Made by a program: the position numbers and the translations under genes. This document shows positions 1-64,000 of a stretch of 64,000 nt of DNA, one piece after another. Position 1 is the first letter of the stretch. The number at the start of each line of letters is the position of its first letter. The notes under the pieces were generated by a model. It saw only the letters and a program-made list of their open reading frames with translations. It was not told the DNA's origin and did not search any database. The DNA is from an uncultured delta proteobacterium (GTDB taxonomy: Bacteria; Desulfobacterota; WTBG01; CAIYCZ01), in contig CAWDOY010000045.1 in assembly GCA_963803975.1 (NCBI GenBank), positions 1-64,000 on the forward strand, read 5' to 3'.

Positions 1-36
1 TGCCAGCCTAAACATTGAGGCACGCGCAGTACTGCC

Positions 37-453
37 ATGAAGCGCTACGAGTTTTTTGACCACACCGCTGACATCGGCATTCACATTTTCGGCCGGAGCA
101 TGCCTGAGCTTTTTGAAAATGCCGGCTTTGCCCTGTTTGACATCATCACCGATATCGCCGCAGTGCGTGAACAGGAAGTGCGTTGGTTCGCCCTGCAGCG
201 GGACAGTATCGATGAGCTGCTGGTTGAGTGGCTCGGCAGGCTTCTGTTTATAAGTACCACGGAGCTTTTTTTATTCCGGCGTTTTCACGTCGTGCAGATT
301 GACGGAGAGAACCTGCAGGCCGAGGCCTGGGGCGAGCCCTTGCAGGATGCTCTCCACACCATTAAGACCGAAGTGAAGGCGGTTACCTATCATAAATTAA
401 AGGTGTATCAGGAACAGGGCCTCTGGCACGCGACCGTGGTGCTGGATACATGA
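37..453 (+). CDS. Archease (RtcB activator)
   Basis: N-terminal YEFFDHTADIG and C-terminal EVKAVTYH...VVLDT archease motifs; directly upstream of rtcB. Confidence 0.93.
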   Translation: MKRYEFFDHTADIGIHIFGRSMPELFENAGFALFDIITDIAAVREQEVRWFALQRDSIDELLVEWLGRLLFISTTELFLFRRFHVVQIDGENLQAEAWGEPLQDALHTIKTEVKAVTYHKLKVYQEQGLWHATVVLDT

Positions 454-457
454 AAGA

Positions 458-535
458 AGCTATCAGCAGTCAGCCATCAGCAATCAGCTTAAATCTTTTT
501 AAAAATATAGCTGAAAGCTGAGCACTGACAGCTAA
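458..535. repeat. Inverted array of CAGC/GCTG heptamer-like repeats
   Basis: agctatcagcagtcagccatcagcaatcagct ... agctgaaagctgagcactgacagct around an AT-rich spacer. Confidence 0.8.
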
Positions 536-544
536 GGACTTTTT

Positions 545-2000
545 ATGAGCGAAAAGTTTTCTCTCGCAACAGAACGAATTGATGCGTACCGGCTGCGCAT
601 ACCCCGGCAGGGCAAGATGCAAACTGACGGCATCGTGTATACGGATGAGTCCATGCTGCCCAATATTCAGGAGGAGCAGAGCCTCATGCAGGTGGCAAAC
701 GTGGCCTGCCTGCCCGGCATTGTCGGCAATTCTCTTGGCCATGCCCGATATCCACTGGGGCTACGGCTTTCCCATCGGCGGGGTTGCAGCCTTTGATATG
801 GACAGCGGCGTGGTGTCACCGGGCGGGGTCGGCTATGATATCAACTGCGGGGTGCGGCTCATCAAGACCGCCCTCACGAAATCTGATATCCAGAGCAGGC
901 TGCATGAGCTGGTGGATGCCCTGTTTTACAATATCCCCTCAGGTGTCGGCTCAAAAAGAAAAGACATGAAGCTCAGCAGCCGCGACCAGAAAAATGTATT
1001 TATAAAAGGCGCGCGCTGGGCAATAGAGCAGGGCTTCGGCTATGCAGAGGACGCAGAGCATATTGAAGAGCAGGGGGCGATTCCCGGAGCTGACCCGGAG
1101 GTCATTTCAGACTATGCCCTGGAGCGGGGGCGGCCGCAGCTGGGAACGCTTGGCTCCGGCAACCATTTTGTTGAAATCGACTTTGTGGACGAGATCTATG
1201 ACGCAGGCATTGCTGAAGCCCTGGGCCTGTATAAAGACAGCATAACCGTAACCATTCACTCCGGCTCGCGGGGGCTTGGCTACCAGGTCTGTGATGACTT
1301 CATTAAAATAATGCTCAAGGCTTCTCAGAAATACGGCATAGAGCTTCCGGACAAGCAGCTCTGCTGTGCCCCGATCAAGTCTGAAGAGGGGCGCCGCTAT
1401 CTTGCGGCCATGGCCTGCGCTGCCAATTATGCCTTTGCCAACCGGCAGATGATGATGCACTGGGTGCGGGAAAGTTTTGAAAAGGTTCTTGGCGCTCGTC
1501 CCGGAGCACTGCAGATGAAGCTGGTCTATGATGTCTGCCACAACATTGCAAAGATCGAGACCCACTCGGTCGGCGGCCGGCAGCGAGAGCTCTGCGTTCA
1601 CCGCAAAGGCGCCACGCGCGCTTTTCCCGCGCACCATCCCCAGGTGCCGGATGACTATAAGGAGACCGGCCAGCCGGTGTTAATTCCGGGAGATATGGGA
1701 CGCTACTCCTATGTGCTGGTTGGCACTGATAAGGCACTGGAGGAGACCTTTGGCAGCTCCTGCCACGGGGCAGGACGGGTCATGAGCAGGCACCAGGCAA
1801 TAAAGGCTGCAAAGGGACGGTCTATTACGCGGGAGATGGAAGACCGGGGCATCTATGTGCGGGCCGCGGGCAGGGAAACCCTTGTTGAGGAGATCCCCGA
1901 GGCCTACAAGGACGTGAGCCAGGTGGTGGAGGTGGTGCAAAACGCCGGCATTGGGAAAAAAGTGGTACGGCTGCGGCCGTTAGGGGTGATGAAGGGGTAG
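545..2000 (+). CDS. rtcB: RNA ligase RtcB (one apparent frameshift near 737)
   Basis: MPDIHWGYGFPIGG, GYDINCGVR, GTLGSGNHF, HSGSRG, HRKGAT, SCHGAGR and EEIPEAYKDV motifs; N-terminus in ORF 545..796, remainder in 579..2000. Confidence 0.95.
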
Positions 2001-2006
2001 GGAAGA

Positions 2007-2084
2007 AGACAGACGGTCAGAGCACAGACAATCAGACAACAGACAAGCAGAAGACAGACAATCCAAAGACAGACGATCAGGACA
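2007..2084. repeat. Tandem degenerate CAGAC(A) heptamer repeats
   Basis: agacagacggtcagagcacagacaatcagacaacagacaagcagaagacagac... Confidence 0.75.
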
Positions 2085-2270
2085 TATTTTATCGGTTCAG
2101 GGACCGTGGGCAATGGCTGCGGCCTTGAGCACTGTCCCTAGCTGAAGCCGGGGTTATTTTGATGTGGGGTGTTTTTACTGGAGCAGAAAAAATGGTAAAC
2201 CCCGGCCATTTTTTTGCCGCAAACATTTAAAGACAAATAGATAAAGGGGAACGGCATCATTAAAATAGTC

Positions 2271-2303
2271 CTGCTGACCGCTGACGGCTGATTGCTGACA
2301 GCT
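2271..2303. repeat. GCTGA heptamer tandem repeat
   Basis: ctgctgaccgctgacggctgattgctgacagct directly after the lemA stop. Confidence 0.75.
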
Positions 2304-2304
2304 C

Positions 2305-2868
2305 TTAAAACTTAACCTTCGGAACTTCTTTTGCAGCTTCCGGTGCTTCAAAAAATGCCGCCTTCTGAAAAGAGAACATCTTAGCTACCAGGTTCTGGGG
2401 GAAGCTGCGCACCGCCACATTATAGGTTTTGACCACTTCATTGTAGCGCCTGCGGGCAACGGCAATGCGGTTCTCAGTGCCGGCCAGCTCATCCTGCAGG
2501 CGGATGAAGTTTTCGTTTGATTTTAATTGCGGATATTGCTCAACCACTACCAGCAGGCGGCTAAGCGCTGAGGTCAGCTCGTTGTTGGCCTCGATTTTAT
2601 CAGGAATGCTTTGCGCCTGCCCCACTTTGGACCGGGCCTCCGTCACTTTTATGAACACTTCCTTTTCCTGGGCAGCATAGCCTTTGACCGTTTCCACATA
2701 GTTCGGAATGAGGTCATAGCGCCGCTGCAGCTGGGTCTCGACCTGCGACCACGCCTCCTTGACGCCTTCGTCAAGGCTCACCAGCGAATTATACATCCCG
2801 CATCCCGGCAAAAACACAGGCGCCATAATCAGCAGTATGATACCGAAAATTTTTGTGAATCTGTTCAT
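2305..2868 (-). CDS. lemA: LemA family protein
   Basis: YNSLV..DE.V..AWSQVE.QLQRRYDLIPN and YPQLKSNENF..LQDELAGTENRIAVARRRYN motifs. Confidence 0.93.
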   Translation of the reverse strand: MNRFTKIFGIILLIMAPVFLPGCGMYNSLVSLDEGVKEAWSQVETQLQRRYDLIPNYVETVKGYAAQEKEVFIKVTEARSKVGQAQSIPDKIEANNELTSALSRLLVVVEQYPQLKSNENFIRLQDELAGTENRIAVARRRYNEVVKTYNVAVRSFPQNLVAKMFSFQKAAFFEAPEAAKEVPKVKF

Positions 2869-2881
2869 GGTTATGCCCTCC

Positions 2882-3614
2882 CTATAGTTTCATTTCATCA
2901 ACAAATGCAGAAAGTTTTTTTATCTGCTCAATATATTCTTCCATGAAAGAGACTGCTTCTCCCGCAGAAAGCTTTTTAGTGCCTTCTTTTATCTTGAGGA
3001 TATCTAAAAACCGTGTGCTGTCAAGCCCGGTATCATGAGAAATAAGAGACAGCAGGTCGTTGCTTCGCGGGGGAATAGCCGTATCCTGCAAAAAGAGCAG
3101 CGCCCGGAAGATAGAATAGAATGTCGGCACAGACCGGGCAATCAATTTTTCGATCTCAGCCTTGCTGCCGCCGGTTTCCAGGAACTGCTCGCGGAGCTGC
3201 AGCAGCTTGCCCTTCAAGCTCCCGTTCACACTGAAGGCGCAGGAATTTCTTGTCTATGGAGAAGTTTTTCAGCACATCTTCACCGTAGATGACTTTATAA
3301 TGCGCCTGCAGGTTAAGAAACTCGATGGGAAAAACATCAAGGGATGATTTAATGTAGTCCGCAGTCAAAAACAGCGGGGTATGCACCCTTTTTTTGTGCC
3401 ACGTTAAGACCGCTTTCAACGCTTTGCTCAGATGGTCTATCCCGTTTTCGGTGAGCAGGATAAGAAAATTGATATCAGATTTTTTGGGGATATACTCACC
3501 CCGCGCGCCGCTTCCGTAGAGGATAATGGATAACAGATCAGGACCGAAAATCCCCTTATAATCGAGAATGATCTCCTGAAAAATTTCTTCCGGCTTGTCT
3601 GGTATCCTGGCCAT
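2882..3614 (-). CDS. Nucleotidyltransferase-domain protein (frameshift near 3215)
   Basis: LSIILYGSGARGEY...SDIN Pol-beta NTase motif, DVFPIEF and RLQCERELxG; helical C-terminus in ORF 2882..3229. Confidence 0.8.
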
Positions 3615-3640
3615 AGTCATCTCCGATAATAGCATTTCGC

Positions 3641-3711
3641 ATTCAGCCGTCAGCCTTCAGCGTAAAAAAATTAATTAATCGCTGATAGCTGTTTGCTGAG
3701 AGCTGATAGCT
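3641..3711. repeat. Inverted CAGC/GCTG heptamer array
   Basis: ttcagccgtcagccttcagc ... gctgatagctgtttgctgagagctgatagct. Confidence 0.8.
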
Positions 3712-3714
3712 TGT

Positions 3715-4494
3715 TTAAAACCCCCTGCTCGCCCCGCCGCCGCCGCTCATGCCGCCGCCGAATCCGCCGAATCCTCCGCCGAAACCGCCCCCGCCAAATC
3801 CACCGCCAGACCGTCCACCTCTTCCTGACATGCCCATCAATATCAACAAGGGGAGAATGCCGCCCTGCCGTCTTGACTATAATAAAAAAGAAAATAAAGA
3901 AGAATAGAATCGGCAGCAGCCCCAGCCCCCCCTGTTTTCTCTGTCGTTTGGCAGGCATCGGCTGGTACCCGTCTCCGAGGGTGACCCCGGCATCTTTTGC
4001 TATAACCTGCCCCACTGCGAGCATGCCGTTTAACAGTCCCTTGCCGTAATCATTCTGCCTGAGATAGGGCACCACGTACTGGTCAAGGATGCTTCCCACC
4101 AGCCCGTCCGGCAGTATCCCCTCCACGCCGTAGCCGGTCTCAATGCGTATCTTTCTTTCCTCTACGGCAAGGAACATGAGCACCCCCTTGTCCTCCCCCT
4201 TTTTGCCGATGCCCCAGCTTGCATAGAGTTCATTGGCATAGGTGTCCGGGTCATTATCGCCGACCGTCTTTACCGTGGCAACCACCACGGCCGTGCCGGT
4301 CTTTTGCAGGAGCTCCTCTGCCAGGTTTTCCATTACCGCTTTGCTTTCTGCAGGAATGACAGAAGCAAAATCATTTACTGCACCAACGGGGCGGGGGAAC
4401 GGGTCTTTTGCCGCTGCAAGACGATATAAAAAAAGACTGCTGCAGAAGCAGAGAATAAAAATAGATATTTTAAAGAATGCCCGGTTTTTTTCAT
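3715..4494 (-). CDS. TPM (TLP18.3/Psb32/MOLO-1, YgcG-like) domain membrane protein with Gly-rich tail; indels near the start and near 3860
   Basis: VNDFA, WGIGKKGEDKGVL and RIETGYGVEGILPD motifs; TM helix; GGFGGFGGGMSGGGGASRGF tail in the adjacent frame. Confidence 0.88.
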
Positions 4495-4737
4495 AGATTA
4501 ACTTGAAACCATAAACTTCAAACGTTAAACGTCTGCGATCTCAGCGTGCTCTGCGGTAAAACTTTTTATTAGTAGTCTGATTATCACAACAGCTGTGAAA
4601 TAGAAAGATAAATGGCCTCATTAATATAGGGTGCTATTTTTAGTGCATTTTTTGTTTGAACTGCATGTTTATTTATGATAAGAAAAAAACTTCGTGCTGT
4701 TTGACATAAATCTTAAAGGTAAAAGAGGTAACGGACC

Positions 4738-5682
4738 ATGGTAAATGTTGTTATTGACGGCAAGAAGATCAAGGCAAAAGAAAAGCAGACCATTCTCGAG
4801 GTAGCGCGGGAGCATAAGATTGAAATCCCAACCCTGTGCTCAAGTGACGCCGTAAAGCCCTATGGCGCCTGCAGGCTGTGCGTGGTTGAGGTAACAGCAG
4901 GGAATGCCACGACTATTGAAACTTCCTGTACCTATCCGGTTGCCGAGGGGCTCAAAGTCAGCACCGGCACACCCAAGGTGATTGAAGCGCGCAAGCTGGT
5001 GCTTCATCTTTTGCTTGCCCGGTGCCCGAATGTCAAGATAGTAAAAGAGCTGGCGAAGGAATACGGCATTGAAAAAGTTGATGCCTGCCTGCGCCTTGAA
5101 AATGAATACTGCATCCTGTGCGGGCTGTGCGTGCGTGCCTGCGATGAAGTGGTTCAGGCCAGGGCCATAAGCTTTTCCGGAAGCGGCAAGGATAAAAAAG
5201 TTGACAGCCCGTTCCATGTCACTGCCGAGGACTGCATCGGCTGCGGCTCATGCGCCTTTGTCTGCCCCACGGGCATAATAAAGACCCGCGATGTTGACAG
5301 CGCCGCGGAAGTTACCCCGGAAGGAACGACCCCCATCGGCTGGGAGCGGATCATAGAAAACTGGAACCGGGAATTGAAGTTTAAACTCTGCAAGAAATCC
5401 GGCAACCCCTACGCGCCCGAGTTCATGCTCAACCAGTTCAAGGACAAGATGAACCTGCCGCCGCAGTTTTTTGATGTTTCACCAAGCTACCGCGAGTATC
5501 CGGAAGTTGATGAAGAGCTGTGCATCGGCTGCGGCGCCTGCGTGGACGAGTGCCCGGTCGGGGCCATACAGCTTGAGGTGCGGGAGAAAAAAGAAGTAAG
5601 GTCACACATCCTTCCCACCCACTGCTGCGGGTGCCAGACCTGTACCATTTACTGCGTGCGTGATGCCATAAAGGTTGCGTAA
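4738..5682 (+). CDS. 2Fe-2S plus multiple 4Fe-4S iron-sulfur protein (NuoG/HydA N-terminal-like)
   Basis: IPTLC...GACRLC...SC 2Fe-2S motif; four CxxCxxCxxxC motifs. Confidence 0.85.
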   Translation: MVNVVIDGKKIKAKEKQTILEVAREHKIEIPTLCSSDAVKPYGACRLCVVEVTAGNATTIETSCTYPVAEGLKVSTGTPKVIEARKLVLHLLLARCPNVKIVKELAKEYGIEKVDACLRLENEYCILCGLCVRACDEVVQARAISFSGSGKDKKVDSPFHVTAEDCIGCGSCAFVCPTGIIKTRDVDSAAEVTPEGTTPIGWERIIENWNRELKFKLCKKSGNPYAPEFMLNQFKDKMNLPPQFFDVSPSYREYPEVDEELCIGCGACVDECPVGAIQLEVREKKEVRSHILPTHCCGCQTCTIYCVRDAIKVA

Positions 5683-5709
5683 CACATAATCTTAAATATT
5701 GAAAAATTA

Positions 5710-5740
5710 AAGGCTCGTTTTAAACAACGGGCCTTTTTTG
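5710..5740 (+). terminator. Intrinsic terminator
   Basis: aaggctcgtt-ttaaac-aacgggcctt followed by a T run. Confidence 0.8.
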
Positions 5741-5913
5741 TTAGACTAACTCCTCAGCTTATCCTGCGCCCACGAAGCCTTCAAAAACCCAAAGCCCCAA
5801 ATAATAACCAGTTTTTCTGTCAAGCTTTTTACTGTGGTATATCAATTTGACATGACAGGGTTTATTGCAATATAAGAGTAGTTAATAATCATTTCACAGA
5901 AGGTCAACTATCT

Positions 5914-6736
5914 ATGAGCTATCTTCGATCAATCATGGAATTAGAAAGCGGCCTCTGCATGGAGCGCTACCTGCCGGCCATAACCAGAAGCAGGCACCCC
6001 ATGCTCTTTGTCCATGGCAACTTCCACGGCTCATGGATGTGGCGGTACTTTCTGGAGTATTTTTCCAGCAAAGGCGTCTCCTGCTATGCCCTTAACTTCC
6101 GGGGCCACTGGCTGAGCAGGGGCCATGCCGACCTGGGCACGGCAGTACGTCGAGGATTATGTGCAGGATGTGCATGAATGCTTAGCTGCAATCAACGGCG
6201 AGGCGATACTGGTCGGCCACAGCATGGGCGGGGTCGTGAGTCAGAAGGCGGCAGAGGGCGCGCAGCTGAAAAAGCTCGTTCTTCTTGACAGCGCGCCGTG
6301 CCGGGCGGTGACGGAAGGAAATCTTGAGCTTGACCCGGAACGAAAGGCTGTGACTGAGACAACTTTTATCCCGCAGAATGACGGCACGCTGCTGTGGGCC
6401 AAAGACCGGGACAAAACCAGGGTGCTTCTTTTTGAAAAGAACAAGGTCAGTGCCGAGGTTCTAACTGAAACCGTGGACTGCCTGGGCCGGGAGTCAGCAC
6501 TGGTGCTGCAGCGCCACGCCCTGCTGGCAATTGACCCGGGAAAGATTACCTGCCCGGTCTATGTGCTCGGCCGCACCGGCCTGGGCAACAAAAAAAACCC
6601 CAACCTCTGGGATGCGCTTGCTGATTATCTGCAGGCAGCTGACCGCAGCATCCGGGACGACATGAGCCATAACATGATGCTTGAGAATGACTGGCGGGAG
6701 CATGCTTCCCTTATTGAAAAGTGGTGCAGTACTTAA
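5914..6736 (+). CDS. Alpha/beta hydrolase (frameshift near 6145)
   Basis: LFVHGNFHGSWMW, GHSMGG nucleophile elbow, SHNMML catalytic His region. Confidence 0.85.
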
Positions 6737-6860
6737 AAAAGCCCACGGCAGGGGATGCGTTTAAAATTTTAAGACAATAGATAGATATGTAAACTTCACG
6801 TGACTAATTTTTTCAATTACCACCAGAGCATACTACTATTTAAAATTGTTTTTGTTTTTC

Positions 6861-6888
6861 TTGACTTAAACCCCCTCTTTGATAAAAT
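6861..6888 (+). promoter_or_regulatory. Putative sigma70 promoter for recJ
   Basis: TTGACT-N16-TAAAAT with TG extended -10. Confidence 0.45.
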
Positions 6889-7001
6889 CTTAACCCATCA
6901 GACCCCCGGGGTTCTATGCCTTCTGCAAGGCGCACGATTGACCGGTCCTTGCAGGGAAATATCAATTTTCATTGCTCATGTACCTGCAATAAAGGGGGGT
7001 T

Positions 7002-8739
7002 ATGTTGAGTCCGGGCGTTAAACGTTGGCTTATTAAAGAGCAGAATCCAGCCTTAAGTAAAAAGTTTTCCTCTTCTTTTAATATTTCTCCCCTGGTCTCG
7101 CAGCTTCTTATAAACAGAGGCCTCGAGAGCATAGACCAGGCAGATTTCTTCATCAATGCAACCTTGAAAGACCTCTACTCCCCCTTCCTCATGAAAGACA
7201 TGGACAGGGCTGTCCAGCGGATCATCACTGCGGTAGAGAAGAAGGAAAAAATCTGTATCTACGGGGACTATGACGTTGACGGCATTACTGCTACGGCTGT
7301 GGTGCTCCTGTTTTTACGGGAAGTTAATGCCAGCGTCTTCTATTTACCTGCCCAACCGCCTGCAGGAGGGCTACGGGCTTGATACTGAGGCACTGCAAAA
7401 AATAACCCGTGAGGGGGCAACGCTCCTCATAACCGTTGATTGCGGTATTTCTGATATCGAGCCCATTCAGTATGCCCGGACCAAAAACCTTGATGTTATC
7501 GTAACCGATCATCATGAGCCGCCGGAGAAACTTCCCCCCGCGTATGCGATATTGAACCCCAAACAGCCGGGCTGCTCATTTCCCTTCAAGGAACTTGCCG
7601 GCGTCGGCGTTGCGTTCAATCTTATCATGGCGCTGCGCACAAAACTCCGGGAGCACGGGTTCTGGCAGCAGGAAACTCCCCCCAATCTCAAGAACTATCT
7701 TGACCTGGTGGCACTCGGGACTCTTGCCGACATCGTCCCGCTTGTTGATGAAAACCGGATTCTGGTGAAAAGCGGTCTTACGGTGCTCAGCAAAGGAGAC
7801 CGCGTCGGGATCCGGGCTTTGAAAGCCGTAAGCGCTGTTCCTGAAGGCCCTGTGGCCGGTGATGCGGTGACCTATCGCCTTGCGCCGCGCATAAATGCCT
7901 CCGGCCGGTTGAGTACCGCTGCCACTGCAGCGGAGCTGTTAATAACCGGGGACGCAGGCGAAGCCCAGCGCCTGGCCCGGCTGCTGCATGAAGAGAACAT
8001 TAAACGGCAGCAGCTGGAGAAAACCATCACGGCCGAAGCCAGGGCCATGATCAAGGGGGAAGAACACCTTAAGAAGCCGCTGGTACTTGCCTCTCCCAAC
8101 TGGCATCCGGGCGTGATCGGCATCTGCGCCTCCCGCCTGGTTGAGGAATACTACCGCCCCACGGTACTTATTTCCATTGATGCCAGGACCCGCCAGGGAC
8201 GGGGCTCGGCCCGCAGCATTCACAGCTTTGATCTGTATCGCGGCCTCAAACAGTGCGCAGCGTTGCTCACCTCCTTTGGCGGCCACAAGTATGCAGCCGG
8301 GCTTACTATTCCCGCAGAAAACATCCCGGCTTTTGAAAAACAGTTTTCTGCTATTATCAGTGCCGCGATGCAGGATGAAGATTTTATCCCCTGCCTGGAG
8401 ATCGACGCCCAGATACCCTTGAGCGCTATCTCCGACGACGTTGTTGAAGACATGGAAAAGCTTGCCCCCTTTGGTACCGCCAACCCGGAGCCGCTGTTCT
8501 GCAGCCTTGACTTAAAATCTTACAGCTCCATGATCGTCGGTAACGGCCACCTTAAATTGAAGATAAAAGAGAATGGCTGTTTCTATGATGCGATCGGCTT
8601 TAATATGGGCACCGGCCATACGCTGCGGGACGAGGAAATCAAGCTGGCATTTGTTCCGCAGTTCAATCTCTGGCAGGGCATCAAAAGCATTCAGCTCAAG
8701 CTGAAGGACATTCAGAGCCAGCCCCTTGCAAACGCATAG
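7002..8739 (+). CDS. recJ: ssDNA exonuclease RecJ (frameshift near 7340)
   Basis: IYGDYDVDG, ITVDCG, TDHH, LAGVGVAF, LGTLADIVPL, GSARS and FGGHKYAAG motifs. Confidence 0.95.
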
Positions 8740-9016
8740 GCGCTCGCAAACAGCACCGGCACAGCACCCGTATGGCTGCTGACGCTTCGCAGGAAAAAGC
8801 AGCAAACATAAAGGTAACGGCCAGATCACCGGATACCGGGGCGCGGGTCGATGGCGTTCGGAAAATATCCTGCATGACTCCCGGAGATCGCATCGTTCAT
8901 AACGCAGGCGGAGAAGCGCTGTTTGAAAATATTTAATTTGGGGAGTATACAATAACTGTCCATCAAGGTGCAAAAAGACTGGGTCACCTGTTGCTTGCCG
9001 TAAAGGAGTCATAATC

Positions 9017-12000
9017 ATGGAAGAACAAAAAGATACCAAGGAAACCCCTGATCAGAACGGAGCCTCAGCCCCTGACAGTCTTCCAGATAATATAGAAAAG
9101 CTCCTCCAGGAACGGAAAAAGATTGATGACCTGCTCAAAGAGAAGTTTACCCGGCAGGTAACCGTCATGTTCACCGACATCAAGGGCTCCACATCCTTCT
9201 TCGAATCCCATGGAGATATCGAGGGCCGGCAGATGGTGCAGCAGCACAATGACATGCTGTTCCCCCTGATCGAGAGCTATCAGGGGCGGGTCATAAAAAC
9301 TATTGGCGATGCCATCATGGCGGGCTTTGATGATCCGGTTATGGCGGTCCGTGCCGGCTCGAACATGCAGCAGACTTTGAGTGACCACAACAAAGGAAAA
9401 GCTGCAAAAGAGCAGATTCACATCCGTATCGGCATCAATACCGGTGAAGGGATTGTCGAGTCCCGGGACATTTTCGGCGATGTGGTAAATGTGGCGGCCC
9501 GCGTTGAAGCGCTCTGTGCTCCGGACCAGATTCTCATCTCCGCACCGGTCTATGACGGGGTGCGCAAAACTGATGATATTATCTGCCGCTATGTCACGCA
9601 GGCACAGGTGAAAGGTAAAGAAGAGCCCCTGGACATATACCGCGTGGTGTGGGGCGATGAAGAGATGGTTGCCGGTGCCACCCGCTCCGGAGTCTCTGGT
9701 GCGGCGGAAAAGCTTACTAACAAGAAACGGGACGTGCGCCGGCGCCTGGAAATGGACCTTACCCGGGAAGGCAACAACCTGAAAGTCACCGCCCTGGTCC
9801 TCACTGAGAAAGAATCAAGCTCGCTTCGCCCCTATGAGGAAATGCATGTCTCCATGGACAAAATCGAAGAACGCAGCCAGGAGGTTATCAGTGTTTTGAG
9901 CCGGGCCAACACCCGCGGCCGCGTTTCAAAAGATATTCTGGCAAAACTGCGTGATATCGGGTCAGTGCTGTTTGATAATCTGCTGACCACGCGGGCCAAA
10001 GAAGTTATCCGCGCCACCGCAGTGCAGGACCTGGTCTTTAATATCGATGATACCCTGGTGCACATTCCCTGGGAGCTCCTCTATGACGGCGAGCAGTTTC
10101 TCTGCCGGAAATTTAACATGGGCAGAATTGTTAAAACCAGACAATCAATGGTGAACATAAAGACCCGGGTCCTGTCCCTGCCCCTGAAGATGCTGATACT
10201 GTCTGACCCGCGCGGCGACCTAAAGAGCGCTTTTGACGAAGGCCGCCTGATCCGGGAAGGGATGGATAAGAGCCCTTCCCGGGTGAATGCCAACCACCGC
10301 AGCGGGCAGATCAGCGCTGACTATATCATGGAGAAGCTGAGAAACTTTGATATGGTCCACTATGCGGGCCATGCAGACTATGATGCGAAAAACCCTTCCA
10401 ACAGCGGGTGGCTCCTGGAGGGCGGCAAGTTCACCTCTGCTGATATTATGAAGCTGGTGGGCGGCCGGCCATTGCCGGCCATGGTATTCTCTAATGCCTG
10501 CCAGTCCGGCCAGACCGAAGAATGGAAGCTCGAACAAAAATACAGCGAAAAAATATTCGGTCTGGCAAACGCCTTTCTGCTCGCCGGCGTGCAGCACTAC
10601 ATTGGCACCTTTTGGGAGGTGCTCGATGAGCCCAGCGCGCGCTTTGCTGAAAAGTTTTATCAATACATGCTTGACGGCGCTCCCATCGGAGAAGCGCTGC
10701 GGATGGCGCGGCTCTGCCTGGTAAAAGAATACGGGGAAGATACTATGGTGTGGGCAAGCTATATGCTCTATGGAGACCCGGGGGCCAATTATTTTGCCTC
10801 TGCCGAAACAGGGGCAGAGGAGGAGGAAAAGGAAGCACCGGCCCGGGCTGCGCCCGGGGCAGCGCAGCTCAGAAGCACTGCCCGGGAAACCGTCTCTTTT
10901 GATAAACAGCAGGCCGCCGGGATAAAAAGAAAGCGCCTGGTGCTGGGCAGCGTGCTCGCGCTGCTGGTGCTGATCGGCGCAGCTCTGCTGGCGCAGTGGC
11001 AGCGGGGTCAGGAGGTACCGGAACCCTATGGGCGGGCTTACGCGCTGCTGCAGGCCAGTCAGCCTGAGCAGGCACAGCGCTCATTTGAGCAGCTCCCCGA
11101 TAATGATTCCCGGCGCTTTGAGGGGCTGGCAGCAGTGCTGTTTGAGAGCGGGGACCTGGACAAGGCGCGGGAAATGACCGCTAAGGCACTTGAGCTCTTC
11201 CCCGGAAACATGTATGCGCATGTCATTAACGGCAGCATTCTGTTCTCCCAGGGAAAGCTTGATGAGGCTGCCCAGGAATATGAAAAAGCGGCACAGCAGA
11301 AGCGGGCCCCGTCCTGGCAGCGCGCGGAGGCGCTCAATGGTCTGGGACGGATCTATTCATCGCAGGGAGATGCGGAAAAGTCCCTCGTCTACTATGGTGA
11401 GGCGGCGTCCCTGAATCCTGCAAGCTCGGTCATCAACACCAATCAGGGCGTGGCTCTGGAAAGGAAGGGAAGTGTCGCAGAAGCAGCTGCCTATTACCGG
11501 AAAGCGGTAACAGCGAATCCGCAGGACGCGGTAGCAACAAGTCTTCTTGCCGATGCTGAGCGGAAGCAGAAGGCTGGCGATGATACGTCACGGCAGGAAA
11601 GGATTGACAAGCTTGTCAATGACCTGGTCGCAGCAAGTAAAAAGGCACCAGCAGCAAAACCGTTGCAGGATGCCTGGACATCGCGGCCCATTACGTTAAG
11701 CTTTGTAAATTTTCAGCATAAGGGCGGCTTTTCAATGCGGGAAGGGGAGGACGAGTTTTTCCAGCTGAAATTAAACGGGCTCCTCCAGGAAAGCGGGCGG
11801 GTGCAGGTTGTTGAGCGCGAGCTGCTGGATAAGCTTCTGGAAGAATTGAAGCTGAGCACTACCGATCTGGTAGATCCCCAGAAAGCCCTTGCAGTGGGAA
11901 AGATTCTTGCGGCACGGCTCATTGCAACCGGGTCTATGATGCGCTATGGAAAAGAGATTCAAACCAGCATCCGCCTGACAGAAACAGAAACCACCAGCCT

Positions 12001-12325
12001 CAAGGCAGCTATTGCTGAAACAGAAAAGGACATTAACCAGTTAGCAGAGAAGACCGCGCGCCAGATACTGGCAAAGCTTGCCCGGGCCTATCCGATACGG
12101 GGATATATCACCGCTGTCGAGGGTACTAACGTGGTATTAAACATCGGTTCCGAGGTGGGGGTGCAGCAGGGAATGGGCTTTAACGTGTTCGATGCAGGCA
12201 AGGAAGTCAGGGAAATTGGCACCATCCAGATAGCAGCGGTTGATAGTAAGAGCGCCTCTGCAGCACCGGCAAAGGAGATAACGGGCCTTGCCAAGGGCAT
12301 GAAGGTGGAGGCCATTATCAACTAA
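9017..12325 (+). CDS. Class III adenylate/guanylate cyclase - CHAT protease - TM - TPR - CsgG/FlgT-like fusion protein
   Basis: MFTDIKGST, IKTIGDA and DIFGDVVNVAAR cyclase motifs; IPWELL, HYAGH and SNACQS CHAT motifs; TM helix at about aa 641-660; TPRs; VVERELLDKLLEE CsgG-like region; VVLNIGSEVGVQQGM FlgT-C-like end. Confidence 0.88.
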   Translation: MEEQKDTKETPDQNGASAPDSLPDNIEKLLQERKKIDDLLKEKFTRQVTVMFTDIKGSTSFFESHGDIEGRQMVQQHNDMLFPLIESYQGRVIKTIGDAIMAGFDDPVMAVRAGSNMQQTLSDHNKGKAAKEQIHIRIGINTGEGIVESRDIFGDVVNVAARVEALCAPDQILISAPVYDGVRKTDDIICRYVTQAQVKGKEEPLDIYRVVWGDEEMVAGATRSGVSGAAEKLTNKKRDVRRRLEMDLTREGNNLKVTALVLTEKESSSLRPYEEMHVSMDKIEERSQEVISVLSRANTRGRVSKDILAKLRDIGSVLFDNLLTTRAKEVIRATAVQDLVFNIDDTLVHIPWELLYDGEQFLCRKFNMGRIVKTRQSMVNIKTRVLSLPLKMLILSDPRGDLKSAFDEGRLIREGMDKSPSRVNANHRSGQISADYIMEKLRNFDMVHYAGHADYDAKNPSNSGWLLEGGKFTSADIMKLVGGRPLPAMVFSNACQSGQTEEWKLEQKYSEKIFGLANAFLLAGVQHYIGTFWEVLDEPSARFAEKFYQYMLDGAPIGEALRMARLCLVKEYGEDTMVWASYMLYGDPGANYFASAETGAEEEEKEAPARAAPGAAQLRSTARETVSFDKQQAAGIKRKRLVLGSVLALLVLIGAALLAQWQRGQEVPEPYGRAYALLQASQPEQAQRSFEQLPDNDSRRFEGLAAVLFESGDLDKAREMTAKALELFPGNMYAHVINGSILFSQGKLDEAAQEYEKAAQQKRAPSWQRAEALNGLGRIYSSQGDAEKSLVYYGEAASLNPASSVINTNQGVALERKGSVAEAAAYYRKAVTANPQDAVATSLLADAERKQKAGDDTSRQERIDKLVNDLVAASKKAPAAKPLQDAWTSRPITLSFVNFQHKGGFSMREGEDEFFQLKLNGLLQESGRVQVVERELLDKLLEELKLSTTDLVDPQKALAVGKILAARLIATGSMMRYGKEIQTSIRLTETETTSLKAAIAETEKDINQLAEKTARQILAKLARAYPIRGYITAVEGTNVVLNIGSEVGVQQGMGFNVFDAGKEVREIGTIQIAAVDSKSASAAPAKEITGLAKGMKVEAIIN

Positions 12326-12390
12326 GTCCTTCGATTCATAAATTCGATGACGAATTTCTTCCCTCAGGACGTAGAGGGGCGGGGGCAGCC

Positions 12391-13811
12391 ATGTCTCAGC
12401 GGACCAAAACACAGCACCTGAAGGTTAATGAGCATACTATGCAGAGAGCACTGAAAAAGAGATTACCGGCGATTCATCCATGCACACTCATGCTGGTTGT
12501 TTTTTTACTCTGCCCGGTTCACCGCGCAGCTGCGCAAATCTTTTCCGATGTGCAGATCAATGCATCGCCCAACCCGGTTGGCTCCGGCGCACGCGCCCAG
12601 GGCATGGGCGGAGCGTTTATTGCCGTGGCGGATGATGCCACTGCTGCCTCCTGGAACCCCGGCGGTCTCATCCAGCTTGAGCGCCCGGAATTTTCTATTG
12701 TGGGCTCCTATGCATACCGGAAACGCCACGTTAACTCGGCCAGCAACCCGGAAGCTGACGGCTGGAACAGCGTAACCCGGGAGGACTTGAATTACCTGAG
12801 CTGTGCGCTGCCCTTCAGGGCCTTTGATAAAAACTTTGTTGTTTCCTTAAACTACCAGCGGCTCTACGACTTTTACAACAAGCTCTCCTTTGACTACGAC
12901 TACCGCTCGACCGGGAACAGCGGCATCTTTCAGAATGTACAGACAAAAACAGATTTCAACCAGACCGGGGCCTTGAAGGCGTTTGCCCCGGCCCTTGCCG
13001 TTCAGCTCACCCCGCGCCTGTCAGTCGGCGCAACCTTCAATTTCTGGACCGACAATCTTGGCTATAATAACGGCTGGCAAAATGTGAGAAAAGTTACCGG
13101 GAAGGGGTTTGCGCTTCTCCCGAACGGCAAGCTCGTCCAGTCCCGGTATCAATCGATCACCAAGGAAAAAAATGAAAATTTTGAAGCGTTCAATATGAAC
13201 CTGGGGTTTCTCTGGCAGGTGAACAGGGTTATTACCATAGGCGGTGTATTCAAAACACCGTTCATTGCTGATGCCGATCGACACACCTACAGCTCAAGTA
13301 CTGCCTATACGCTTGGTCAGAGTCCTCCACGGCCTAATCATTTATCAGATAATGAACATATCCGGCTGAAGTTTCCCAAGTCTTACGGGCTCGGGTATTG
13401 CCTTCAGGCTGTCTGATGCATGTAACCGTGGACTTAGATGTGTACCGGACCGAGTGGTCTGAATTTTATGTGCGGGCTGGCGGGGCAAAGACCAATATTG
13501 CCGGTGACCCCTGGGGCAAAACTCATCCCGGAGATACCACCCAGGTGCGGGCTGGCGGTGAATACCTGTTTATTCTCGAAAGGACCCTGGTTCCGGTACG
13601 CTTTGGCCTGTTCTACGACCCGGAGCCGTCAACAGGGCACCCCAAGGATTACTACGGCGTAAGCGCCGGCACCGGGGTCATGCTGGGGAATGTGGTGCTT
13701 GACTGCTGCTATATTTACCGCTGGGCTGATGGCGTGAAGTCAGAAGTTCCCAATGCCAAGAGAGATGATCAACAGCACACGTTTCTCGCTTCAATGATCA
13801 TTCACTTTTAA
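12391..13811 (+). CDS. Outer-membrane beta-barrel, FadL/OmpP1/TodX-like (frameshift about 13390-13425; start uncertain)
   Basis: Signal peptide, GSGARAQGMGGAFIAVADDATAASWNPGGL motif, amphipathic strands and C-terminal Phe. Confidence 0.8.
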
Positions 13812-13815
13812 AAAA

Positions 13816-15934
13816 ATGACGCCTATGAAAACTACAAGACTACTTCCGGTCATAGTCCTTTGCAGCGCGATCAGTATAATCGCGTTAGCCGGCGGCTGCA
13901 ATACCCCCCCGGACAAAAAGTATTCTAAGGATGGCAGGCAGTACGGCGTGGTAAAGGGGCTGTTCAGAGAGCGCTGGTGGAACTTCTACGAACGCGGGAG
14001 CTCTTTTTTACAGGGCGGTTTCTATCCCGAAGCCATAGCAGATTTTAAAGAGGCGCTCCGGCAGCGGGACCGTGACCAGCGCAGGGCTCGGACCTATGGC
14101 ATGCACTTTATAGACTATTTTCCTCACCGCGAACTGGGTGCATCCTATTTTCACACTGGTAATTTTAGCGAAGCGCAGAAAGAGCTTGAAGCATCTCTGT
14201 CCGAGGCAGATTCCGGCAGGGCCAAGTACTATTTAAACGAGGTGCGCAGGGCCATCCTCAAAACCTCTAAGGCAGATACTGCCCCTGCCACTATAAACCT
14301 GACCGCAGGAGGGGCAGAAGCCGTCAGCAACCGTTTTAACCTGAAAGTTGCAGGGGTGGTCGAAGATGAAGCATACGCCCGCACGGTCGCAGTAAACGAT
14401 GACCCGCTGTTTATTGAGCTGGCAGAGAAAAAGCTCGAGTTTTCTAAAGAAATAAAACTTAAAAAAGGTTTAAATGAGATCAGGATTAAAACGAGCGACC
14501 TGCTCGGTAATGTTTCAGAAAAAACAATTGCCGTAACCGGAGATTTTGAAGGCCCGCAGTTAAACGTCAACAATGCTGCTGACGGGCAGGAGGTAGGGCA
14601 GAACAAAATCGTATTACGCGGCGCCATTGCTGATGCGTCGGGCATTACCTCACTCACAATTAACGACCAGCAGCTTGCCTATAATAAAGAGCGGGACGTT
14701 GAGTTCAGCTATACCGTACAGCTCCATGAGGGCAGTAATACCATAAAACTGGCTGCCCATGATGTGGCAGGCAATAGAACAACCAATGAATTAAACCTTA
14801 TCTATGTGCCAAAGCTTGCGTACCGAAAACCATTGCATAACGTTGTCACCAAAGGCCATCGCAATGAGCAAAGAGCCCATTCGCCTGGCCCTGAGCGGCG
14901 AGGGCATTCTTGATACCGGCGCGCACCGTTTGTTTACGGCAGCTCTCCAGGAGCAGATGGGATCAGCGTTCAAGCTGACGCTCAAGGAGCTCGCAGACAA
15001 ACAGACCGTTTTTTATGACACCATGTATATAGATGGCAGCGTCTCCGGCCCTGATGACATTAGCGCAGTAACAATAAACAGCTCCCCGCTCTCAATTAAG
15101 AAGCCGGGCAAAACCATTTTCTTCAGCCAGCTCATAGAGCTGAAGCAGGGCGACAACAAGATCATTATCGAAGTTCAGGATACAAAGGGCGCCACAGCAT
15201 CAAAAACAGTCACCATAACGTATCAGATACCGGCAGTGAAGAAAATAGGCTCCCGGATGAGCGTGGCAGTGCTTCCCTTTGAACAGAAAGGTGACGCCAC
15301 GCCGGCAAGCAGCAGTATCTATGACAACCTGGTAACGGCATTTTTGAATCAGGAGCGTTTCAATATTGTAAGCAGAGGCCCGGAGCTCGAGGCTGCGCTC
15401 AGGGAATTAAAGCTCAGCACCACTGATCTGGCGGACAAAACCAAGGCATTGCAGGTGGGTAAAATTATTGCTGCCGAGGGCATCCTGACGGGAACCGTCA
15501 ATGAGACCAAAAACTCGATTGAAATCTATGCCCGCCTCATCAACACGGAAACCTCCGGCCTCATGGATGCAAAGGACGTGTATGCAGAGGACAAAAACCT
15601 TGCCCAGATCCAGTTCATTGCCAACGGACTCGCCTGGAAGTTTAAGCACAGCTTTCCGCTTGTCGAAGGCATCGTGATCAAAGCAGCAGGGAAAGAGGTC
15701 TATGCTGATTTTGGCAGCGCCAGCCGCGTCAAGAAGGACATGAAATTTATCGTCTTCAGGGAGGGCGAGATTATGGTGCATCCCGTAACCGGGAAAAAAC
15801 TTGGCGCTGAAACAAAAGAGCTGGGACAGGCCCGGGTCATAACCGTTCTGGAGGATATGACCGTCGGGAAACTTATAGCAGAAGTTATTGCCGGAGAGCA
15901 GATCCAGGTCAAGGATAAAATAATAACCAAATAG
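13816..15934 (+). CDS. Lipoprotein with TPR, Ig-like repeats and C-terminal CsgG/FlgT-like module (frameshift about 14810-14870)
   Basis: LAGGC lipobox; TPR; repeated L.KG.N.I.I.A.D..GN Ig-like units; VAVLPF...ERFNIVSR CsgG-like domain; HPVTGKKLG FlgT-C-like end. Confidence 0.78.
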
Positions 15935-15936
15935 CC

Positions 15937-15995
15937 GGCTGTTGAAAAACACCCATCGGTCTTGCCATGCGTCGGGATTGCGCCATCAGCGACGT
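15937..15995. repeat. Partial copy of the MITE-like element at 30413
   Basis: ggctgttgaaaaacacccatc (15937-15957) identical to 30418-30438. Confidence 0.65.
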
Positions 15996-16176
15996 AATTT
16001 ATATTTCATATTGCAAGCAGGGATTTGTAATCATGAGTATGACTATAGACAGAATGAAAAAAGCAATGGAGAAAAGAAACGCTTCAGAGCCTTCTGCTGT
16101 CAGAGAACCGTGTTATGTCTGCAAAGCCATCTCAACAAAAAACAGCAGAAAGGGGAAATCACATGCGAGGCAAAGC

Positions 16177-16937
16177 ATGAAAGATCCTGTTTAAAGAAAT
16201 AGACAAACTTCAAACGGAAATAAATCAATACCGGCCATTGGATAAACGGCTTATTGAACAGCAAAAAGAATATTTCCGTATCGGTTTAACCTACAGCAGT
16301 AACGCCCTGGAAGGTAACTCTTTGACAGAAAATTGAAACCCGTAAGAGAATCAGATAGTTGATAGAAGAGTAGGGATTATCCATTGGCGGGAAACCATTA
16401 AAAGACCACTTTGAGGCAAGTAACTTGGCCACAGCGAGGCTTTTGATTTCATCTATCAAGCACTTCGCGTCAAAGGAAAGACCATTTCAGAACGCAGGAT
16501 ATAAAAGAGTTACACAGACTTTTTTACTTCAGGATAGATAAAGAAAATGCGGGGGAGTATAGAAAAGTTAAGGCATATATTACGGGTTCAAAGTATCCTC
16601 TTCCGGCTCCTGACGAGATCCCCAAGCTTATGATAAAGTTTATCGCAAATCTTAAATCCTCAAAAAAGAAAAGCATCCAGTTGAGCTTGCAGCATTAGCG
16701 CATAAAGAGTTTGTCTTTATTCACCCATTTGTTGACGGCAATGGGAGAGTAGGACGGCTGTTAATGAATTTAATTCTTTTGCAAGCGGGCTTCACCATAA
16801 CTATCATTCCGCCGGTAGTAAGACCGGAATATTTACAGACTCTGGAAAAAGCACATACCAGCGACAGTGATTTTATAACACTCATAGCCCGTATGGTACG
16901 GGAGACACAAAAGGATTTCCTGCGGCTATTTAAATAG
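16177..16937 (+). pseudogene. Fic family protein, multiply frameshifted (pseudogene or assembly error)
   Basis: Manual translation gives TYSSNALEGNSLT and FIHPFVDGNGRVGRLLMN; several indels between 16180 and 16700. Confidence 0.85.
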
Positions 16938-16984
16938 GAATCTGGCACTCTCCAGCTTTGTGGCGCGATTTCCTGTATAAAAAT

Positions 16985-17021
16985 AAAATGGGTCAGCTAA
17001 TTTGCAGCTAACCCATTTTTT
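16985..17021. terminator. Bidirectional intrinsic terminator
   Basis: aaaatgggtcagct...agctaacccatttttt hairpin between the Fic gene and the tRNA 3' copy. Confidence 0.7.
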
Positions 17022-17025
17022 GCTT

Positions 17026-17083
17026 TGGTGCCTGGGACGAGAATCGAACTCATACAGGGCTAAGCCCCGAGGGATTTTAAGTC
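17026..17083 (-). repeat. att-like direct repeat: 3' part of tRNA-Leu(TAA) including CCA
   Basis: Matches 23883-23937 with one mismatch, runs from the anticodon arm to the 3' end and adds an encoded CCA. Confidence 0.9.
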
Positions 17084-17244
17084 AAGAACCCTTGAGTTTC
17101 CTAATCTCCTAAAATTATTAAACAAATTGAATTAACTTGCTTTTTGAAATTCTAAGTTTTTAGCAAATTTTGGAAAGTTTTTCACACACAGAAAGCTGAG
17201 TGTATTTTAAAATTTTACATAAACATCTCAGCGTCTGAAACACA

Positions 17245-17794
17245 TTATTGTACAACCCAGACCTGCTGCTGCGACCAGTATCCCGGACCACCCGGTCTTT
17301 CCTCCCAATGTCCCATCACCCACACATCACGGCTCTTGTCGTAATACTGTTCAACCCAGGATCTCTGGCTACCTGATACCCAGATCTGTTGAGTCTCCCA
17401 ATGGCCGCTCGGGGCATAATAAACAGGAGTAGGTGCATAGTAGACTGGAGCAGGTGCATAATAAGCCGGAGCATAGTATCCATAACCGTAGTAGGGAGCG
17501 CCATAGCCATAATAAGGATATCCTCCCAGATTTATTCCAACTGCCCAGCTGTTATAATAACCACCGTGGCCACCATAGTATCCACCGCCATGACCATAGT
17601 AGCCCCTATGGCCACCATAGTATCCACCGCCTGCTGTACCCACCGCCGCCATAGTGTCCACCGCCACCATGACCGTAACCCCCACGGCCCCCAGAGTATC
17701 CACCACCTCCATGACCCCCACGGCCTCCCGCATAGACAGCAGTAGATAGTGAAAGACATAAAACAAAGATTATAAACGAGATTAATTTTTTCAT
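17245..17794 (-). CDS. Secreted Gly/Tyr/His-rich low-complexity protein (frameshift near 17630)
   Basis: Signal peptide MKKLISFIIFVLCLSLSTAVYA, then GGYYGGH repeats, YYAP repeats and a Trp-rich tail. Confidence 0.75.
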
Positions 17795-17941
17795 CAGCCT
17801 ATCCTCCTTATTTCATGAATTCCCAATATGTAAACTGAGAACCCTTTTTCATTCAAACATTATACCCCTTCTATTTCCTTTATCCTATATATATTATAGC
17901 ACAGTCACGGAATTTTCTACTGAACCATTACATGATGGAAT

Positions 17942-18154
17942 TTAGAGCTTAATTATGAACGGAGCTATTATTAAAGTCAAACATACCAATATTAGAATTG
18001 TGAGATTTTCAATGAAATATGGAATTACGCACAAGCCAATACCTGCCACTAACGGAATTACCTTCGCTTGTCTTTTTCCGTAGACAAAATATGCAAAACC
18101 AAAGCATCCGGCAAAGATACCAATCATTAATGTTGTAGAATTCACTGTAATCAC
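17942..18154 (-). CDS. Small membrane protein
   Basis: 70 aa with hydrophobic segments and GFAYFVYGKRQ...PYF pattern. Confidence 0.6.
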   Translation of the reverse strand: MITVNSTTLMIGIFAGCFGFAYFVYGKRQAKVIPLVAGIGLCVIPYFIENLTILILVCLTLIIAPFIIKL

Positions 18155-18168
18155 TCTCTGCTCTGAAC

Positions 18169-18600
18169 TTAAGAACTACATCTCCCCCCGCACACAGTCA
18201 TAGGAATCCGAACACAGTTTGTCTTCTCCGGGTTAGCAGCCATTTTCTCTACCATGGGGTCAAATTTGTTCTCGGGTACTCCCATCTTTTTTGCAAGTAG
18301 CCTTACAAAGAACAGTAGATCCTCTTTTGTGGTGAGTCGTTCTGCTTTTCCCTCAATAATAACTGCCTTCCATTCCCGGTAGCTTTTATCAGAATTACAT
18401 ATCTTATAGGCTACCTTCTGGTTCTGCTTGATGCACCGTGCCATCCTTCCTCCCGGCATTGACCCGCAGTAAATATAATTACCCTCAGTAGCATAGGTGT
18501 TTTCTACAGCATACGGTTGATCTCCCTCCACTCCTATCAAGGTTCCCCACGTCCACTCCTCGATAAAATCCCTTATCTCTTTCTCAGTCATGTCTCTCAT
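18169..18600 (-). CDS. Pyridoxamine 5'-phosphate oxidase / NimA-like flavin-binding protein
   Basis: WGTLI...PYAV..Y...IY..S..G...I..N.KV...WKAVIIEGKAE split-barrel pattern; gagagg RBS. Confidence 0.75.
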   Translation of the reverse strand: MRDMTEKEIRDFIEEWTWGTLIGVEGDQPYAVENTYATEGNYIYCGSMPGGRMARCIKQNQKVAYKICNSDKSYREWKAVIIEGKAERLTTKEDLLFFVRLLAKKMGVPENKFDPMVEKMAANPEKTNCVRIPMTVCGGRCSS

Positions 18601-18657
18601 AAAATCCTCTCTTTCAAAAAATAAAAAACCCACCAATTCTTTGGCATAGCAACTAAT

Positions 18658-18840
18658 TTATAGCACCACAAGCCGATATAACTCAGCCTCATAATCAGTC
18701 AATGTTAATAGTTCGCCATTATCGAGGGTAATCTCCCACATGTTTGTGTAAATTCCAGTACCCTCAAAATCTTTGTGAGTTTTTTGGTCAGTAATTTTTA
18801 CTCTTTGTAACGGAGCTGCCATTCCTTTATTGGTTGTCAT
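18658..18840 (-). CDS. Hypothetical protein
   Basis: 60 aa ORF co-oriented with its neighbours. Confidence 0.4.
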   Translation of the reverse strand: MTTNKGMAAPLQRVKITDQKTHKDFEGTGIYTNMWEITLDNGELLTLTDYEAELYRLVVL

Positions 18841-18878
18841 TTTTTATAAGGTGTTAAAAAGAACATCTGCAAAATTAT

Positions 18879-19562
18879 TTAAGTGGCTGGGGTTTGTGTT
18901 GTACAGGGATCACTGATCAGGAAAAACTCCAACAAACCCCGTACAAGGCTTAAATAGTCAGAGGCTGCAGGGGTTCCTGAGCAAATGAAAACATTTAAAA
19001 CTCTTGCTATATAATTGCATATTCTTATTATGGTCTGGTTTTGTACTATTTGCTTGCACAGTGTCTGATCCGGAGTTTCGGAATTCATTATCTGGCATAA
19101 TCTGTATGACTGAAATGCTGAAATAATACTTCCAATATTACCGGTAATATTAACTATCAGACACACAGTGTCTCCACCGGCAGAAATAGTGGTTACTGTG
19201 CTCACTAATGACGATAGCGTGTCAAATACACCCCAAAGAGCAAATAGACATTGTGGATTGATTTGTGTGCCATCCTGTAGCACAGCCATATCTGCGGCAT
19301 AATCATCTACGATGGTTTTAAGTTGTTTATTATCTTTATTCTTTAAAGCGATTAGAAGATCATCAAGCAGGATCTGTGTTCTTAATGCTGCAGATGAAAG
19401 CTCGTCACCTTTATCGCTTGCCTGTAAGTCACGCTGCATAATGATTAAGAGTTTTTTTAGAAGGGCTTCATTGGATTGTTGTTGTGAAGCCAGTGCCTGC
19501 ATTGGCACTGCGCTTACCATGAAGCAGCAGAGCAGAAAAATGGCGAAAAGTTTTTTTGTCAT
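18879..19562 (-). CDS. Secreted Cys-containing hypothetical protein
   Basis: Signal peptide ending ALA; aaggag RBS; predicted helical. Confidence 0.7.
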   Translation of the reverse strand: MTKKLFAIFLLCCFMVSAVPMQALASQQQSNEALLKKLLIIMQRDLQASDKGDELSSAALRTQILLDDLLIALKNKDNKQLKTIVDDYAADMAVLQDGTQINPQCLFALWGVFDTLSSLVSTVTTISAGGDTVCLIVNITGNIGSIISAFQSYRLCQIMNSETPDQTLCKQIVQNQTIIRICNYIARVLNVFICSGTPAASDYLSLVRGLLEFFLISDPCTTQTPAT

Positions 19563-19633
19563 ACTTATATCTCCTTTAAATAAAGAAAGTCGGTTAATTA
19601 TTGACTGAATTAAACTTGGTTTTCAAATATTAC

Positions 19634-21306
19634 TTATTTCCCTATCCCATAAATCAATCGTGGTGTTGCTTTCACTGGCCCGTGAAATGTGCTGATGCCG
19701 TTCTGTCTATATCTTCAAGAAAATAGAAATATCTCTTACCGTTCAGTACCCACTGGTCAACGAAATCATATTCTGAACCTGATACAGATGAACCTAATGC
19801 TGGTATCAGTGCATTATTGACCTTCACAAAGCCCTCTGCCCTCCAGACATTAAAGCCAGCATTGTCTGTTTCAGATTCTGTTTTCCATTTGAGAATAACC
19901 TGTTCATTAAAAGGCACTGCTTTTAATGCTGAGAGTTCGATATTGGTGGGTGTTGATGCGACAGGCCCCCGAACAGGCCAGACGAAGTAGTTGGGGTCGC
20001 TCTTAATGGGGGTGCCGTTCACGTAGCCATAGTTCATGGCCACGCTCAAGGCGTCGTCGGCACTGGCAGCAGAACTCGTGCCCGACCAGTAGTAGTCGGA
20101 CTGCACGCCGGTAAAAGGATGACCGGCAGGCAGGGCTGGATTATATTTGCCGAAATCTATCAGGCTATGTAACTCTTTAACGTTGGGCAGTCTCCATGCA
20201 CCGGCTACAGAACCATCAGTTAATCCTGCTGTCCCACTTGCAACTCCGTTCAATAGTTTATAGCGTCGTACCAGTTTTTTGGACCACATGGATTTGCGTT
20301 CTTCAGCCAGATAAGCCCAGTCAAGTTGTCCGTAACCGTGCCATTACCATTGTCGGTAAATCGTGGACTGGGCAATGCAACGCCTTTTTGCAATGCACCA
20401 TCATCACCGGTTGCGTATGAGATTGTTTGTCCTGTTTGAGGAACAGGTGCAGGATAAATAGTACCTCCATTAACTGTTGTGGTGGTGGTGCTTGAAGTTT
20501 TGAACGCAATGTGATTTGGATGTGATAATCCAGAAGCAAAGACTCCAATAAATTCTCCAGTATGCAAGTATTCTAAAATGTTACTAGCACCAAAATTTGC
20601 TACAAATAGATGATGGTTTTCTGGATTAAAAGTTATTCCATAGGGACCATTAAAGCCTGTTATTGTTCTCTCTAATTGAAAAGTAGTTGGATTAAAAACT
20701 CCAATATCATTAATAAGGTCTCTTGCGACGTAAATATATTCGTCAGGACCAATAGCAATTCCCCGTGGACTCCCCCCAGTAGGAAAATAATTTATAAGAT
20801 TACCATCTAAATCAAACTCTTCTGCTCCCCCAAGTGCTGTATAAAGATGTCCATTTGGTCCTATGTTCATTGCAGCAGGTGTGAATGGGTTTAAGCCTCC
20901 ATTAAATGATTTAACAAAGTTGTCATTTTCATCATATTCTGCAATAAAACCTCCATCACCCGGTGTAACTGCAACGCCCACATATAAATGATTATTGTTC
21001 CCTATTGCCAAACCATAGGAGCAATGTATTTTGCGGTGTTTGTATATAGCCAATAACATTATGATTTTGGTTAATTTTAACTATTTTTGAACCTCCGATA
21101 CAAGCGACATATAAAATCCCATCACCCCTAAAAGCTAATTGACGTGGACTCTGTATTAAAGGGTCTGTGATGGTATCTATTAAAACTCCTTGTTGATTAT
21201 AAACCGTGATTTGACTTGAATACTCATTGCTTACATACATTTCCCAACCGTAAGCGTAACCACAAGACAACACAAGAAGCATTGAAAGAATAAATATCTT
21301 TTTCAT
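19634..21306 (-). CDS. Secreted NHL/beta-propeller + Thr linker + DUF1566 (Lcl-type C-lectin fold) + C-terminal Fn3-like domain protein (3 indels)
   Basis: Signal peptide; SPRGIAIGPD repeats; VPQTGQ, RFTDNGNGTVTDNLTGLIW, WRLPNVKEL, YYWS..VWPVR; ends NGISTFHGPVKATPRLIYGIGK. Confidence 0.8.
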
Positions 21307-21328
21307 GATAAACCCTCCTTTAAAGTAT

Positions 21329-22649
21329 TTATTTGCCAGTACCATATATCCACCTCGGCATTGCACTCACAGGACCATGCATAGTTGAAGTACCGTTCAG
21401 GTCTATATCTTCCAGTTTATAGTAGTAGGTCTTTCTGTTCTGGACATTGGTATCTACAAACTCATAAGATGCACCTTGAATGGATGAGCCTTGAGCGATG
21501 ATAAGCGATGAATTAATTTTTGTGTACTGACCATTCTCTGACATCTCACGGTAGAGGTTGAAGCCTGCGTTGTCAATTTCCGCTTCTGTACTCCATTGTA
21601 TAATAACCTTGATTGCTTTGGGGGTGGCGGTAAATGACGACAAGTCAATGACCGTAGAACCATCCTGTCCGCCACGCACGGCGCAAACACCTTTGTAGTC
21701 GGACTTACTGCCGTAGTACACGGCGCCGTTGCCGGAGGCCACGTGCCACGCGATGTTAGTAATGTTCACGTTTACGCAGATAGTAGACGACCAGTAACCG
21801 TAATAGGACGTCAACGTGTCGGGAAGAATGTGGTATCAATTGCCGGATTATGTCTGCTGTAATCAACAATCGACTGCAATTCATTCCTGTTGGGCAGCCG
21901 CCAGTCGCTATACCCCCCGGCGGGCAGGGTAAGGTTTTCTCAGCACGTACAACGCCTGTTCCCAGTTATAGGTTCCCGGCGCAGTTGCCTTGCTGCCACA
22001 TAAGTCCCGTGGCGTTATCGGTTACTGTACCGTCGCTGTTGTCGATAAACTATTATTTGACTGTCCACCACGCACGAGCACGAACATAGAGGATTGAGGG
22101 ATTATTGCCGAAGTACACGTAGCCGTTCCTGAAGCCCACGAACCACGCGAAGGTAGTACGCGAGACGTTGGTAGTAGACGACCAGTAATCGGATGCCACC
22201 GTGTCCGGGAAATAACTCGTGTTTATAGCCGGGCCGGGAGAGGGGATACTGCTGTCCACAAGGGTTGACAGCTCCTTTATTGTGGGCAGCCGCCAGTCAT
22301 CTTTACTCCCAAGCTGAGATTATTGCAGATAGTCAATTGCTGCTGCCATGTGTAGGTGCCGGGGGCTGTTGCCTTTTGCCACTCAAGCCCGGTAATCTGT
22401 CTCACGCACAATGCCGTTTCCAAGGTCGGTATATAATTGTAGGTTTGGGCCATACTGAGCATCCTGACCGTAGAACGGTTGCCCGGGTTGCGGGCAGGGT
22501 ATGGCACCCAAAGTGTTATCAGCATAACATAACGTCTGCCCCGTGTCGGGAACGGGTGAAGCAAATGCCATATTGGGTAAACCCAAGGCTAACGCTATAA
22601 TGACTGAGTAAAATACTATTGCCGATAGTTTGAACTTTTTACTTTTCAT
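21329..22649 (-). CDS. Secreted tandem DUF1566 protein with C-terminal Fn3-like domain (multiple indels)
   Basis: Signal peptide; PVPDTGQ, GQDAQY, TGLEWQ, DWRLP, two YWSST..AW.V...G.V..VR blocks; ends [16 protein letters not shown]. Confidence 0.78.
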
Positions 22650-22665
22650 TTTACCCTCCCTTTTG

Positions 22666-22706
22666 AAAAACAAAAACCCCCATCAGCACGCAAGCTGACA
22701 GGGGTA
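22666..22706 (-). terminator. Terminator-like hairpin in the 5' leader of the DUF1566 gene
   Basis: Minus strand acccctgtcagc-ttgcgt-gctgatgggggt followed by ttttgttttt, just before the RBS. Confidence 0.6.
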
Positions 22707-23003
22707 TAGATTACTGACCTAAATCTTTGTTATTCTCTTTGGTTACCCTCTTCATAAGCATCCCCGTTATTATTGTTAAACATCATATATAAATATAAAA
22801 TATATGTCAATCACTTAAATATATTATTATTTAAAATTTTGTATTAGTATCTATTGTATTTTAAGATATATTTTGACTTCTGTTTAAATTTTTTATAGAT
22901 TTTGCCGGTGAGAAATGATGAATGTATCTGGCGGCGAAGGGGATGGGACTATAGCAAGGGAATCGGAATGGATTGAGGCTGAAGGCAGCCCTGATAAATA
23001 GAA

Positions 23004-23030
23004 TGCCTGGGACGAGAATCGAACTTGTAC
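23004..23030 (-). repeat. Second att-like copy of the tRNA-Leu(TAA) 3' end
   Basis: tgcctgggacgagaatcgaacttgtac, 26/27 identical to 23883-23909. Confidence 0.85.
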
Positions 23031-23036
23031 CGAAAC

Positions 23037-23071
23037 TTGACAAATTACTCATGTTGAATATACTGTATATT
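23037..23071 (+). promoter_or_regulatory. TA promoter with palindromic operator
   Basis: TTGACA-N16-TATACT; palindrome aatatactgtatatt (23057-23071) overlaps the -10. Confidence 0.6.
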
Positions 23072-23113
23072 AAAGTACGTATTAAACTGATTAGTTAAAT
23101 GAGGAGTTGTAAA

Positions 23114-23400
23114 ATGAAACAGGGACCTGTTCAAAATCAATTGACGCTCTTTCCGTGCGTGTCAGGTTTGGCGAAGTTATCGAGGAGGCTGTTCAGGAAA
23201 ACACCCGTTTTTTAGTCAGCCGGCGCGGCAAACCCAAGGTGGTCATTCTTTCGGTGGAGGATTATGTTAAAAATATTATCAAGCAGCCGGAACTCCTGAC
23301 AAGAGTGCAGTTAAGTGCCAAAGCAGCCGGCGTGGATAAAATGACCGAAGAACAAATCTCTGCCGAGATTACATCCTACCGGCAAAACAAAGCGTACTAA
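23114..23400 (+). CDS. Phd/YefM family antitoxin (indel near the start)
   Basis: R.RFGEVIEEA...FLVSRRGKPKVVILSVEDY Phd pattern; gaggag RBS. Confidence 0.85.
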
Positions 23401-23418
23401 AAAATAGCGATCGGCACC

Positions 23419-23541
23419 ATGCTGAAAGTGGTCATTGATATCAATGTGCTGGTCTCAGCACTCACGTTCAATGAGCCAGTTCAGGCGGGCTATTCTTTTT
23501 TTTTATCAAAGTATCCGGCAATCATAAGGAGAGGCTCTTGA
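23419..23541 (+). pseudogene. Truncated PIN-domain toxin
   Basis: MLKVVIDINVLVSAL PIN N-terminus, then unrelated sequence and a stop after 40 codons. Confidence 0.7.
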
Positions 23542-23795
23542 TCACTTTGTGCTGCGCAGTAATTTTTTTATATGCCTCATATTACGAACAGCCAGTCAAA
23601 CCATTCTTCATTATCTCCAAGTTTTCCGGACCTGAACTTTTCAGCGAATTTTACGCTTTTCATTCGGTGTTTCTTTTCAAACGCTTTGAGGCGACGAAGA
23701 TAATTTTCTGCCTTTGCTGACAGGATTTTTTCCTTTAACGCCATCCCTGATCGCAATAAAGGCATTGCTTCATTTTTTACGGCAATTTTTTGCAT
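23523..23795 (-). CDS. Putative antitoxin (TumA-like; indel near the 3' end)
   Basis: RLKAFEKKHRMKS..F..KF.SGKLGD.EEWFDW pattern; ggag RBS. Confidence 0.6.
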
Positions 23796-23882
23796 GGTAT
23801 TCTCCTTGGAGGGTAACATGAATCAAAAAATCATTTTACCCTGCGCCTTGCCAAGCGGGCAGGCTGTTAGGCAGCAAAAAAA

Positions 23883-23967
23883 TGCCTGGGACGAGAATCG
23901 AACTCGTACAGGGCTAAGCCCCGAGGGATTTTAAGTCCCTTGCGTCTGCCAGTTCCGCCACCCAGGC
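23883..23967 (-). tRNA. tRNA-Leu(TAA), CCA not encoded
   Basis: GCCTGGGTGGCGGAACTGGCAGACGCAAGGGACTTAAAATCCCT...GAGTTCGATTCTCGTCCCAGGCA; long variable arm. Confidence 0.96.
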
Positions 23968-24042
23968 ATATCGTTACTAATGACTTTATATTTGAAGCGT
24001 AAAAAATAATACTAACTTTGGCACTGCCTGTCAAATCAGATT

Positions 24043-25161
24043 TTACCCTGCAGGCGCAGAGCCGGTCCGCGCCGCATTGCCCTTAAACATGGGCCAGGAG
24101 CCCGCGTCACCGGGACTTGCTTTAAGGCAATAAACTCTATGGTCATCGCCTCCCACATAGATATAGCCTCCGCTAACCGCAGGCGATGATTTAGACCCCA
24201 GCATCTTGAACTCCCACAGTTTAGCGCCGGTTTTTGCATTCAGACCATAGAGCTTATTATCCCAGCTTCCAAAATACAGGTTGTCACCGGTAACCGCAGG
24301 AGATGCGACCACATAGTAATCGGTCTTAACCTCCCAGACCTTGCTGCCGGTTTGCGCATTCAGGCAGTAGAGCTTATAATTGCGGCTGCCAATATAGACG
24401 AAGTTGTTATGCACTGCAGGGGAAGACAATATCCGCTCGTCCGTATCAAACTCCCACACCCTGGCCCCGGTTTGCCCGTTCAGGCAGTACACTTTATGAT
24501 CCATGCTGCCGAAATAGACATTACCCCCGGCAACGGCTGGTGATGAAGCGACCATATTGCCGGTTTTGAACTCCCACACCTTTGCGCCCGAGCGGGCGTC
24601 GATACAGTAACACCGGTAGTCAAAACATCCCACATAAACATTATTGCCTGATACTGCCGGAGTTGTAGCTATGGGCCCCTTTGTTTCAAACTCCCACACC
24701 TTGGCCCCGGTTTGCGCATTGAGGCAGTAAACCCGGTTATCGTAACTTCCAATATATACAAGACCGTTTGCCACAGCCGGTGAAGAAACTACGGTGCCCT
24801 TTGTTTCAAACTCCCATACCTTGCTGCCGTCAAGAGCATTCAGGCAGTAAATTTTATGATCATGGCTGCCGGCATATACATACCCGCCCGCCACAGCCGG
24901 AGACGAGCGCATAACACCGCCGGCCTTGAATTCCCAGATACTATCCCCGGTTTGTGCATCAAGGCAGTACAATTTCTTGCTGTCACTGCCGATATAGACG
25001 CGGCCGTCCACCACTGCCGGTGAAGCATCCACATCCCGCTGAGTATCAAATGCCCAGACTACTCTCTCGGGATACTGGCGGGCCTTACTGCAGCCAGTTG
25101 CCCATGCTATTGAACATAATAATAGTATATAAAGCGTATAGCGATTAAGGTTTTTAAGCAT
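24043..25161 (-). CDS. PQQ-like beta-propeller repeat lipoprotein (BamB-like fold)
   Basis: ATGC lipobox; about eight 40-aa SSPAV..G.VY.GS.D..YCLNA.TG.KVWEF repeats. Confidence 0.9.
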   Translation of the reverse strand: MLKNLNRYTLYILLLCSIAWATGCSKARQYPERVVWAFDTQRDVDASPAVVDGRVYIGSDSKKLYCLDAQTGDSIWEFKAGGVMRSSPAVAGGYVYAGSHDHKIYCLNALDGSKVWEFETKGTVVSSPAVANGLVYIGSYDNRVYCLNAQTGAKVWEFETKGPIATTPAVSGNNVYVGCFDYRCYCIDARSGAKVWEFKTGNMVASSPAVAGGNVYFGSMDHKVYCLNGQTGARVWEFDTDERILSSPAVHNNFVYIGSRNYKLYCLNAQTGSKVWEVKTDYYVVASPAVTGDNLYFGSWDNKLYGLNAKTGAKLWEFKMLGSKSSPAVSGGYIYVGGDDHRVYCLKASPGDAGSWPMFKGNAARTGSAPAG

Positions 25162-25199
25162 ATGCGTCTCCGGGTTGGGTGTGTAAAACTCCTGCCGGA

Positions 25200-25756
25200 C
25201 TATCTGCCCCTGCGCTTCCAGGTCACCCGGAACACCCCTTCCCGGGGGTTTACGTATTTCATCATGTCCGGGATTATTTCTATGATGCGATAGTTGAATT
25301 CCGGGGCAAGCTCTTTTATCCCCAGGGATTTAAGCGCAGTCCATTATCTTCATCTTCTTCAGCCGGTCTGCAAACTGGCGAGGATTTTCCTTCATGCTGT
25401 AGACGGTTGCGCGGCCCCAGCCCTGCACCCCTTTATAGCTCCAGAAGTCTTTCCGGGGATGATAGGGCTCGGCAATGGAAAAAGAGATATTTTTGTTTGC
25501 CTTGAGGTTTGCAAACTTGCCGCCGCCCTCGGAAAGGATATAAAAGGCTCATCCCGACAAGCCGGTATTCAAGGGGCGTGGAGCGGCACGCGTTACTCCT
25601 GCAGGTGCTCAGGTGCAGAACATTATTTCTTTTTAAAAATTTCAGCAGGAACCGTTCAAACGCTGCGGCAGAGTTAAAATTTTTTATCCTGACCCCGTGT
25701 TTTTTCATGAGGGGTAGTACGGGAGGAGGAACCGGCTGCTGGAGTATGGTAGCCAT
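25200..25756 (-). CDS. Pyridoxamine 5'-phosphate oxidase family protein (frameshifted)
   Basis: NVLHLSTCR...RSTPLEY, SEGGGKFANL and VFRVTW; paralog of the next gene. Confidence 0.75.
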
Positions 25757-25854
25757 TGTTTTGCCTTTCTTCCGCCGCAGCAGATACGCGGGGAACGTCT
25801 CTATGCGTGATTCTGTAACCTAAGAGAGCATGAAAGCGGTCAATATAGTTACTG

Positions 25855-26407
25855 CTAACCCTCTTGCGTCCAGGTAACATTTCTGAACCCATGCCGCAGG
25901 TCGAGATAGCGCATCTTCACGGGCTCGATGGTTATAATGTTGAAATTCACCATGGCAGCCATCTGCTCAATCCCGTGCTTTTTCAATGCCTCGGCGTTTC
26001 TGCTGTACTGGTAGATGGCCTGAAACCGCTGCAGGTCATCATTCTTTTTGAAGGTGGAAGCAATTCCCCACACCTGCAGCCCTGTTGCGCCAAGGTAGTC
26101 TTCAAAGGGTTCGTAGGGATCGCAGATGGAAAAAGAAACCTTCTGGTTTGCCTTCAGGTTGGCAAACTTCCCCCCGCCTTCAGATAGAACATACACGGTC
26201 AGCCCGTGGTTAAAGTATTCAAGGGGGGTTGAGCGGGGCTCATTGTCCCTGCAGGTTGCCAGGTGCAGCACATTGTGCTTATTAAGGTAGTCACTGATAA
26301 CCGCTTCAAATTCCTCTTCAGTTATTGCCTCTCGCAGGGTGATGCTGAACTTTGCAAACACCGCCTTTTCCTGTTCATTGGAACGGGGGATAATTTAATT
26401 TTGCCAT
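25855..26407 (-). CDS. Pyridoxamine 5'-phosphate oxidase family protein (indel near the start)
   Basis: NVLHLATCRDNEPRSTPLEY, SEGGGKFANLKANQKVSFSI, GLQVWG. Confidence 0.82.
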
Positions 26408-26511
26408 CGCAGGCTCCTCCTGAATAATATTTTTATTTCAAAGCTGCGCTGAATAATGCTAAATCCTTCTATACCATAATCTGCACTTTCCTTTAAGCGT
26501 AAATAACGGCC

Positions 26512-27441
26512 ATGAATAAAATCTGTTTTATCATAAATCCTCTTTCCGGAGACCGCGCCGGCACGCACGCCATGGTGCGGTTAATCGGAGAGATACTAAC
26601 ACCGGCCGGCAGGGAATATGAGATAGCGTATATAAAGGGCCCGGGAGATGGTGCGCGCCTGTGCCGTGAAGGGGTAGCACGGGGATGCGACCTGGTTGTG
26701 GCGGCGGGCGGCGATGGCACTGTTAATGCGGTAGCCCTGGGTCTTGTGGGTAGCACGGCAACGCTTGCGGTCATCCCTGCAGGCTCAGGGAACGGCTTTG
26801 CCAGAAGCATGGGCATACCGCTTGATCACCCGGCGGCACTGCGCCTCCTGCTTGCTCCGGAAATTATCACTATGGATGTGGGCACAATTAATGACCGCTA
26901 TTTTTTTAACATGGCAGGAATCGGGCTTGATGCTGCCATCAGTAAAAGCTTTGAGCTGTATGGCAGGCGCGGCAAAGGCACCTATTTTTTAGCTGGCATA
27001 AAAACTTTTTTTACCTATAAACCAGCCCCTGTTACCATTCACTATGCAGGAGGCGAGATCGCCTGTTCGCCGCTTGTTTTAAGCATCGCTAACGGACCTC
27101 AGTACGGCAGCGGCGCCATCATCGCGCCCCGGGCGCGAAGTGATGATGGCCTCCTGGAGGTGTGCATCCTGGAAAAGCTTTCGGTATTGAGTGCAGCAGC
27201 AAAAGTATACCGCTTATTTAACGGCACCATTGACAGGGTGAGAGGCTATTGCTCATTTCAAACCAGCTCTGTTACTATTGAGCGCCTTGAACCCGGCCTT
27301 ATCCATGTTGACGGTGAGCCGCACATGGCTGCAGCACGTCTGCAGATTGATGTATTGCCCGGCAAGCTCCGGGTGGCGGTAGGCAAGAATGCGGCAGCCT
27401 GTCGTGCTGCCTCCGGGGGACCCCGTCCGTCTCATCGCTGA
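26512..27441 (+). CDS. Diacylglycerol/lipid kinase (YegS/BmrU family)
   Basis: IINPLSG, AAGGDGT, IPAGSGNGFARS, NGPQYGSG, DDGLLEV, HVDGE. Confidence 0.92.
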   Translation: MNKICFIINPLSGDRAGTHAMVRLIGEILTPAGREYEIAYIKGPGDGARLCREGVARGCDLVVAAGGDGTVNAVALGLVGSTATLAVIPAGSGNGFARSMGIPLDHPAALRLLLAPEIITMDVGTINDRYFFNMAGIGLDAAISKSFELYGRRGKGTYFLAGIKTFFTYKPAPVTIHYAGGEIACSPLVLSIANGPQYGSGAIIAPRARSDDGLLEVCILEKLSVLSAAAKVYRLFNGTIDRVRGYCSFQTSSVTIERLEPGLIHVDGEPHMAAARLQIDVLPGKLRVAVGKNAAACRAASGGPRPSHR

Positions 27442-27469
27442 AGGCGGGAAGTTTTAATTGAAGATGCCG

Positions 27470-30387
27470 CTACAGTACTTTCAGCAACTCCATCCAGCCC
27501 GGCCGCTGGCCGGCCGCTTCCTCGACGGCCTGCTGATGCCCGAGCACCTTCACAACGCCCTTTGCGCTCACCTCTGCAAGCACGTCGGCAAAGGACTTGA
27601 AATGCTCTTCTGTGGTGGACAGGATTTCATCGCGCAGCTGCTGGCGCATCGCATCGGTGTTGTTGACGAGAAGACGCTGCACGGAGGTGTAGCCCCGGTT
27701 ATCGGGAAGCATGTACATGTCTATGTCAGCTATCGTGCCGATTATGCTCCGTATCCGTTCATCATTTGACAGGGATTTGTCTGCCGGAGAAAGCCTGCCG
27801 CCTGATCAAACACATCGAGGGTTTCCAGCAGGTTGGGATCACGGTAGGACGTAAAGGTGAGCACCCCGGAAAAGCGGTCAAAATGGCAGCGCGCGCCGTA
27901 TGCCCCGCCGTGCACGCGCACCCGGTCCCAGAGCCAGGTGGTGCGCAGATATCCGGTAATCACGTGGACTGAGCCGTGATGTTTATAGCCCAGCTGGTAG
28001 AGGTTGGCAGCCTTGCCCACATAGTTGACCTGTGCGGGGATGGTCATGCCTTCATTGGCAGCAGAACGCTGCGGCAGCCAGGCACGGTGCGGAAGAGCAT
28101 CATGCGGCAAGGCATCAAGAAATGCCCGCAGGTGCTGCTCGCAGCCTGACCAGCTTTTTTCATCAAGGGTTACATTGGCAATGGTCGCCCCGGCGTTGAC
28201 CAGTTTCCCGCGCAGGTCTTCAAGGACGGCAAGCACCCCCTGCCAGTCGCTCTCCACTGCGTCGGCAAGCCCTCGCAGAAACAGCAGGTAACTCACGCCC
28301 TTCATCTGCTCTTCAGCCCAGTCAGCCTCATTGAAACAGGATCGCAGCCGCATCTCAACCATCTGGCTGCCGGCAGGGATAAGCCGCTGCTCCATCTGCG
28401 CTTTTTCCTCGAGCACCATCTGTTTAAAGCGCTCGCGGTTATCGAGTCGCGCCGTCAGCAGCACGTCTTTGAGAATTGCGAGCAGCTCCTGCACCTGCGG
28501 CAGCATTGCCTTGCAGCGCAGAAACAGCCGGGCAGCAGCCTGATCACTTCCGTTAACTACCGAGTTGAACAGGCTGGTGCGGATGCCGCCGGTTTTACGG
28601 CTGATGCGCTGCACCAGGGTTACAAAATCTTCCCGGTCAGTTCCCATTTCCAGGAGCGCCCGGCCGAAGAGCGGAACATACGGGATATAGTTCGGGGAGA
28701 GCACATGGAGGTCAAACCCCAAATCCAGGTACATAATGCCGTTGGTCTGCAGGTCGTGATAGGCAATCTGCGCGCCTGCTCTGCTCGGAACAGGCAATCG
28801 GGATGAGTTTGTTATGGGCATCAATATCCGGGAGGTTGAGACGCGGTATGGTAGCAAGCGCTTCCGGCGGGTCAGGTGTCTCCTGTTTAAGCTTGAGCGC
28901 GCGGGTATTGTCAATCACCGCGCTCAGCTCCTGCGGCGTCATGGCTGCGCGGGCATCGGCAAGGCGCTTTTGCTCCCCGGCCAGTCTCCTGCGCTGCCAG
29001 TTCCGGGTCGGGCTGCAATATGACCGTGGTGCGGTGCAGGTTTTTGAGTAAGAAGCGGTCTATAATGGTTTCGAAGTACGCGCTGTTGTCCGCCAGCCGC
29101 TCTTTTAGCCGCGTCAGGGGGGCTTCAAAGGCAACGGTCAGCCAGCGGGTCTGCGCCGTACAGCCAGGTGGTGAGGGAGCGCAGCATGAGCAGCAGCCCC
29201 CGGGGGAAATGCCCGGTATTATTCTCGCGCAGCTTGAATTCAATGGTATTCAGGGCTGCCTCAATAGTGCGGGGATCAATGCCATCCCTGACCAGAGTGC
29301 CCAGGGTATCACTGATGAGCGTCTCGATGCGCCCGGCATTATGTATGTCAATGCCCTTGAGCCCGGTTGAAAAATAGATCTGGCGCAGGTCGCTTTCCAG
29401 CCCCACGCCGGCGATATCTTCCCCCAGGCCCGAATCGATGAGGGCCTTGCGCAGCGGCGAAGCAGGCATGCCCAGAAGAATATATTCAAGCATGGTGAAC
29501 GCCAGGTTCATTTCCACATCTGCAGTTTCAATGAGCAGCCAGTTGACGGTAATCATGCCTTTGTTCCGGGAGGCATCGTCTCCGGCAGCATAGGGCCGGA
29601 TGACGTTCCGCGGCATGGTAAAAAAAGGCTGCAGCGCGACGGCTGAATCAAGTTCCAGCCGCTCAAAATCTTTTAAATACGCATCCACCTTCTGCAGGCG
29701 CCGCTCGACATCATCATCCCCGTAGCAATAGATACGCGCATTTGAAGGGTGATAATACTTCCGGTGAAAGGCGGCAAACTGCCCGAAGGTGAGGTTCGGG
29801 ATTTTCCGGGGATCGCCGCCGGAATCAAAACCATAGGTATTGTCAGGAAACAGTGACTGCTGGGTGTAGTGTGCCAGGAGGCTGTCAGGCGAGGAGTAGG
29901 CCCCTTTCATTTCATTGAAGACAACGCCCTTGTAGGTGAGCGGCTGGTCATGGCGGTCAATCTCATAATGCCAGCCTTCCTGCTCGAATACATGGGGTGT
30001 GAGGCGCGGATAAAAGACCGCATCAAGATAGACATCAATGAGATTGTAAAAATCCTGCAGGTTCTGGCTCGCCACCGGGTAGCAGGTTTTATCAGGATAG
30101 GTGAAGGCATTGAGAAAGGTCTGCAGGGAGCCTTTCAGAAGCTCGACAAACGGCTCTTTTACCGGATACTTGCGCGAGCCGCACAGGACCGAGTGCTCAA
30201 GTATGTGCGCCACGCCGGTAGAATCAGAAACCGGCGTGCGGAAGGTAATGCCGAAGACCTTGTTTTCATCTCTGTTGGAAAGCGACAAAAGCTCAGCGCC
30301 GGTTTTCACGTGGCAATAGAGCCGCGCTTCAGTGTCAAGCTCCAGTATCTGCTGCTGTCGAACAAGGGTAAAGCCGTGGGTGACCAT
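27470..30387 (-). CDS. Peptidase M16C (presequence protease/insulinase-like); 3 apparent frameshifts
   Basis: GVAHILEHSVLCGSRKYPVKEPF inverted zincin motif, LNAFTYPDKTCYP, GVVFNEMKG, RVHGGAYG, SYRDPN. Confidence 0.92.
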
Positions 30388-30412
30388 CAGGGTTTCCTGT
30401 CAAAAAATAATT

Positions 30413-30572
30413 CAGCAGGCTGTTGAAAAACACCCATCTGCTTCGTTGCGCTCATCCTTCGTCATTGCGACGTACGGTAAAAGTACGCCTCATTCCTCTT
30501 GATTTCGCGCGCCTTGCATCCGGATGTTTTTGACCAGCCGGGGAGAAAACTACCTTTTCAACAACCTGTTAG
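30413..30572. mobile_element. MITE/REP-like non-coding element with terminal inverted repeats
   Basis: agcaggctgttgaaaa ... ttttcaacaacctgtt TIRs; internal cgtac-N7-gtacg hairpin; partial second copy at 15937. Confidence 0.65.
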
Positions 30573-30786
30573 CAGAGCTTTTTTCTCCGATGAAAAAGGT
30601 GTACCAGTACATAGCAGAATATTACTTTTATTGCAATCAACCAGCCATGTATAGTATTATGCAGGGTATTAAGTGGTTTATAAGAAATTCTGCGGCTGTT
30701 TTTTCAGGGTACCGTATCAATGTACTGCGGGTACCGAATGCCTTTCAATAAAACAGGTTTACCACATACTCAGGAAAGGGGTCTGC

Positions 30787-31377
30787 ATGTCTCGATTAGC
30801 TATACCTATTACAATGGCAGGGGTACTGATAATGCTTTTTTTTGTTCTGGGATGTTCCGGGGAATCGGGCCAGAAGAATGGCCCGTATACCGCATTCTAT
30901 CAGAACGGGAAGCTGAAGACAGCGGGAACATTTAAAGCCGGGAAGAAGGAAGGGGTGTGGAAGGAATATGCTGAAGACGGCACCCTGACCAACGAGTATA
31001 ATTACCAAAACGGGCTGCGGGAAGGCATCAGTAAACGCTACTATACATCCGGGGCCCTGTTTGCTGAATTCAGATATGTCAATGACAAGCGGGAAGGGAT
31101 AAGCAAAAGATACTTTACAAATGCAGCTCTGAAGGCTGAAGACAATTACCGGAATGATGTGCGGGAGGGGATAAGCAAAATCTATAACGAAAACGGGAAA
31201 CTTTTGAAGGAAGAGAGCTATAAAAACGGAAAAAAAGACGGGTCGTGCATAACCTATAATGATGACGGGAAAAAAAGGTATATTGATATATTTAAAGACG
31301 GCCGGAAAATCAGCAGGGAGAAGTTCGACCGGCAGGGGAATCCGGAGTCCAAACAGAGCTTGCAAGAGGCGGAATAA
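30787..31377 (+). CDS. MORN-variant repeat lipoprotein (YwqK-like repeats)
   Basis: VLGC lipobox; 24-aa Y.NG.REGISKRYY..G.L repeats. Confidence 0.85.
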   Translation: MSRLAIPITMAGVLIMLFFVLGCSGESGQKNGPYTAFYQNGKLKTAGTFKAGKKEGVWKEYAEDGTLTNEYNYQNGLREGISKRYYTSGALFAEFRYVNDKREGISKRYFTNAALKAEDNYRNDVREGISKIYNENGKLLKEESYKNGKKDGSCITYNDDGKKRYIDIFKDGRKISREKFDRQGNPESKQSLQEAE

Positions 31378-31387
31378 CGCAAACCCG

Positions 31388-34300
31388 CTATTGGTCTTGA
31401 GCTCCCCTCTCCGGTAACATAGGCTCGATGATTTTAACCGGCAATTTTACCATGTTGGTGACAACCCCCAGCAGTCCCTTGCCAATCGCGAGCGGAGACG
31501 CCGGTCTCAGCTTCGGCTCATCAATAGTTCCGGTTACCTGCAGCGGTACGCCGATAAGTGTTTTGCTGAAAACAATGCCCACGACCGGAATACCCATGAG
31601 CAGCAGGTCGGAAAGTTGAAACGGCGTAGCCAGCACCGTTAAATCAATTTTTTTAGTTGCCATGTCAATTGATCCCTGCCAGGCTATGCTTAAGGTGCTG
31701 CTGTCCAGAATCCCTTCGTCTATCTTGAATGTGGTGCCTTTGATCTCTCCTTTTATATTTATACTGCGATAAGCAAACCCCTTTTTGGCAATATCTGTTA
31801 TTCCCCCGGTGACAAGGTTCCTGATGCTTAAAAATGACAGAATCCTGGTCAGCAGGTTCGAGCGGTAGATGCGCCCCTTCCGCGCGATTACTGAAATTTT
31901 TCCCGCAAGGTTTTCAGCCAGATTAAAGGCTGATCCCTGCCCAATGAGATCACTTTGCAGGTCGAGGGTGCCGGTGATGATTGACTTTTCGCCCATCAGG
32001 CATGTAACCACGGTTTTTATTGCGGCTTGCTGCGCGGCGGGTTTAACCTCAAGGGTCATGGTATCAGGGGTCACCACGATCGTGCCCGGCGTTGCGATAT
32101 CGCACAGCTTTGCCTCTGTTGCCGCAATCGTAATTGCCTTATCAGCAAACATAACATTCGCATTGAACGGTTCCCATGTCAGGGCACCCTTGCTGAGCGA
32201 CCGGGCGGCAACCCTGACGCTGCCGCGAAGCGGGGTTTCCCACAGCTCTTCCGGGCTGGTGGGAGCAGCGCCCTTCGTCAAAGCTTTTTCAGCAGCATCA
32301 AGGTTTATGCTGTCTGACGCAACATCCATGTCAAGGACATAGCCCTGTTGCGTAAAGGTAACACTGCCCCGAGCATTAAGGTCACATTTCCCCACGCTGG
32401 CGTCTACCGCATCAACCTGCAGTTTGTTACCCGTTGCTGCAACAGAAGCACTTTTGATCTGTACGGGCAGATTTTCAATCCCCGGGTATTGCACGTCCTT
32501 CCATGCGAGGGTTCCGGTGGCAGTCGATTTTAACGGGTTCTTCTGGTCCATCTGCGCGGTGATATCTCCTTTGATCCAGCCGCGCACAAACTGGTTGTTC
32601 ACCAGCAGGCGGTCAAGGGTTTCCCGGTCAATGGCTCCGCTATAGGCAACATCCACCCCGTCTTCTTTGATGCCCAGCCGCAGCAAGCTCTCTGCATTCT
32701 CCCCGGAAATTTTCAGCTTTTTAATCTCCAGCACCTGCGGAGCAGACCGCAGCTCAAGTGAGACCTTTGGCCCGGTCCCGCGGGAAAAGTCTCCGCTGAA
32801 CTCTGTTGCGCCGGTGCGGGCCCAGGTAATGCGTGATTTTGCAACTGACGAGCGGGGCGCGGGGCATCAGTTCTGCCGGAAAGCTGATATACTGCGCTAT
32901 AGTTTCAAGAGACTTCTGTCCCAGCGATCCCCGGACAGCACAGCGCTAGCTTTTGTATGCCCTGCAGATAGCCGTCAAGAGTTAGTGACCCTTCAAGAGA
33001 GCTGTCCATAAGAGCAGTCCGTGCTAGCAGTGAGAGAAAATACGCGCTGGTCAGCACCTTCACGGCTGCCGCCTTTTATTTTTACCGGGCCATTCAGCAC
33101 GGCAGCAGCCAGGGTGACCTCCGGCATATCCGCCGTGCAGGGAGAACTTCCATGCTTCCGGGCTGAGCAGCGGCCCCTTTAACGTCAAAGCTGGTGAGCG
33201 CTATTGAACCGTTTGCGGAGTGTGATCTCCTGTATGATCTTCTGGTGGCAGGGAAGGAATTGAGCACCGGCAGCAGGTCATCAAGAACTATTGTTGCGCC
33301 TTTGGAGGTGATAGCAAAGCGCTGGTCATGTCGCAGGCTGAAGCTTGCCGAGACATCAGATATCTCCGAGCTGCCAAGCCTGCCGGTAAAGCTCCCTGAA
33401 TGCCAGGTCGCCATCGCGGTAGCATGCATGTTCCCCGGCGAAGCTCAAGCGGCGCGGGGAATGTGCGGTAGTCCGCCTGCAGGTTGAGCCTGCTGATGTC
33501 AACCTCTGTAATGTATGCGCTGTTTTCTTCGCTTAATCTGAACTTCCCCTCAGCTGTGCCACGGGGAGATTTGATGAGCGAAAGCTCCTTTTTTATAGTC
33601 AGGCACGGGAATGAGCCGCACCAGGGCGGGAAGCTGAGAAAGGTCGGCGGTAAACATAGTCTCAATCAGCACCGGCTTATACTGGCGGCCAAGATCAATC
33701 TTCAGGGTGGCGCTGTAGGCCCGGGAGTTTTCAAGGCGCGCCTGAAGATTTTTTGCTTCCAGCATTCCGTCCTGCATGGCTCAGCTCGCCGTTCACCTCC
33801 TGCAGGGAGAGCCCTGCTTCCGGGAGCAGGATGCTGCCGTCGGTAAAGCCTGCTTTCAGGACACGTATTGCTTATTCTCTATAAGGTTTGAACCCAGCGG
33901 CCCCTGTGCCTTAAAGAAAATGATCGGTGATGGTGCCGCCTTTCAGCCGGGCATTTATTTCTTTTACCAGGGGCTGGCTGCCGGCAGCAGCACGCAGCAC
34001 ATCTTGGCATGAGGCAAGGTCTATATTTTTTCCGTCAACCTCAAGGGTGATTTCACGGGATTTGTTGTCGATGGCGGCTTTACCCGCGGCCTGCAGCTGC
34101 GGATGGTCAAACTGTGCGGAAAAGGAAACGCGGGTACTGCGCGCATCAGCTTCCAGGGAAAGCTTGTTGAGCGTGCCGTTAATGACCTGCTGCGCTTCTG
34201 TTCCCTTAAGCGTCAGCTGCTGGATTGCGCTCGAGAGACTGGCGCGAAAGGCACCAGTCTTATCTGCGGTAAAGGTCAAGTGCTCCGTTTATCGCAGAGC

Positions 34301-35034
34301 TGCCGATTGGGATGACGCCGGGGAAAAAGCAGTCAATGATGGGTTTGGCTGTCAAGATGAGAAAAAGAAAGGGTGCCTTCAATGCCCGGGTCGCTGATTC
34401 CTGCGGTAGCCTTAAGCGTCAGGGTTTCCCAGAGATTCGAGGCGCACACGGCGCTGACCGCTGCCCGGCCTGCGGATACATCCAGGGCAGCGCTGATATT
34501 ACTGAAACTAAAAAGGGTGCGCTCAGGGGAGCTGAAGCGCAGCGTGCCCCCGTCAATCATCAATGAACACGGAGGAACTTTCTCCGCCAGGGACGCGATC
34601 GCGACAACAGCCTGCTGCTGCATTGAGGCAACAGAAAAATCTGTCGCCAATGACGCTGCAGGCATTTTTCTCTCCGGCAGGGGAATGCTCACCTCCGGTG
34701 CTTCAAGGCTGATACGGGCCGGCTGTATGTCTCCGCTCAGAAGGGGCAGCAGCGCAGGATAGACCGATGCTTTTTTTATACTGGCCGAAGCCCCGCCAGT
34801 GAAGGCCAGGGACACCCCGTGCGCCACAACACAGGGCCGCGGAAGCAGGGACAGGGCGACACGCTCTACCCGCGCGTCAGCATTGAGGGAGCGGGAGAGC
34901 TCCTGGATAATTTTCCCCTTGATGTATTTCTGATCAATGAGCAAAGGAGCAAGCAGGGTAAATGTTATGAGCAGCAGCACAAGGGCCGCTGCACATGATA
35001 GGGGAATAATTAATCTCTTTTTACCCATGATCAT
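31388..35034 (-). CDS. AsmA-like/YhdP-type large periplasmic protein, several frameshifts (garbled about 32850-33130)
   Basis: N-terminal TM anchor and SLLPRP; beta-rich body; C-terminal G.ID...IDL...P...PLQVTGTIDEP AsmA-like end. Confidence 0.75.
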
Positions 35035-35136
35035 ACTTTTGCGGTGTTACCTAAGGTGAGAAAGCGGAGAGAGAAATATAATATTTAAATTTAAAAAGGG
35101 CATACAGCCAGACAGGCCGCAAACCCTTTTATTTTC

Positions 35137-35224
35137 TGGTGCCGGCGGAGAGACTCGAACTCTCAAGGGCGCAGGGCCCGGGGGATTTTGAGTCCCCTGC
35201 GTTTGCCAGTTCCACCACGCCGGC
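35137..35224 (-). tRNA. tRNA-Leu(CAA)
   Basis: GCCGGCGTGGTGGAACTGGCAAACGCAGGGGACTCAAAATCCCC...GAGTTCGAGTCTCTCCGCCGGCACCA. Confidence 0.96.
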
Positions 35225-35239
35225 GTATTAAAAAGCTGA

Positions 35240-35303
35240 ACAGCTTTCAGCAATCAGCTGTCAGCAAAAGTACTATCTGGCTGAACGCTGATAACTGAAG
35301 GCT
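35240..35303. repeat. Inverted CAGC/GCTG heptamer array
   Basis: cagctttcagcaatcagctgtcagc ... gctgaacgctgataactgaaggct. Confidence 0.75.
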
Positions 35304-35332
35304 CAAATGCTTCTCAATGAAAAATAGGCAAT

Positions 35333-37339
35333 TCAGGCTACATTGTCAAGATATTTGAGCTCTGTCTGCTCAAGGCGCATGATGCGGTCTCGCAGTTCTG
35401 CAGCCCGCTCAAATTCAAGGAGTTTTGCTGCCTCAACCATCTCTTTCCTGAGCTTCTTGAGCAGCTTAGGCACCTGTTTTTTGGTAATATACGGCACTTC
35501 CGGCTCTGCAGCAACGGGAATGGTAACATAGTCTTTCTCATACACCGAGCTCATGATGTCCGTGACCGCCTTGCGAATTGATTCCGGGGTGATGCCATGC
35601 TCCTGATTAAATCGCTCCTGCAGCTTCCTCCGGCGATTGGTCTCGTTTAGCGTTGCCTCCATGCTTCTGGTTACCACGTCTCCGTAGAGAATTACCCTGC
35701 CCCGCACATTGCGCGCTGCCCTGCCGCACACCTGAATCAGGGAGCGCTCAGACCGTAAAAAGCCCTCTTTATCTGCATCAAACACCGCTACCAGGGAAAC
35801 CTCCGGCAAATCCAGCCCCTCGCGCAAGAGATTTATGCCGATCAGCACATCAAATTTCCCAAGGCGCAGGTCGCGAATTATGCTGACCCGCTCCAGCGTA
35901 TTAATTTCAGAATGGAGATACTGCACCTTAATGCCAAGGTCTGCATAATACGCGGTCAGGTCCTCTGCCATCCTCTTGGTAAGCGTTGTTACCAGCGTCC
36001 GCTCCTGTGCCGCAACCTGCTTGCGCAGCTCTCCATACAGGTCATCCACCTGCCCCGTTACCGGGCGCACTTCAATGGCCGGGTCAATGAGACCGGTAGG
36101 CCGAATAATCTGCTCCACCGCTTCCCCCTGACATCTATTCATCTCATACTCAGCAGGAGTAGCTGAGACATAAATTATCTGGTTTACCTTCTTCTGAAAC
36201 TCCTCGAAGGTGAGCGGCCGGTTATCAAGCGCCGAGGGGAGGCGAAACCCGTATTCCACCAGCGTCCTCTTCCGTGACCGGTCACCGTGATACATGCCAT
36301 TGAGCTGCGGGATGGTAATATGGCTCTCATCGATAAACAGGAGGAAATCTTCGGGGAAGTAGTTGAGCAACACATAGGGCGGCTCTCCCGGCTGCCTGCC
36401 GTCGAGATGGCGCGAGTAGTTCTCAATGCCATTGCAGTACCCCATCTCCTCCATCATCTCCAGGTCAAACCGCGTCCGCTCCCTGATGCGCTGGGCCTCT
36501 AATAGCTTGTTCTGGGATTTAAGGAACTTGATGCGCTCATCAAGCTCTTCTTTTATATTCTGTATGGCGCGCTTCAGGTTGTCACGGGTTGTGACGTAAT
36601 GGCTGTTGGGATAGATGTGCACATGGGTGAGGGGGCGTACCACCATGCCGCGAATTGGGTCAACCTCGCTGATTGTTTCCACCATGTCGCCGAAGAATTC
36701 CAGGCGGATGGCCTTGTCTTCTGCATAGGCAGGAAAAATTTCCACGATATCTCCCCGCACCCTGAAGGTTCCGCGGTGAAAATCAAAGTCGTTCCGCTCA
36801 TACTGAATTTCCACCAGCCGCGCAAGAATCTCATCCCGGGCAATATGCGCCCGGTCTTTCACCAGCACCAGCATCTCCTGATATTCCTGCGGAGAGCCAA
36901 GGCCGTAGATGCAGGAAACACTGGCCACGACAATCACATCCCGCCGTGACAGCAGGGATGAGGTGGACGCGTGACGCATGCGGTCGATTTCCTCATTGAT
37001 GGAGGAATCCTTTTCAATGTAGGTGTCTGACTGGGGTATATACGCTTCCGGCTGGTAATAATCATAGTAGCTGACAAAATATTCCACGGCATTTTCAGGA
37101 AACAGCTCCTTGAACTCGCCATAGAGCTGCGCTGCCAGCGTCTTGTTCGGAGCAATAACCAGGGTCGGCTTCTGCACCTCCTGGATGACATTGGCCATGG
37201 TGAAGGTCTTGCCTGAGCCGGTCACCCCCTTAAGCACCTGCTGCTTTTTCCCTCCCTGCACGCCATCGCTCAGTTTCTTTATTGCCTGGGGCTGATCGCC
37301 CTGGGGAACGTATTGGGATATGAGATTAAATGCTGTCAT
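35333..37339 (-). CDS. uvrB: Excinuclease ABC subunit B
   Basis: [46 protein letters not shown]-terminal UVR domain. Confidence 0.98.
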
Positions 37340-37871
37340 AACGGTTAGGTAGGTTATATGGTCACGGTGTTTGTTTTTATTTAATTAAATAGCATTTTTA
37401 ATCAGTAAGGTGGAAGCACATTATTAATCATGCACGATGGGATTGCTTTCATGGAAAATTTTCTACACAATTGGCTTGGTGAAAACAATTGTTTCTGTCG
37501 TCGAGGGTATAATTCTGGACATTATAAGAACTAAATGATATAATTTAAAATATATCCTGATGGTTATGTAAATATTTTACGATAACATGGTCTTATATTG
37601 GTGGTTATAAAACCGGGCATATAGAGAAGCACGATAACGGGCAAGAGCAGTTTTATATAGTGCAAATAGGTACTGCCTTCAAATTATACTCCCCTGATTG
37701 TATCTTCGGTATTATTGTACTGCTGTATGGTCTGTTCTGCAATTCCGTGTTATAAAATAATGATGGTAAAATAAATAAGCTCCATATTTCAAGTTTCTTT
37801 CTTAAAGTTTATTTACCGCGCTTTCGATAAGGGATGCTAAATATTCTCTATAAATTAAACTATTTTTATCT

Positions 37872-38502
37872 ATGAAAAATAAATTATTATACCGCATGCC
37901 ACTTGTTTTCTATTTTATACTATTTTTATTCCAAGCTGTCTCTTGCTCAAAAACAGGGTATCAGATTATCGACCGGGATGACACCATGTTAGCCGCGCTT
38001 CATCAAAATAAACCCTATGTACTGGGGTGCGGTGATACGCTGAAGGTGACGGTATGGAGACACGAAGAGACGTCTGCCGATGCGGTGATAATGCCGGATG
38101 GGAAAATTTCCCTTCCTCTGGTTGGTGAGGTCGCTGCAGCAGGGTTGACGGTTGATGAATTAAAGGATGAGTTAAACAGGAAATATAGTGAATATATAAC
38201 GGAGCCGCATATTACGATAACCGTTAAGGAAACTAACAGTCTCAAAATATATGTATTGGGAGAAGTTACGCGTCCAGGTGAATTAAAATTGAATTCTTAT
38301 ACTGATGTGCTTCAGGCGATTTCCATGGCCGGGGGCTTTACCATATATGCAAATAAATCCACTATAGATATTATCAGAAAAGAAGGGGACAAAAAGATTA
38401 AAATTAATTTTAATTATAATGAGGTGGTTAAGAGGTAAAAATTTAAATCAGAATATCCCCTTAAGGCCTGGTGATGTAATTGTGGTTTCTGAATCATGGT
38501 GA
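37872..38502 (+). CDS. Polysaccharide export protein (Wza/Poly_export + SLBB); indel near 38435
   Basis: AVSC lipobox; YVLGCGD.L.V.VW, PDGKISLPLVGEV.AAGLT, VLGEV..PG, AGG and LRPGDVIVV. Confidence 0.88.
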
Positions 38503-38597
38503 GCGCAGTATTCTTGAGAAGTATATCTCTGGGTTGCTTTTAGTTGAGAACCGATTAACACTAAAAATGATATGCTTATTACTCAAACAGAATATTC

Positions 38598-39919
38598 ATG
38601 AAGCAGGCCAGTTTAAGCAAGGGAAAACTAATTGTCTGTTGCATTCTCCATACAATACTATTTTCCCTGCTTCAAATTATTTATTGTGACTGCATATGGG
38701 CTTTATATGTAGAGCTAAAGCCGACTCTTGTGCTGGCGGCTCTATTATGAAGATAATGTTACGGTAATATCAAAACAGCAAGAAAAACAAGGACTTCATA
38801 AGGAACCAGACTTCAGCAATAGATATGAGCCGGCACTGGAATTCAAAATTGAAGGTCCGCGTGTTGCGATAAGAGGAAAAACAAAGGTGCGGGTGCGCCG
38901 GTATTTTAGTTTGAAGGGTTGGGACGGTACTGATAAGGATTATAACATTGAAAGCATCTTCAAAATCAGTCCCCGATCAGAACTTAACTTTGGGCGCAGC
39001 TTACAGCCTGAATACTGATACAGAACAGATATTTTACCACCGAACAGGGGGTTCCCAGCGGGGTGTTAGTCCGGAGATCACAAAATATAACGAAGATTTA
39101 TACCGGAAGCTATACGCTACATGCTTTCGCCCAAGGGTACTTTGGGGCTTATGTTTAGTTATTCAACCTTTTCTACCCAGTGTATCCAGCGGAAGCCCTG
39201 TTTACTCTTACATGCTCAACTATGATTATATTTTAAACACAAAAGATTCTCTTAATGTGTCGCTGGGATACAGCAACTTGCAATTTAATTATACCATCGC
39301 TGAGACGTTATTTAATTACGAGCTGGACAATTACACCATAAGCACCGGGTTAACGCATAAATTCAGTGACACATTTCAAGCTGAAATTTTCTGTTGGATT
39401 GAATTATTCCGATACAACATATCAAAATGCAATTTTTGAAGAGGACCCATCAACGGGTGAACAGGTTTTAGTGGGGACTGAATCTGTATCAAACTCAACA
39501 ACGGGAACGAACTTTGATCTTCAATTAGAAAAAAAATATTACCATACGACATTTCGCTTTACGGGAGCTCAGTCCTTATATACCGACCCCGAAACCGGAC
39601 AAACATATCCCACGCGCAGATTTTGGTTTTCATATAAGTTATGATTTCACAGCAAAATTATACGGCGATCTTCAGCTGGTCTTTTTTTCAATAATAAATC
39701 GTCGGCCGGTGATTATAATAACAGAGTAAGCATTGATAGATCAATCGAATTATAGCACATTACAGATAAATTACCGCTATAAACCCAATATCAACTTATC
39801 CCTGGGGTACAGTCGCACTATACTCTGAAAACAAAACCGCCGCTAATAATGAAACAACAAGCAACAGAATTTACCTGCAATGCTCCTTTGCATTACAGAG
39901 ACCCTTTATAGTGAGGTGA
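38598..39919 (+). CDS. Putative outer-membrane beta-barrel of the EPS export locus (multiple frameshifts)
   Basis: Signal-like N-terminus, YEDN motif and Tyr-rich amphipathic strands across ORF fragments; lies between wza and wzc-like genes. Confidence 0.55.
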
Positions 39920-39929
39920 TGTAAACACC

Positions 39930-41598
39930 ATGTTATTTGAGTCTGAATTAGCTAAATATATTAATATCGCAAAAAGAGGAAAGAAGATCATATTGATTAG
40001 CATACTTGCTTCTCTCATTATTGGATCTGCGATAGCTTTCAGCATAACGCCAGTTTACCGAGCGCAGGCAACCCTCTACTATCTTTCAGCACAGATACCA
40101 GAGGCGATGCTCATAAGTTTTGTCAATGTGTGGTTAGAAGCTGCCGTTCAGTTTGTTCAATCTAGCATTTTCACGCGAGATAAATGTTTAGAGATTATCA
40201 AGGAAGTAAACTTATATCCTGCCCTTGTAGATAAGCTCCCTGCAGATGATTTGGTTGCCCAGATGAAAGATCATTTTGGTAGCGAAAATATGTATGTAAA
40301 CACTAGTGGGACCGGCGGAAGCACAGAAGAAGTAATGACCGGGGTTAAATTCTATTTTGAAGACTCATCCCCTAAAAAAGCATTTGAGGTTGCAACCATT
40401 CTTGCCTCTGCGTATATTGATAACTACAGAAAATTCAGAGAATCATTTGCCACAGTTACTTCTTCATTTTTGCTTGATGAGCAGTACCGGCTGAAAGCAG
40501 ATATAGCAAAGATTGATCAAACACTTTCTGAATACAAAAACAAACATGTACATGAACTTCCAGAGCTGCTTACATACAATTTTCAGAAAAATAGAAGAGC
40601 TAGAACAACAATCGCGAAATCTGGACAAGGATTTCCAGGTTCTAATGGAACGCAAGATACTTATTGAAGGGCAGCTCGTTCAAATACAGCCCACTACCCC
40701 TCTGGAAGGGATTTCAGGAGAGAAAATTGTAACGCCTGAAGAAAAACTGGCAACCCTCAAAACAGAGCTTGTAGTGCTGCAAACCCAGGTTTCTGAAAAG
40801 CACCCGGATATCATTCGAGTAAAACGCGAGATCGAGGGTTTAGAAAAAGCAGGGATCACTAAACAACAAAAGGCACCTGTGCAGAATGATAAAGAAAAAC
40901 AAGTATCTTCTCGAATAAAAAGGCTGGGCCCTTTGGCGGAGCTCGGATCCTACAATCCGGCCTACGTGAATTTAGTAACGCAAATAGATGATATCGATGC
41001 TCAAATAAAGTCTATAGATATACAAAAAGAGAAGATTGCGAGTGAGATAGAAAAATATAAACAACGGTTTGAAAAAACGCCATTGATAGAAAAGGAATAT
41101 AATGTCCTTGTCAGAGATCGCGATACTTCACAAAAAAGATATGAACAATTAGTCAGTCAGGCATTACAGGCTGATAGCTCTGCGGCAATGGAAAAGCGAG
41201 ACGTGGGAGGAAAATTTATTTTAACTGAGCCGCCTGCATTTCCCTTCAAGCCAATAAGACCAGATCGATTATTGATTATAGGCACCTCTCTCATTATCGG
41301 TATTGTCGCAGGTTTTTTAATAATCTTTTCTTGGGAATTTTTAAATTTGAAAGTGCGGACGGTTCAGGACTTAACAGAAGTGTCCTCTTCTGCGGTGCTT
41401 TTAGAGCTTCCTGAAATTCCCCGTGATGAACAAAAACAGACCCGCAATGTCAGAAAGCTGGCGATTCCTCTTATCATCATGATTCTGGTCCCGGTAGTGC
41501 TGTTTGCCGTCAATAATTACTTTTCGCTGGAGCTGGATATTAAAGTTATCAAAATAATAGAAATAATAAAAAAGCAAATGATCATATTCGGTCTATAG
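39930..41598 (+). CDS. Polysaccharide chain-length determinant (Wzc/GumC membrane part); frameshift near 40590
   Basis: N-terminal TM + P.YRAQA; coiled coils; HPDI..K; PPAFP.KP..P + TM. Confidence 0.85.
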
Positions 41599-41612
41599 CG
41601 GGTGTTTTGATT

Positions 41613-42401
41613 ATGAGTAAAATTAAAGATGCGTTAGAGAAGGCAAAACGGATGAGAGGGTTGTCAGCGCCGTTTCTTTTAATAGATGACGGAACTGCAG
41701 CTAAAAACGAGGAAGTCTCCCAGCGCACCCATACTAAAATAGTTGACTATGATAAAGATGCGGTGGTGCGGCATAATATCGCGACGCTCACAGCAGATCC
41801 GTACCGCGTGAGTGAACGGTTTAAACTGTTCAAGACCCAGATTCTTACCAAAACCCAGATAGCTGGAGATCGTACCATTCTGATAACGAGCTGCACTGAT
41901 GGCGAAGGAAAAACATTTACCGCCATTAATCTGGCCGTTATGTTTGCCCGGGAAGTAGATCAGACCGTGCTGGTGGTTGATGTGAACCTGAAGAACCCGG
42001 GCATTTTACCGGCATTTGGTATTGACTCCAGGGAAGGATTAACCGACTATCTCCTGCATAATAAACCTCTGGCTGAGATATTAATTTGTCCCGGAGTTGA
42101 AAAGCTGACCATCCTGCCGGCAGGCAATTCCATCCAGCGCTCTGCCGAAATGCTGGGGTCGTTAAAAATGCAGCGTTTAATTGCAGAAATGAAAAGTCGC
42201 TACCACGACCGATACATCTTTTTCGATGGTCCGTCAATAATGACCTCTGTTGATGCGCTGGTTCTGTCAAAATATATCGATAGAACCCTGTTAGTGGTAG
42301 AAGCAGGGAAAGTCTCGCCCTCCCAGCTGAGCAAATCAATTAATCTTATAGGCGAAGATAAGATACTGGGAACAGTTTTAAATAAAGGGAATCCCGCCTA
42401 A
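41613..42401 (+). CDS. BY-kinase (CpsD/CapB-like tyrosine kinase)
   Basis: MSKI..ALEKA, ITS...GEGKT, VVDVNLKNP, FFDGP, GTVLNK. Confidence 0.88.
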   Translation: MSKIKDALEKAKRMRGLSAPFLLIDDGTAAKNEEVSQRTHTKIVDYDKDAVVRHNIATLTADPYRVSERFKLFKTQILTKTQIAGDRTILITSCTDGEGKTFTAINLAVMFAREVDQTVLVVDVNLKNPGILPAFGIDSREGLTDYLLHNKPLAEILICPGVEKLTILPAGNSIQRSAEMLGSLKMQRLIAEMKSRYHDRYIFFDGPSIMTSVDALVLSKYIDRTLLVVEAGKVSPSQLSKSINLIGEDKILGTVLNKGNPA

Positions 42402-42473
42402 CTGCACAGCATCCCTTCATGTGTCAGCTCCCTTTCTCTGCGATATGCGGTCATCAAAGCAAGGGTCTTACGT

Positions 42474-43664
42474 ATGTACGAAAATTTTTATGGATTTAAA
42501 GAGAAGCCCTTCAGCCTCCTGGCAGATCCTGCCTTTTTATATCTGAGCAAGAAACATGAACTGGCCCTGAACTATCTGGAGTACGGGCTGTCAGAGCAGG
42601 CAGGTTTCATTGTTATTACGGGCGAAGTTGGTTCGGGTAAAACAACACTGATTAAGTACCTGATCAACAAACTGGACAAGGCTTCTATAAAAATTGCCAT
42701 GCTTTTTAATACCAACATCAGCCCACACGAATTTTTGGAAATCGTATTAAAAGAATGGGATATCACTTGCACGGGAAAAGAAAAAACAGACCGCTATGAA
42801 GCACTCACCGGTTTTCTCCTCCAAGAGTATGTTAAGAAAAACAAGGTGGTACTGATTATTGATGAGGCACAGAACCTTTCTTCCGAAACCCTGGAAGAGA
42901 TCCGGATGCTCTCAAACTTGAATGATGAAAAGCAGCCCCTCTTCCACATCATCCTTCTCGGACAGCCGAACCTGCGTGACCGGCTAAACCAGAAGGCACT
43001 GGAGCAGCTGCGCCAGAGAATTTCGATACACTATCATCTTGACCCCCTGGACTTTGATGACGCGGCGCAGTATATCACCCACCGCCTCAAGAAAGCAGGA
43101 TCCCAGCATGCAGATATTTTTATGCCTGCTGCGCTGGAAAGCATTTATCAGCATTCCCGGGGAATCCCCCGTGTGATCAACATTATCTGTGATACGGCGC
43201 TGGTATACGGTTTTGCCGATGGTGCTGAAAAAATTGATAAAACAATCATTGAAAATGTGGTGGAAGAGCGGATAAAAGGAGGATTGATTTTCCTTGAAGA
43301 GACAGCCCGTTCCACCACTGCCCCCCGGCAGTCTCAGGATAATGGCCCGGGTAGAGAGCTCGAAGAAATAAAAGAGCACTATGCCGCCCTCAATAAGAAT
43401 ATTTTTGAGCTGACCCTGCTGGTAAAAAAGTTATATGCAGAAAAAGAGCCTTCTAAAAAAGCACCGCCGAATGCGGTGCATAAATCCAGAAAGCTTTCTG
43501 GCAACACTGAAAAAAAGCGGCGACTGCCGGCGAATAAAAAACTTAACCAAGAAATGAGCGTGCTCCGGGATCGAGTTAAAGGCCTGGAGAAAAAGCTGCA
43601 CAAAAATAATACCGCCGGTAGACGGGCGGTCTCGCGGTTGCTCGTAAAAACACTGGGACGATAG
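42474..43664 (+). CDS. ExeA-like AAA ATPase (type often found in PEP-CTERM/EPS loci)
   Basis: MYENFYGFKEKPFSL..DP.FLY, GEVGSGKT, IIDEAQNL, LGQP.L, GIPR.IN.ICD.AL. Confidence 0.9.
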   Translation: MYENFYGFKEKPFSLLADPAFLYLSKKHELALNYLEYGLSEQAGFIVITGEVGSGKTTLIKYLINKLDKASIKIAMLFNTNISPHEFLEIVLKEWDITCTGKEKTDRYEALTGFLLQEYVKKNKVVLIIDEAQNLSSETLEEIRMLSNLNDEKQPLFHIILLGQPNLRDRLNQKALEQLRQRISIHYHLDPLDFDDAAQYITHRLKKAGSQHADIFMPAALESIYQHSRGIPRVINIICDTALVYGFADGAEKIDKTIIENVVEERIKGGLIFLEETARSTTAPRQSQDNGPGRELEEIKEHYAALNKNIFELTLLVKKLYAEKEPSKKAPPNAVHKSRKLSGNTEKKRRLPANKKLNQEMSVLRDRVKGLEKKLHKNNTAGRRAVSRLLVKTLGR

Positions 43665-43668
43665 GGAT

Positions 43669-43842
43669 ATGAAGGAATTGATACATAGGATTCAGAGCAA
43701 AAAGGCCCGCATTGGCGTGATCGGACTGGGCTATGTGGGGCTTCCTCTGGTAATACGGTTTTGCGAAGAAGGCTTTACGGTCACGGGCTTTGATATTGAT
43801 CCGGCTAAAGTAGCGTCAATCAATGCCGGCAGTAAAAGATAA
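43669..43842 (+). pseudogene. Truncated nucleotide-sugar dehydrogenase (UDP-glucose/GDP-mannose DH family N-terminus)
   Basis: IGVIGLGYVGLPL...GF.VTGFDID..KV..IN.G, then a stop after 57 aa; smpB follows. Confidence 0.82.
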
Positions 43843-43872
43843 GAAGAAGTTTGCAGGAAAAGTTGTCGGGGC

Positions 43873-44328
43873 TTAAGGCCGGCCCTTCAGATCTCGTTCC
43901 AGTTCCCTCCTCATATCCTTCTTCCGGATATCTTCTCTTCGGTCATGAAGGGTTTTCCCCTGCGCCAGTGCCATCTCCACTTTTACGTTCCCCTGGTCAT
44001 TAAAATACATTTTCAGCGGGATAAACGTTTGACCTTTTTGGCGTATTTTGCCATAGAGTTTCTTAATCTCCCGTTTATGGAGCAGCAGCTTGCGTTTTCG
44101 CAGGGGATCATGGTTAAGACGGTTGGCAAATGAATACGGACCGATATGTGCGTCTACCAGGAATATCTCGTTGTTTTCAATGCGGCCGTAACTGTCTTTC
44201 AGATTTGCGCTTCCTCTGCGGCAGGACTTGACTTCGCTGCCGAGCAGCACGATTCCCGTCTCCCAGGTTTCCAGGATGGTGTATTCATGATACGCTTTTT
44301 TGTTCTGTGTTATCAATTTTTGTGACAT
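43873..44328 (-). CDS. smpB: SsrA-binding protein
   Basis: NKKAYHEY, ETGIVLLGSEVKS, RKLLLHKREI, GK..HDRRE. Confidence 0.97.
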   Translation of the reverse strand: MSQKLITQNKKAYHEYTILETWETGIVLLGSEVKSCRRGSANLKDSYGRIENNEIFLVDAHIGPYSFANRLNHDPLRKRKLLLHKREIKKLYGKIRQKGQTFIPLKMYFNDQGNVKVEMALAQGKTLHDRREDIRKKDMRRELERDLKGRP

Positions 44329-44547
44329 ATACCATTACGCCCGTGCCAGGATGACTACCGGAAAACCACCCGCGTGCGCGGGTGTGTTGAAACTGTTAAC
44401 AGTTTTAGACCGGCATGTCAATAACCCGGGGATTACGGAGTCATGATAATACGTTGACAGGGTATTCCGATTACTATGCTACAATTTACCTGGTTATGCC
44501 ATAGCGCCCTATGCATAACGCAATAACTCTCCCGGTGATTTTAAAGC

Positions 44548-45489
44548 ATGAGCAATGAGCCGCAGGATTTTAACTTTAGTGAAGAAGTAGAAGCATTTGC
44601 CTCGGTCGAGGATGCAGCAGACGCGGGAGAAGACGCCGCTGCCCGGGTGCCGGTTACCTACGATCCCCTGCAGCGGTACTTACGGGAAATAAACAGGATT
44701 CCCCTGCTGAGCCGCGAAGAGGAGCAGCAGCTTGCCATCCACTACCGCGAAACCGGGGATGTGGAGGCAGCATACCAGCTTGTCACCAGCAACCTGCGCC
44801 TGGTGGTCAAGATTGCTCTTGAGTTTCACCATCGCTGGATGGTAAGCCTGCTGGACCTCATTCAGGAGGGCAATATCGGGCTGATGATGGCGATAAAAAA
44901 GTTTGATCCCTACCGCGGCGTGAAGCTTTCCCATTATGCCTCCTACTGGATTCGCGCTTACATTTTGAAATTTATCATGGATAACTGGAAACTGGTAAAA
45001 ATCGGGACGACCCAGATGCAGCGCAAGATCTTTTTCAACCTGCAGAAAGAAAAGAAGCGGCTTGAGGGGCTCGGGTTCGATCCTGCTCCCAAACGTCTGG
45101 CGGAAGCGTTCAACACTACGGAAAACCAGGTTATTGAAATGGAACAGCGCCTTGGTGACTGGGAGCCCTCGCTTGATCAGGTGGTGGGGGATGACTGGAA
45201 GGAGACGCGGGGGGATTTTATGGCTGATGACACGGAGCTGTTTGACCGGAAAATGGCTCGCAGTCAGTTCCAGGAGCTTTTCAATCAGAAGCTGCAGGAA
45301 TTCAGCGCCACGCTGGACGGCAAAGAACTTGATATCCTGGAGAACCGGCTGTTATCTGAGAATCCGCACACGCTGCAGGCCATGGGCGAGAAATACGGCA
45401 TAACCAAAGAACGGGTACGCCAGCTTGAAGAGCGTCTGAAGAAAAAAATCAGGAGCTACATTGAGGAGCAGATTCCAGATTTGCCGTGA
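44548..45489 (+). CDS. rpoH: RNA polymerase sigma-32 family factor
   Basis: SNLRLVVKIA, DLIQEGNIGLM, WIRAYI and RpoH box QRKIFFNL; KERVRQLE. Confidence 0.88.
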   Translation: MSNEPQDFNFSEEVEAFASVEDAADAGEDAAARVPVTYDPLQRYLREINRIPLLSREEEQQLAIHYRETGDVEAAYQLVTSNLRLVVKIALEFHHRWMVSLLDLIQEGNIGLMMAIKKFDPYRGVKLSHYASYWIRAYILKFIMDNWKLVKIGTTQMQRKIFFNLQKEKKRLEGLGFDPAPKRLAEAFNTTENQVIEMEQRLGDWEPSLDQVVGDDWKETRGDFMADDTELFDRKMARSQFQELFNQKLQEFSATLDGKELDILENRLLSENPHTLQAMGEKYGITKERVRQLEERLKKKIRSYIEEQIPDLP

Positions 45490-45547
45490 TACCCAGCCGT
45501 ACTGCTCTGACCGGCGGCACGGGATTGTTTACAGGCGACACCGTCTC

Positions 45548-45575
45548 TTGACAAAATAAAATTTGCGATTACAAT
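45548..45575 (+). promoter_or_regulatory. Putative sigma70 promoter
   Basis: TTGACA-N16-TACAAT. Confidence 0.5.
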
Positions 45576-45589
45576 CATACCCTGAAAAG

Positions 45590-45653
45590 GTGAAGCTCCC
45601 CGCCCATCACACAATCCCGAATAGCCTGTCGGGATTCGGGACGGAGCTTTCAC
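45590..45653. repeat. Nested hairpin (REP-like)
   Basis: gtgaagctcc...ggagctttcac enclosing aatcccga-N8-tcgggatt. Confidence 0.6.
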
Positions 45654-45698
45654 AACAGGTATACCGGTAAACCTTCAACCATTGCAGGGGAGCGCTGT

Positions 45699-46960
<1,262 letters not shown>

Positions 46961-47152
46961 ACGGGGGTATGCCGTCTGCAGCGCAGCCCGCTTGGTCTTT
47001 TTTCTGCTGCTCATTCACTTCACATCTTTTGCGTATCTCACACATAACAACCATGGATAAACAATTTTCCCCCTGAGCGTTTGGGAACGGATTCATGAAT
47101 TATTTGTCTATGTCTCATTGAGCAACTTGTTTTTATAGCGGTGGAGGTGTTC

Positions 47153-48139
47153 ATGGAACCTAACATACAACATATCACCAGAGAAGTTGAGCGCACCAGC
47201 CCGATGATGAGAGCGGTGGTGCAGGAGATGAAAAAAATAATGGTGGGGCAGGATTATCTCCTGGAGCGGCTGCTCATAGGCCTGATTGCTAACGGCCACA
47301 TCCTGATTGAAGGTGTGCCGGGGCTGGCAAAAACAACTGCTGTCAAGACCCTGGCGCAGACCATTGCTACCAGCTTCCAGCGGATTCAGTTTACCCCGGA
47401 CCTGCTGCCGGCTGACCTCATAGGCACGCAGATATATCTCCCCAAAAGCGGTGAGTTTACCATCAAGAAAGGCCCGATTTTTTCCAACATCATTCTTGCA
47501 GACGAGATTAACCGGGCCCCGGCCAAGGTGCAGAGCGCGCTGCTTGAGTGCATGCAGGAGCGGCAGGTAACCATTGGCGAGACCACCTTTGTTTTGGAAG
47601 AGCCATTCCTGGTTATGGCAACACAGAATCCCATCGAGCAGGAGGGGACCTATCCGCTGCCCGAGGCCCAGGTTGATCGTTTCATGCTCAAGCTTAAAGT
47701 CGGCTATCCCGGCAAAGCAGAGGAAAAAGAAATTATGCAGCGCATTGCCGGACGCACGCTGGAAAAGATTGAACCCGTTACCACGCCGCAGCAAATACTT
47801 GAGGTGCGCCGCGTTGCAGACCAGGTGTACATCGATGAGAAGCTGCAGGATTATATTGTGGAAATCGTCTGTGCCACCCGCGAGCCCAAAGTGTTTGGCA
47901 TCGACATAGAGCACCTGATACAGTTTGGAGCGTCTCCCCGGGCCTCCATCTACCTTAACCAGGCAGCACGGGCCTATGCCTTTCTTCAGGAAAGAGGCTA
48001 TGTCACGCCCCAGGATATTAAAACCATTGGACGCGATGTATTACGGCATAGAATCATTTTAAGTTACGAGGCTGAAGCAGAAAACCTCACCACCGATGAC
48101 ATCATTACAAAAATTTTTAATAATGTTGAAGTGCCGTAA
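47153..48139 (+). CDS. moxR: MoxR family AAA+ ATPase
   Basis: EGVPGLAKT, RIQFTPDLLPAD, LADEINRAPAKVQSALLE, ATQNPIEQEGTYPLPEAQ.DRF. Confidence 0.95.
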   Translation: MEPNIQHITREVERTSPMMRAVVQEMKKIMVGQDYLLERLLIGLIANGHILIEGVPGLAKTTAVKTLAQTIATSFQRIQFTPDLLPADLIGTQIYLPKSGEFTIKKGPIFSNIILADEINRAPAKVQSALLECMQERQVTIGETTFVLEEPFLVMATQNPIEQEGTYPLPEAQVDRFMLKLKVGYPGKAEEKEIMQRIAGRTLEKIEPVTTPQQILEVRRVADQVYIDEKLQDYIVEIVCATREPKVFGIDIEHLIQFGASPRASIYLNQAARAYAFLQERGYVTPQDIKTIGRDVLRHRIILSYEAEAENLTTDDIITKIFNNVEVP

Positions 48140-48140
48140 A

Positions 48141-48192
48141 ACAGAAGCAAGAGGACAGCGGTCAGACCGCAGACAAGAGAGCACAGGAGACC
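48141..48192. repeat. Degenerate CAGA heptamer tandem
   Basis: acagaagcaagaggacagcggtcagaccgcagacaagagagcacaggaga. Confidence 0.5.
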
Positions 48193-48199
48193 CTGTTGC

Positions 48200-49075
48200 A
48201 TGATTCCGCAGGAAATACTCCATAAAATAAAAAAAATCCATATCCGCAGCAACTACCTGGTCAATGACATCTTTGCCGGAGAATATGAAAGCGCGTTTCG
48301 CGGCCGGGGCATGGAGTTTGAGGAAGTGCGGGAGTACGCTCCCGGAGATGATATCAGAGATATCGACTGGAATGTTACCGCCCGCATGGGGCATCCGTTT
48401 GTCAAGGTATACCGGGAAGAGCGTGAGCTGACCGTTATGCTGCTGGTTGACGTGAGTTCCTCCGGGCTTTTTGGAACGGTGAAGCAGCTGAAAATTGAGC
48501 TCTCTGCCGAGATTGCCTCAGTGCTTGCCTTTGCCGCCATCAAGAGCAATGACAAGGTTGGCCTCATTATTTTCAGTGATCATGTTGAAAAGTATATCCC
48601 TCCTAAAAAGGGCCGGGGGCACGTGTGGCGCGTGATCAAGGAAGTGCTTGAGCATCAGCCCCGCTCTACCGGGACCGACATAGCAGCAGCGCTCAATTAC
48701 TTAAACACGGTATGCAGGCGCAGGGCGGTAGCCTTCCTCATTTCCGATTTTATCGCCCGGGACTATGAAAAAGCGCTCAACGTCATCCACAAGAAACATG
48801 AAGTGATTGCCATCCACATCCGTGATCCCCGGGAGCAGGAATTACCGGCGGTGGGCATAGTAGAGCTTGAAGATGCAGAAACAGGGGAACCAATGCTTAT
48901 TGACACGTCTGATGGAGCCGTCCGGAAAGCATATCAGCTCGTGACAGCAAAACGATTTCAGCAGTGGCTCAAGCTCGTGAGGTCTGCAGGCATTGATTGT
49001 CTGGATATCAGAACAGATGCGCCCTATATTGATACCATGCTTAGATTTTTCAGGATGCGTGAAAAAAGGCTTTGA
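48200..49075 (+). CDS. DUF58 domain protein
   Basis: GRGMEFEEVREY.PGDDIR.IDWNVTAR, EREL, DVSSS, ISDF. Confidence 0.93.
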   Translation: MIPQEILHKIKKIHIRSNYLVNDIFAGEYESAFRGRGMEFEEVREYAPGDDIRDIDWNVTARMGHPFVKVYREERELTVMLLVDVSSSGLFGTVKQLKIELSAEIASVLAFAAIKSNDKVGLIIFSDHVEKYIPPKKGRGHVWRVIKEVLEHQPRSTGTDIAAALNYLNTVCRRRAVAFLISDFIARDYEKALNVIHKKHEVIAIHIRDPREQELPAVGIVELEDAETGEPMLIDTSDGAVRKAYQLVTAKRFQQWLKLVRSAGIDCLDIRTDAPYIDTMLRFFRMREKRL

Positions 49076-49256
49076 CGCGTACGTACGGGAGAGCAGGATA
49101 CGTGGGCCGTTTTGCAGTTATACCCTTCTGGTGTCTTTGTAATCCTTTCCATCGAACGCCTGTTCTGCCCCTGCACCAGGGGACAGGAACAAGCCAGGCG
49201 CAGCAGCGCCCCCCCCGGTCGAATTTAGAGCCCAGGTAGATAAGGCCGTTGCAACC

Positions 49257-50108
49257 GTGGGCGACCTTATCACGCTTACCCTGAGCTTGAGCAGCGAGCC
49301 GCAGATTGCGGTGCGCCTTCCTGAAGCAGGCTCCCGGATTGCCGGTTTGCGGATTGTGGATGACGGCGAAGAAGGCCCGAAGATGGTTGATAACCGGACG
49401 GTGCAGAAGAAGTGGTATAAATTCCAGCCGGACAGTGTCGGATCATATATTATACCGGCGCTCTCCGTTACCTATACCGACGCCAGGGGAGCGCAGCAGG
49501 AGCTTAAAAGCGCGCAGTTATTTATTGAGGTCAAATCCGTCCTTAAAGATAAGAACGCAGGAGCGACCGGGGAGATACGTGATATCAAGCCGCTCCAGGA
49601 AATCCCCTGGTCTCCGGGGCAGCCCCTCATATACGGCGCCTTGATGGTTTTGCTTCTCTTTGCCGGGGGCGTTTTTCTCTTTTATTTTCTGGGCAAAAAA
49701 AAGAACCAGCTCCCGGCGCCTCCCGACCCTGCCCATATTCGCGCCTTTGAAGAGCTTGAACAGCTCTCCCGCGAGCAGTTGCTGGAAAGGGGGATCGTGC
49801 GGGAGTACTATTTCCGTCTCTCAGAGATCTTCCGGCGCTATATTGAACGGCGCTTTCATATCCCTGCGGTGGAGCGGACCACAGAGGAAATAATGCCTGA
49901 TATTTTAAACCTGCAGGAATGCGGTTCAGCACTTAAGGCTGAAATGCGGGAAATCCTGCGCTACGCTGACCTGGTAAAGTTTGCCCGCTTCTGCCCTGAC
50001 AGGAATACTTCCGATAATGACTACCGGAAAGTTGTGAGGGTGATTGAAGAAACAAAAGAAGCGCCGCCTGCAGGTAATGCAGAGCACCCTGATGTCCCGG
50101 CAGAATAA
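49257..50108 (+). CDS. Bat-operon membrane protein (true start probably upstream, near 49072)
   Basis: VGD.I.L.L Ig-like start; IRDIKP; TM; YYFRLSEI.R.Y.E.RF...E.TT.E, ADLVKFA. Confidence 0.8.
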   Translation: MGDLITLTLSLSSEPQIAVRLPEAGSRIAGLRIVDDGEEGPKMVDNRTVQKKWYKFQPDSVGSYIIPALSVTYTDARGAQQELKSAQLFIEVKSVLKDKNAGATGEIRDIKPLQEIPWSPGQPLIYGALMVLLLFAGGVFLFYFLGKKKNQLPAPPDPAHIRAFEELEQLSREQLLERGIVREYYFRLSEIFRRYIERRFHIPAVERTTEEIMPDILNLQECGSALKAEMREILRYADLVKFARFCPDRNTSDNDYRKVVRVIEETKEAPPAGNAEHPDVPAE

Positions 50109-50110
50109 AA

Positions 50111-51113
50111 GTGCATATGCTCACCCGCTTTGCAGATCCCTGGTTATTACTACTGTTACTGATAGTGCCGCTGATGGTGCTGTATTCAGTAAAGAAGCGC
50201 AGCAGCAGGATCCGCTTTTCATCCCTTGCAGCCCTTAAAGAGGTAAAACAGTCGAAGACGCCTGCATGGAGAAAAGGGCTCTTGTTTATGCGGTGCCTGG
50301 CCATGAGCCTATTTATCCTTGCCCTGGCACGGCCGCAATCAGGAAACAGAAGCACGGAGATCATAACCGAGGGTGTTGATATCATGCTCTGCCTTGACAC
50401 CTCCGGCAGCATGAATGCCCTTGATTTCACGCTCGATAATAAGCGGGTAAACCGGCTCCAGGTAGTAAAAAAAGTGGTAGAGGAATTCGTCCGCGGGAGG
50501 CAGAATGATCGTATCGGCATGGTGGTGTTTGCCGCGGAGGCATTCACCCAGTGCCCGCTCACGCTTGACTACGGGGTCCTCCTGAGCTTTTTAGAGAAAC
50601 TGGAAATCGGGATGGCAGGAGATACGACGGCTATAGGGTCAGCCCTTGCGACCTGCGTGAAACGGCTCAAGGATTTACCGTCAAAATCAAAAATTATAAT
50701 TCTTCTCACTGACGGGAGAAACAATACCGGCTCTATTGCCCCGGCAACCGCAGCAGACATCGCTAAAACCTGCGGCTATCAAGGTGTACACCATAGGGGT
50801 TGGCACTGAAGGAGAAGCACCCTTTCTGGTCGACAGCCTTTTTGGCAAACGGTATGTTTATCAGCGGGTGGACCTTGATGAGGAAACCTTGCAGGAGATT
50901 GCGCAAAAAACCGGCGGCACCTACTTCAGGGCAACCAATACCGAAGCACTGAAAGCTATATATCAGCAGATAGACAAGATGGAAAAGAGCGAGGCCAAGG
51001 TAAAGGAGTATATGGAGTATGAAGAGCTGTTTGCCTGGTTCCTTATTCCGGGGCTGTGCCTGGTGTTGGTTGAAATACTCCTGGCAAATACCCGGCTGCG
51101 AAAAATACCATGA
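50111..51113 (+). CDS. batA: VWA domain protein, BatA-like (frameshift near 50770)
   Basis: FADPW.L, LARPQ, DTSGSM MIDAS, TAIG, LTDG.NN, TIGVG, TGG.YFRA. Confidence 0.85.
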
Positions 51114-51120
51114 ACCGGAG

Positions 51121-51183
51121 CATACCAGCCCGCAGCTTTCCGCTGAGATATACCATGCTGAAAGCTGCCCGCTGAAAGCGCAA
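51121..51183. repeat. Inverted CAGC/GCTG heptamer array
   Basis: ccagcccgcagctttccgct ... gctgaaagctgcccgctgaaagc. Confidence 0.55.
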
Positions 51184-51185
51184 AC

Positions 51186-52193
51186 ATGAAATTCGCCCAT
51201 CCCTCATATCTGTTTCTGTTCTGGCTGGTGCCAGCGCTCATAGTCTTTTACCTCTATGCCTTCAGGAAAAAGGATAAGCTCATAAAGGCATTCTGCGGAG
51301 AAACCCTGTATGCCGAGCTCGTGCCCTCAGTCTCTCCGGGAAGGCAGAAGCTGAAAGCAGCGCTGTTACTGGGTTCTTTGAGCTTTCTGGTCGTTTCCCT
51401 GCTGCAGCCGCGGTGGGGTTTTCAGTGGGAGGATATCAAGAGGCAGGGGATTGATATCATGGTGGCAATCGATGTATCCCAGAGCATGCTGGCGGAAGAT
51501 ATAAAACCAAGCCGCCTGGAGCGGGCCAAGCGCAAAGTTTATGATTTGTGCCGGATGCTTGAAGGAGACCGGATCGGCCTCATTGCTTTTGCCGGTACCA
51601 GCTTTGTCCAGTGCCCGCTCACGCTTGATTATGGGGCGTTCAAGATATTCCTTGATTACCTTGAGCCGGACTTGATACCGGTCCCCGGGACCGCCATCGG
51701 CCAGGCAATCAGAGCAGCCATTAATTCATTTAGCCGCCGCGAGCGAACTTCCAAGGCGCTCATTATTATTACTGATGGCGAGGATCATGAGGAAAGTCCC
51801 CTGAAGGCAGCGCAGGAGGCAAAAAAAGAAGGCATCAGAATTTTTACCATCGGCGTCGGGCAGGACGGCGGGGCGCCCATCCCGATGAAAGACGGCTCAG
51901 GCGGATTTAAAAAAGACGGGGGGGGCGAGATGGTGCTGAGCAGGCTTGACGAGGCAGCCCTGCAGAAAATAGCTCTTGAGACCGGCGGGAGCTATGTGCG
52001 CTCGGTAACCGGGGACCTGGATCTGAATAAAATCTACCAGGAGGATATCAGGGGCAAAATAGAAAAAAAAGAACTGCTCTCAACGCGCAAAAAACGCTGG
52101 GAGGAGCGGTTCCAGTGGTTTCTGTTTGCAGCGATACTGCTTCTGGGAATAGAATTTTTTATGCGCGAGACAAAAGCCGTGCGCAAAAGATAA
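51186..52193 (+). CDS. batB: VWA domain protein, BatB-like
   Basis: PRWG, DVSQSMLAEDIKPSRLERAK, PLTLDY, ITDGEDHE, ERFQWFL. Confidence 0.88.
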   Translation: MKFAHPSYLFLFWLVPALIVFYLYAFRKKDKLIKAFCGETLYAELVPSVSPGRQKLKAALLLGSLSFLVVSLLQPRWGFQWEDIKRQGIDIMVAIDVSQSMLAEDIKPSRLERAKRKVYDLCRMLEGDRIGLIAFAGTSFVQCPLTLDYGAFKIFLDYLEPDLIPVPGTAIGQAIRAAINSFSRRERTSKALIIITDGEDHEESPLKAAQEAKKEGIRIFTIGVGQDGGAPIPMKDGSGGFKKDGGGEMVLSRLDEAALQKIALETGGSYVRSVTGDLDLNKIYQEDIRGKIEKKELLSTRKKRWEERFQWFLFAAILLLGIEFFMRETKAVRKR

Positions 52194-52574
52194 TCAGCTG
52201 TGGCGGCACTGCCTGCCGGACATGTGAAGCGCTGCGCCCATCTTGACTGAGCGGAAGGGGGAAAGAACCGGGCAGCAAATAGTGATTGACTAATGCTGCA
52301 TAATATAATAGTTTTATTTTTAACTATTTAATCACCTAAATAAATTGAGCGCTGCAAGCGCACGTTTTTTCTCTCTGATTTTCTGACCGTTTTAACTTGT
52401 AACAGGGTACAATTCATTCCATACTCATATATAAGCGCACCATTGCAGCCGGTGGCAGGTTAAAACCATATAGAGCCGTGTAGGCCGGCATAGCTTGTTT
52501 TTGCTTGCTATTCCAGCTTTCAATTAAACAGAGGCCCTTTATTCTTAACACAGCAACACAGAGGAGGTACGGCC

Positions 52575-53975
52575 ATGAGCAAGAAGTTAATTCATTATCG
52601 GTATGTTAGTATGGTGCCTTCCGGCATACGCATCTGCAACCATTGCAGAAGGGTGGGTGCGCCATGACATCGGGCCGCAGACCAGCCCGATTTACCTGGA
52701 CGTTGCAGACATTGATGGAGATGGCGCTCTTGATGTCGCTGCCACGGCTGACGTGCATCCAGGGGGATCAAACTCTGAAGTAGCGTGGTATCGCAATAAT
52801 CTGAAACAGGGGTTGCCCTGGGAGAAGATCGTCATCAGCTCTGATAAGCCGGAAACCAATCCTATTGTTGGCGCAGGCGGGATTGTCATCGCTGATATTG
52901 ACGGGGACGGCCGTAAAGATGCTGTGGTTGTTACGGGAAACGTGATCAACCCTAAGGGAGATGTCTACTGGTTTAAGGCGCCTGCAGATCCTGCCACGAG
53001 CCCATGGCAGCGGTTTGATATTGAGACCGGGGTAGCTGACTCCTACTTTAAAGTCTATACCATGGATGCTGATGCAGACGGAACGCAGGACATGGTTATC
53101 GGCGGGAACAAGGGTGCTGTTCTGTTTCTTAACCCCGGGAACCCTGATCAGCCGGGAGCTGCGTGGACAAAGGTGCCGATTGCCCGAGGGAACGGGAAGC
53201 ACTGTTTGCATGGATGATATGAATAATGATGGGAGAATAGATATCATTAATACCCACACCGGATTCAAACCTGATTATGCAGGAAATGTCTCATGGCTTG
53301 ATGTGAACAATGAATGGCCAGGTTTCGTTCGACAGGACGATGATAGACCCTGCTCTGGTCAAGGCTTTTGACGCTAACACCATGGATGTGAACGGGGACG
53401 GTAAAAAAGATGTGGTCGTTTCCACTTTTCAGCTTCCTGACATATACTGGTATGAACAGCCTGCAGCCAGTACAGCGCCCTGGATACAGCACCTCATAAC
53501 GAATACCTATGAGGGTACAGACCTTTATACGGGTGACATTGATGGAGATAAAAAGACGGATTTAATAATATCCGGTCTATTCACAAAAAAGATTTACTGG
53601 TTCAGCTATCAGTTGGAAAATGGCGCGGCTGTCTGGACAGACCATCTTCTTGATGATGACATTATAAATCCGGGGGACATCTCCCTCAATGACATGGATG
53701 GAGACGGGGACCTGGATGTGGTGCTTGCCGGCATGGGTGAAAACCAGATCATCTGGTATGAAAACCAGCTGCCCCGCGCAAATCCCTGCGCCGTGACGTT
53801 TGTGCTGGGAGAAAAATCATCCGCCCTGCCGGCGCTCAGAAGTTTCCGAGACAGCTATCTGAAATCAATGCCCGGCGGCGAATCAATTATTAAATCCTAT
53901 TATTCTGCTTCGCCCGGGATTATTCAGTTCCTGCAGAGTATTAAAGGTGTGACAACGAAGCTTCTCCCGTGGTAA
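52575..53975 (+). CDS. Secreted FG-GAP/VCBS repeat protein with CFI-box-CTERM-like tail (3 indels)
   Basis: Repeated D.DGDG..D.V motifs; tail C....LG.....L..LR.FRD.YL....G...I..YY..SP; ggagg RBS before 52575. Confidence 0.82.
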
Positions 53976-54009
53976 TATAAGAGAAGATGTTCCAGTAGCA
54001 CAGTTTTTC

Positions 54010-54045
54010 AAAAGGGTAACATCATGGCGGTGTTACCCTTTTTTA
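54010..54045 (+). terminator. Intrinsic terminator
   Basis: aaaagggtaaca-N9-tgttacccttttttt. Confidence 0.85.
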
Positions 54046-54080
54046 TAACGCAGCATCACGAGGATATGGAACCAGATCAT

Positions 54081-54165
54081 TGAGAGTTGGCGGGTTGTGG
54101 AGTTAAGGAGTTTCGGAGTTCTATAATTAAAAACTCCACACGCGCAACTCTTAAACTCTTTCACT
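54081..54165. repeat. Inverted GGAGTT/AACTC octamer array
   Basis: gagagttggcgggttgtggagttaaggagtttcggagtt ... aactccacacgcgcaactcttaaactct. Confidence 0.7.
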
Positions 54166-54261
54166 ATATTGTAGTCTGTGTTCCCGATATCCCGAAGGCT
54201 TTCGGGAATCGGGACTGTGGTTAATTTTTAACAGAACAGAACCTTATTACCGGGAGAACGT

Positions 54262-54615
54262 ATGCCCCATATTGTTTTAGACGGTACCGTCGATGGTGAG
54301 CGCTTTTTTGAGTCTTTTCAGCCAACCCAGGAGCGCTCTGAAGGAGAAATTTTAAAAACCCAGGACATCTATATCAGCCAGGACAGGAAGATGCTCCTTA
54401 TTGAGGCCATAGCTATCGAAGACGGGCCGCCGCAGCGGTTTTTCATTCAGGCCTCTCTAAAAGATAACAGGACAACGGTGAGAATCTATCCGGGAACAGA
54501 CCCGGTGAAGACCGCGGGCGTGAAAAAATTGCTGGCTATCGTGGCAAAACTGATGCGGGACCAGCACCCGGATATTGACTATGGCGCTACCAACCTGAAG
54601 GAATTCCTGCGCTGA
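54262..54615 (+). CDS. Hypothetical protein
   Basis: 117 aa ORF with gggaga RBS and plausible protein sequence. Confidence 0.75.
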   Translation: MPHIVLDGTVDGERFFESFQPTQERSEGEILKTQDIYISQDRKMLLIEAIAIEDGPPQRFFIQASLKDNRTTVRIYPGTDPVKTAGVKKLLAIVAKLMRDQHPDIDYGATNLKEFLR

Positions 54616-54704
54616 AGCGATAATTGACATTGATACGAGTGGACAGGATGTGCCCGGGTTCCGGCCTGCAATTCGGCAAATACAGGTCCGCCCGGCATAG
54701 GGGT

Positions 54705-55715
54705 TCAGGTTATTGCACTATTACATAACCTGAAAAAAGCATTTTTTATGTGAACTAATTGCCGGCCCAGAAAGCAATACATCCCCTTTTTCCCGGCCGT
54801 ATCTCCAGCCCCCGCAGTAAATTCCTCAAAAAACAGTCTCTGCTCTGCAGTCAGGGAATTCAATGCCACTGCTTTTCCGGCATATTGAGCAGCTTTTGCC
54901 CGCTTATTCAGGTCATCATAACATTTAACCAGTTGAAAATAACAATCGCCGGGCATTATGCGGGTTGGGGTTTTGCGTGATGCAACGTTCTTTACAGCAG
55001 CAAGAGCTGCTGTAAATTCTTCAATGGCGTCGTCAAACTGGCGCAGTTGTTTAAGGGCAATCCCCACAGTATAATGAAAAGCAGGGCTGTCTTTATCCTT
55101 GCAGTTTTCCGTGTTGAGTTTAATCTCTCTAAAAATTGCCGCATGGGTTTTTTGGGGCGCATTCACCTGCTGAGTCAAAAATGGCGATCCTGAATCAACA
55201 CTGATAGGGGAGAAAGCAGAAGAATTATTTTCAGTAAGCGCGCTTTCCAGGTCAAAAAATTCAGCATCCTGGGCAGCCTTGAAAGTATTAATCGTATCAA
55301 GTTTTACCGCGACACCGTTATCAGAGGGATTGTCGCTATGCTGCTTTGACCGTTGTTTCCCTTTCGGCGGTTCAGTTGTATCTGAGAGAAACTCCTGCAG
55401 GTGATCAATTTTCTTTCCTGAGACAATCTGTGCCGCAAGCTGCATGGCTTTTTTCGCCTCAGTATCATAGCCGATAGCGGCATAGTATTGCGCGAGGTCT
55501 TCCAGGGTTGAACGTGCTTCTTTTTGATACCCATTTTGTACGTAGAAGTCCACCAGTGTTGTGTATGTGTTTATTTTCGCATTATCCGGTTTCTTTTTAC
55601 CGGCCGGCTTAAAAAATTTTAACATATGTGTAAACATACATTTTAAAAGGATTCGGGTTGTGATTTTGAATGCGTGTGAAGATATGACCGCAAAAAACAT
55701 ACCATAAGCAGCCAC
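54705..55715 (-). CDS. TPR-containing protein (start uncertain, probably 55625-55660)
   Basis: FFDL...L, IF.E.K and HY.VGIALKQL..FDDAIEEF TPR-like segment. Confidence 0.6.
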   Translation of the reverse strand: MAAYGMFFAVISSHAFKITTRILLKCMFTHMLKFFKPAGKKKPDNAKINTYTTLVDFYVQNGYQKEARSTLEDLAQYYAAIGYDTEAKKAMQLAAQIVSGKKIDHLQEFLSDTTEPPKGKQRSKQHSDNPSDNGVAVKLDTINTFKAAQDAEFFDLESALTENNSSAFSPISVDSGSPFLTQQVNAPQKTHAAIFREIKLNTENCKDKDSPAFHYTVGIALKQLRQFDDAIEEFTAALAAVKNVASRKTPTRIMPGDCYFQLVKCYDDLNKRAKAAQYAGKAVALNSLTAEQRLFFEEFTAGAGDTAGKKGMYCFLGRQLVHIKNAFFRLCNSAIT

Positions 55716-56129
55716 GCACCAGCGGCTTATAAACTGAACTTTTAATAATGATGGTTTTGCGCGGCCAAGGGGCTGTTTGGCGAACGGTTCTATCGGCAGG
55801 TCTTTTCCAAGAAGCTAAAATAAATCATAAAACGTGTACAATTTTGATTGCTGTTAATGGGAGCTTGCTTTGCGATGAGGCAACTGAAGGCAGGAGCCAT
55901 TGAGTGTCAATAAAAAAATCTGCGGCAGGTTACGGGGGCAGGCTTTACATACTTGGGCGATGCCAGTCGAGCCGTCTGAATGTGGCGGGCCTTTTAGCCG
56001 GCGGTTTGCTCTTTACCGCCCACATCCCGGCATGCGGCAATACCTGCATGATTACCTCGGGCTGGTCTGTAAAAAATGCTTCAAGGGAATAAACAGGGGT
56101 GCCCACGTCCTCCTGCTCTGTATTCGTTA

Positions 56130-57125
56130 TCAATCCTCCCTTGAGTTGCCAACCGGCACGTGCAGGGTGCCTGTAAGAAATTGATACAGGATCTGCGCAA
56201 CATCGTCCGGCTTTTCCTCCTGAGGCACATGGCCGCACTGCGGAATGACAACCAGCGTTGATCTTTTTATATCGTGATTAAACCGGCATCCATCTTTCAG
56301 GGGAATCCAGTTGTCATTTCTTCCCCATATAATTAGGGTTTCCTGTTTAATGTCATGGATACGTCCTGCATACGTCAGTGCCAATTCCGGATCAATAGAT
56401 GTTGCCGCTGCCACCTGAGAATCAATGCCGCCTCTGGTTCGCAGCCGGTCGAAATATGCGTCAATCCTGGTGTCGGTTATTTTCTCTGCATCGTAGAAAG
56501 CTTTATGCAGGCCCCATTTTACCATCCAGCGGTTAAAACAAAGGTTTACCCAGAAATCCGGAAAGGGAACCCATGTAGATGCTGCAAAAGTGTTTTTGTC
56601 CGGCAGATAGCCGCCCGCGTCAATCAGCACCAGCCGCCCGACTTTTTCAGGATGATCAAGCGCCAGGATCCAGGCAATTGCCCCGCCCAGTGAATTGCCT
56701 ACCACCGTAGCGTTATCAATCCCGATTTTATCCATCCAGGCATACACGTCTTCCGTTAAGGTAAAAGGGTCGTACTTTGCATTAAACGGCTTGTCGGACC
56801 AGCCAAACCCTTTCATGTCAACAGCCCACACATGGGGAGCAGGACTACGGCGGTCTCTAAATATTTTCTGAAGTTTTGGAACCATATCTTCCCAGGTGAA
56901 AGTGGATGATCCAAATCCGTGGATCAGAACAACATCCCCGCCCTCCCCGGGATACTCGAGGTAATGGATATCTACATCCCGCACATCAGTAGCAATTTTT
57001 ACAAATTTATCATGCGCAGCGGGATGCATGATAACTCTGGTGTCCAGGCGTTTTACGCAGGCACTGAGAGACACTATGGTACAAACACACATAATTAGTT
57101 GCAGCACCCTCAGCATTCTGCGCAT
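56130..57125 (-). CDS. Alpha/beta hydrolase lipoprotein
   Basis: LSAC lipobox; LIHGFGSS, DMKGFGWSDKP, GNSLGG, WGRND, CGHVPQEE. Confidence 0.9.
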   Translation of the reverse strand: MRRMLRVLQLIMCVCTIVSLSACVKRLDTRVIMHPAAHDKFVKIATDVRDVDIHYLEYPGEGGDVVLIHGFGSSTFTWEDMVPKLQKIFRDRRSPAPHVWAVDMKGFGWSDKPFNAKYDPFTLTEDVYAWMDKIGIDNATVVGNSLGGAIAWILALDHPEKVGRLVLIDAGGYLPDKNTFAASTWVPFPDFWVNLCFNRWMVKWGLHKAFYDAEKITDTRIDAYFDRLRTRGGIDSQVAAATSIDPELALTYAGRIHDIKQETLIIWGRNDNWIPLKDGCRFNHDIKRSTLVVIPQCGHVPQEEKPDDVAQILYQFLTGTLHVPVGNSRED

Positions 57126-57262
57126 AGTGTTCTCCCGTTGTTTTCTATGTACATGATAACGCTGCCTTGCTGATAACCGTATCTCATTCTTGTGGCTTTA
57201 ATTTTATCTCACTATCCCGGGCAGCATGTTCTATTGACAGGAACTCGCTGTGGGATGAAACA

Positions 57263-57291
57263 AATATAGGCAAGGGGTAATTGTGTGTCAA
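57263..57291 (-). promoter_or_regulatory. Putative sigma70 promoter of the hydrolase gene
   Basis: Minus strand TTGACA-N17-TATATT. Confidence 0.55.
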
Positions 57292-57466
57292 TAAAAATCC
57301 GTCGCAAGACACGGGAATGTGTTTTGGGATCAGAATGAGGCGGGCTGTTAGCCGGCGGCATGAAATGCCGCAAGGGCTGCGTGAGGAGGCTATGCTAACC
57401 CACTTAACAATGATGCAAATCGCTGCAACTGCTCTCCCGGTCCTATCCAAACGGGCGGCCTGAGGA

Positions 57467-58243
57467 TTATTTATCGAAGCTATAAATCCTTTCCCCCTTC
57501 TGCAGCTGCTCCATCTCCTTCCACGACTTATCTGAATATTTTGTGTGCTCAGGAGATTTGAGCGAGAGCTGGTAGAGGAAGAGAGCCTTTTCCCGGTACT
57601 CCTGCGCCTTCTGCGGGTTTCTCACCTCAGCCGCAGGAGAAAAGGAATAGATCTCATAGAGAGTGTGACAGCGGTGCGCCATCTGGTAGAGGATCATGGG
57701 CCGGAACGAGGTTGTCGGATACTTCTCGAAAATCTCCTGCAGCTGCTTCAGCTCCCGGAGAACCCCTTCAGGCCTGCCGTGGTATTTCGGCTCCCATGTG
57801 ATCATGCGGTAGGCAGCCTCATCGGCAATGGGGCTGTCAGGATACTTTTCAAGCAGCATCTTGTACTGGCTGCGGTTATAGGTAATACCGGAAGACGTAG
57901 TTTCCCAGCAGTTATAGCTCCCATATTTTTCCAGAAACTGCTTTCTAACCAGCGGCTCGGGTTCACTGTTCTTGATGCGGCGCTGGTATTCCATCTCCAG
58001 CAGCCCCTCAAAAGACTCACCCAGGCGCTGCAGCACTATTGAAGATTCCTGTGACTCAGGATATTTGTCCAGATACCCCTGAAACAGTTTTATGGCCTCA
58101 GGGTAGGCCTTGTCGTCAAAAGCCTTTTGCCCCTCGATGAGATAGCGCTGCTCCTCTCCGGGCTTGCGCTGCGGCATTTCCGGGAGAAAGATACAGCCGT
58201 TAAGCAGTATGGTCAGTAAGCATAGCAGTAAACTCTTTTTCAT
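57467..58243 (-). CDS. TPR/BamD-like lipoprotein
   Basis: LNGC lipobox; repeated L.KYP.S..A.A.Y TPR-like units. Confidence 0.75.
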   Translation of the reverse strand: MKKSLLLCLLTILLNGCIFLPEMPQRKPGEEQRYLIEGQKAFDDKAYPEAIKLFQGYLDKYPESQESSIVLQRLGESFEGLLEMEYQRRIKNSEPEPLVRKQFLEKYGSYNCWETTSSGITYNRSQYKMLLEKYPDSPIADEAAYRMITWEPKYHGRPEGVLRELKQLQEIFEKYPTTSFRPMILYQMAHRCHTLYEIYSFSPAAEVRNPQKAQEYREKALFLYQLSLKSPEHTKYSDKSWKEMEQLQKGERIYSFDK

Positions 58244-58250
58244 AGCATCT

Positions 58251-59255
58251 CTATCGTGCCAGGGAAGAAAGAAATTTAATGGAGCGCATGAGCTCTTCGA
58301 ACTGCTCCGGGTAGAGTGACTGGGGACCGTCAGAAAGCGCGTGTTTCGGGTCGTGATGGACTTCCACAATCAGCCCGTGCGCGCCGACCGCAGCTGCCCC
58401 GCGGGACAGAGGGATAACCTGATCCCGCTTGCCGGCGGCATGACTGGGGTCAACGATGATAGGCAGGTGGCTCAGTATTTTTACTGCAGGGATCGCGCTC
58501 AAGTCCAGGGTGTTGCGCGAATGATCGGCAAAGGTTCTTACCCCGCGCTCGCACAGGATGATCTGGTGGTTTCCCTCTGCCATGATGTATTCCGCTGCCA
58601 TGAGCAGCTCTTCGATGGTGGCAGACATGCCGCGCTTGAGCAGTATCGGCTTTGAGCTTTTGCCGGCGCGCTTCAGCAGGGAAAAATTCTGCATGTTGCG
58701 GGCGCCGATTTGGATGACATCTGCCACCTTTTCAACAACGGCAAGCACATCATGGTCAATGGCTTCGGTGACAATCAGGAGACCGGTCTCTTTACGAACC
58801 TGATCCAGAATAGCGAGCCCTTTATCTTCCAGCCCCTGAAAACTGTAGGGAGATGTTCGGGGTTTAAAGGCGCCGCCGCGAAAGAGCCGGGCCCCGGCCT
58901 TTTTTACCGCGCGGGCAATGGTCAGGCACTGCTCAAGGCTTTCCACTGCACAGGGGCCGGCAATAACGGTAAAATCGCTGCCGCCGATTGTTACATCACC
59001 TATCTGAATGACCGTATTCTCGGGCTTTACCTCACGGCTCACCAGCTTATAGGGCTTGGAAACCGGTATGGCGTCCTTAACCCCGTCCAGGCCGAAAAAA
59101 AGCTCAGGGTCGAGCGGGCCGTCATTACCGATGATGCCGATTGCTATGCGCTCGCTCCCGGGTATTGCCACCGGTGTTAAACCGAGTTTTTTAATTTCTT
59201 CATTGATCCGGTCTATCTGTTCCGGGGTGGCATCCTTTTGCATTACAATGAGCAC
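58251..59255 (-). CDS. aroF: 3-deoxy-7-phosphoheptulonate (DAHP) synthase, type I-beta
   Basis: N-terminal regulatory domain; IAGPCAVES, GGAFKPRTSPYSFQG, QIGARNMQNF, CERG, DPSH, SDGPQ. Confidence 0.95.
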   Translation of the reverse strand: MLIVMQKDATPEQIDRINEEIKKLGLTPVAIPGSERIAIGIIGNDGPLDPELFFGLDGVKDAIPVSKPYKLVSREVKPENTVIQIGDVTIGGSDFTVIAGPCAVESLEQCLTIARAVKKAGARLFRGGAFKPRTSPYSFQGLEDKGLAILDQVRKETGLLIVTEAIDHDVLAVVEKVADVIQIGARNMQNFSLLKRAGKSSKPILLKRGMSATIEELLMAAEYIMAEGNHQIILCERGVRTFADHSRNTLDLSAIPAVKILSHLPIIVDPSHAAGKRDQVIPLSRGAAAVGAHGLIVEVHHDPKHALSDGPQSLYPEQFEELMRSIKFLSSLAR

Positions 59256-59392
59256 GACGTATCTCCTTGCACTGGATATGATTACAAAGGTAGCACTTGA
59301 ACTTTAACATGTTTCTTTAAAAAATAAAATTTTAATTAGAGCGGGCCAGGGTAATTAAACAAGCGGAACAGATACGCTCTGCGAGAGAGTTC

Positions 59393-59420
59393 TTGACACC
59401 CCGGGAATCTACGCTATAGT
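59393..59420 (+). promoter_or_regulatory. Putative sigma70 promoter of the queA operon
   Basis: TTGACA-N16-TATAGT. Confidence 0.45.
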
Positions 59421-59477
59421 ACCCTATTTATTAATAATTCCTTTAAATTTCAATATATTATTTGACATTTTGCATTT

Positions 59478-60530
59478 ATGCAGTTAAAAGATTTTGATTA
59501 TTCTTTGCCCCGTGAACTGATTGCCCAGGAGCCCTTGAAGGAGCGTGACAGCTCCCGGCTGATGGTGCTTGATCGCCGCACGCAAACAATAGCACATGCA
59601 CATTTTTACGAGCTTCCCCGGTACCTGCAGCCGGGTGACCTGCTGGTGGCTAATGACACGCGGGTAATACCGGCGCGGCTGTACGGAAAAAAGGAAACCG
59701 GCGGCAGCGTGGAACTGCTGCTGCTGCGCTTTGTGGAGCACGGAGCCGGGGGAACGCAAGTATGGGAATGTCTTCTCAAGAGCCGGAGAAAGCCGCCGGT
59801 TCATGCAAAGCTCTTTTTTTCTTCTCATTTCCAGGGAGAAGTTTTAGCCCGAACTGAAAACGGCACATGGCTGATACGGTTGAAGCATCAGGGAAGCTTT
59901 GAAAACGCTCTTAGCGCCGCGGGGAGCACCCCGCTGCCACCCTACATCAGCAGAAGCGAACCTTTAGAGACAGAGGCATTTGACCGGGAGCGCTATCAAA
60001 CGGTGTATGCCAGCCGCAGCGGGGCTGTTGCCGCACCTACTGCCGGACTCCATTTTACGGAAAAGGTTTTAGCAGAAATCAGGCAGGCCGGGGCAGAGGT
60101 CGTATTTATAACACTCCACGTAAGCCTGGGCACATTTCAGCCGATCCGGGAAGAACGCATCGAAGACCACCGGATGCATGAGGAATTCTACCAGCTGCCG
60201 CGCGCCGCTGCAGACCGGATAAATCAGGCAAGAAGTGAGGGGCGCAGAGTCATATGCGTAGGTACCACCGCGACCCGCACTCTTGAAACGACTGCTGCAC
60301 CTGACGGGACCATGCGGGAGAGAGAGGGTTTAACTGATCTGTATATCTATCCCGGGTATACATTTAAAGCAGTGGACGGGCTCATAACAAATTTTCATCT
60401 CCCCAAATCAAGCCTTCTGCTCTTGGTGAGTGCCCTGGCAGGAGCTGCTTTTATACGCAGGGCTTATGAAGCGGCGATCAGGGAGCGCTATCGTTTTTAC
60501 AGTTACGGCGATGCAATGCTGATTATTTAA
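59478..60530 (+). CDS. queA: S-adenosylmethionine:tRNA ribosyltransferase-isomerase
   Basis: FDY.LP.ELIAQ.P, NDTRVIPARL, PLPPYI, AVAAPTAGLHF, TNFHLPKS, YRFYSYGDAM. Confidence 0.97.
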   Translation: MQLKDFDYSLPRELIAQEPLKERDSSRLMVLDRRTQTIAHAHFYELPRYLQPGDLLVANDTRVIPARLYGKKETGGSVELLLLRFVEHGAGGTQVWECLLKSRRKPPVHAKLFFSSHFQGEVLARTENGTWLIRLKHQGSFENALSAAGSTPLPPYISRSEPLETEAFDRERYQTVYASRSGAVAAPTAGLHFTEKVLAEIRQAGAEVVFITLHVSLGTFQPIREERIEDHRMHEEFYQLPRAAADRINQARSEGRRVICVGTTATRTLETTAAPDGTMREREGLTDLYIYPGYTFKAVDGLITNFHLPKSSLLLLVSALAGAAFIRRAYEAAIRERYRFYSYGDAMLII

Positions 60531-60547
60531 AAGTGCTAAAGTCCTGA

Positions 60548-61753
<1,206 letters not shown>

Positions 61754-61815
61754 ACCCGGTTACCTTTTGTATTAAATAATAATAACTTCAAAATTATCTT
61801 ATCTGGAGGTGAAAC

Positions 61816-62154
61816 GTGATACTGGTATCAGTAGCATATGCAATGGCTCCTACGGGCGGCGACGGGGTGGCTGGCGGTTTTTCGACCTTTATACCGCTTA
61901 TCCTGATGCTTGCCATATTCTATTTTATCCTGCTCAGGCCCCAGCAGCAACGGGCCAAAAAGGTCAAGGAGATGTTAACCAACCTCAAAAAAGATGACAT
62001 GGTAGTGACGACCGGCGGCATTCACGGAAAAATAACCGGGCTGACCGACACGATTGTGACCCTGGAAATTTCCCAGAATCCATCGGTGAAGATTAAGCTT
62101 TCCCGGAGCCAGATTGCCGGCATGAGTGATATGTATAAAAAAGGAGAGGAATAG
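61816..62154 (+). CDS. yajC: Preprotein translocase subunit YajC
   Basis: FYFILLRPQQ, L..DD.VVT.GGIHG.I; position between tgt and secD. Confidence 0.93.
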   Translation: MILVSVAYAMAPTGGDGVAGGFSTFIPLILMLAIFYFILLRPQQQRAKKVKEMLTNLKKDDMVVTTGGIHGKITGLTDTIVTLEISQNPSVKIKLSRSQIAGMSDMYKKGEE

Positions 62155-62220
62155 CCTCAGGCGAACGCAGGGCTTTTTGGCTGACCAGCCCCGGCGCAAT
62201 TAATTTTATAAGGAGCGAAT

Positions 62221-63819
62221 ATGCTGAAGAACATGAAATGGAGGGCAATCCTCTATGCCGTAATTAATCTGGTGGCGTTGGTGTATCTTCTGCCCACGTT
62301 TGTTAAAATGCCCACCTGGTGGGAAGATTACCTGCCCTCGGAAAAAATATCTCTCGGCCTTGACCTGCAGGGCGGCATGCACCTGATCCTCGGGGTTGAG
62401 ACTGAAAAGGCGGTGGAGAATACGGTTGAGCGCTACGGCACGGACCTTGAAGAGATGTTTTTCAATGAGCGCATCCCGTTTGACCATGTGAAAAAAATCG
62501 CCAAAGACCGTATTGAGGTGCAGATCGTTGATCCTGCTGCCCGTGATAAAGCGGGTAAGCTTCTGGAAGATAAATTTTCCGTCATGAAAAAGGTGAAGGT
62601 GGAAGAGACCAAAGACGGCATTATCTATATACTGGAGCTCGACAAGCGGGAAGCAGAGCAGATAAAGAAATCAGCCACCGAGCAGGCGCTGGAAACGATC
62701 AGAAACCGGATTGACCAGTTCGGCGTTGCCGAGCCGACCATACAGCAGCAGGGAGATGACCGCATTCTCATCCAGCTCCCCGGTATAAAAGATCCCAAGC
62801 GGGCACTTGATCTCATTGGCAAAACAGCGCTCCTGGAATTTAAAATCCTCGACGAAGAGGGCAACCTTGACGACGCCCTTAAAGGCAATGTTCCGCTGGA
62901 CGATCAAGTCCTCTACCAGCGGGAAGTAAACCGCGAAACCGGCGAAGTGAAAAAAGTGCCGTTCCTGCTGAAAAAGAAGACGCTGCTCACCGGAGACCGC
63001 CTGGTAAATGCACAGGTGCGCATTGAGAGCCAGTTCAACGAGCCGTATGTGTCCCTGGAGTTCGATGCCCGGGGGGCGGCCATGTTTGAAAAGATTACTG
63101 AGAAATATGTTAACAAGCGGCTTGCCATTGTTCTTGACAACAATGTCTATTCTGCGCCGGTCATTAAGGAAAAAATATCAGGCGGCAATGCCCAGATATC
63201 AGGCCGCTTTACCCCGGAGGAGGCCCGGGATCTGGCCATAGTGCTGCGCGCGGGATCATTGCCGGCCCCGGTTACCATTCTGGAGAAAAGGACGGTGGGG
63301 CCTTCCCTCGGTCAGGATTCAATTGACAAGGGACTGCTCGCAATGATTATCGGCAGCATTGCCACGTTTCTGTTTATGCTTGTCTACTACCGGTTATCCG
63401 GACTGGTTGCAAATTTTGCCCTGGTGCTGAACATTCTCCTGCTCCTTGCGGTACTGGCGGGATTCCGCGGCACGCTGACGTTGCCCGGCCTTGCCGGTAT
63501 TGTGCTTACCATCGGCATGGCGGTCGATGCCAACGTGCTCATCAACGAGAGAATAAAAGAAGAGATGCGTTCCGGCAAGACCCTGAAGGCCTCGATAGAC
63601 GCTGGGTACACGCGGGCCTTTCTTACCATCATGGACTCCAATCTCACCACCATTATTGCTGCAATTTTTCTCTTTCAGTTCGGCACCGGTCCGGTTAAGG
63701 GGTTTGCTCTGACCCTGACGATCGGCCTTCTGGCAAATATTTTTACCGCGGTCGCAATAACGCGGCTGATTTTTGATTACTTTGTTATTGAGCGGCGTAT
63801 TAAAACTTTAAGTATATAG
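62221..63819 (+). CDS. secD: Protein translocase subunit SecD
   Basis: LGLDLQGG, RIDQFGVAEP, LRAGSLPAP, VGPSLG, GMAVDANV, GPVKGFA. Confidence 0.97.
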   Translation: MLKNMKWRAILYAVINLVALVYLLPTFVKMPTWWEDYLPSEKISLGLDLQGGMHLILGVETEKAVENTVERYGTDLEEMFFNERIPFDHVKKIAKDRIEVQIVDPAARDKAGKLLEDKFSVMKKVKVEETKDGIIYILELDKREAEQIKKSATEQALETIRNRIDQFGVAEPTIQQQGDDRILIQLPGIKDPKRALDLIGKTALLEFKILDEEGNLDDALKGNVPLDDQVLYQREVNRETGEVKKVPFLLKKKTLLTGDRLVNAQVRIESQFNEPYVSLEFDARGAAMFEKITEKYVNKRLAIVLDNNVYSAPVIKEKISGGNAQISGRFTPEEARDLAIVLRAGSLPAPVTILEKRTVGPSLGQDSIDKGLLAMIIGSIATFLFMLVYYRLSGLVANFALVLNILLLLAVLAGFRGTLTLPGLAGIVLTIGMAVDANVLINERIKEEMRSGKTLKASIDAGYTRAFLTIMDSNLTTIIAAIFLFQFGTGPVKGFALTLTIGLLANIFTAVAITRLIFDYFVIERRIKTLSI

Positions 63820-63833
63820 AAAGGAACGGTCCT

Positions 63834-64000
63834 GTGGAGCTGATCAAGCCAAATACCAAATTCGATTTTATCGGGAAAATACGCTATGCGCTCATTCTCT
63901 CCTGGGTGCTCATTATCGTCGGCGTCATTTCCATGATAGCAAAGGGCGGCCCGCGATACGGCATAGACTTCAAGGGCGGCACCCTGCTGCAGATTAAGTT
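63834..64000 (+). CDS. secF: Protein translocase subunit SecF (partial, runs off the window)
   Basis: MELIKPNTKFDFIG...TM...YGIDFKGGT motif downstream of secD. Confidence 0.92.
   Translation, partial: MELIKPNTKFDFIGKIRYALILSWVLIIVGVISMIAKGGPRYGIDFKGGTLLQIK

Follow-up and report, generated by a model that had tools for sequence, protein, structure and literature searches.

What is signalled, and to what, by three adjacent genes that encode a membrane-anchored cyclase-protease, an outer-membrane barrel and a lipoprotein? The genes lie in a window of 64,000 nucleotides, the whole stretch of DNA analysed here, from an uncultured delta proteobacterium (contig CAWDOY010000045.1), and a sequence-only reading had proposed that together they span the envelope and convert an external cue into both cyclic nucleotide synthesis and proteolysis. 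To our knowledge, most bacterial CHAT proteases lack a known substrate or trigger, and in the literature searched the solved cases are tied to CRISPR or CBASS. We conclude, with a probability of about 0.6, that the locus encodes a trans-envelope receptor whose cytoplasmic caspase would cut an anti-sigma factor as well as itself, and whose cyclase would make cAMP.

The three genes are genuine, as are their domains, and all run on the forward strand: gene 1 at 9017..12325 (one open frame, 1102 amino acids), gene 2 at 12391..13811 and gene 3 at 13816..15934. The gap of 4 bp between the last two is as first described, the stop codon of gene 2 ending at 13811 and the ATG of gene 3 starting at 13816. 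Genes 2 and 3 had been read as unbroken, however, and in the assembly each is two ORFs (12391-13416 and 13398-13811; 13816-14913 and 14804-15934). Short-read contigs lack one base at 13392 (4/4 runs) and one at 13422 (3/4 runs), and the break in gene 2 is therefore most likely an assembly error of two extra bases. The frame break in gene 3, near 14860-14875, is not among the read differences listed; it is probably an error also, since a short-read contig that crosses it carries one gap and the gene is intact (704 amino acids) in an 86%-identical relative (locus L001). Gene 2 is likewise intact in that relative, at 480 amino acids. That genes 2 and 3 are true pseudogenes is ruled out for gene 2 by the reads and is unlikely for gene 3, given the intact relative. 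Upstream on the same strand lies a conserved neighbour, recJ (7002..8739; DHH, DHHA1 and RecJ_OB domains), with a one-base assembly break at 7343, where the base is absent from 4/4 short-read runs. A dispersed intergenic repeat of about 54 bp, with 13 further matches in the genome, occupies 12321..12376 and shows a depth spike and loose ends in the reads. Contigs from RNA libraries, in which DNA carry-over is possible, cover parts of recJ and of genes 1-3. A sigma-70-like site is present 5' of recJ (13 such sites against 8.7 expected), which is no sign of read-through.

Gene 1 encodes an inner-membrane receptor in which the Guanylate_cyc (44-203), CHAT (315-587), TPR and CsgG (923-983) domains all score over the Pfam cut-offs. 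A single strong hydrophobic segment occurs at residue 641 (10937..10993; hydropathy 2.79, next best 1.41); it is preceded by basic residues and there is no signal peptide, and the topology is therefore N-in, in agreement with the original proposal. The cyclase domain (9146..9625; PF00211) carries a complete signature: the metal residues Asp54 and Asp98, the transition-state residues N158 and R162, and the adenine-selecting residues K94 and D155. All six are conserved in an alignment of 121 rows (D54 116, D98 116, N158 112, R162 117, K94 95, D155 112), and the fold matches the adenylyl cyclase Ma1120 with an rmsd of 1.5-1.7. By these residues the domain is a predicted class III adenylyl cyclase that would make cAMP. 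Class III cyclases act as dimers. The CHAT domain (9959..10777; PF12770, E 8.6e-36, 124 bits against a cut-off of 24) has a dyad of His452 and Cys495 that is invariant where ungapped (of the 121 rows, 116 have the His and 117 the Cys, the remainder being gaps), and weak matches link it to SAVED-CHAT, DdvA and separase. The catalytic residues of both enzymes are thus intact, in support of the original interpretation. Beyond the membrane, 11030..12322 encodes a periplasmic TPR array and a CsgG/FlgT-like module; this module and the C-terminal one of gene 3 are homologues, with 33-35% identity.

The lipoprotein of gene 3 consists of a TPR-like N-domain, three Ig-like domains and the CsgG/FlgT-like module. 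Its lipobox Cys is invariant in 19/19, its TPR, Ig-like and CsgG matches bear out the domains first assigned, and the C-terminal module matches the fold of FlgT (3w1e, E 5e-10). Complex modelling weakly predicts an interface between receptor and lipoprotein, in support of the envelope-spanning proposal, at a score of 0.45 against 0.01 for the best control; separate runs gave 0.45, 0.07 and 0.51, where the mark is reached by 116/157 solved and 2/215 mismatched pairs, and scores at the mark yet no higher than 0.60 come from 18/157 solved pairs and from both mismatches. Gene 2 encodes a barrel of the FadL/PorV/BamG fold. Profile matches to CymD, TbuX, FadL and PorV favour its description as FadL-like, but the Toluene_X/FadL family itself (PF03349) falls under the Pfam cut-off in the window fragment (25.4 against 29.7 bits) and passes it in the homologues at L087 and L108.

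The three genes are conserved together, the lipoprotein lying beside 16/17 and the barrel beside 14/17 receptor-anchored loci. Their extent as a three-gene module, in contrast, was incomplete: the conserved unit is five genes, and the output had been missed. Relatives carry an ECF sigma factor together with a soluble zinc anti-sigma factor upstream of the receptor, in the order recJ-sigma-anti-sigma-receptor-(barrel, lipoprotein) at L033-L038, with L001 and L002 incomplete at one end. RecJ is the first gene of the locus in L002, L033-L038 and L042, and rearranged versions are found at L040, L041 and L047 and at many metagenome loci. Hosts are mainly Thermodesulfobacteriota. The lipoprotein occurs in 23 of 42 genomes of the class, among them 17/17 with this CHAT and 14/14 with the anti-sigma (the remnant in the window counted); the 19 genomes that lack it include 0 with this CHAT and 0 with the anti-sigma. 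A scan of the genome collection with gene 1 returned only 2 loci. The cytoplasmic part of the receptor varies between cyclase, CHAT, kinase-cyclase-CHAT (L043, L044) and TIR (L175), and another family (L053-L067) has the same TPR-CsgG module with neither barrel nor lipoprotein in 15/15 loci. The literature searched contained no description of the gene set; the relay is conserved and, within that literature, previously undescribed.

By profile, the anti-sigma matches the zinc domains of RsiW, DdvA and ChrR; the His, Cys and Cys of its HxxxCxxC motif are invariant in 14/14 relatives, and the neighbouring sigma matches TIGR02937 over cut-off. The protein in the relatives is a class I zinc anti-sigma factor. 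It has no membrane segment in 35/35 and is therefore soluble, and it is the likely substrate of the protease. Sigma and anti-sigma lie beside 24/36 CHAT-bearing and 0/6 CHAT-less receptors (Fisher p 0.0035, for kin that are not independent). CHAT is also found without the anti-sigma, in 12/36 loci and 5/17 genomes, plus this genome; the anti-sigma is therefore not its only reason to exist.

In the window, only a decayed 3' remnant of the anti-sigma is left, on the forward strand at 8787..9014; it is 57% identical to L002 anti-sigma residues 174-248, contains a stop and frame breaks, and has a profile match of E 2.9e-13. A real deletion has removed the anti-sigma's 5' two thirds along with the ECF sigma and the module promoter. 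Mis-assembly was considered and rejected, in that contigs of two studies join the end of recJ to the remnant and leave out still more sequence; in 2 runs the contigs omit 106 further bases in the remnant region. A full anti-sigma was not found elsewhere in this genome, where sigma matches were limited to two distant ones, and the kinase/phosphatase/FHA block that lies 3' of the module in L001 was likewise not found.

A hydrophobic-Arg-Gly/Ser motif suggests what the protease would cut. It is present in the linker of the anti-sigma, where the Arg occurs in 145/146 representatives at 28% mean identity, as frequent as the zinc ligands. In the receptor it occurs in 65/96 cyclase-CHAT linkers (shuffle mean 18.0, maximum 32) and 76/100 CHAT-membrane linkers (shuffle mean 18.1, maximum 32), as against 5/109 periplasmic control linkers, although this pattern, like that of the promoter below, was picked after part of the data had been seen. 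CHAT-less receptors carry it in 0/7, which is near chance, 1.6 being expected. The window holds two predicted self-cleavage sites on the forward strand: Thr-Arg223-Ser (9680..9688), in the disordered cyclase-CHAT linker, and Leu-Arg619-Ser (10868..10876), in the disordered CHAT-membrane linker. The Arg column of the latter is at least 90% conserved in 54 rows, and in the L001 model pLDDT is below 50 at 217-237 and 606-632, which are the two linkers. A sister version pairs the same lipoprotein and barrel with a TPR-CHAT that is apparently exported and a single-pass anti-sigma; there the motif lies beyond the membrane helix, on the far side, in 3/4 (L176, L180, L183), the fourth reading Val-Arg-Thr.

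Pocket residues leave the Arg specificity of this CHAT unproven: two positions ahead of the Cys, where metacaspases have Asp, this domain has Asn, and the Asp of the separase pocket (D2070) appears to align with Ala, human-to-fungal numbering being assumed. Acidic residues are conserved at Glu408 (116 of 121 rows), Asp537 (114) and Glu/Asp534 (113). A fold search with the whole receptor returned only cyclases and one TPR protein and is therefore uninformative on the pocket. Arg motifs in the N-termini of neighbouring kinases were not conserved in the 4 sequences viewed. On motif conservation, the CHAT of the relatives probably cuts the anti-sigma at one Arg and so frees the ECF sigma.

The sigma would then act close at hand. 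A conserved ECF promoter motif lies 5' of the anti-sigma operon, downstream of the sigma gene, in 25/37 sigma-end regions (shuffle mean 1.0, maximum 5); the region upstream of the sigma gene has no shared motif. Outside the training set, matches stand 5' of the barrel at L131, of the lipoprotein at L145 and L152, and of secreted proteins; secreted proteases and LRR proteins are preceded by promoter matches. Across 10 genomes the exact pattern was found 15 times against 8 in reversed controls (7 vs 6; 8 vs 2), with several matches inside genes or facing nothing. In this genome, 49 matches of at least 14 bits compare with 39 and 31 in shuffles, and none is at this locus.

We therefore propose that a five-gene module of Desulfobacterota-type bacteria signals across the envelope, and that the trio is its sensor-and-enzyme half. 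Judging from gene order, the lipoprotein and the FadL-fold barrel would form an outer-membrane unit, and the CsgG/FlgT-like module of the lipoprotein may bind its homologue in the periplasmic part of the receptor. An envelope or surface cue would alter this contact and cluster the single-pass receptor, turning on cyclase and CHAT. The protease would cut after Arg, both in the zinc anti-sigma and in the two linkers of its own chain, the latter cuts releasing cyclase and protease from the membrane. The freed ECF sigma would fire the promoter before anti-sigma, receptor, barrel and lipoprotein, and would probably drive secreted surface proteins as well. With sigma, promoter and most of the anti-sigma deleted, this species can retain no more than the cAMP and self-cleavage arm. 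More tentatively, the lipoprotein and barrel may be a general outer-membrane sensor for interchangeable inner-membrane effectors (cyclase, caspase, kinase, TIR), with paired FlgT-like modules as the joint; its main form would be a chain across two membranes that controls secreted surface proteins and in which a self-releasing caspase cuts a soluble anti-sigma at one Arg-Gly site.

The barrel admits two other accounts. As a FadL it would import a hydrophobic ligand for the lipoprotein to hand to the receptor, which was the first cue suggested for the locus. The FadL-type N-terminal hatch motif is nearly invariant, and CymD, TbuX, TodX and FadL are among the structure-profile matches; nothing points to such a ligand, however; the partner modules (TPR, Ig, FlgT-like) are protein-interaction types, the neighbours scanned include no lipid or hydrocarbon catabolic genes, and BamG and PorV, of the same fold, bind proteins. 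We regard import as very improbable. BamG (E 5e-17; 62 against 250 bits) and PorV (38 against 90 bits) are the best NCBIfam matches, and, although both fall far under cut-off, they raise the idea that barrel and lipoprotein mainly export or anchor large surface proteins while the receptor monitors cargo or surface-layer state. BamG is described as anchoring the lipoprotein BamH (PMC12611786), and at two loci (L087, L108) the barrel is fused in frame behind a secreted BNR/Vps10 propeller with a CFI-box tail, the propeller family occurring in 12 loci. All 8/8 class genomes without a CFI-box match also lack the lipoprotein, and at least 5 matches are found in 20/23 genomes that have it, but also in 9/19 that do not, an association and not a strict link; the neighbouring secreted proteins, too, vary in type and tail. 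Export or anchoring as the main role seems unlikely on balance. It is compatible with the trans-envelope receptor, whose signal it would name.

A danger sensor of innate defence, answering envelope breach by phage, predator or rival with cAMP, proteolysis and a defensive or toxic response, strikes us as distinctly unlikely. The parts swapped in the receptor are all typical of conflict systems, known CHAT-sigma pairs are described as antiviral (PMC10028731, PMC11506125), and the promoter matches before secreted proteases and LRR proteins would fit. Yet across an order the locus keeps its place beside recJ and pgi instead of lying in a variable island, the PADLOC matches were weak PycC ones to the cyclase (39 and 26 bits), with none for the other four of the five module proteins, and the neighbours scanned look defence-like in only two cases, a SLATT gene (L049) and the TIR receptor. 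It is improbable, finally, that this copy is a decaying relic in which sigma loss began the breakdown of the operon. Besides that loss and the missing kinase/phosphatase/FHA block, this branch has gathered 12 amino-acid and 17 silent changes in the CHAT region, against 0 and 8 in L001 (p 0.036), and the receptor has been lost in L086 and L171. Against this, gene 1 is whole, with both Arg sites and every catalytic residue retained, the cyclase, CHAT and CsgG parts have a pN/pS of about 0.2 even with assembly errors inflating it, the gene 2 break is absent from the reads, and sigma-less CHAT receptors are common, one of them (L039) flanked by cNMP-binding genes.

If the trans-envelope receptor reading is true, signals gain a way across both membranes that needs no intramembrane protease, and a function is found for a set of FadL-fold barrels whose role may be to bind proteins and not to carry lipids. 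The family is a CRISPR-independent CHAT case for which a candidate substrate can be named and a cut site, two self-cleavage sites and a promoter are predicted, and it occurs in a common sediment lineage, with an unnamed cluster of 703 members.

Among known systems, Pycsar joins a stand-alone PycC cyclase to a cNMP-gated effector, whereas the cyclase here is fused into a receptor. FlgT (PDB 3w1e, 8z5n) shares the fold of the gene 3 C-terminal module, which here is fused to TPR and Ig domains with no flagellar context seen. BamG-BamH of the Bacteroidota BAM complex, and PorV, are FadL-fold barrels that hold a lipoprotein, as is proposed here, but are described as serving BAM or type IX secretion and not signalling (PMC12611786). 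In Sinorhizobium meliloti the outer-membrane receptor NsrA likewise signals to inner-membrane adenylate cyclases, CyaK, CyaD1 and CyaD2 (PMC7529298); these are of CHASE2 type, and the abstract describes no protease, sigma, FlgT-like module or lipoprotein of this kind. ECF54, an ECF group that is uncharacterised, has a gene of carboxypeptidase-regulatory-like type at +1 and a CHAT gene close by (PMC7826278). As described in that source it is 100% actinobacterial, with subtilases, no anti-sigma recognised and a predicted promoter GTATCAG/CTCC, and its account of the group mentions no barrel, lipoprotein or cyclase; the module sigma is set apart by its hosts and promoter motif.

The closest likenesses lie in two CHAT-sigma systems. 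A precedent for a CHAT protease that cuts an anti-sigma is the Craspase arm of type III-E CRISPR (Csx29 TPR-CHAT, Csx30, CASP-sigma; PMC10028731). Like the present module, it sets a cytoplasmic CHAT protease next to a soluble sigma inhibitor and an ECF sigma and has target promoters within the locus; in the present module, cleavage of the inhibitor is predicted from motif and co-occurrence. Here there is no CRISPR effector (Cas7-11, Csx30 and Csx31 are absent among the conserved neighbours), the anti-sigma is of the zinc type, and the protease is anchored in the membrane, forms a fusion with a cyclase and is tied to periplasmic and outer-membrane parts. Craspases are reported to cut after Met or Leu (PMC11506125), whereas Arg is predicted at the site here. 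The Myxococcus xanthus pair DdvA/DdvS (PMC11506125) shares a zinc anti-sigma domain, an ECF sigma, TPR, CHAT and an envelope-spanning chain. In DdvA, for which autoproteolysis is likewise proposed, one chain joins the anti-sigma to a membrane helix and a periplasmic TPR-CHAT; in the present module these functions are spread over more than one chain, with a cytoplasmic CHAT that precedes the helix of a separate receptor, an anti-sigma that is soluble, and a cyclase, a barrel and a lipoprotein in addition.

Gene 1 of the window (9017-12325), the putative receptor, belongs to a real and conserved trans-envelope signalling module that is present here in reduced form. The gene is a single frame of 1102 residues, whose cyclase, CHAT, TPR and CsgG domains each score over the Pfam cut-off. 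It has a single strong hydrophobic segment at residue 641, with basic residues before it, and lacks a signal peptide, so that the cyclase and CHAT domains are predicted to be cytoplasmic and the TPR-CsgG part periplasmic. The domains and topology proposed in the sequence-only reading are thus borne out. Of the 121 aligned rows, 112-117 keep each catalytic residue of the cyclase and CHAT domains, apart from the adenine-selecting Lys, which 95 keep. The pN/pS of the window copy is near 0.2; its CHAT part gives a hint of relaxed selection, for which assembly errors could account.

Genes 2 (barrel) and 3 (lipoprotein), as well as the upstream neighbor recJ, are each present as two open reading frames in the window assembly. 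The extra base at 7343 (recJ) and the one at 13392 (gene 2) are missing from short-read contigs in four of four runs, each from a different study, and the one at 13422 (gene 2) in three of four. The break in gene 3 is not among the matches listed; a contig that spans it shows one gap. In the closely related locus L001, which aligns with the window in two blocks at 92% and 86% nucleotide identity, the barrel and lipoprotein genes are whole (480 and 704 residues, respectively). The read contigs and the intact L001 genes therefore show that the three-gene reading is correct for the organism, although the window as assembled departs from it. A further gene, at 16180-16935, which from its motif we take to be Fic-like, is broken by several frame shifts; because the reads differ from it by many indels, at least part of this breakage is assembly error. 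Elsewhere, a 54-bp dispersed intergenic repeat (12321-12376) has 13 further matches in the genome. The 3' end of the tRNA-Leu(TAA) gene (23882-23968) recurs twice, over 55 bp (17029-17083) and over 28 bp (23003-23030), and 17029-23968 is likely to be one or two integrated elements with Lcl_C and NHL genes.

With gene 1 as query and a threshold of E 1e-60, 42 of 401 genomes gave a match, in many cases confined to the periplasmic part. Co-conservation of the trio, as anticipated, extends to other genomes: of 17 loci anchored on a receptor that has the CsgG module plus a cyclase or CHAT domain (L001, L002, L033-L044, L047, L050 and L052), 16 have the lipoprotein next to the receptor and 14 have the barrel there, and two of these contigs end early. 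A lipoprotein-anchored scan, in which lipoprotein counts are circular, confirmed 359 of 457 stretches, and the best 80 of the 359 were kept. Across the 42 genomes of the class, the lipoprotein is present in 23, the CHAT subfamily of gene 1 in 17, and the zinc anti-sigma in 14 (window remnant counted), with all 17 and all 14 falling within the 23. Gene 1-type CHAT is carried by 12 of the 14 anti-sigma genomes, and the other two have TPR-CHAT at the same locus. Counting against an obligate trio, a related TPR-CsgG family is without barrel and lipoprotein at 15 of 15 loci. The proteins of that separate family (L053-L067) have 650-700 residues, with a thioredoxin-like N-domain in L054, and their genes are neighbored by a small FlgT-like gene and by kinase, PP2C, FHA, HtrA-like and sheath-like genes.

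Receptors differ in their cytoplasmic part, which is cyclase-CHAT, cyclase alone, CHAT alone, kinase-cyclase-CHAT or TIR. A TIR-membrane helix-CsgG receptor stands ahead of the lipoprotein and barrel at L175:7896-9140. The sigma-less receptor of L039 lies between a cNMP-binding gene (2501-3214) and a kinase gene that also encodes a cNMP-binding domain (8681-10114), a likely output for cAMP. Downstream of the module, a TPR protein and a Ser/Thr kinase-FGE fusion occur in L001 (8301-14412), L034, L090, L092 and L177, and PP2C and FHA genes in L001 and L090; queries with the L001-type kinase, PP2C and FHA found none in the window's genome.

The composition first read from the window held for the trio itself, but overlooked a sigma/anti-sigma pair. 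In L001 and L002, an ECF sigma (TIGR02937) and a 250-residue zinc anti-sigma are encoded directly upstream of the gene 1 counterpart, in L002 between it and recJ. Of the anti-sigma gene, the window retains no more than a broken 3' remnant (8787-9014). Contigs of two studies run from the end of recJ into this remnant, leaving out 106 more bases, and the loss is therefore real. A genome-wide search found no full anti-sigma elsewhere, and for the sigma two distant matches only. Starting from 57 receptor frames, 49 remained after 90%-alike sequences were dropped, and 42 of these were preceded by 1.5 kb or more of sequence; a sigma or anti-sigma gene lies beside 24 of 36 CHAT-bearing receptors versus none of six CHAT-less ones (p 0.0035, overstated because kin are not independent). 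The dependence runs one way, as CHAT often occurs where there is no anti-sigma.

In 25 of 37 regions, two of them near duplicates, the end of the sigma gene has a bipartite ECF-type motif, TG(T/C)AAGAA-N14-(C/T)GTCTAT, that points toward the anti-sigma (shuffle mean 1.0, maximum 5). Autoregulation is known for ECF sigmas, and this, together with the motif's position, suggests that the module's sigma reads the conserved promoter. A matrix made from these sites also matched before a barrel (L131), before lipoproteins (L145, L152), and before several signal-peptide proteins, of which one is an NHL protein and another a protease of the papain family; a matrix scan of the window predicted no ECF promoter site. 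An exact-pattern search of 10 genomes gave 15 matches versus 8 in controls, with five at sigma loci themselves, and so gives at most a hint of a wider regulon. L046:4739-19905 holds a sigma gene, two perfect promoter sites ahead of small secreted proteins, an anti-sigma gene and a run of four CHAT genes.

A hydrophobic-Arg-Gly/Ser motif, defined post hoc once the alignments had been seen, marks candidate CHAT cut sites. Of 32 anti-sigma sequences from the loci, 31 have it in their linker, a stretch that varies in other respects. In 146 library representatives (150 listed, less four giant repeat proteins; mean identity 28%), the linker column holds Arg in 145 and the zinc ligands are kept in 143-145, with mild circularity in that the search profile included the Arg column. 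In the receptor linkers on either side of CHAT, both disordered in the structure model, the motif is found in 65 of 96 and 76 of 100 (shuffle means 18, maximum 32). None of seven receptors that lack CHAT has it, where 1.6 would be expected, and among periplasmic linkers taken as controls it is found in 5 of 109. A natural control backs the cut-site reading: at L176, L180, L183 and L184, where this lipoprotein and barrel accompany an anti-sigma with a single membrane pass and a TPR-CHAT that appears to be exported, three of the four anti-sigmas carry the motif past their membrane helix. Separase, a eukaryotic relative, cuts after Arg (PMC11506125; PMC12609080), but the Asp of the separase pocket seems to be matched by Ala in the gene 1 CHAT. 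With L182, loci L176, L180, L183 and L184 make up a sister system, in which the anti-sigma is of the single-pass zinc type in four of five and DUF4384 occurs in two.

On the outer-membrane side, the model of the lipoprotein has a TPR-like N-domain followed by three Ig domains; its C-terminal module is FlgT-like and homologous to that of the receptor. Residues 337-383 of the L001 lipoprotein (window ~14820-14900) form a disordered inter-Ig loop with a partly conserved Pro-Ile-Arg-Leu-Ala motif. When the periplasmic part of the L001 receptor was co-folded with the C-terminal part of the L001 lipoprotein, the score was 0.45 versus 0.01 for the best control, and runs gave 0.45, 0.07 and 0.51, with contact agreement of at least 68% and partner pLDDT of at least 81. 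Of 157 solved pairs, 116 reach the mark, as do 2 of 215 mismatched ones; scores no higher than 0.60 account for 18 of the solved pairs and for both of the mismatched ones. The models thus weakly favor a periplasmic interface between receptor and lipoprotein. The barrel has a FadL fold, and its nearest NCBIfam models, both below cut-off, are BamG, which anchors a lipoprotein (PMC12611786), and PorV. It is fused in frame behind a secreted BNR/Vps10 propeller protein with a carboxypeptidase-regulatory domain and a CFI-box tail in L087 (2-3094) and L108 (3799-7860), and the propeller family occurs in 12 loci. The CFI-box has 31 matches in the window's genome and no mention in the literature searched.

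The sequence-only reading held that the trio could convert an external cue into cNMP synthesis and proteolysis. We propose that the lipoprotein would bridge barrel and receptor, and that a surface or envelope cue would cluster the receptor, switching on both cyclase and CHAT. CHAT would then cut the anti-sigma and itself, and the freed sigma would amplify the module and secreted proteins. In the window copy, only the cAMP and self-cleavage arm could run. The leading guesses as to the cue are the state of surface proteins, at a low probability, and envelope attack, at a slightly lower one.

The module is apparently undescribed, as no published account of this gene set was found in the literature searched, which omits most subscription journals. 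Caspase-ECF systems of other composition have been proposed (PMC8195603). The module is not a member of DdvA/DdvS, and the sister system resembles a split DdvA. The outer-membrane-to-cyclase half resembles NsrA-CyaK (PMC7529298), of which the module is likewise not a member. Among the ECF groups covered, ECF54 is an uncharacterized actinobacterial parallel (PMC7826278). Finally, in its proposed mechanism the module would operate much as the Csx29-Csx30-CASP-sigma arm does in Craspase, without being a member of that system (PMC10028731; 10.1101/2023.06.23.546230).
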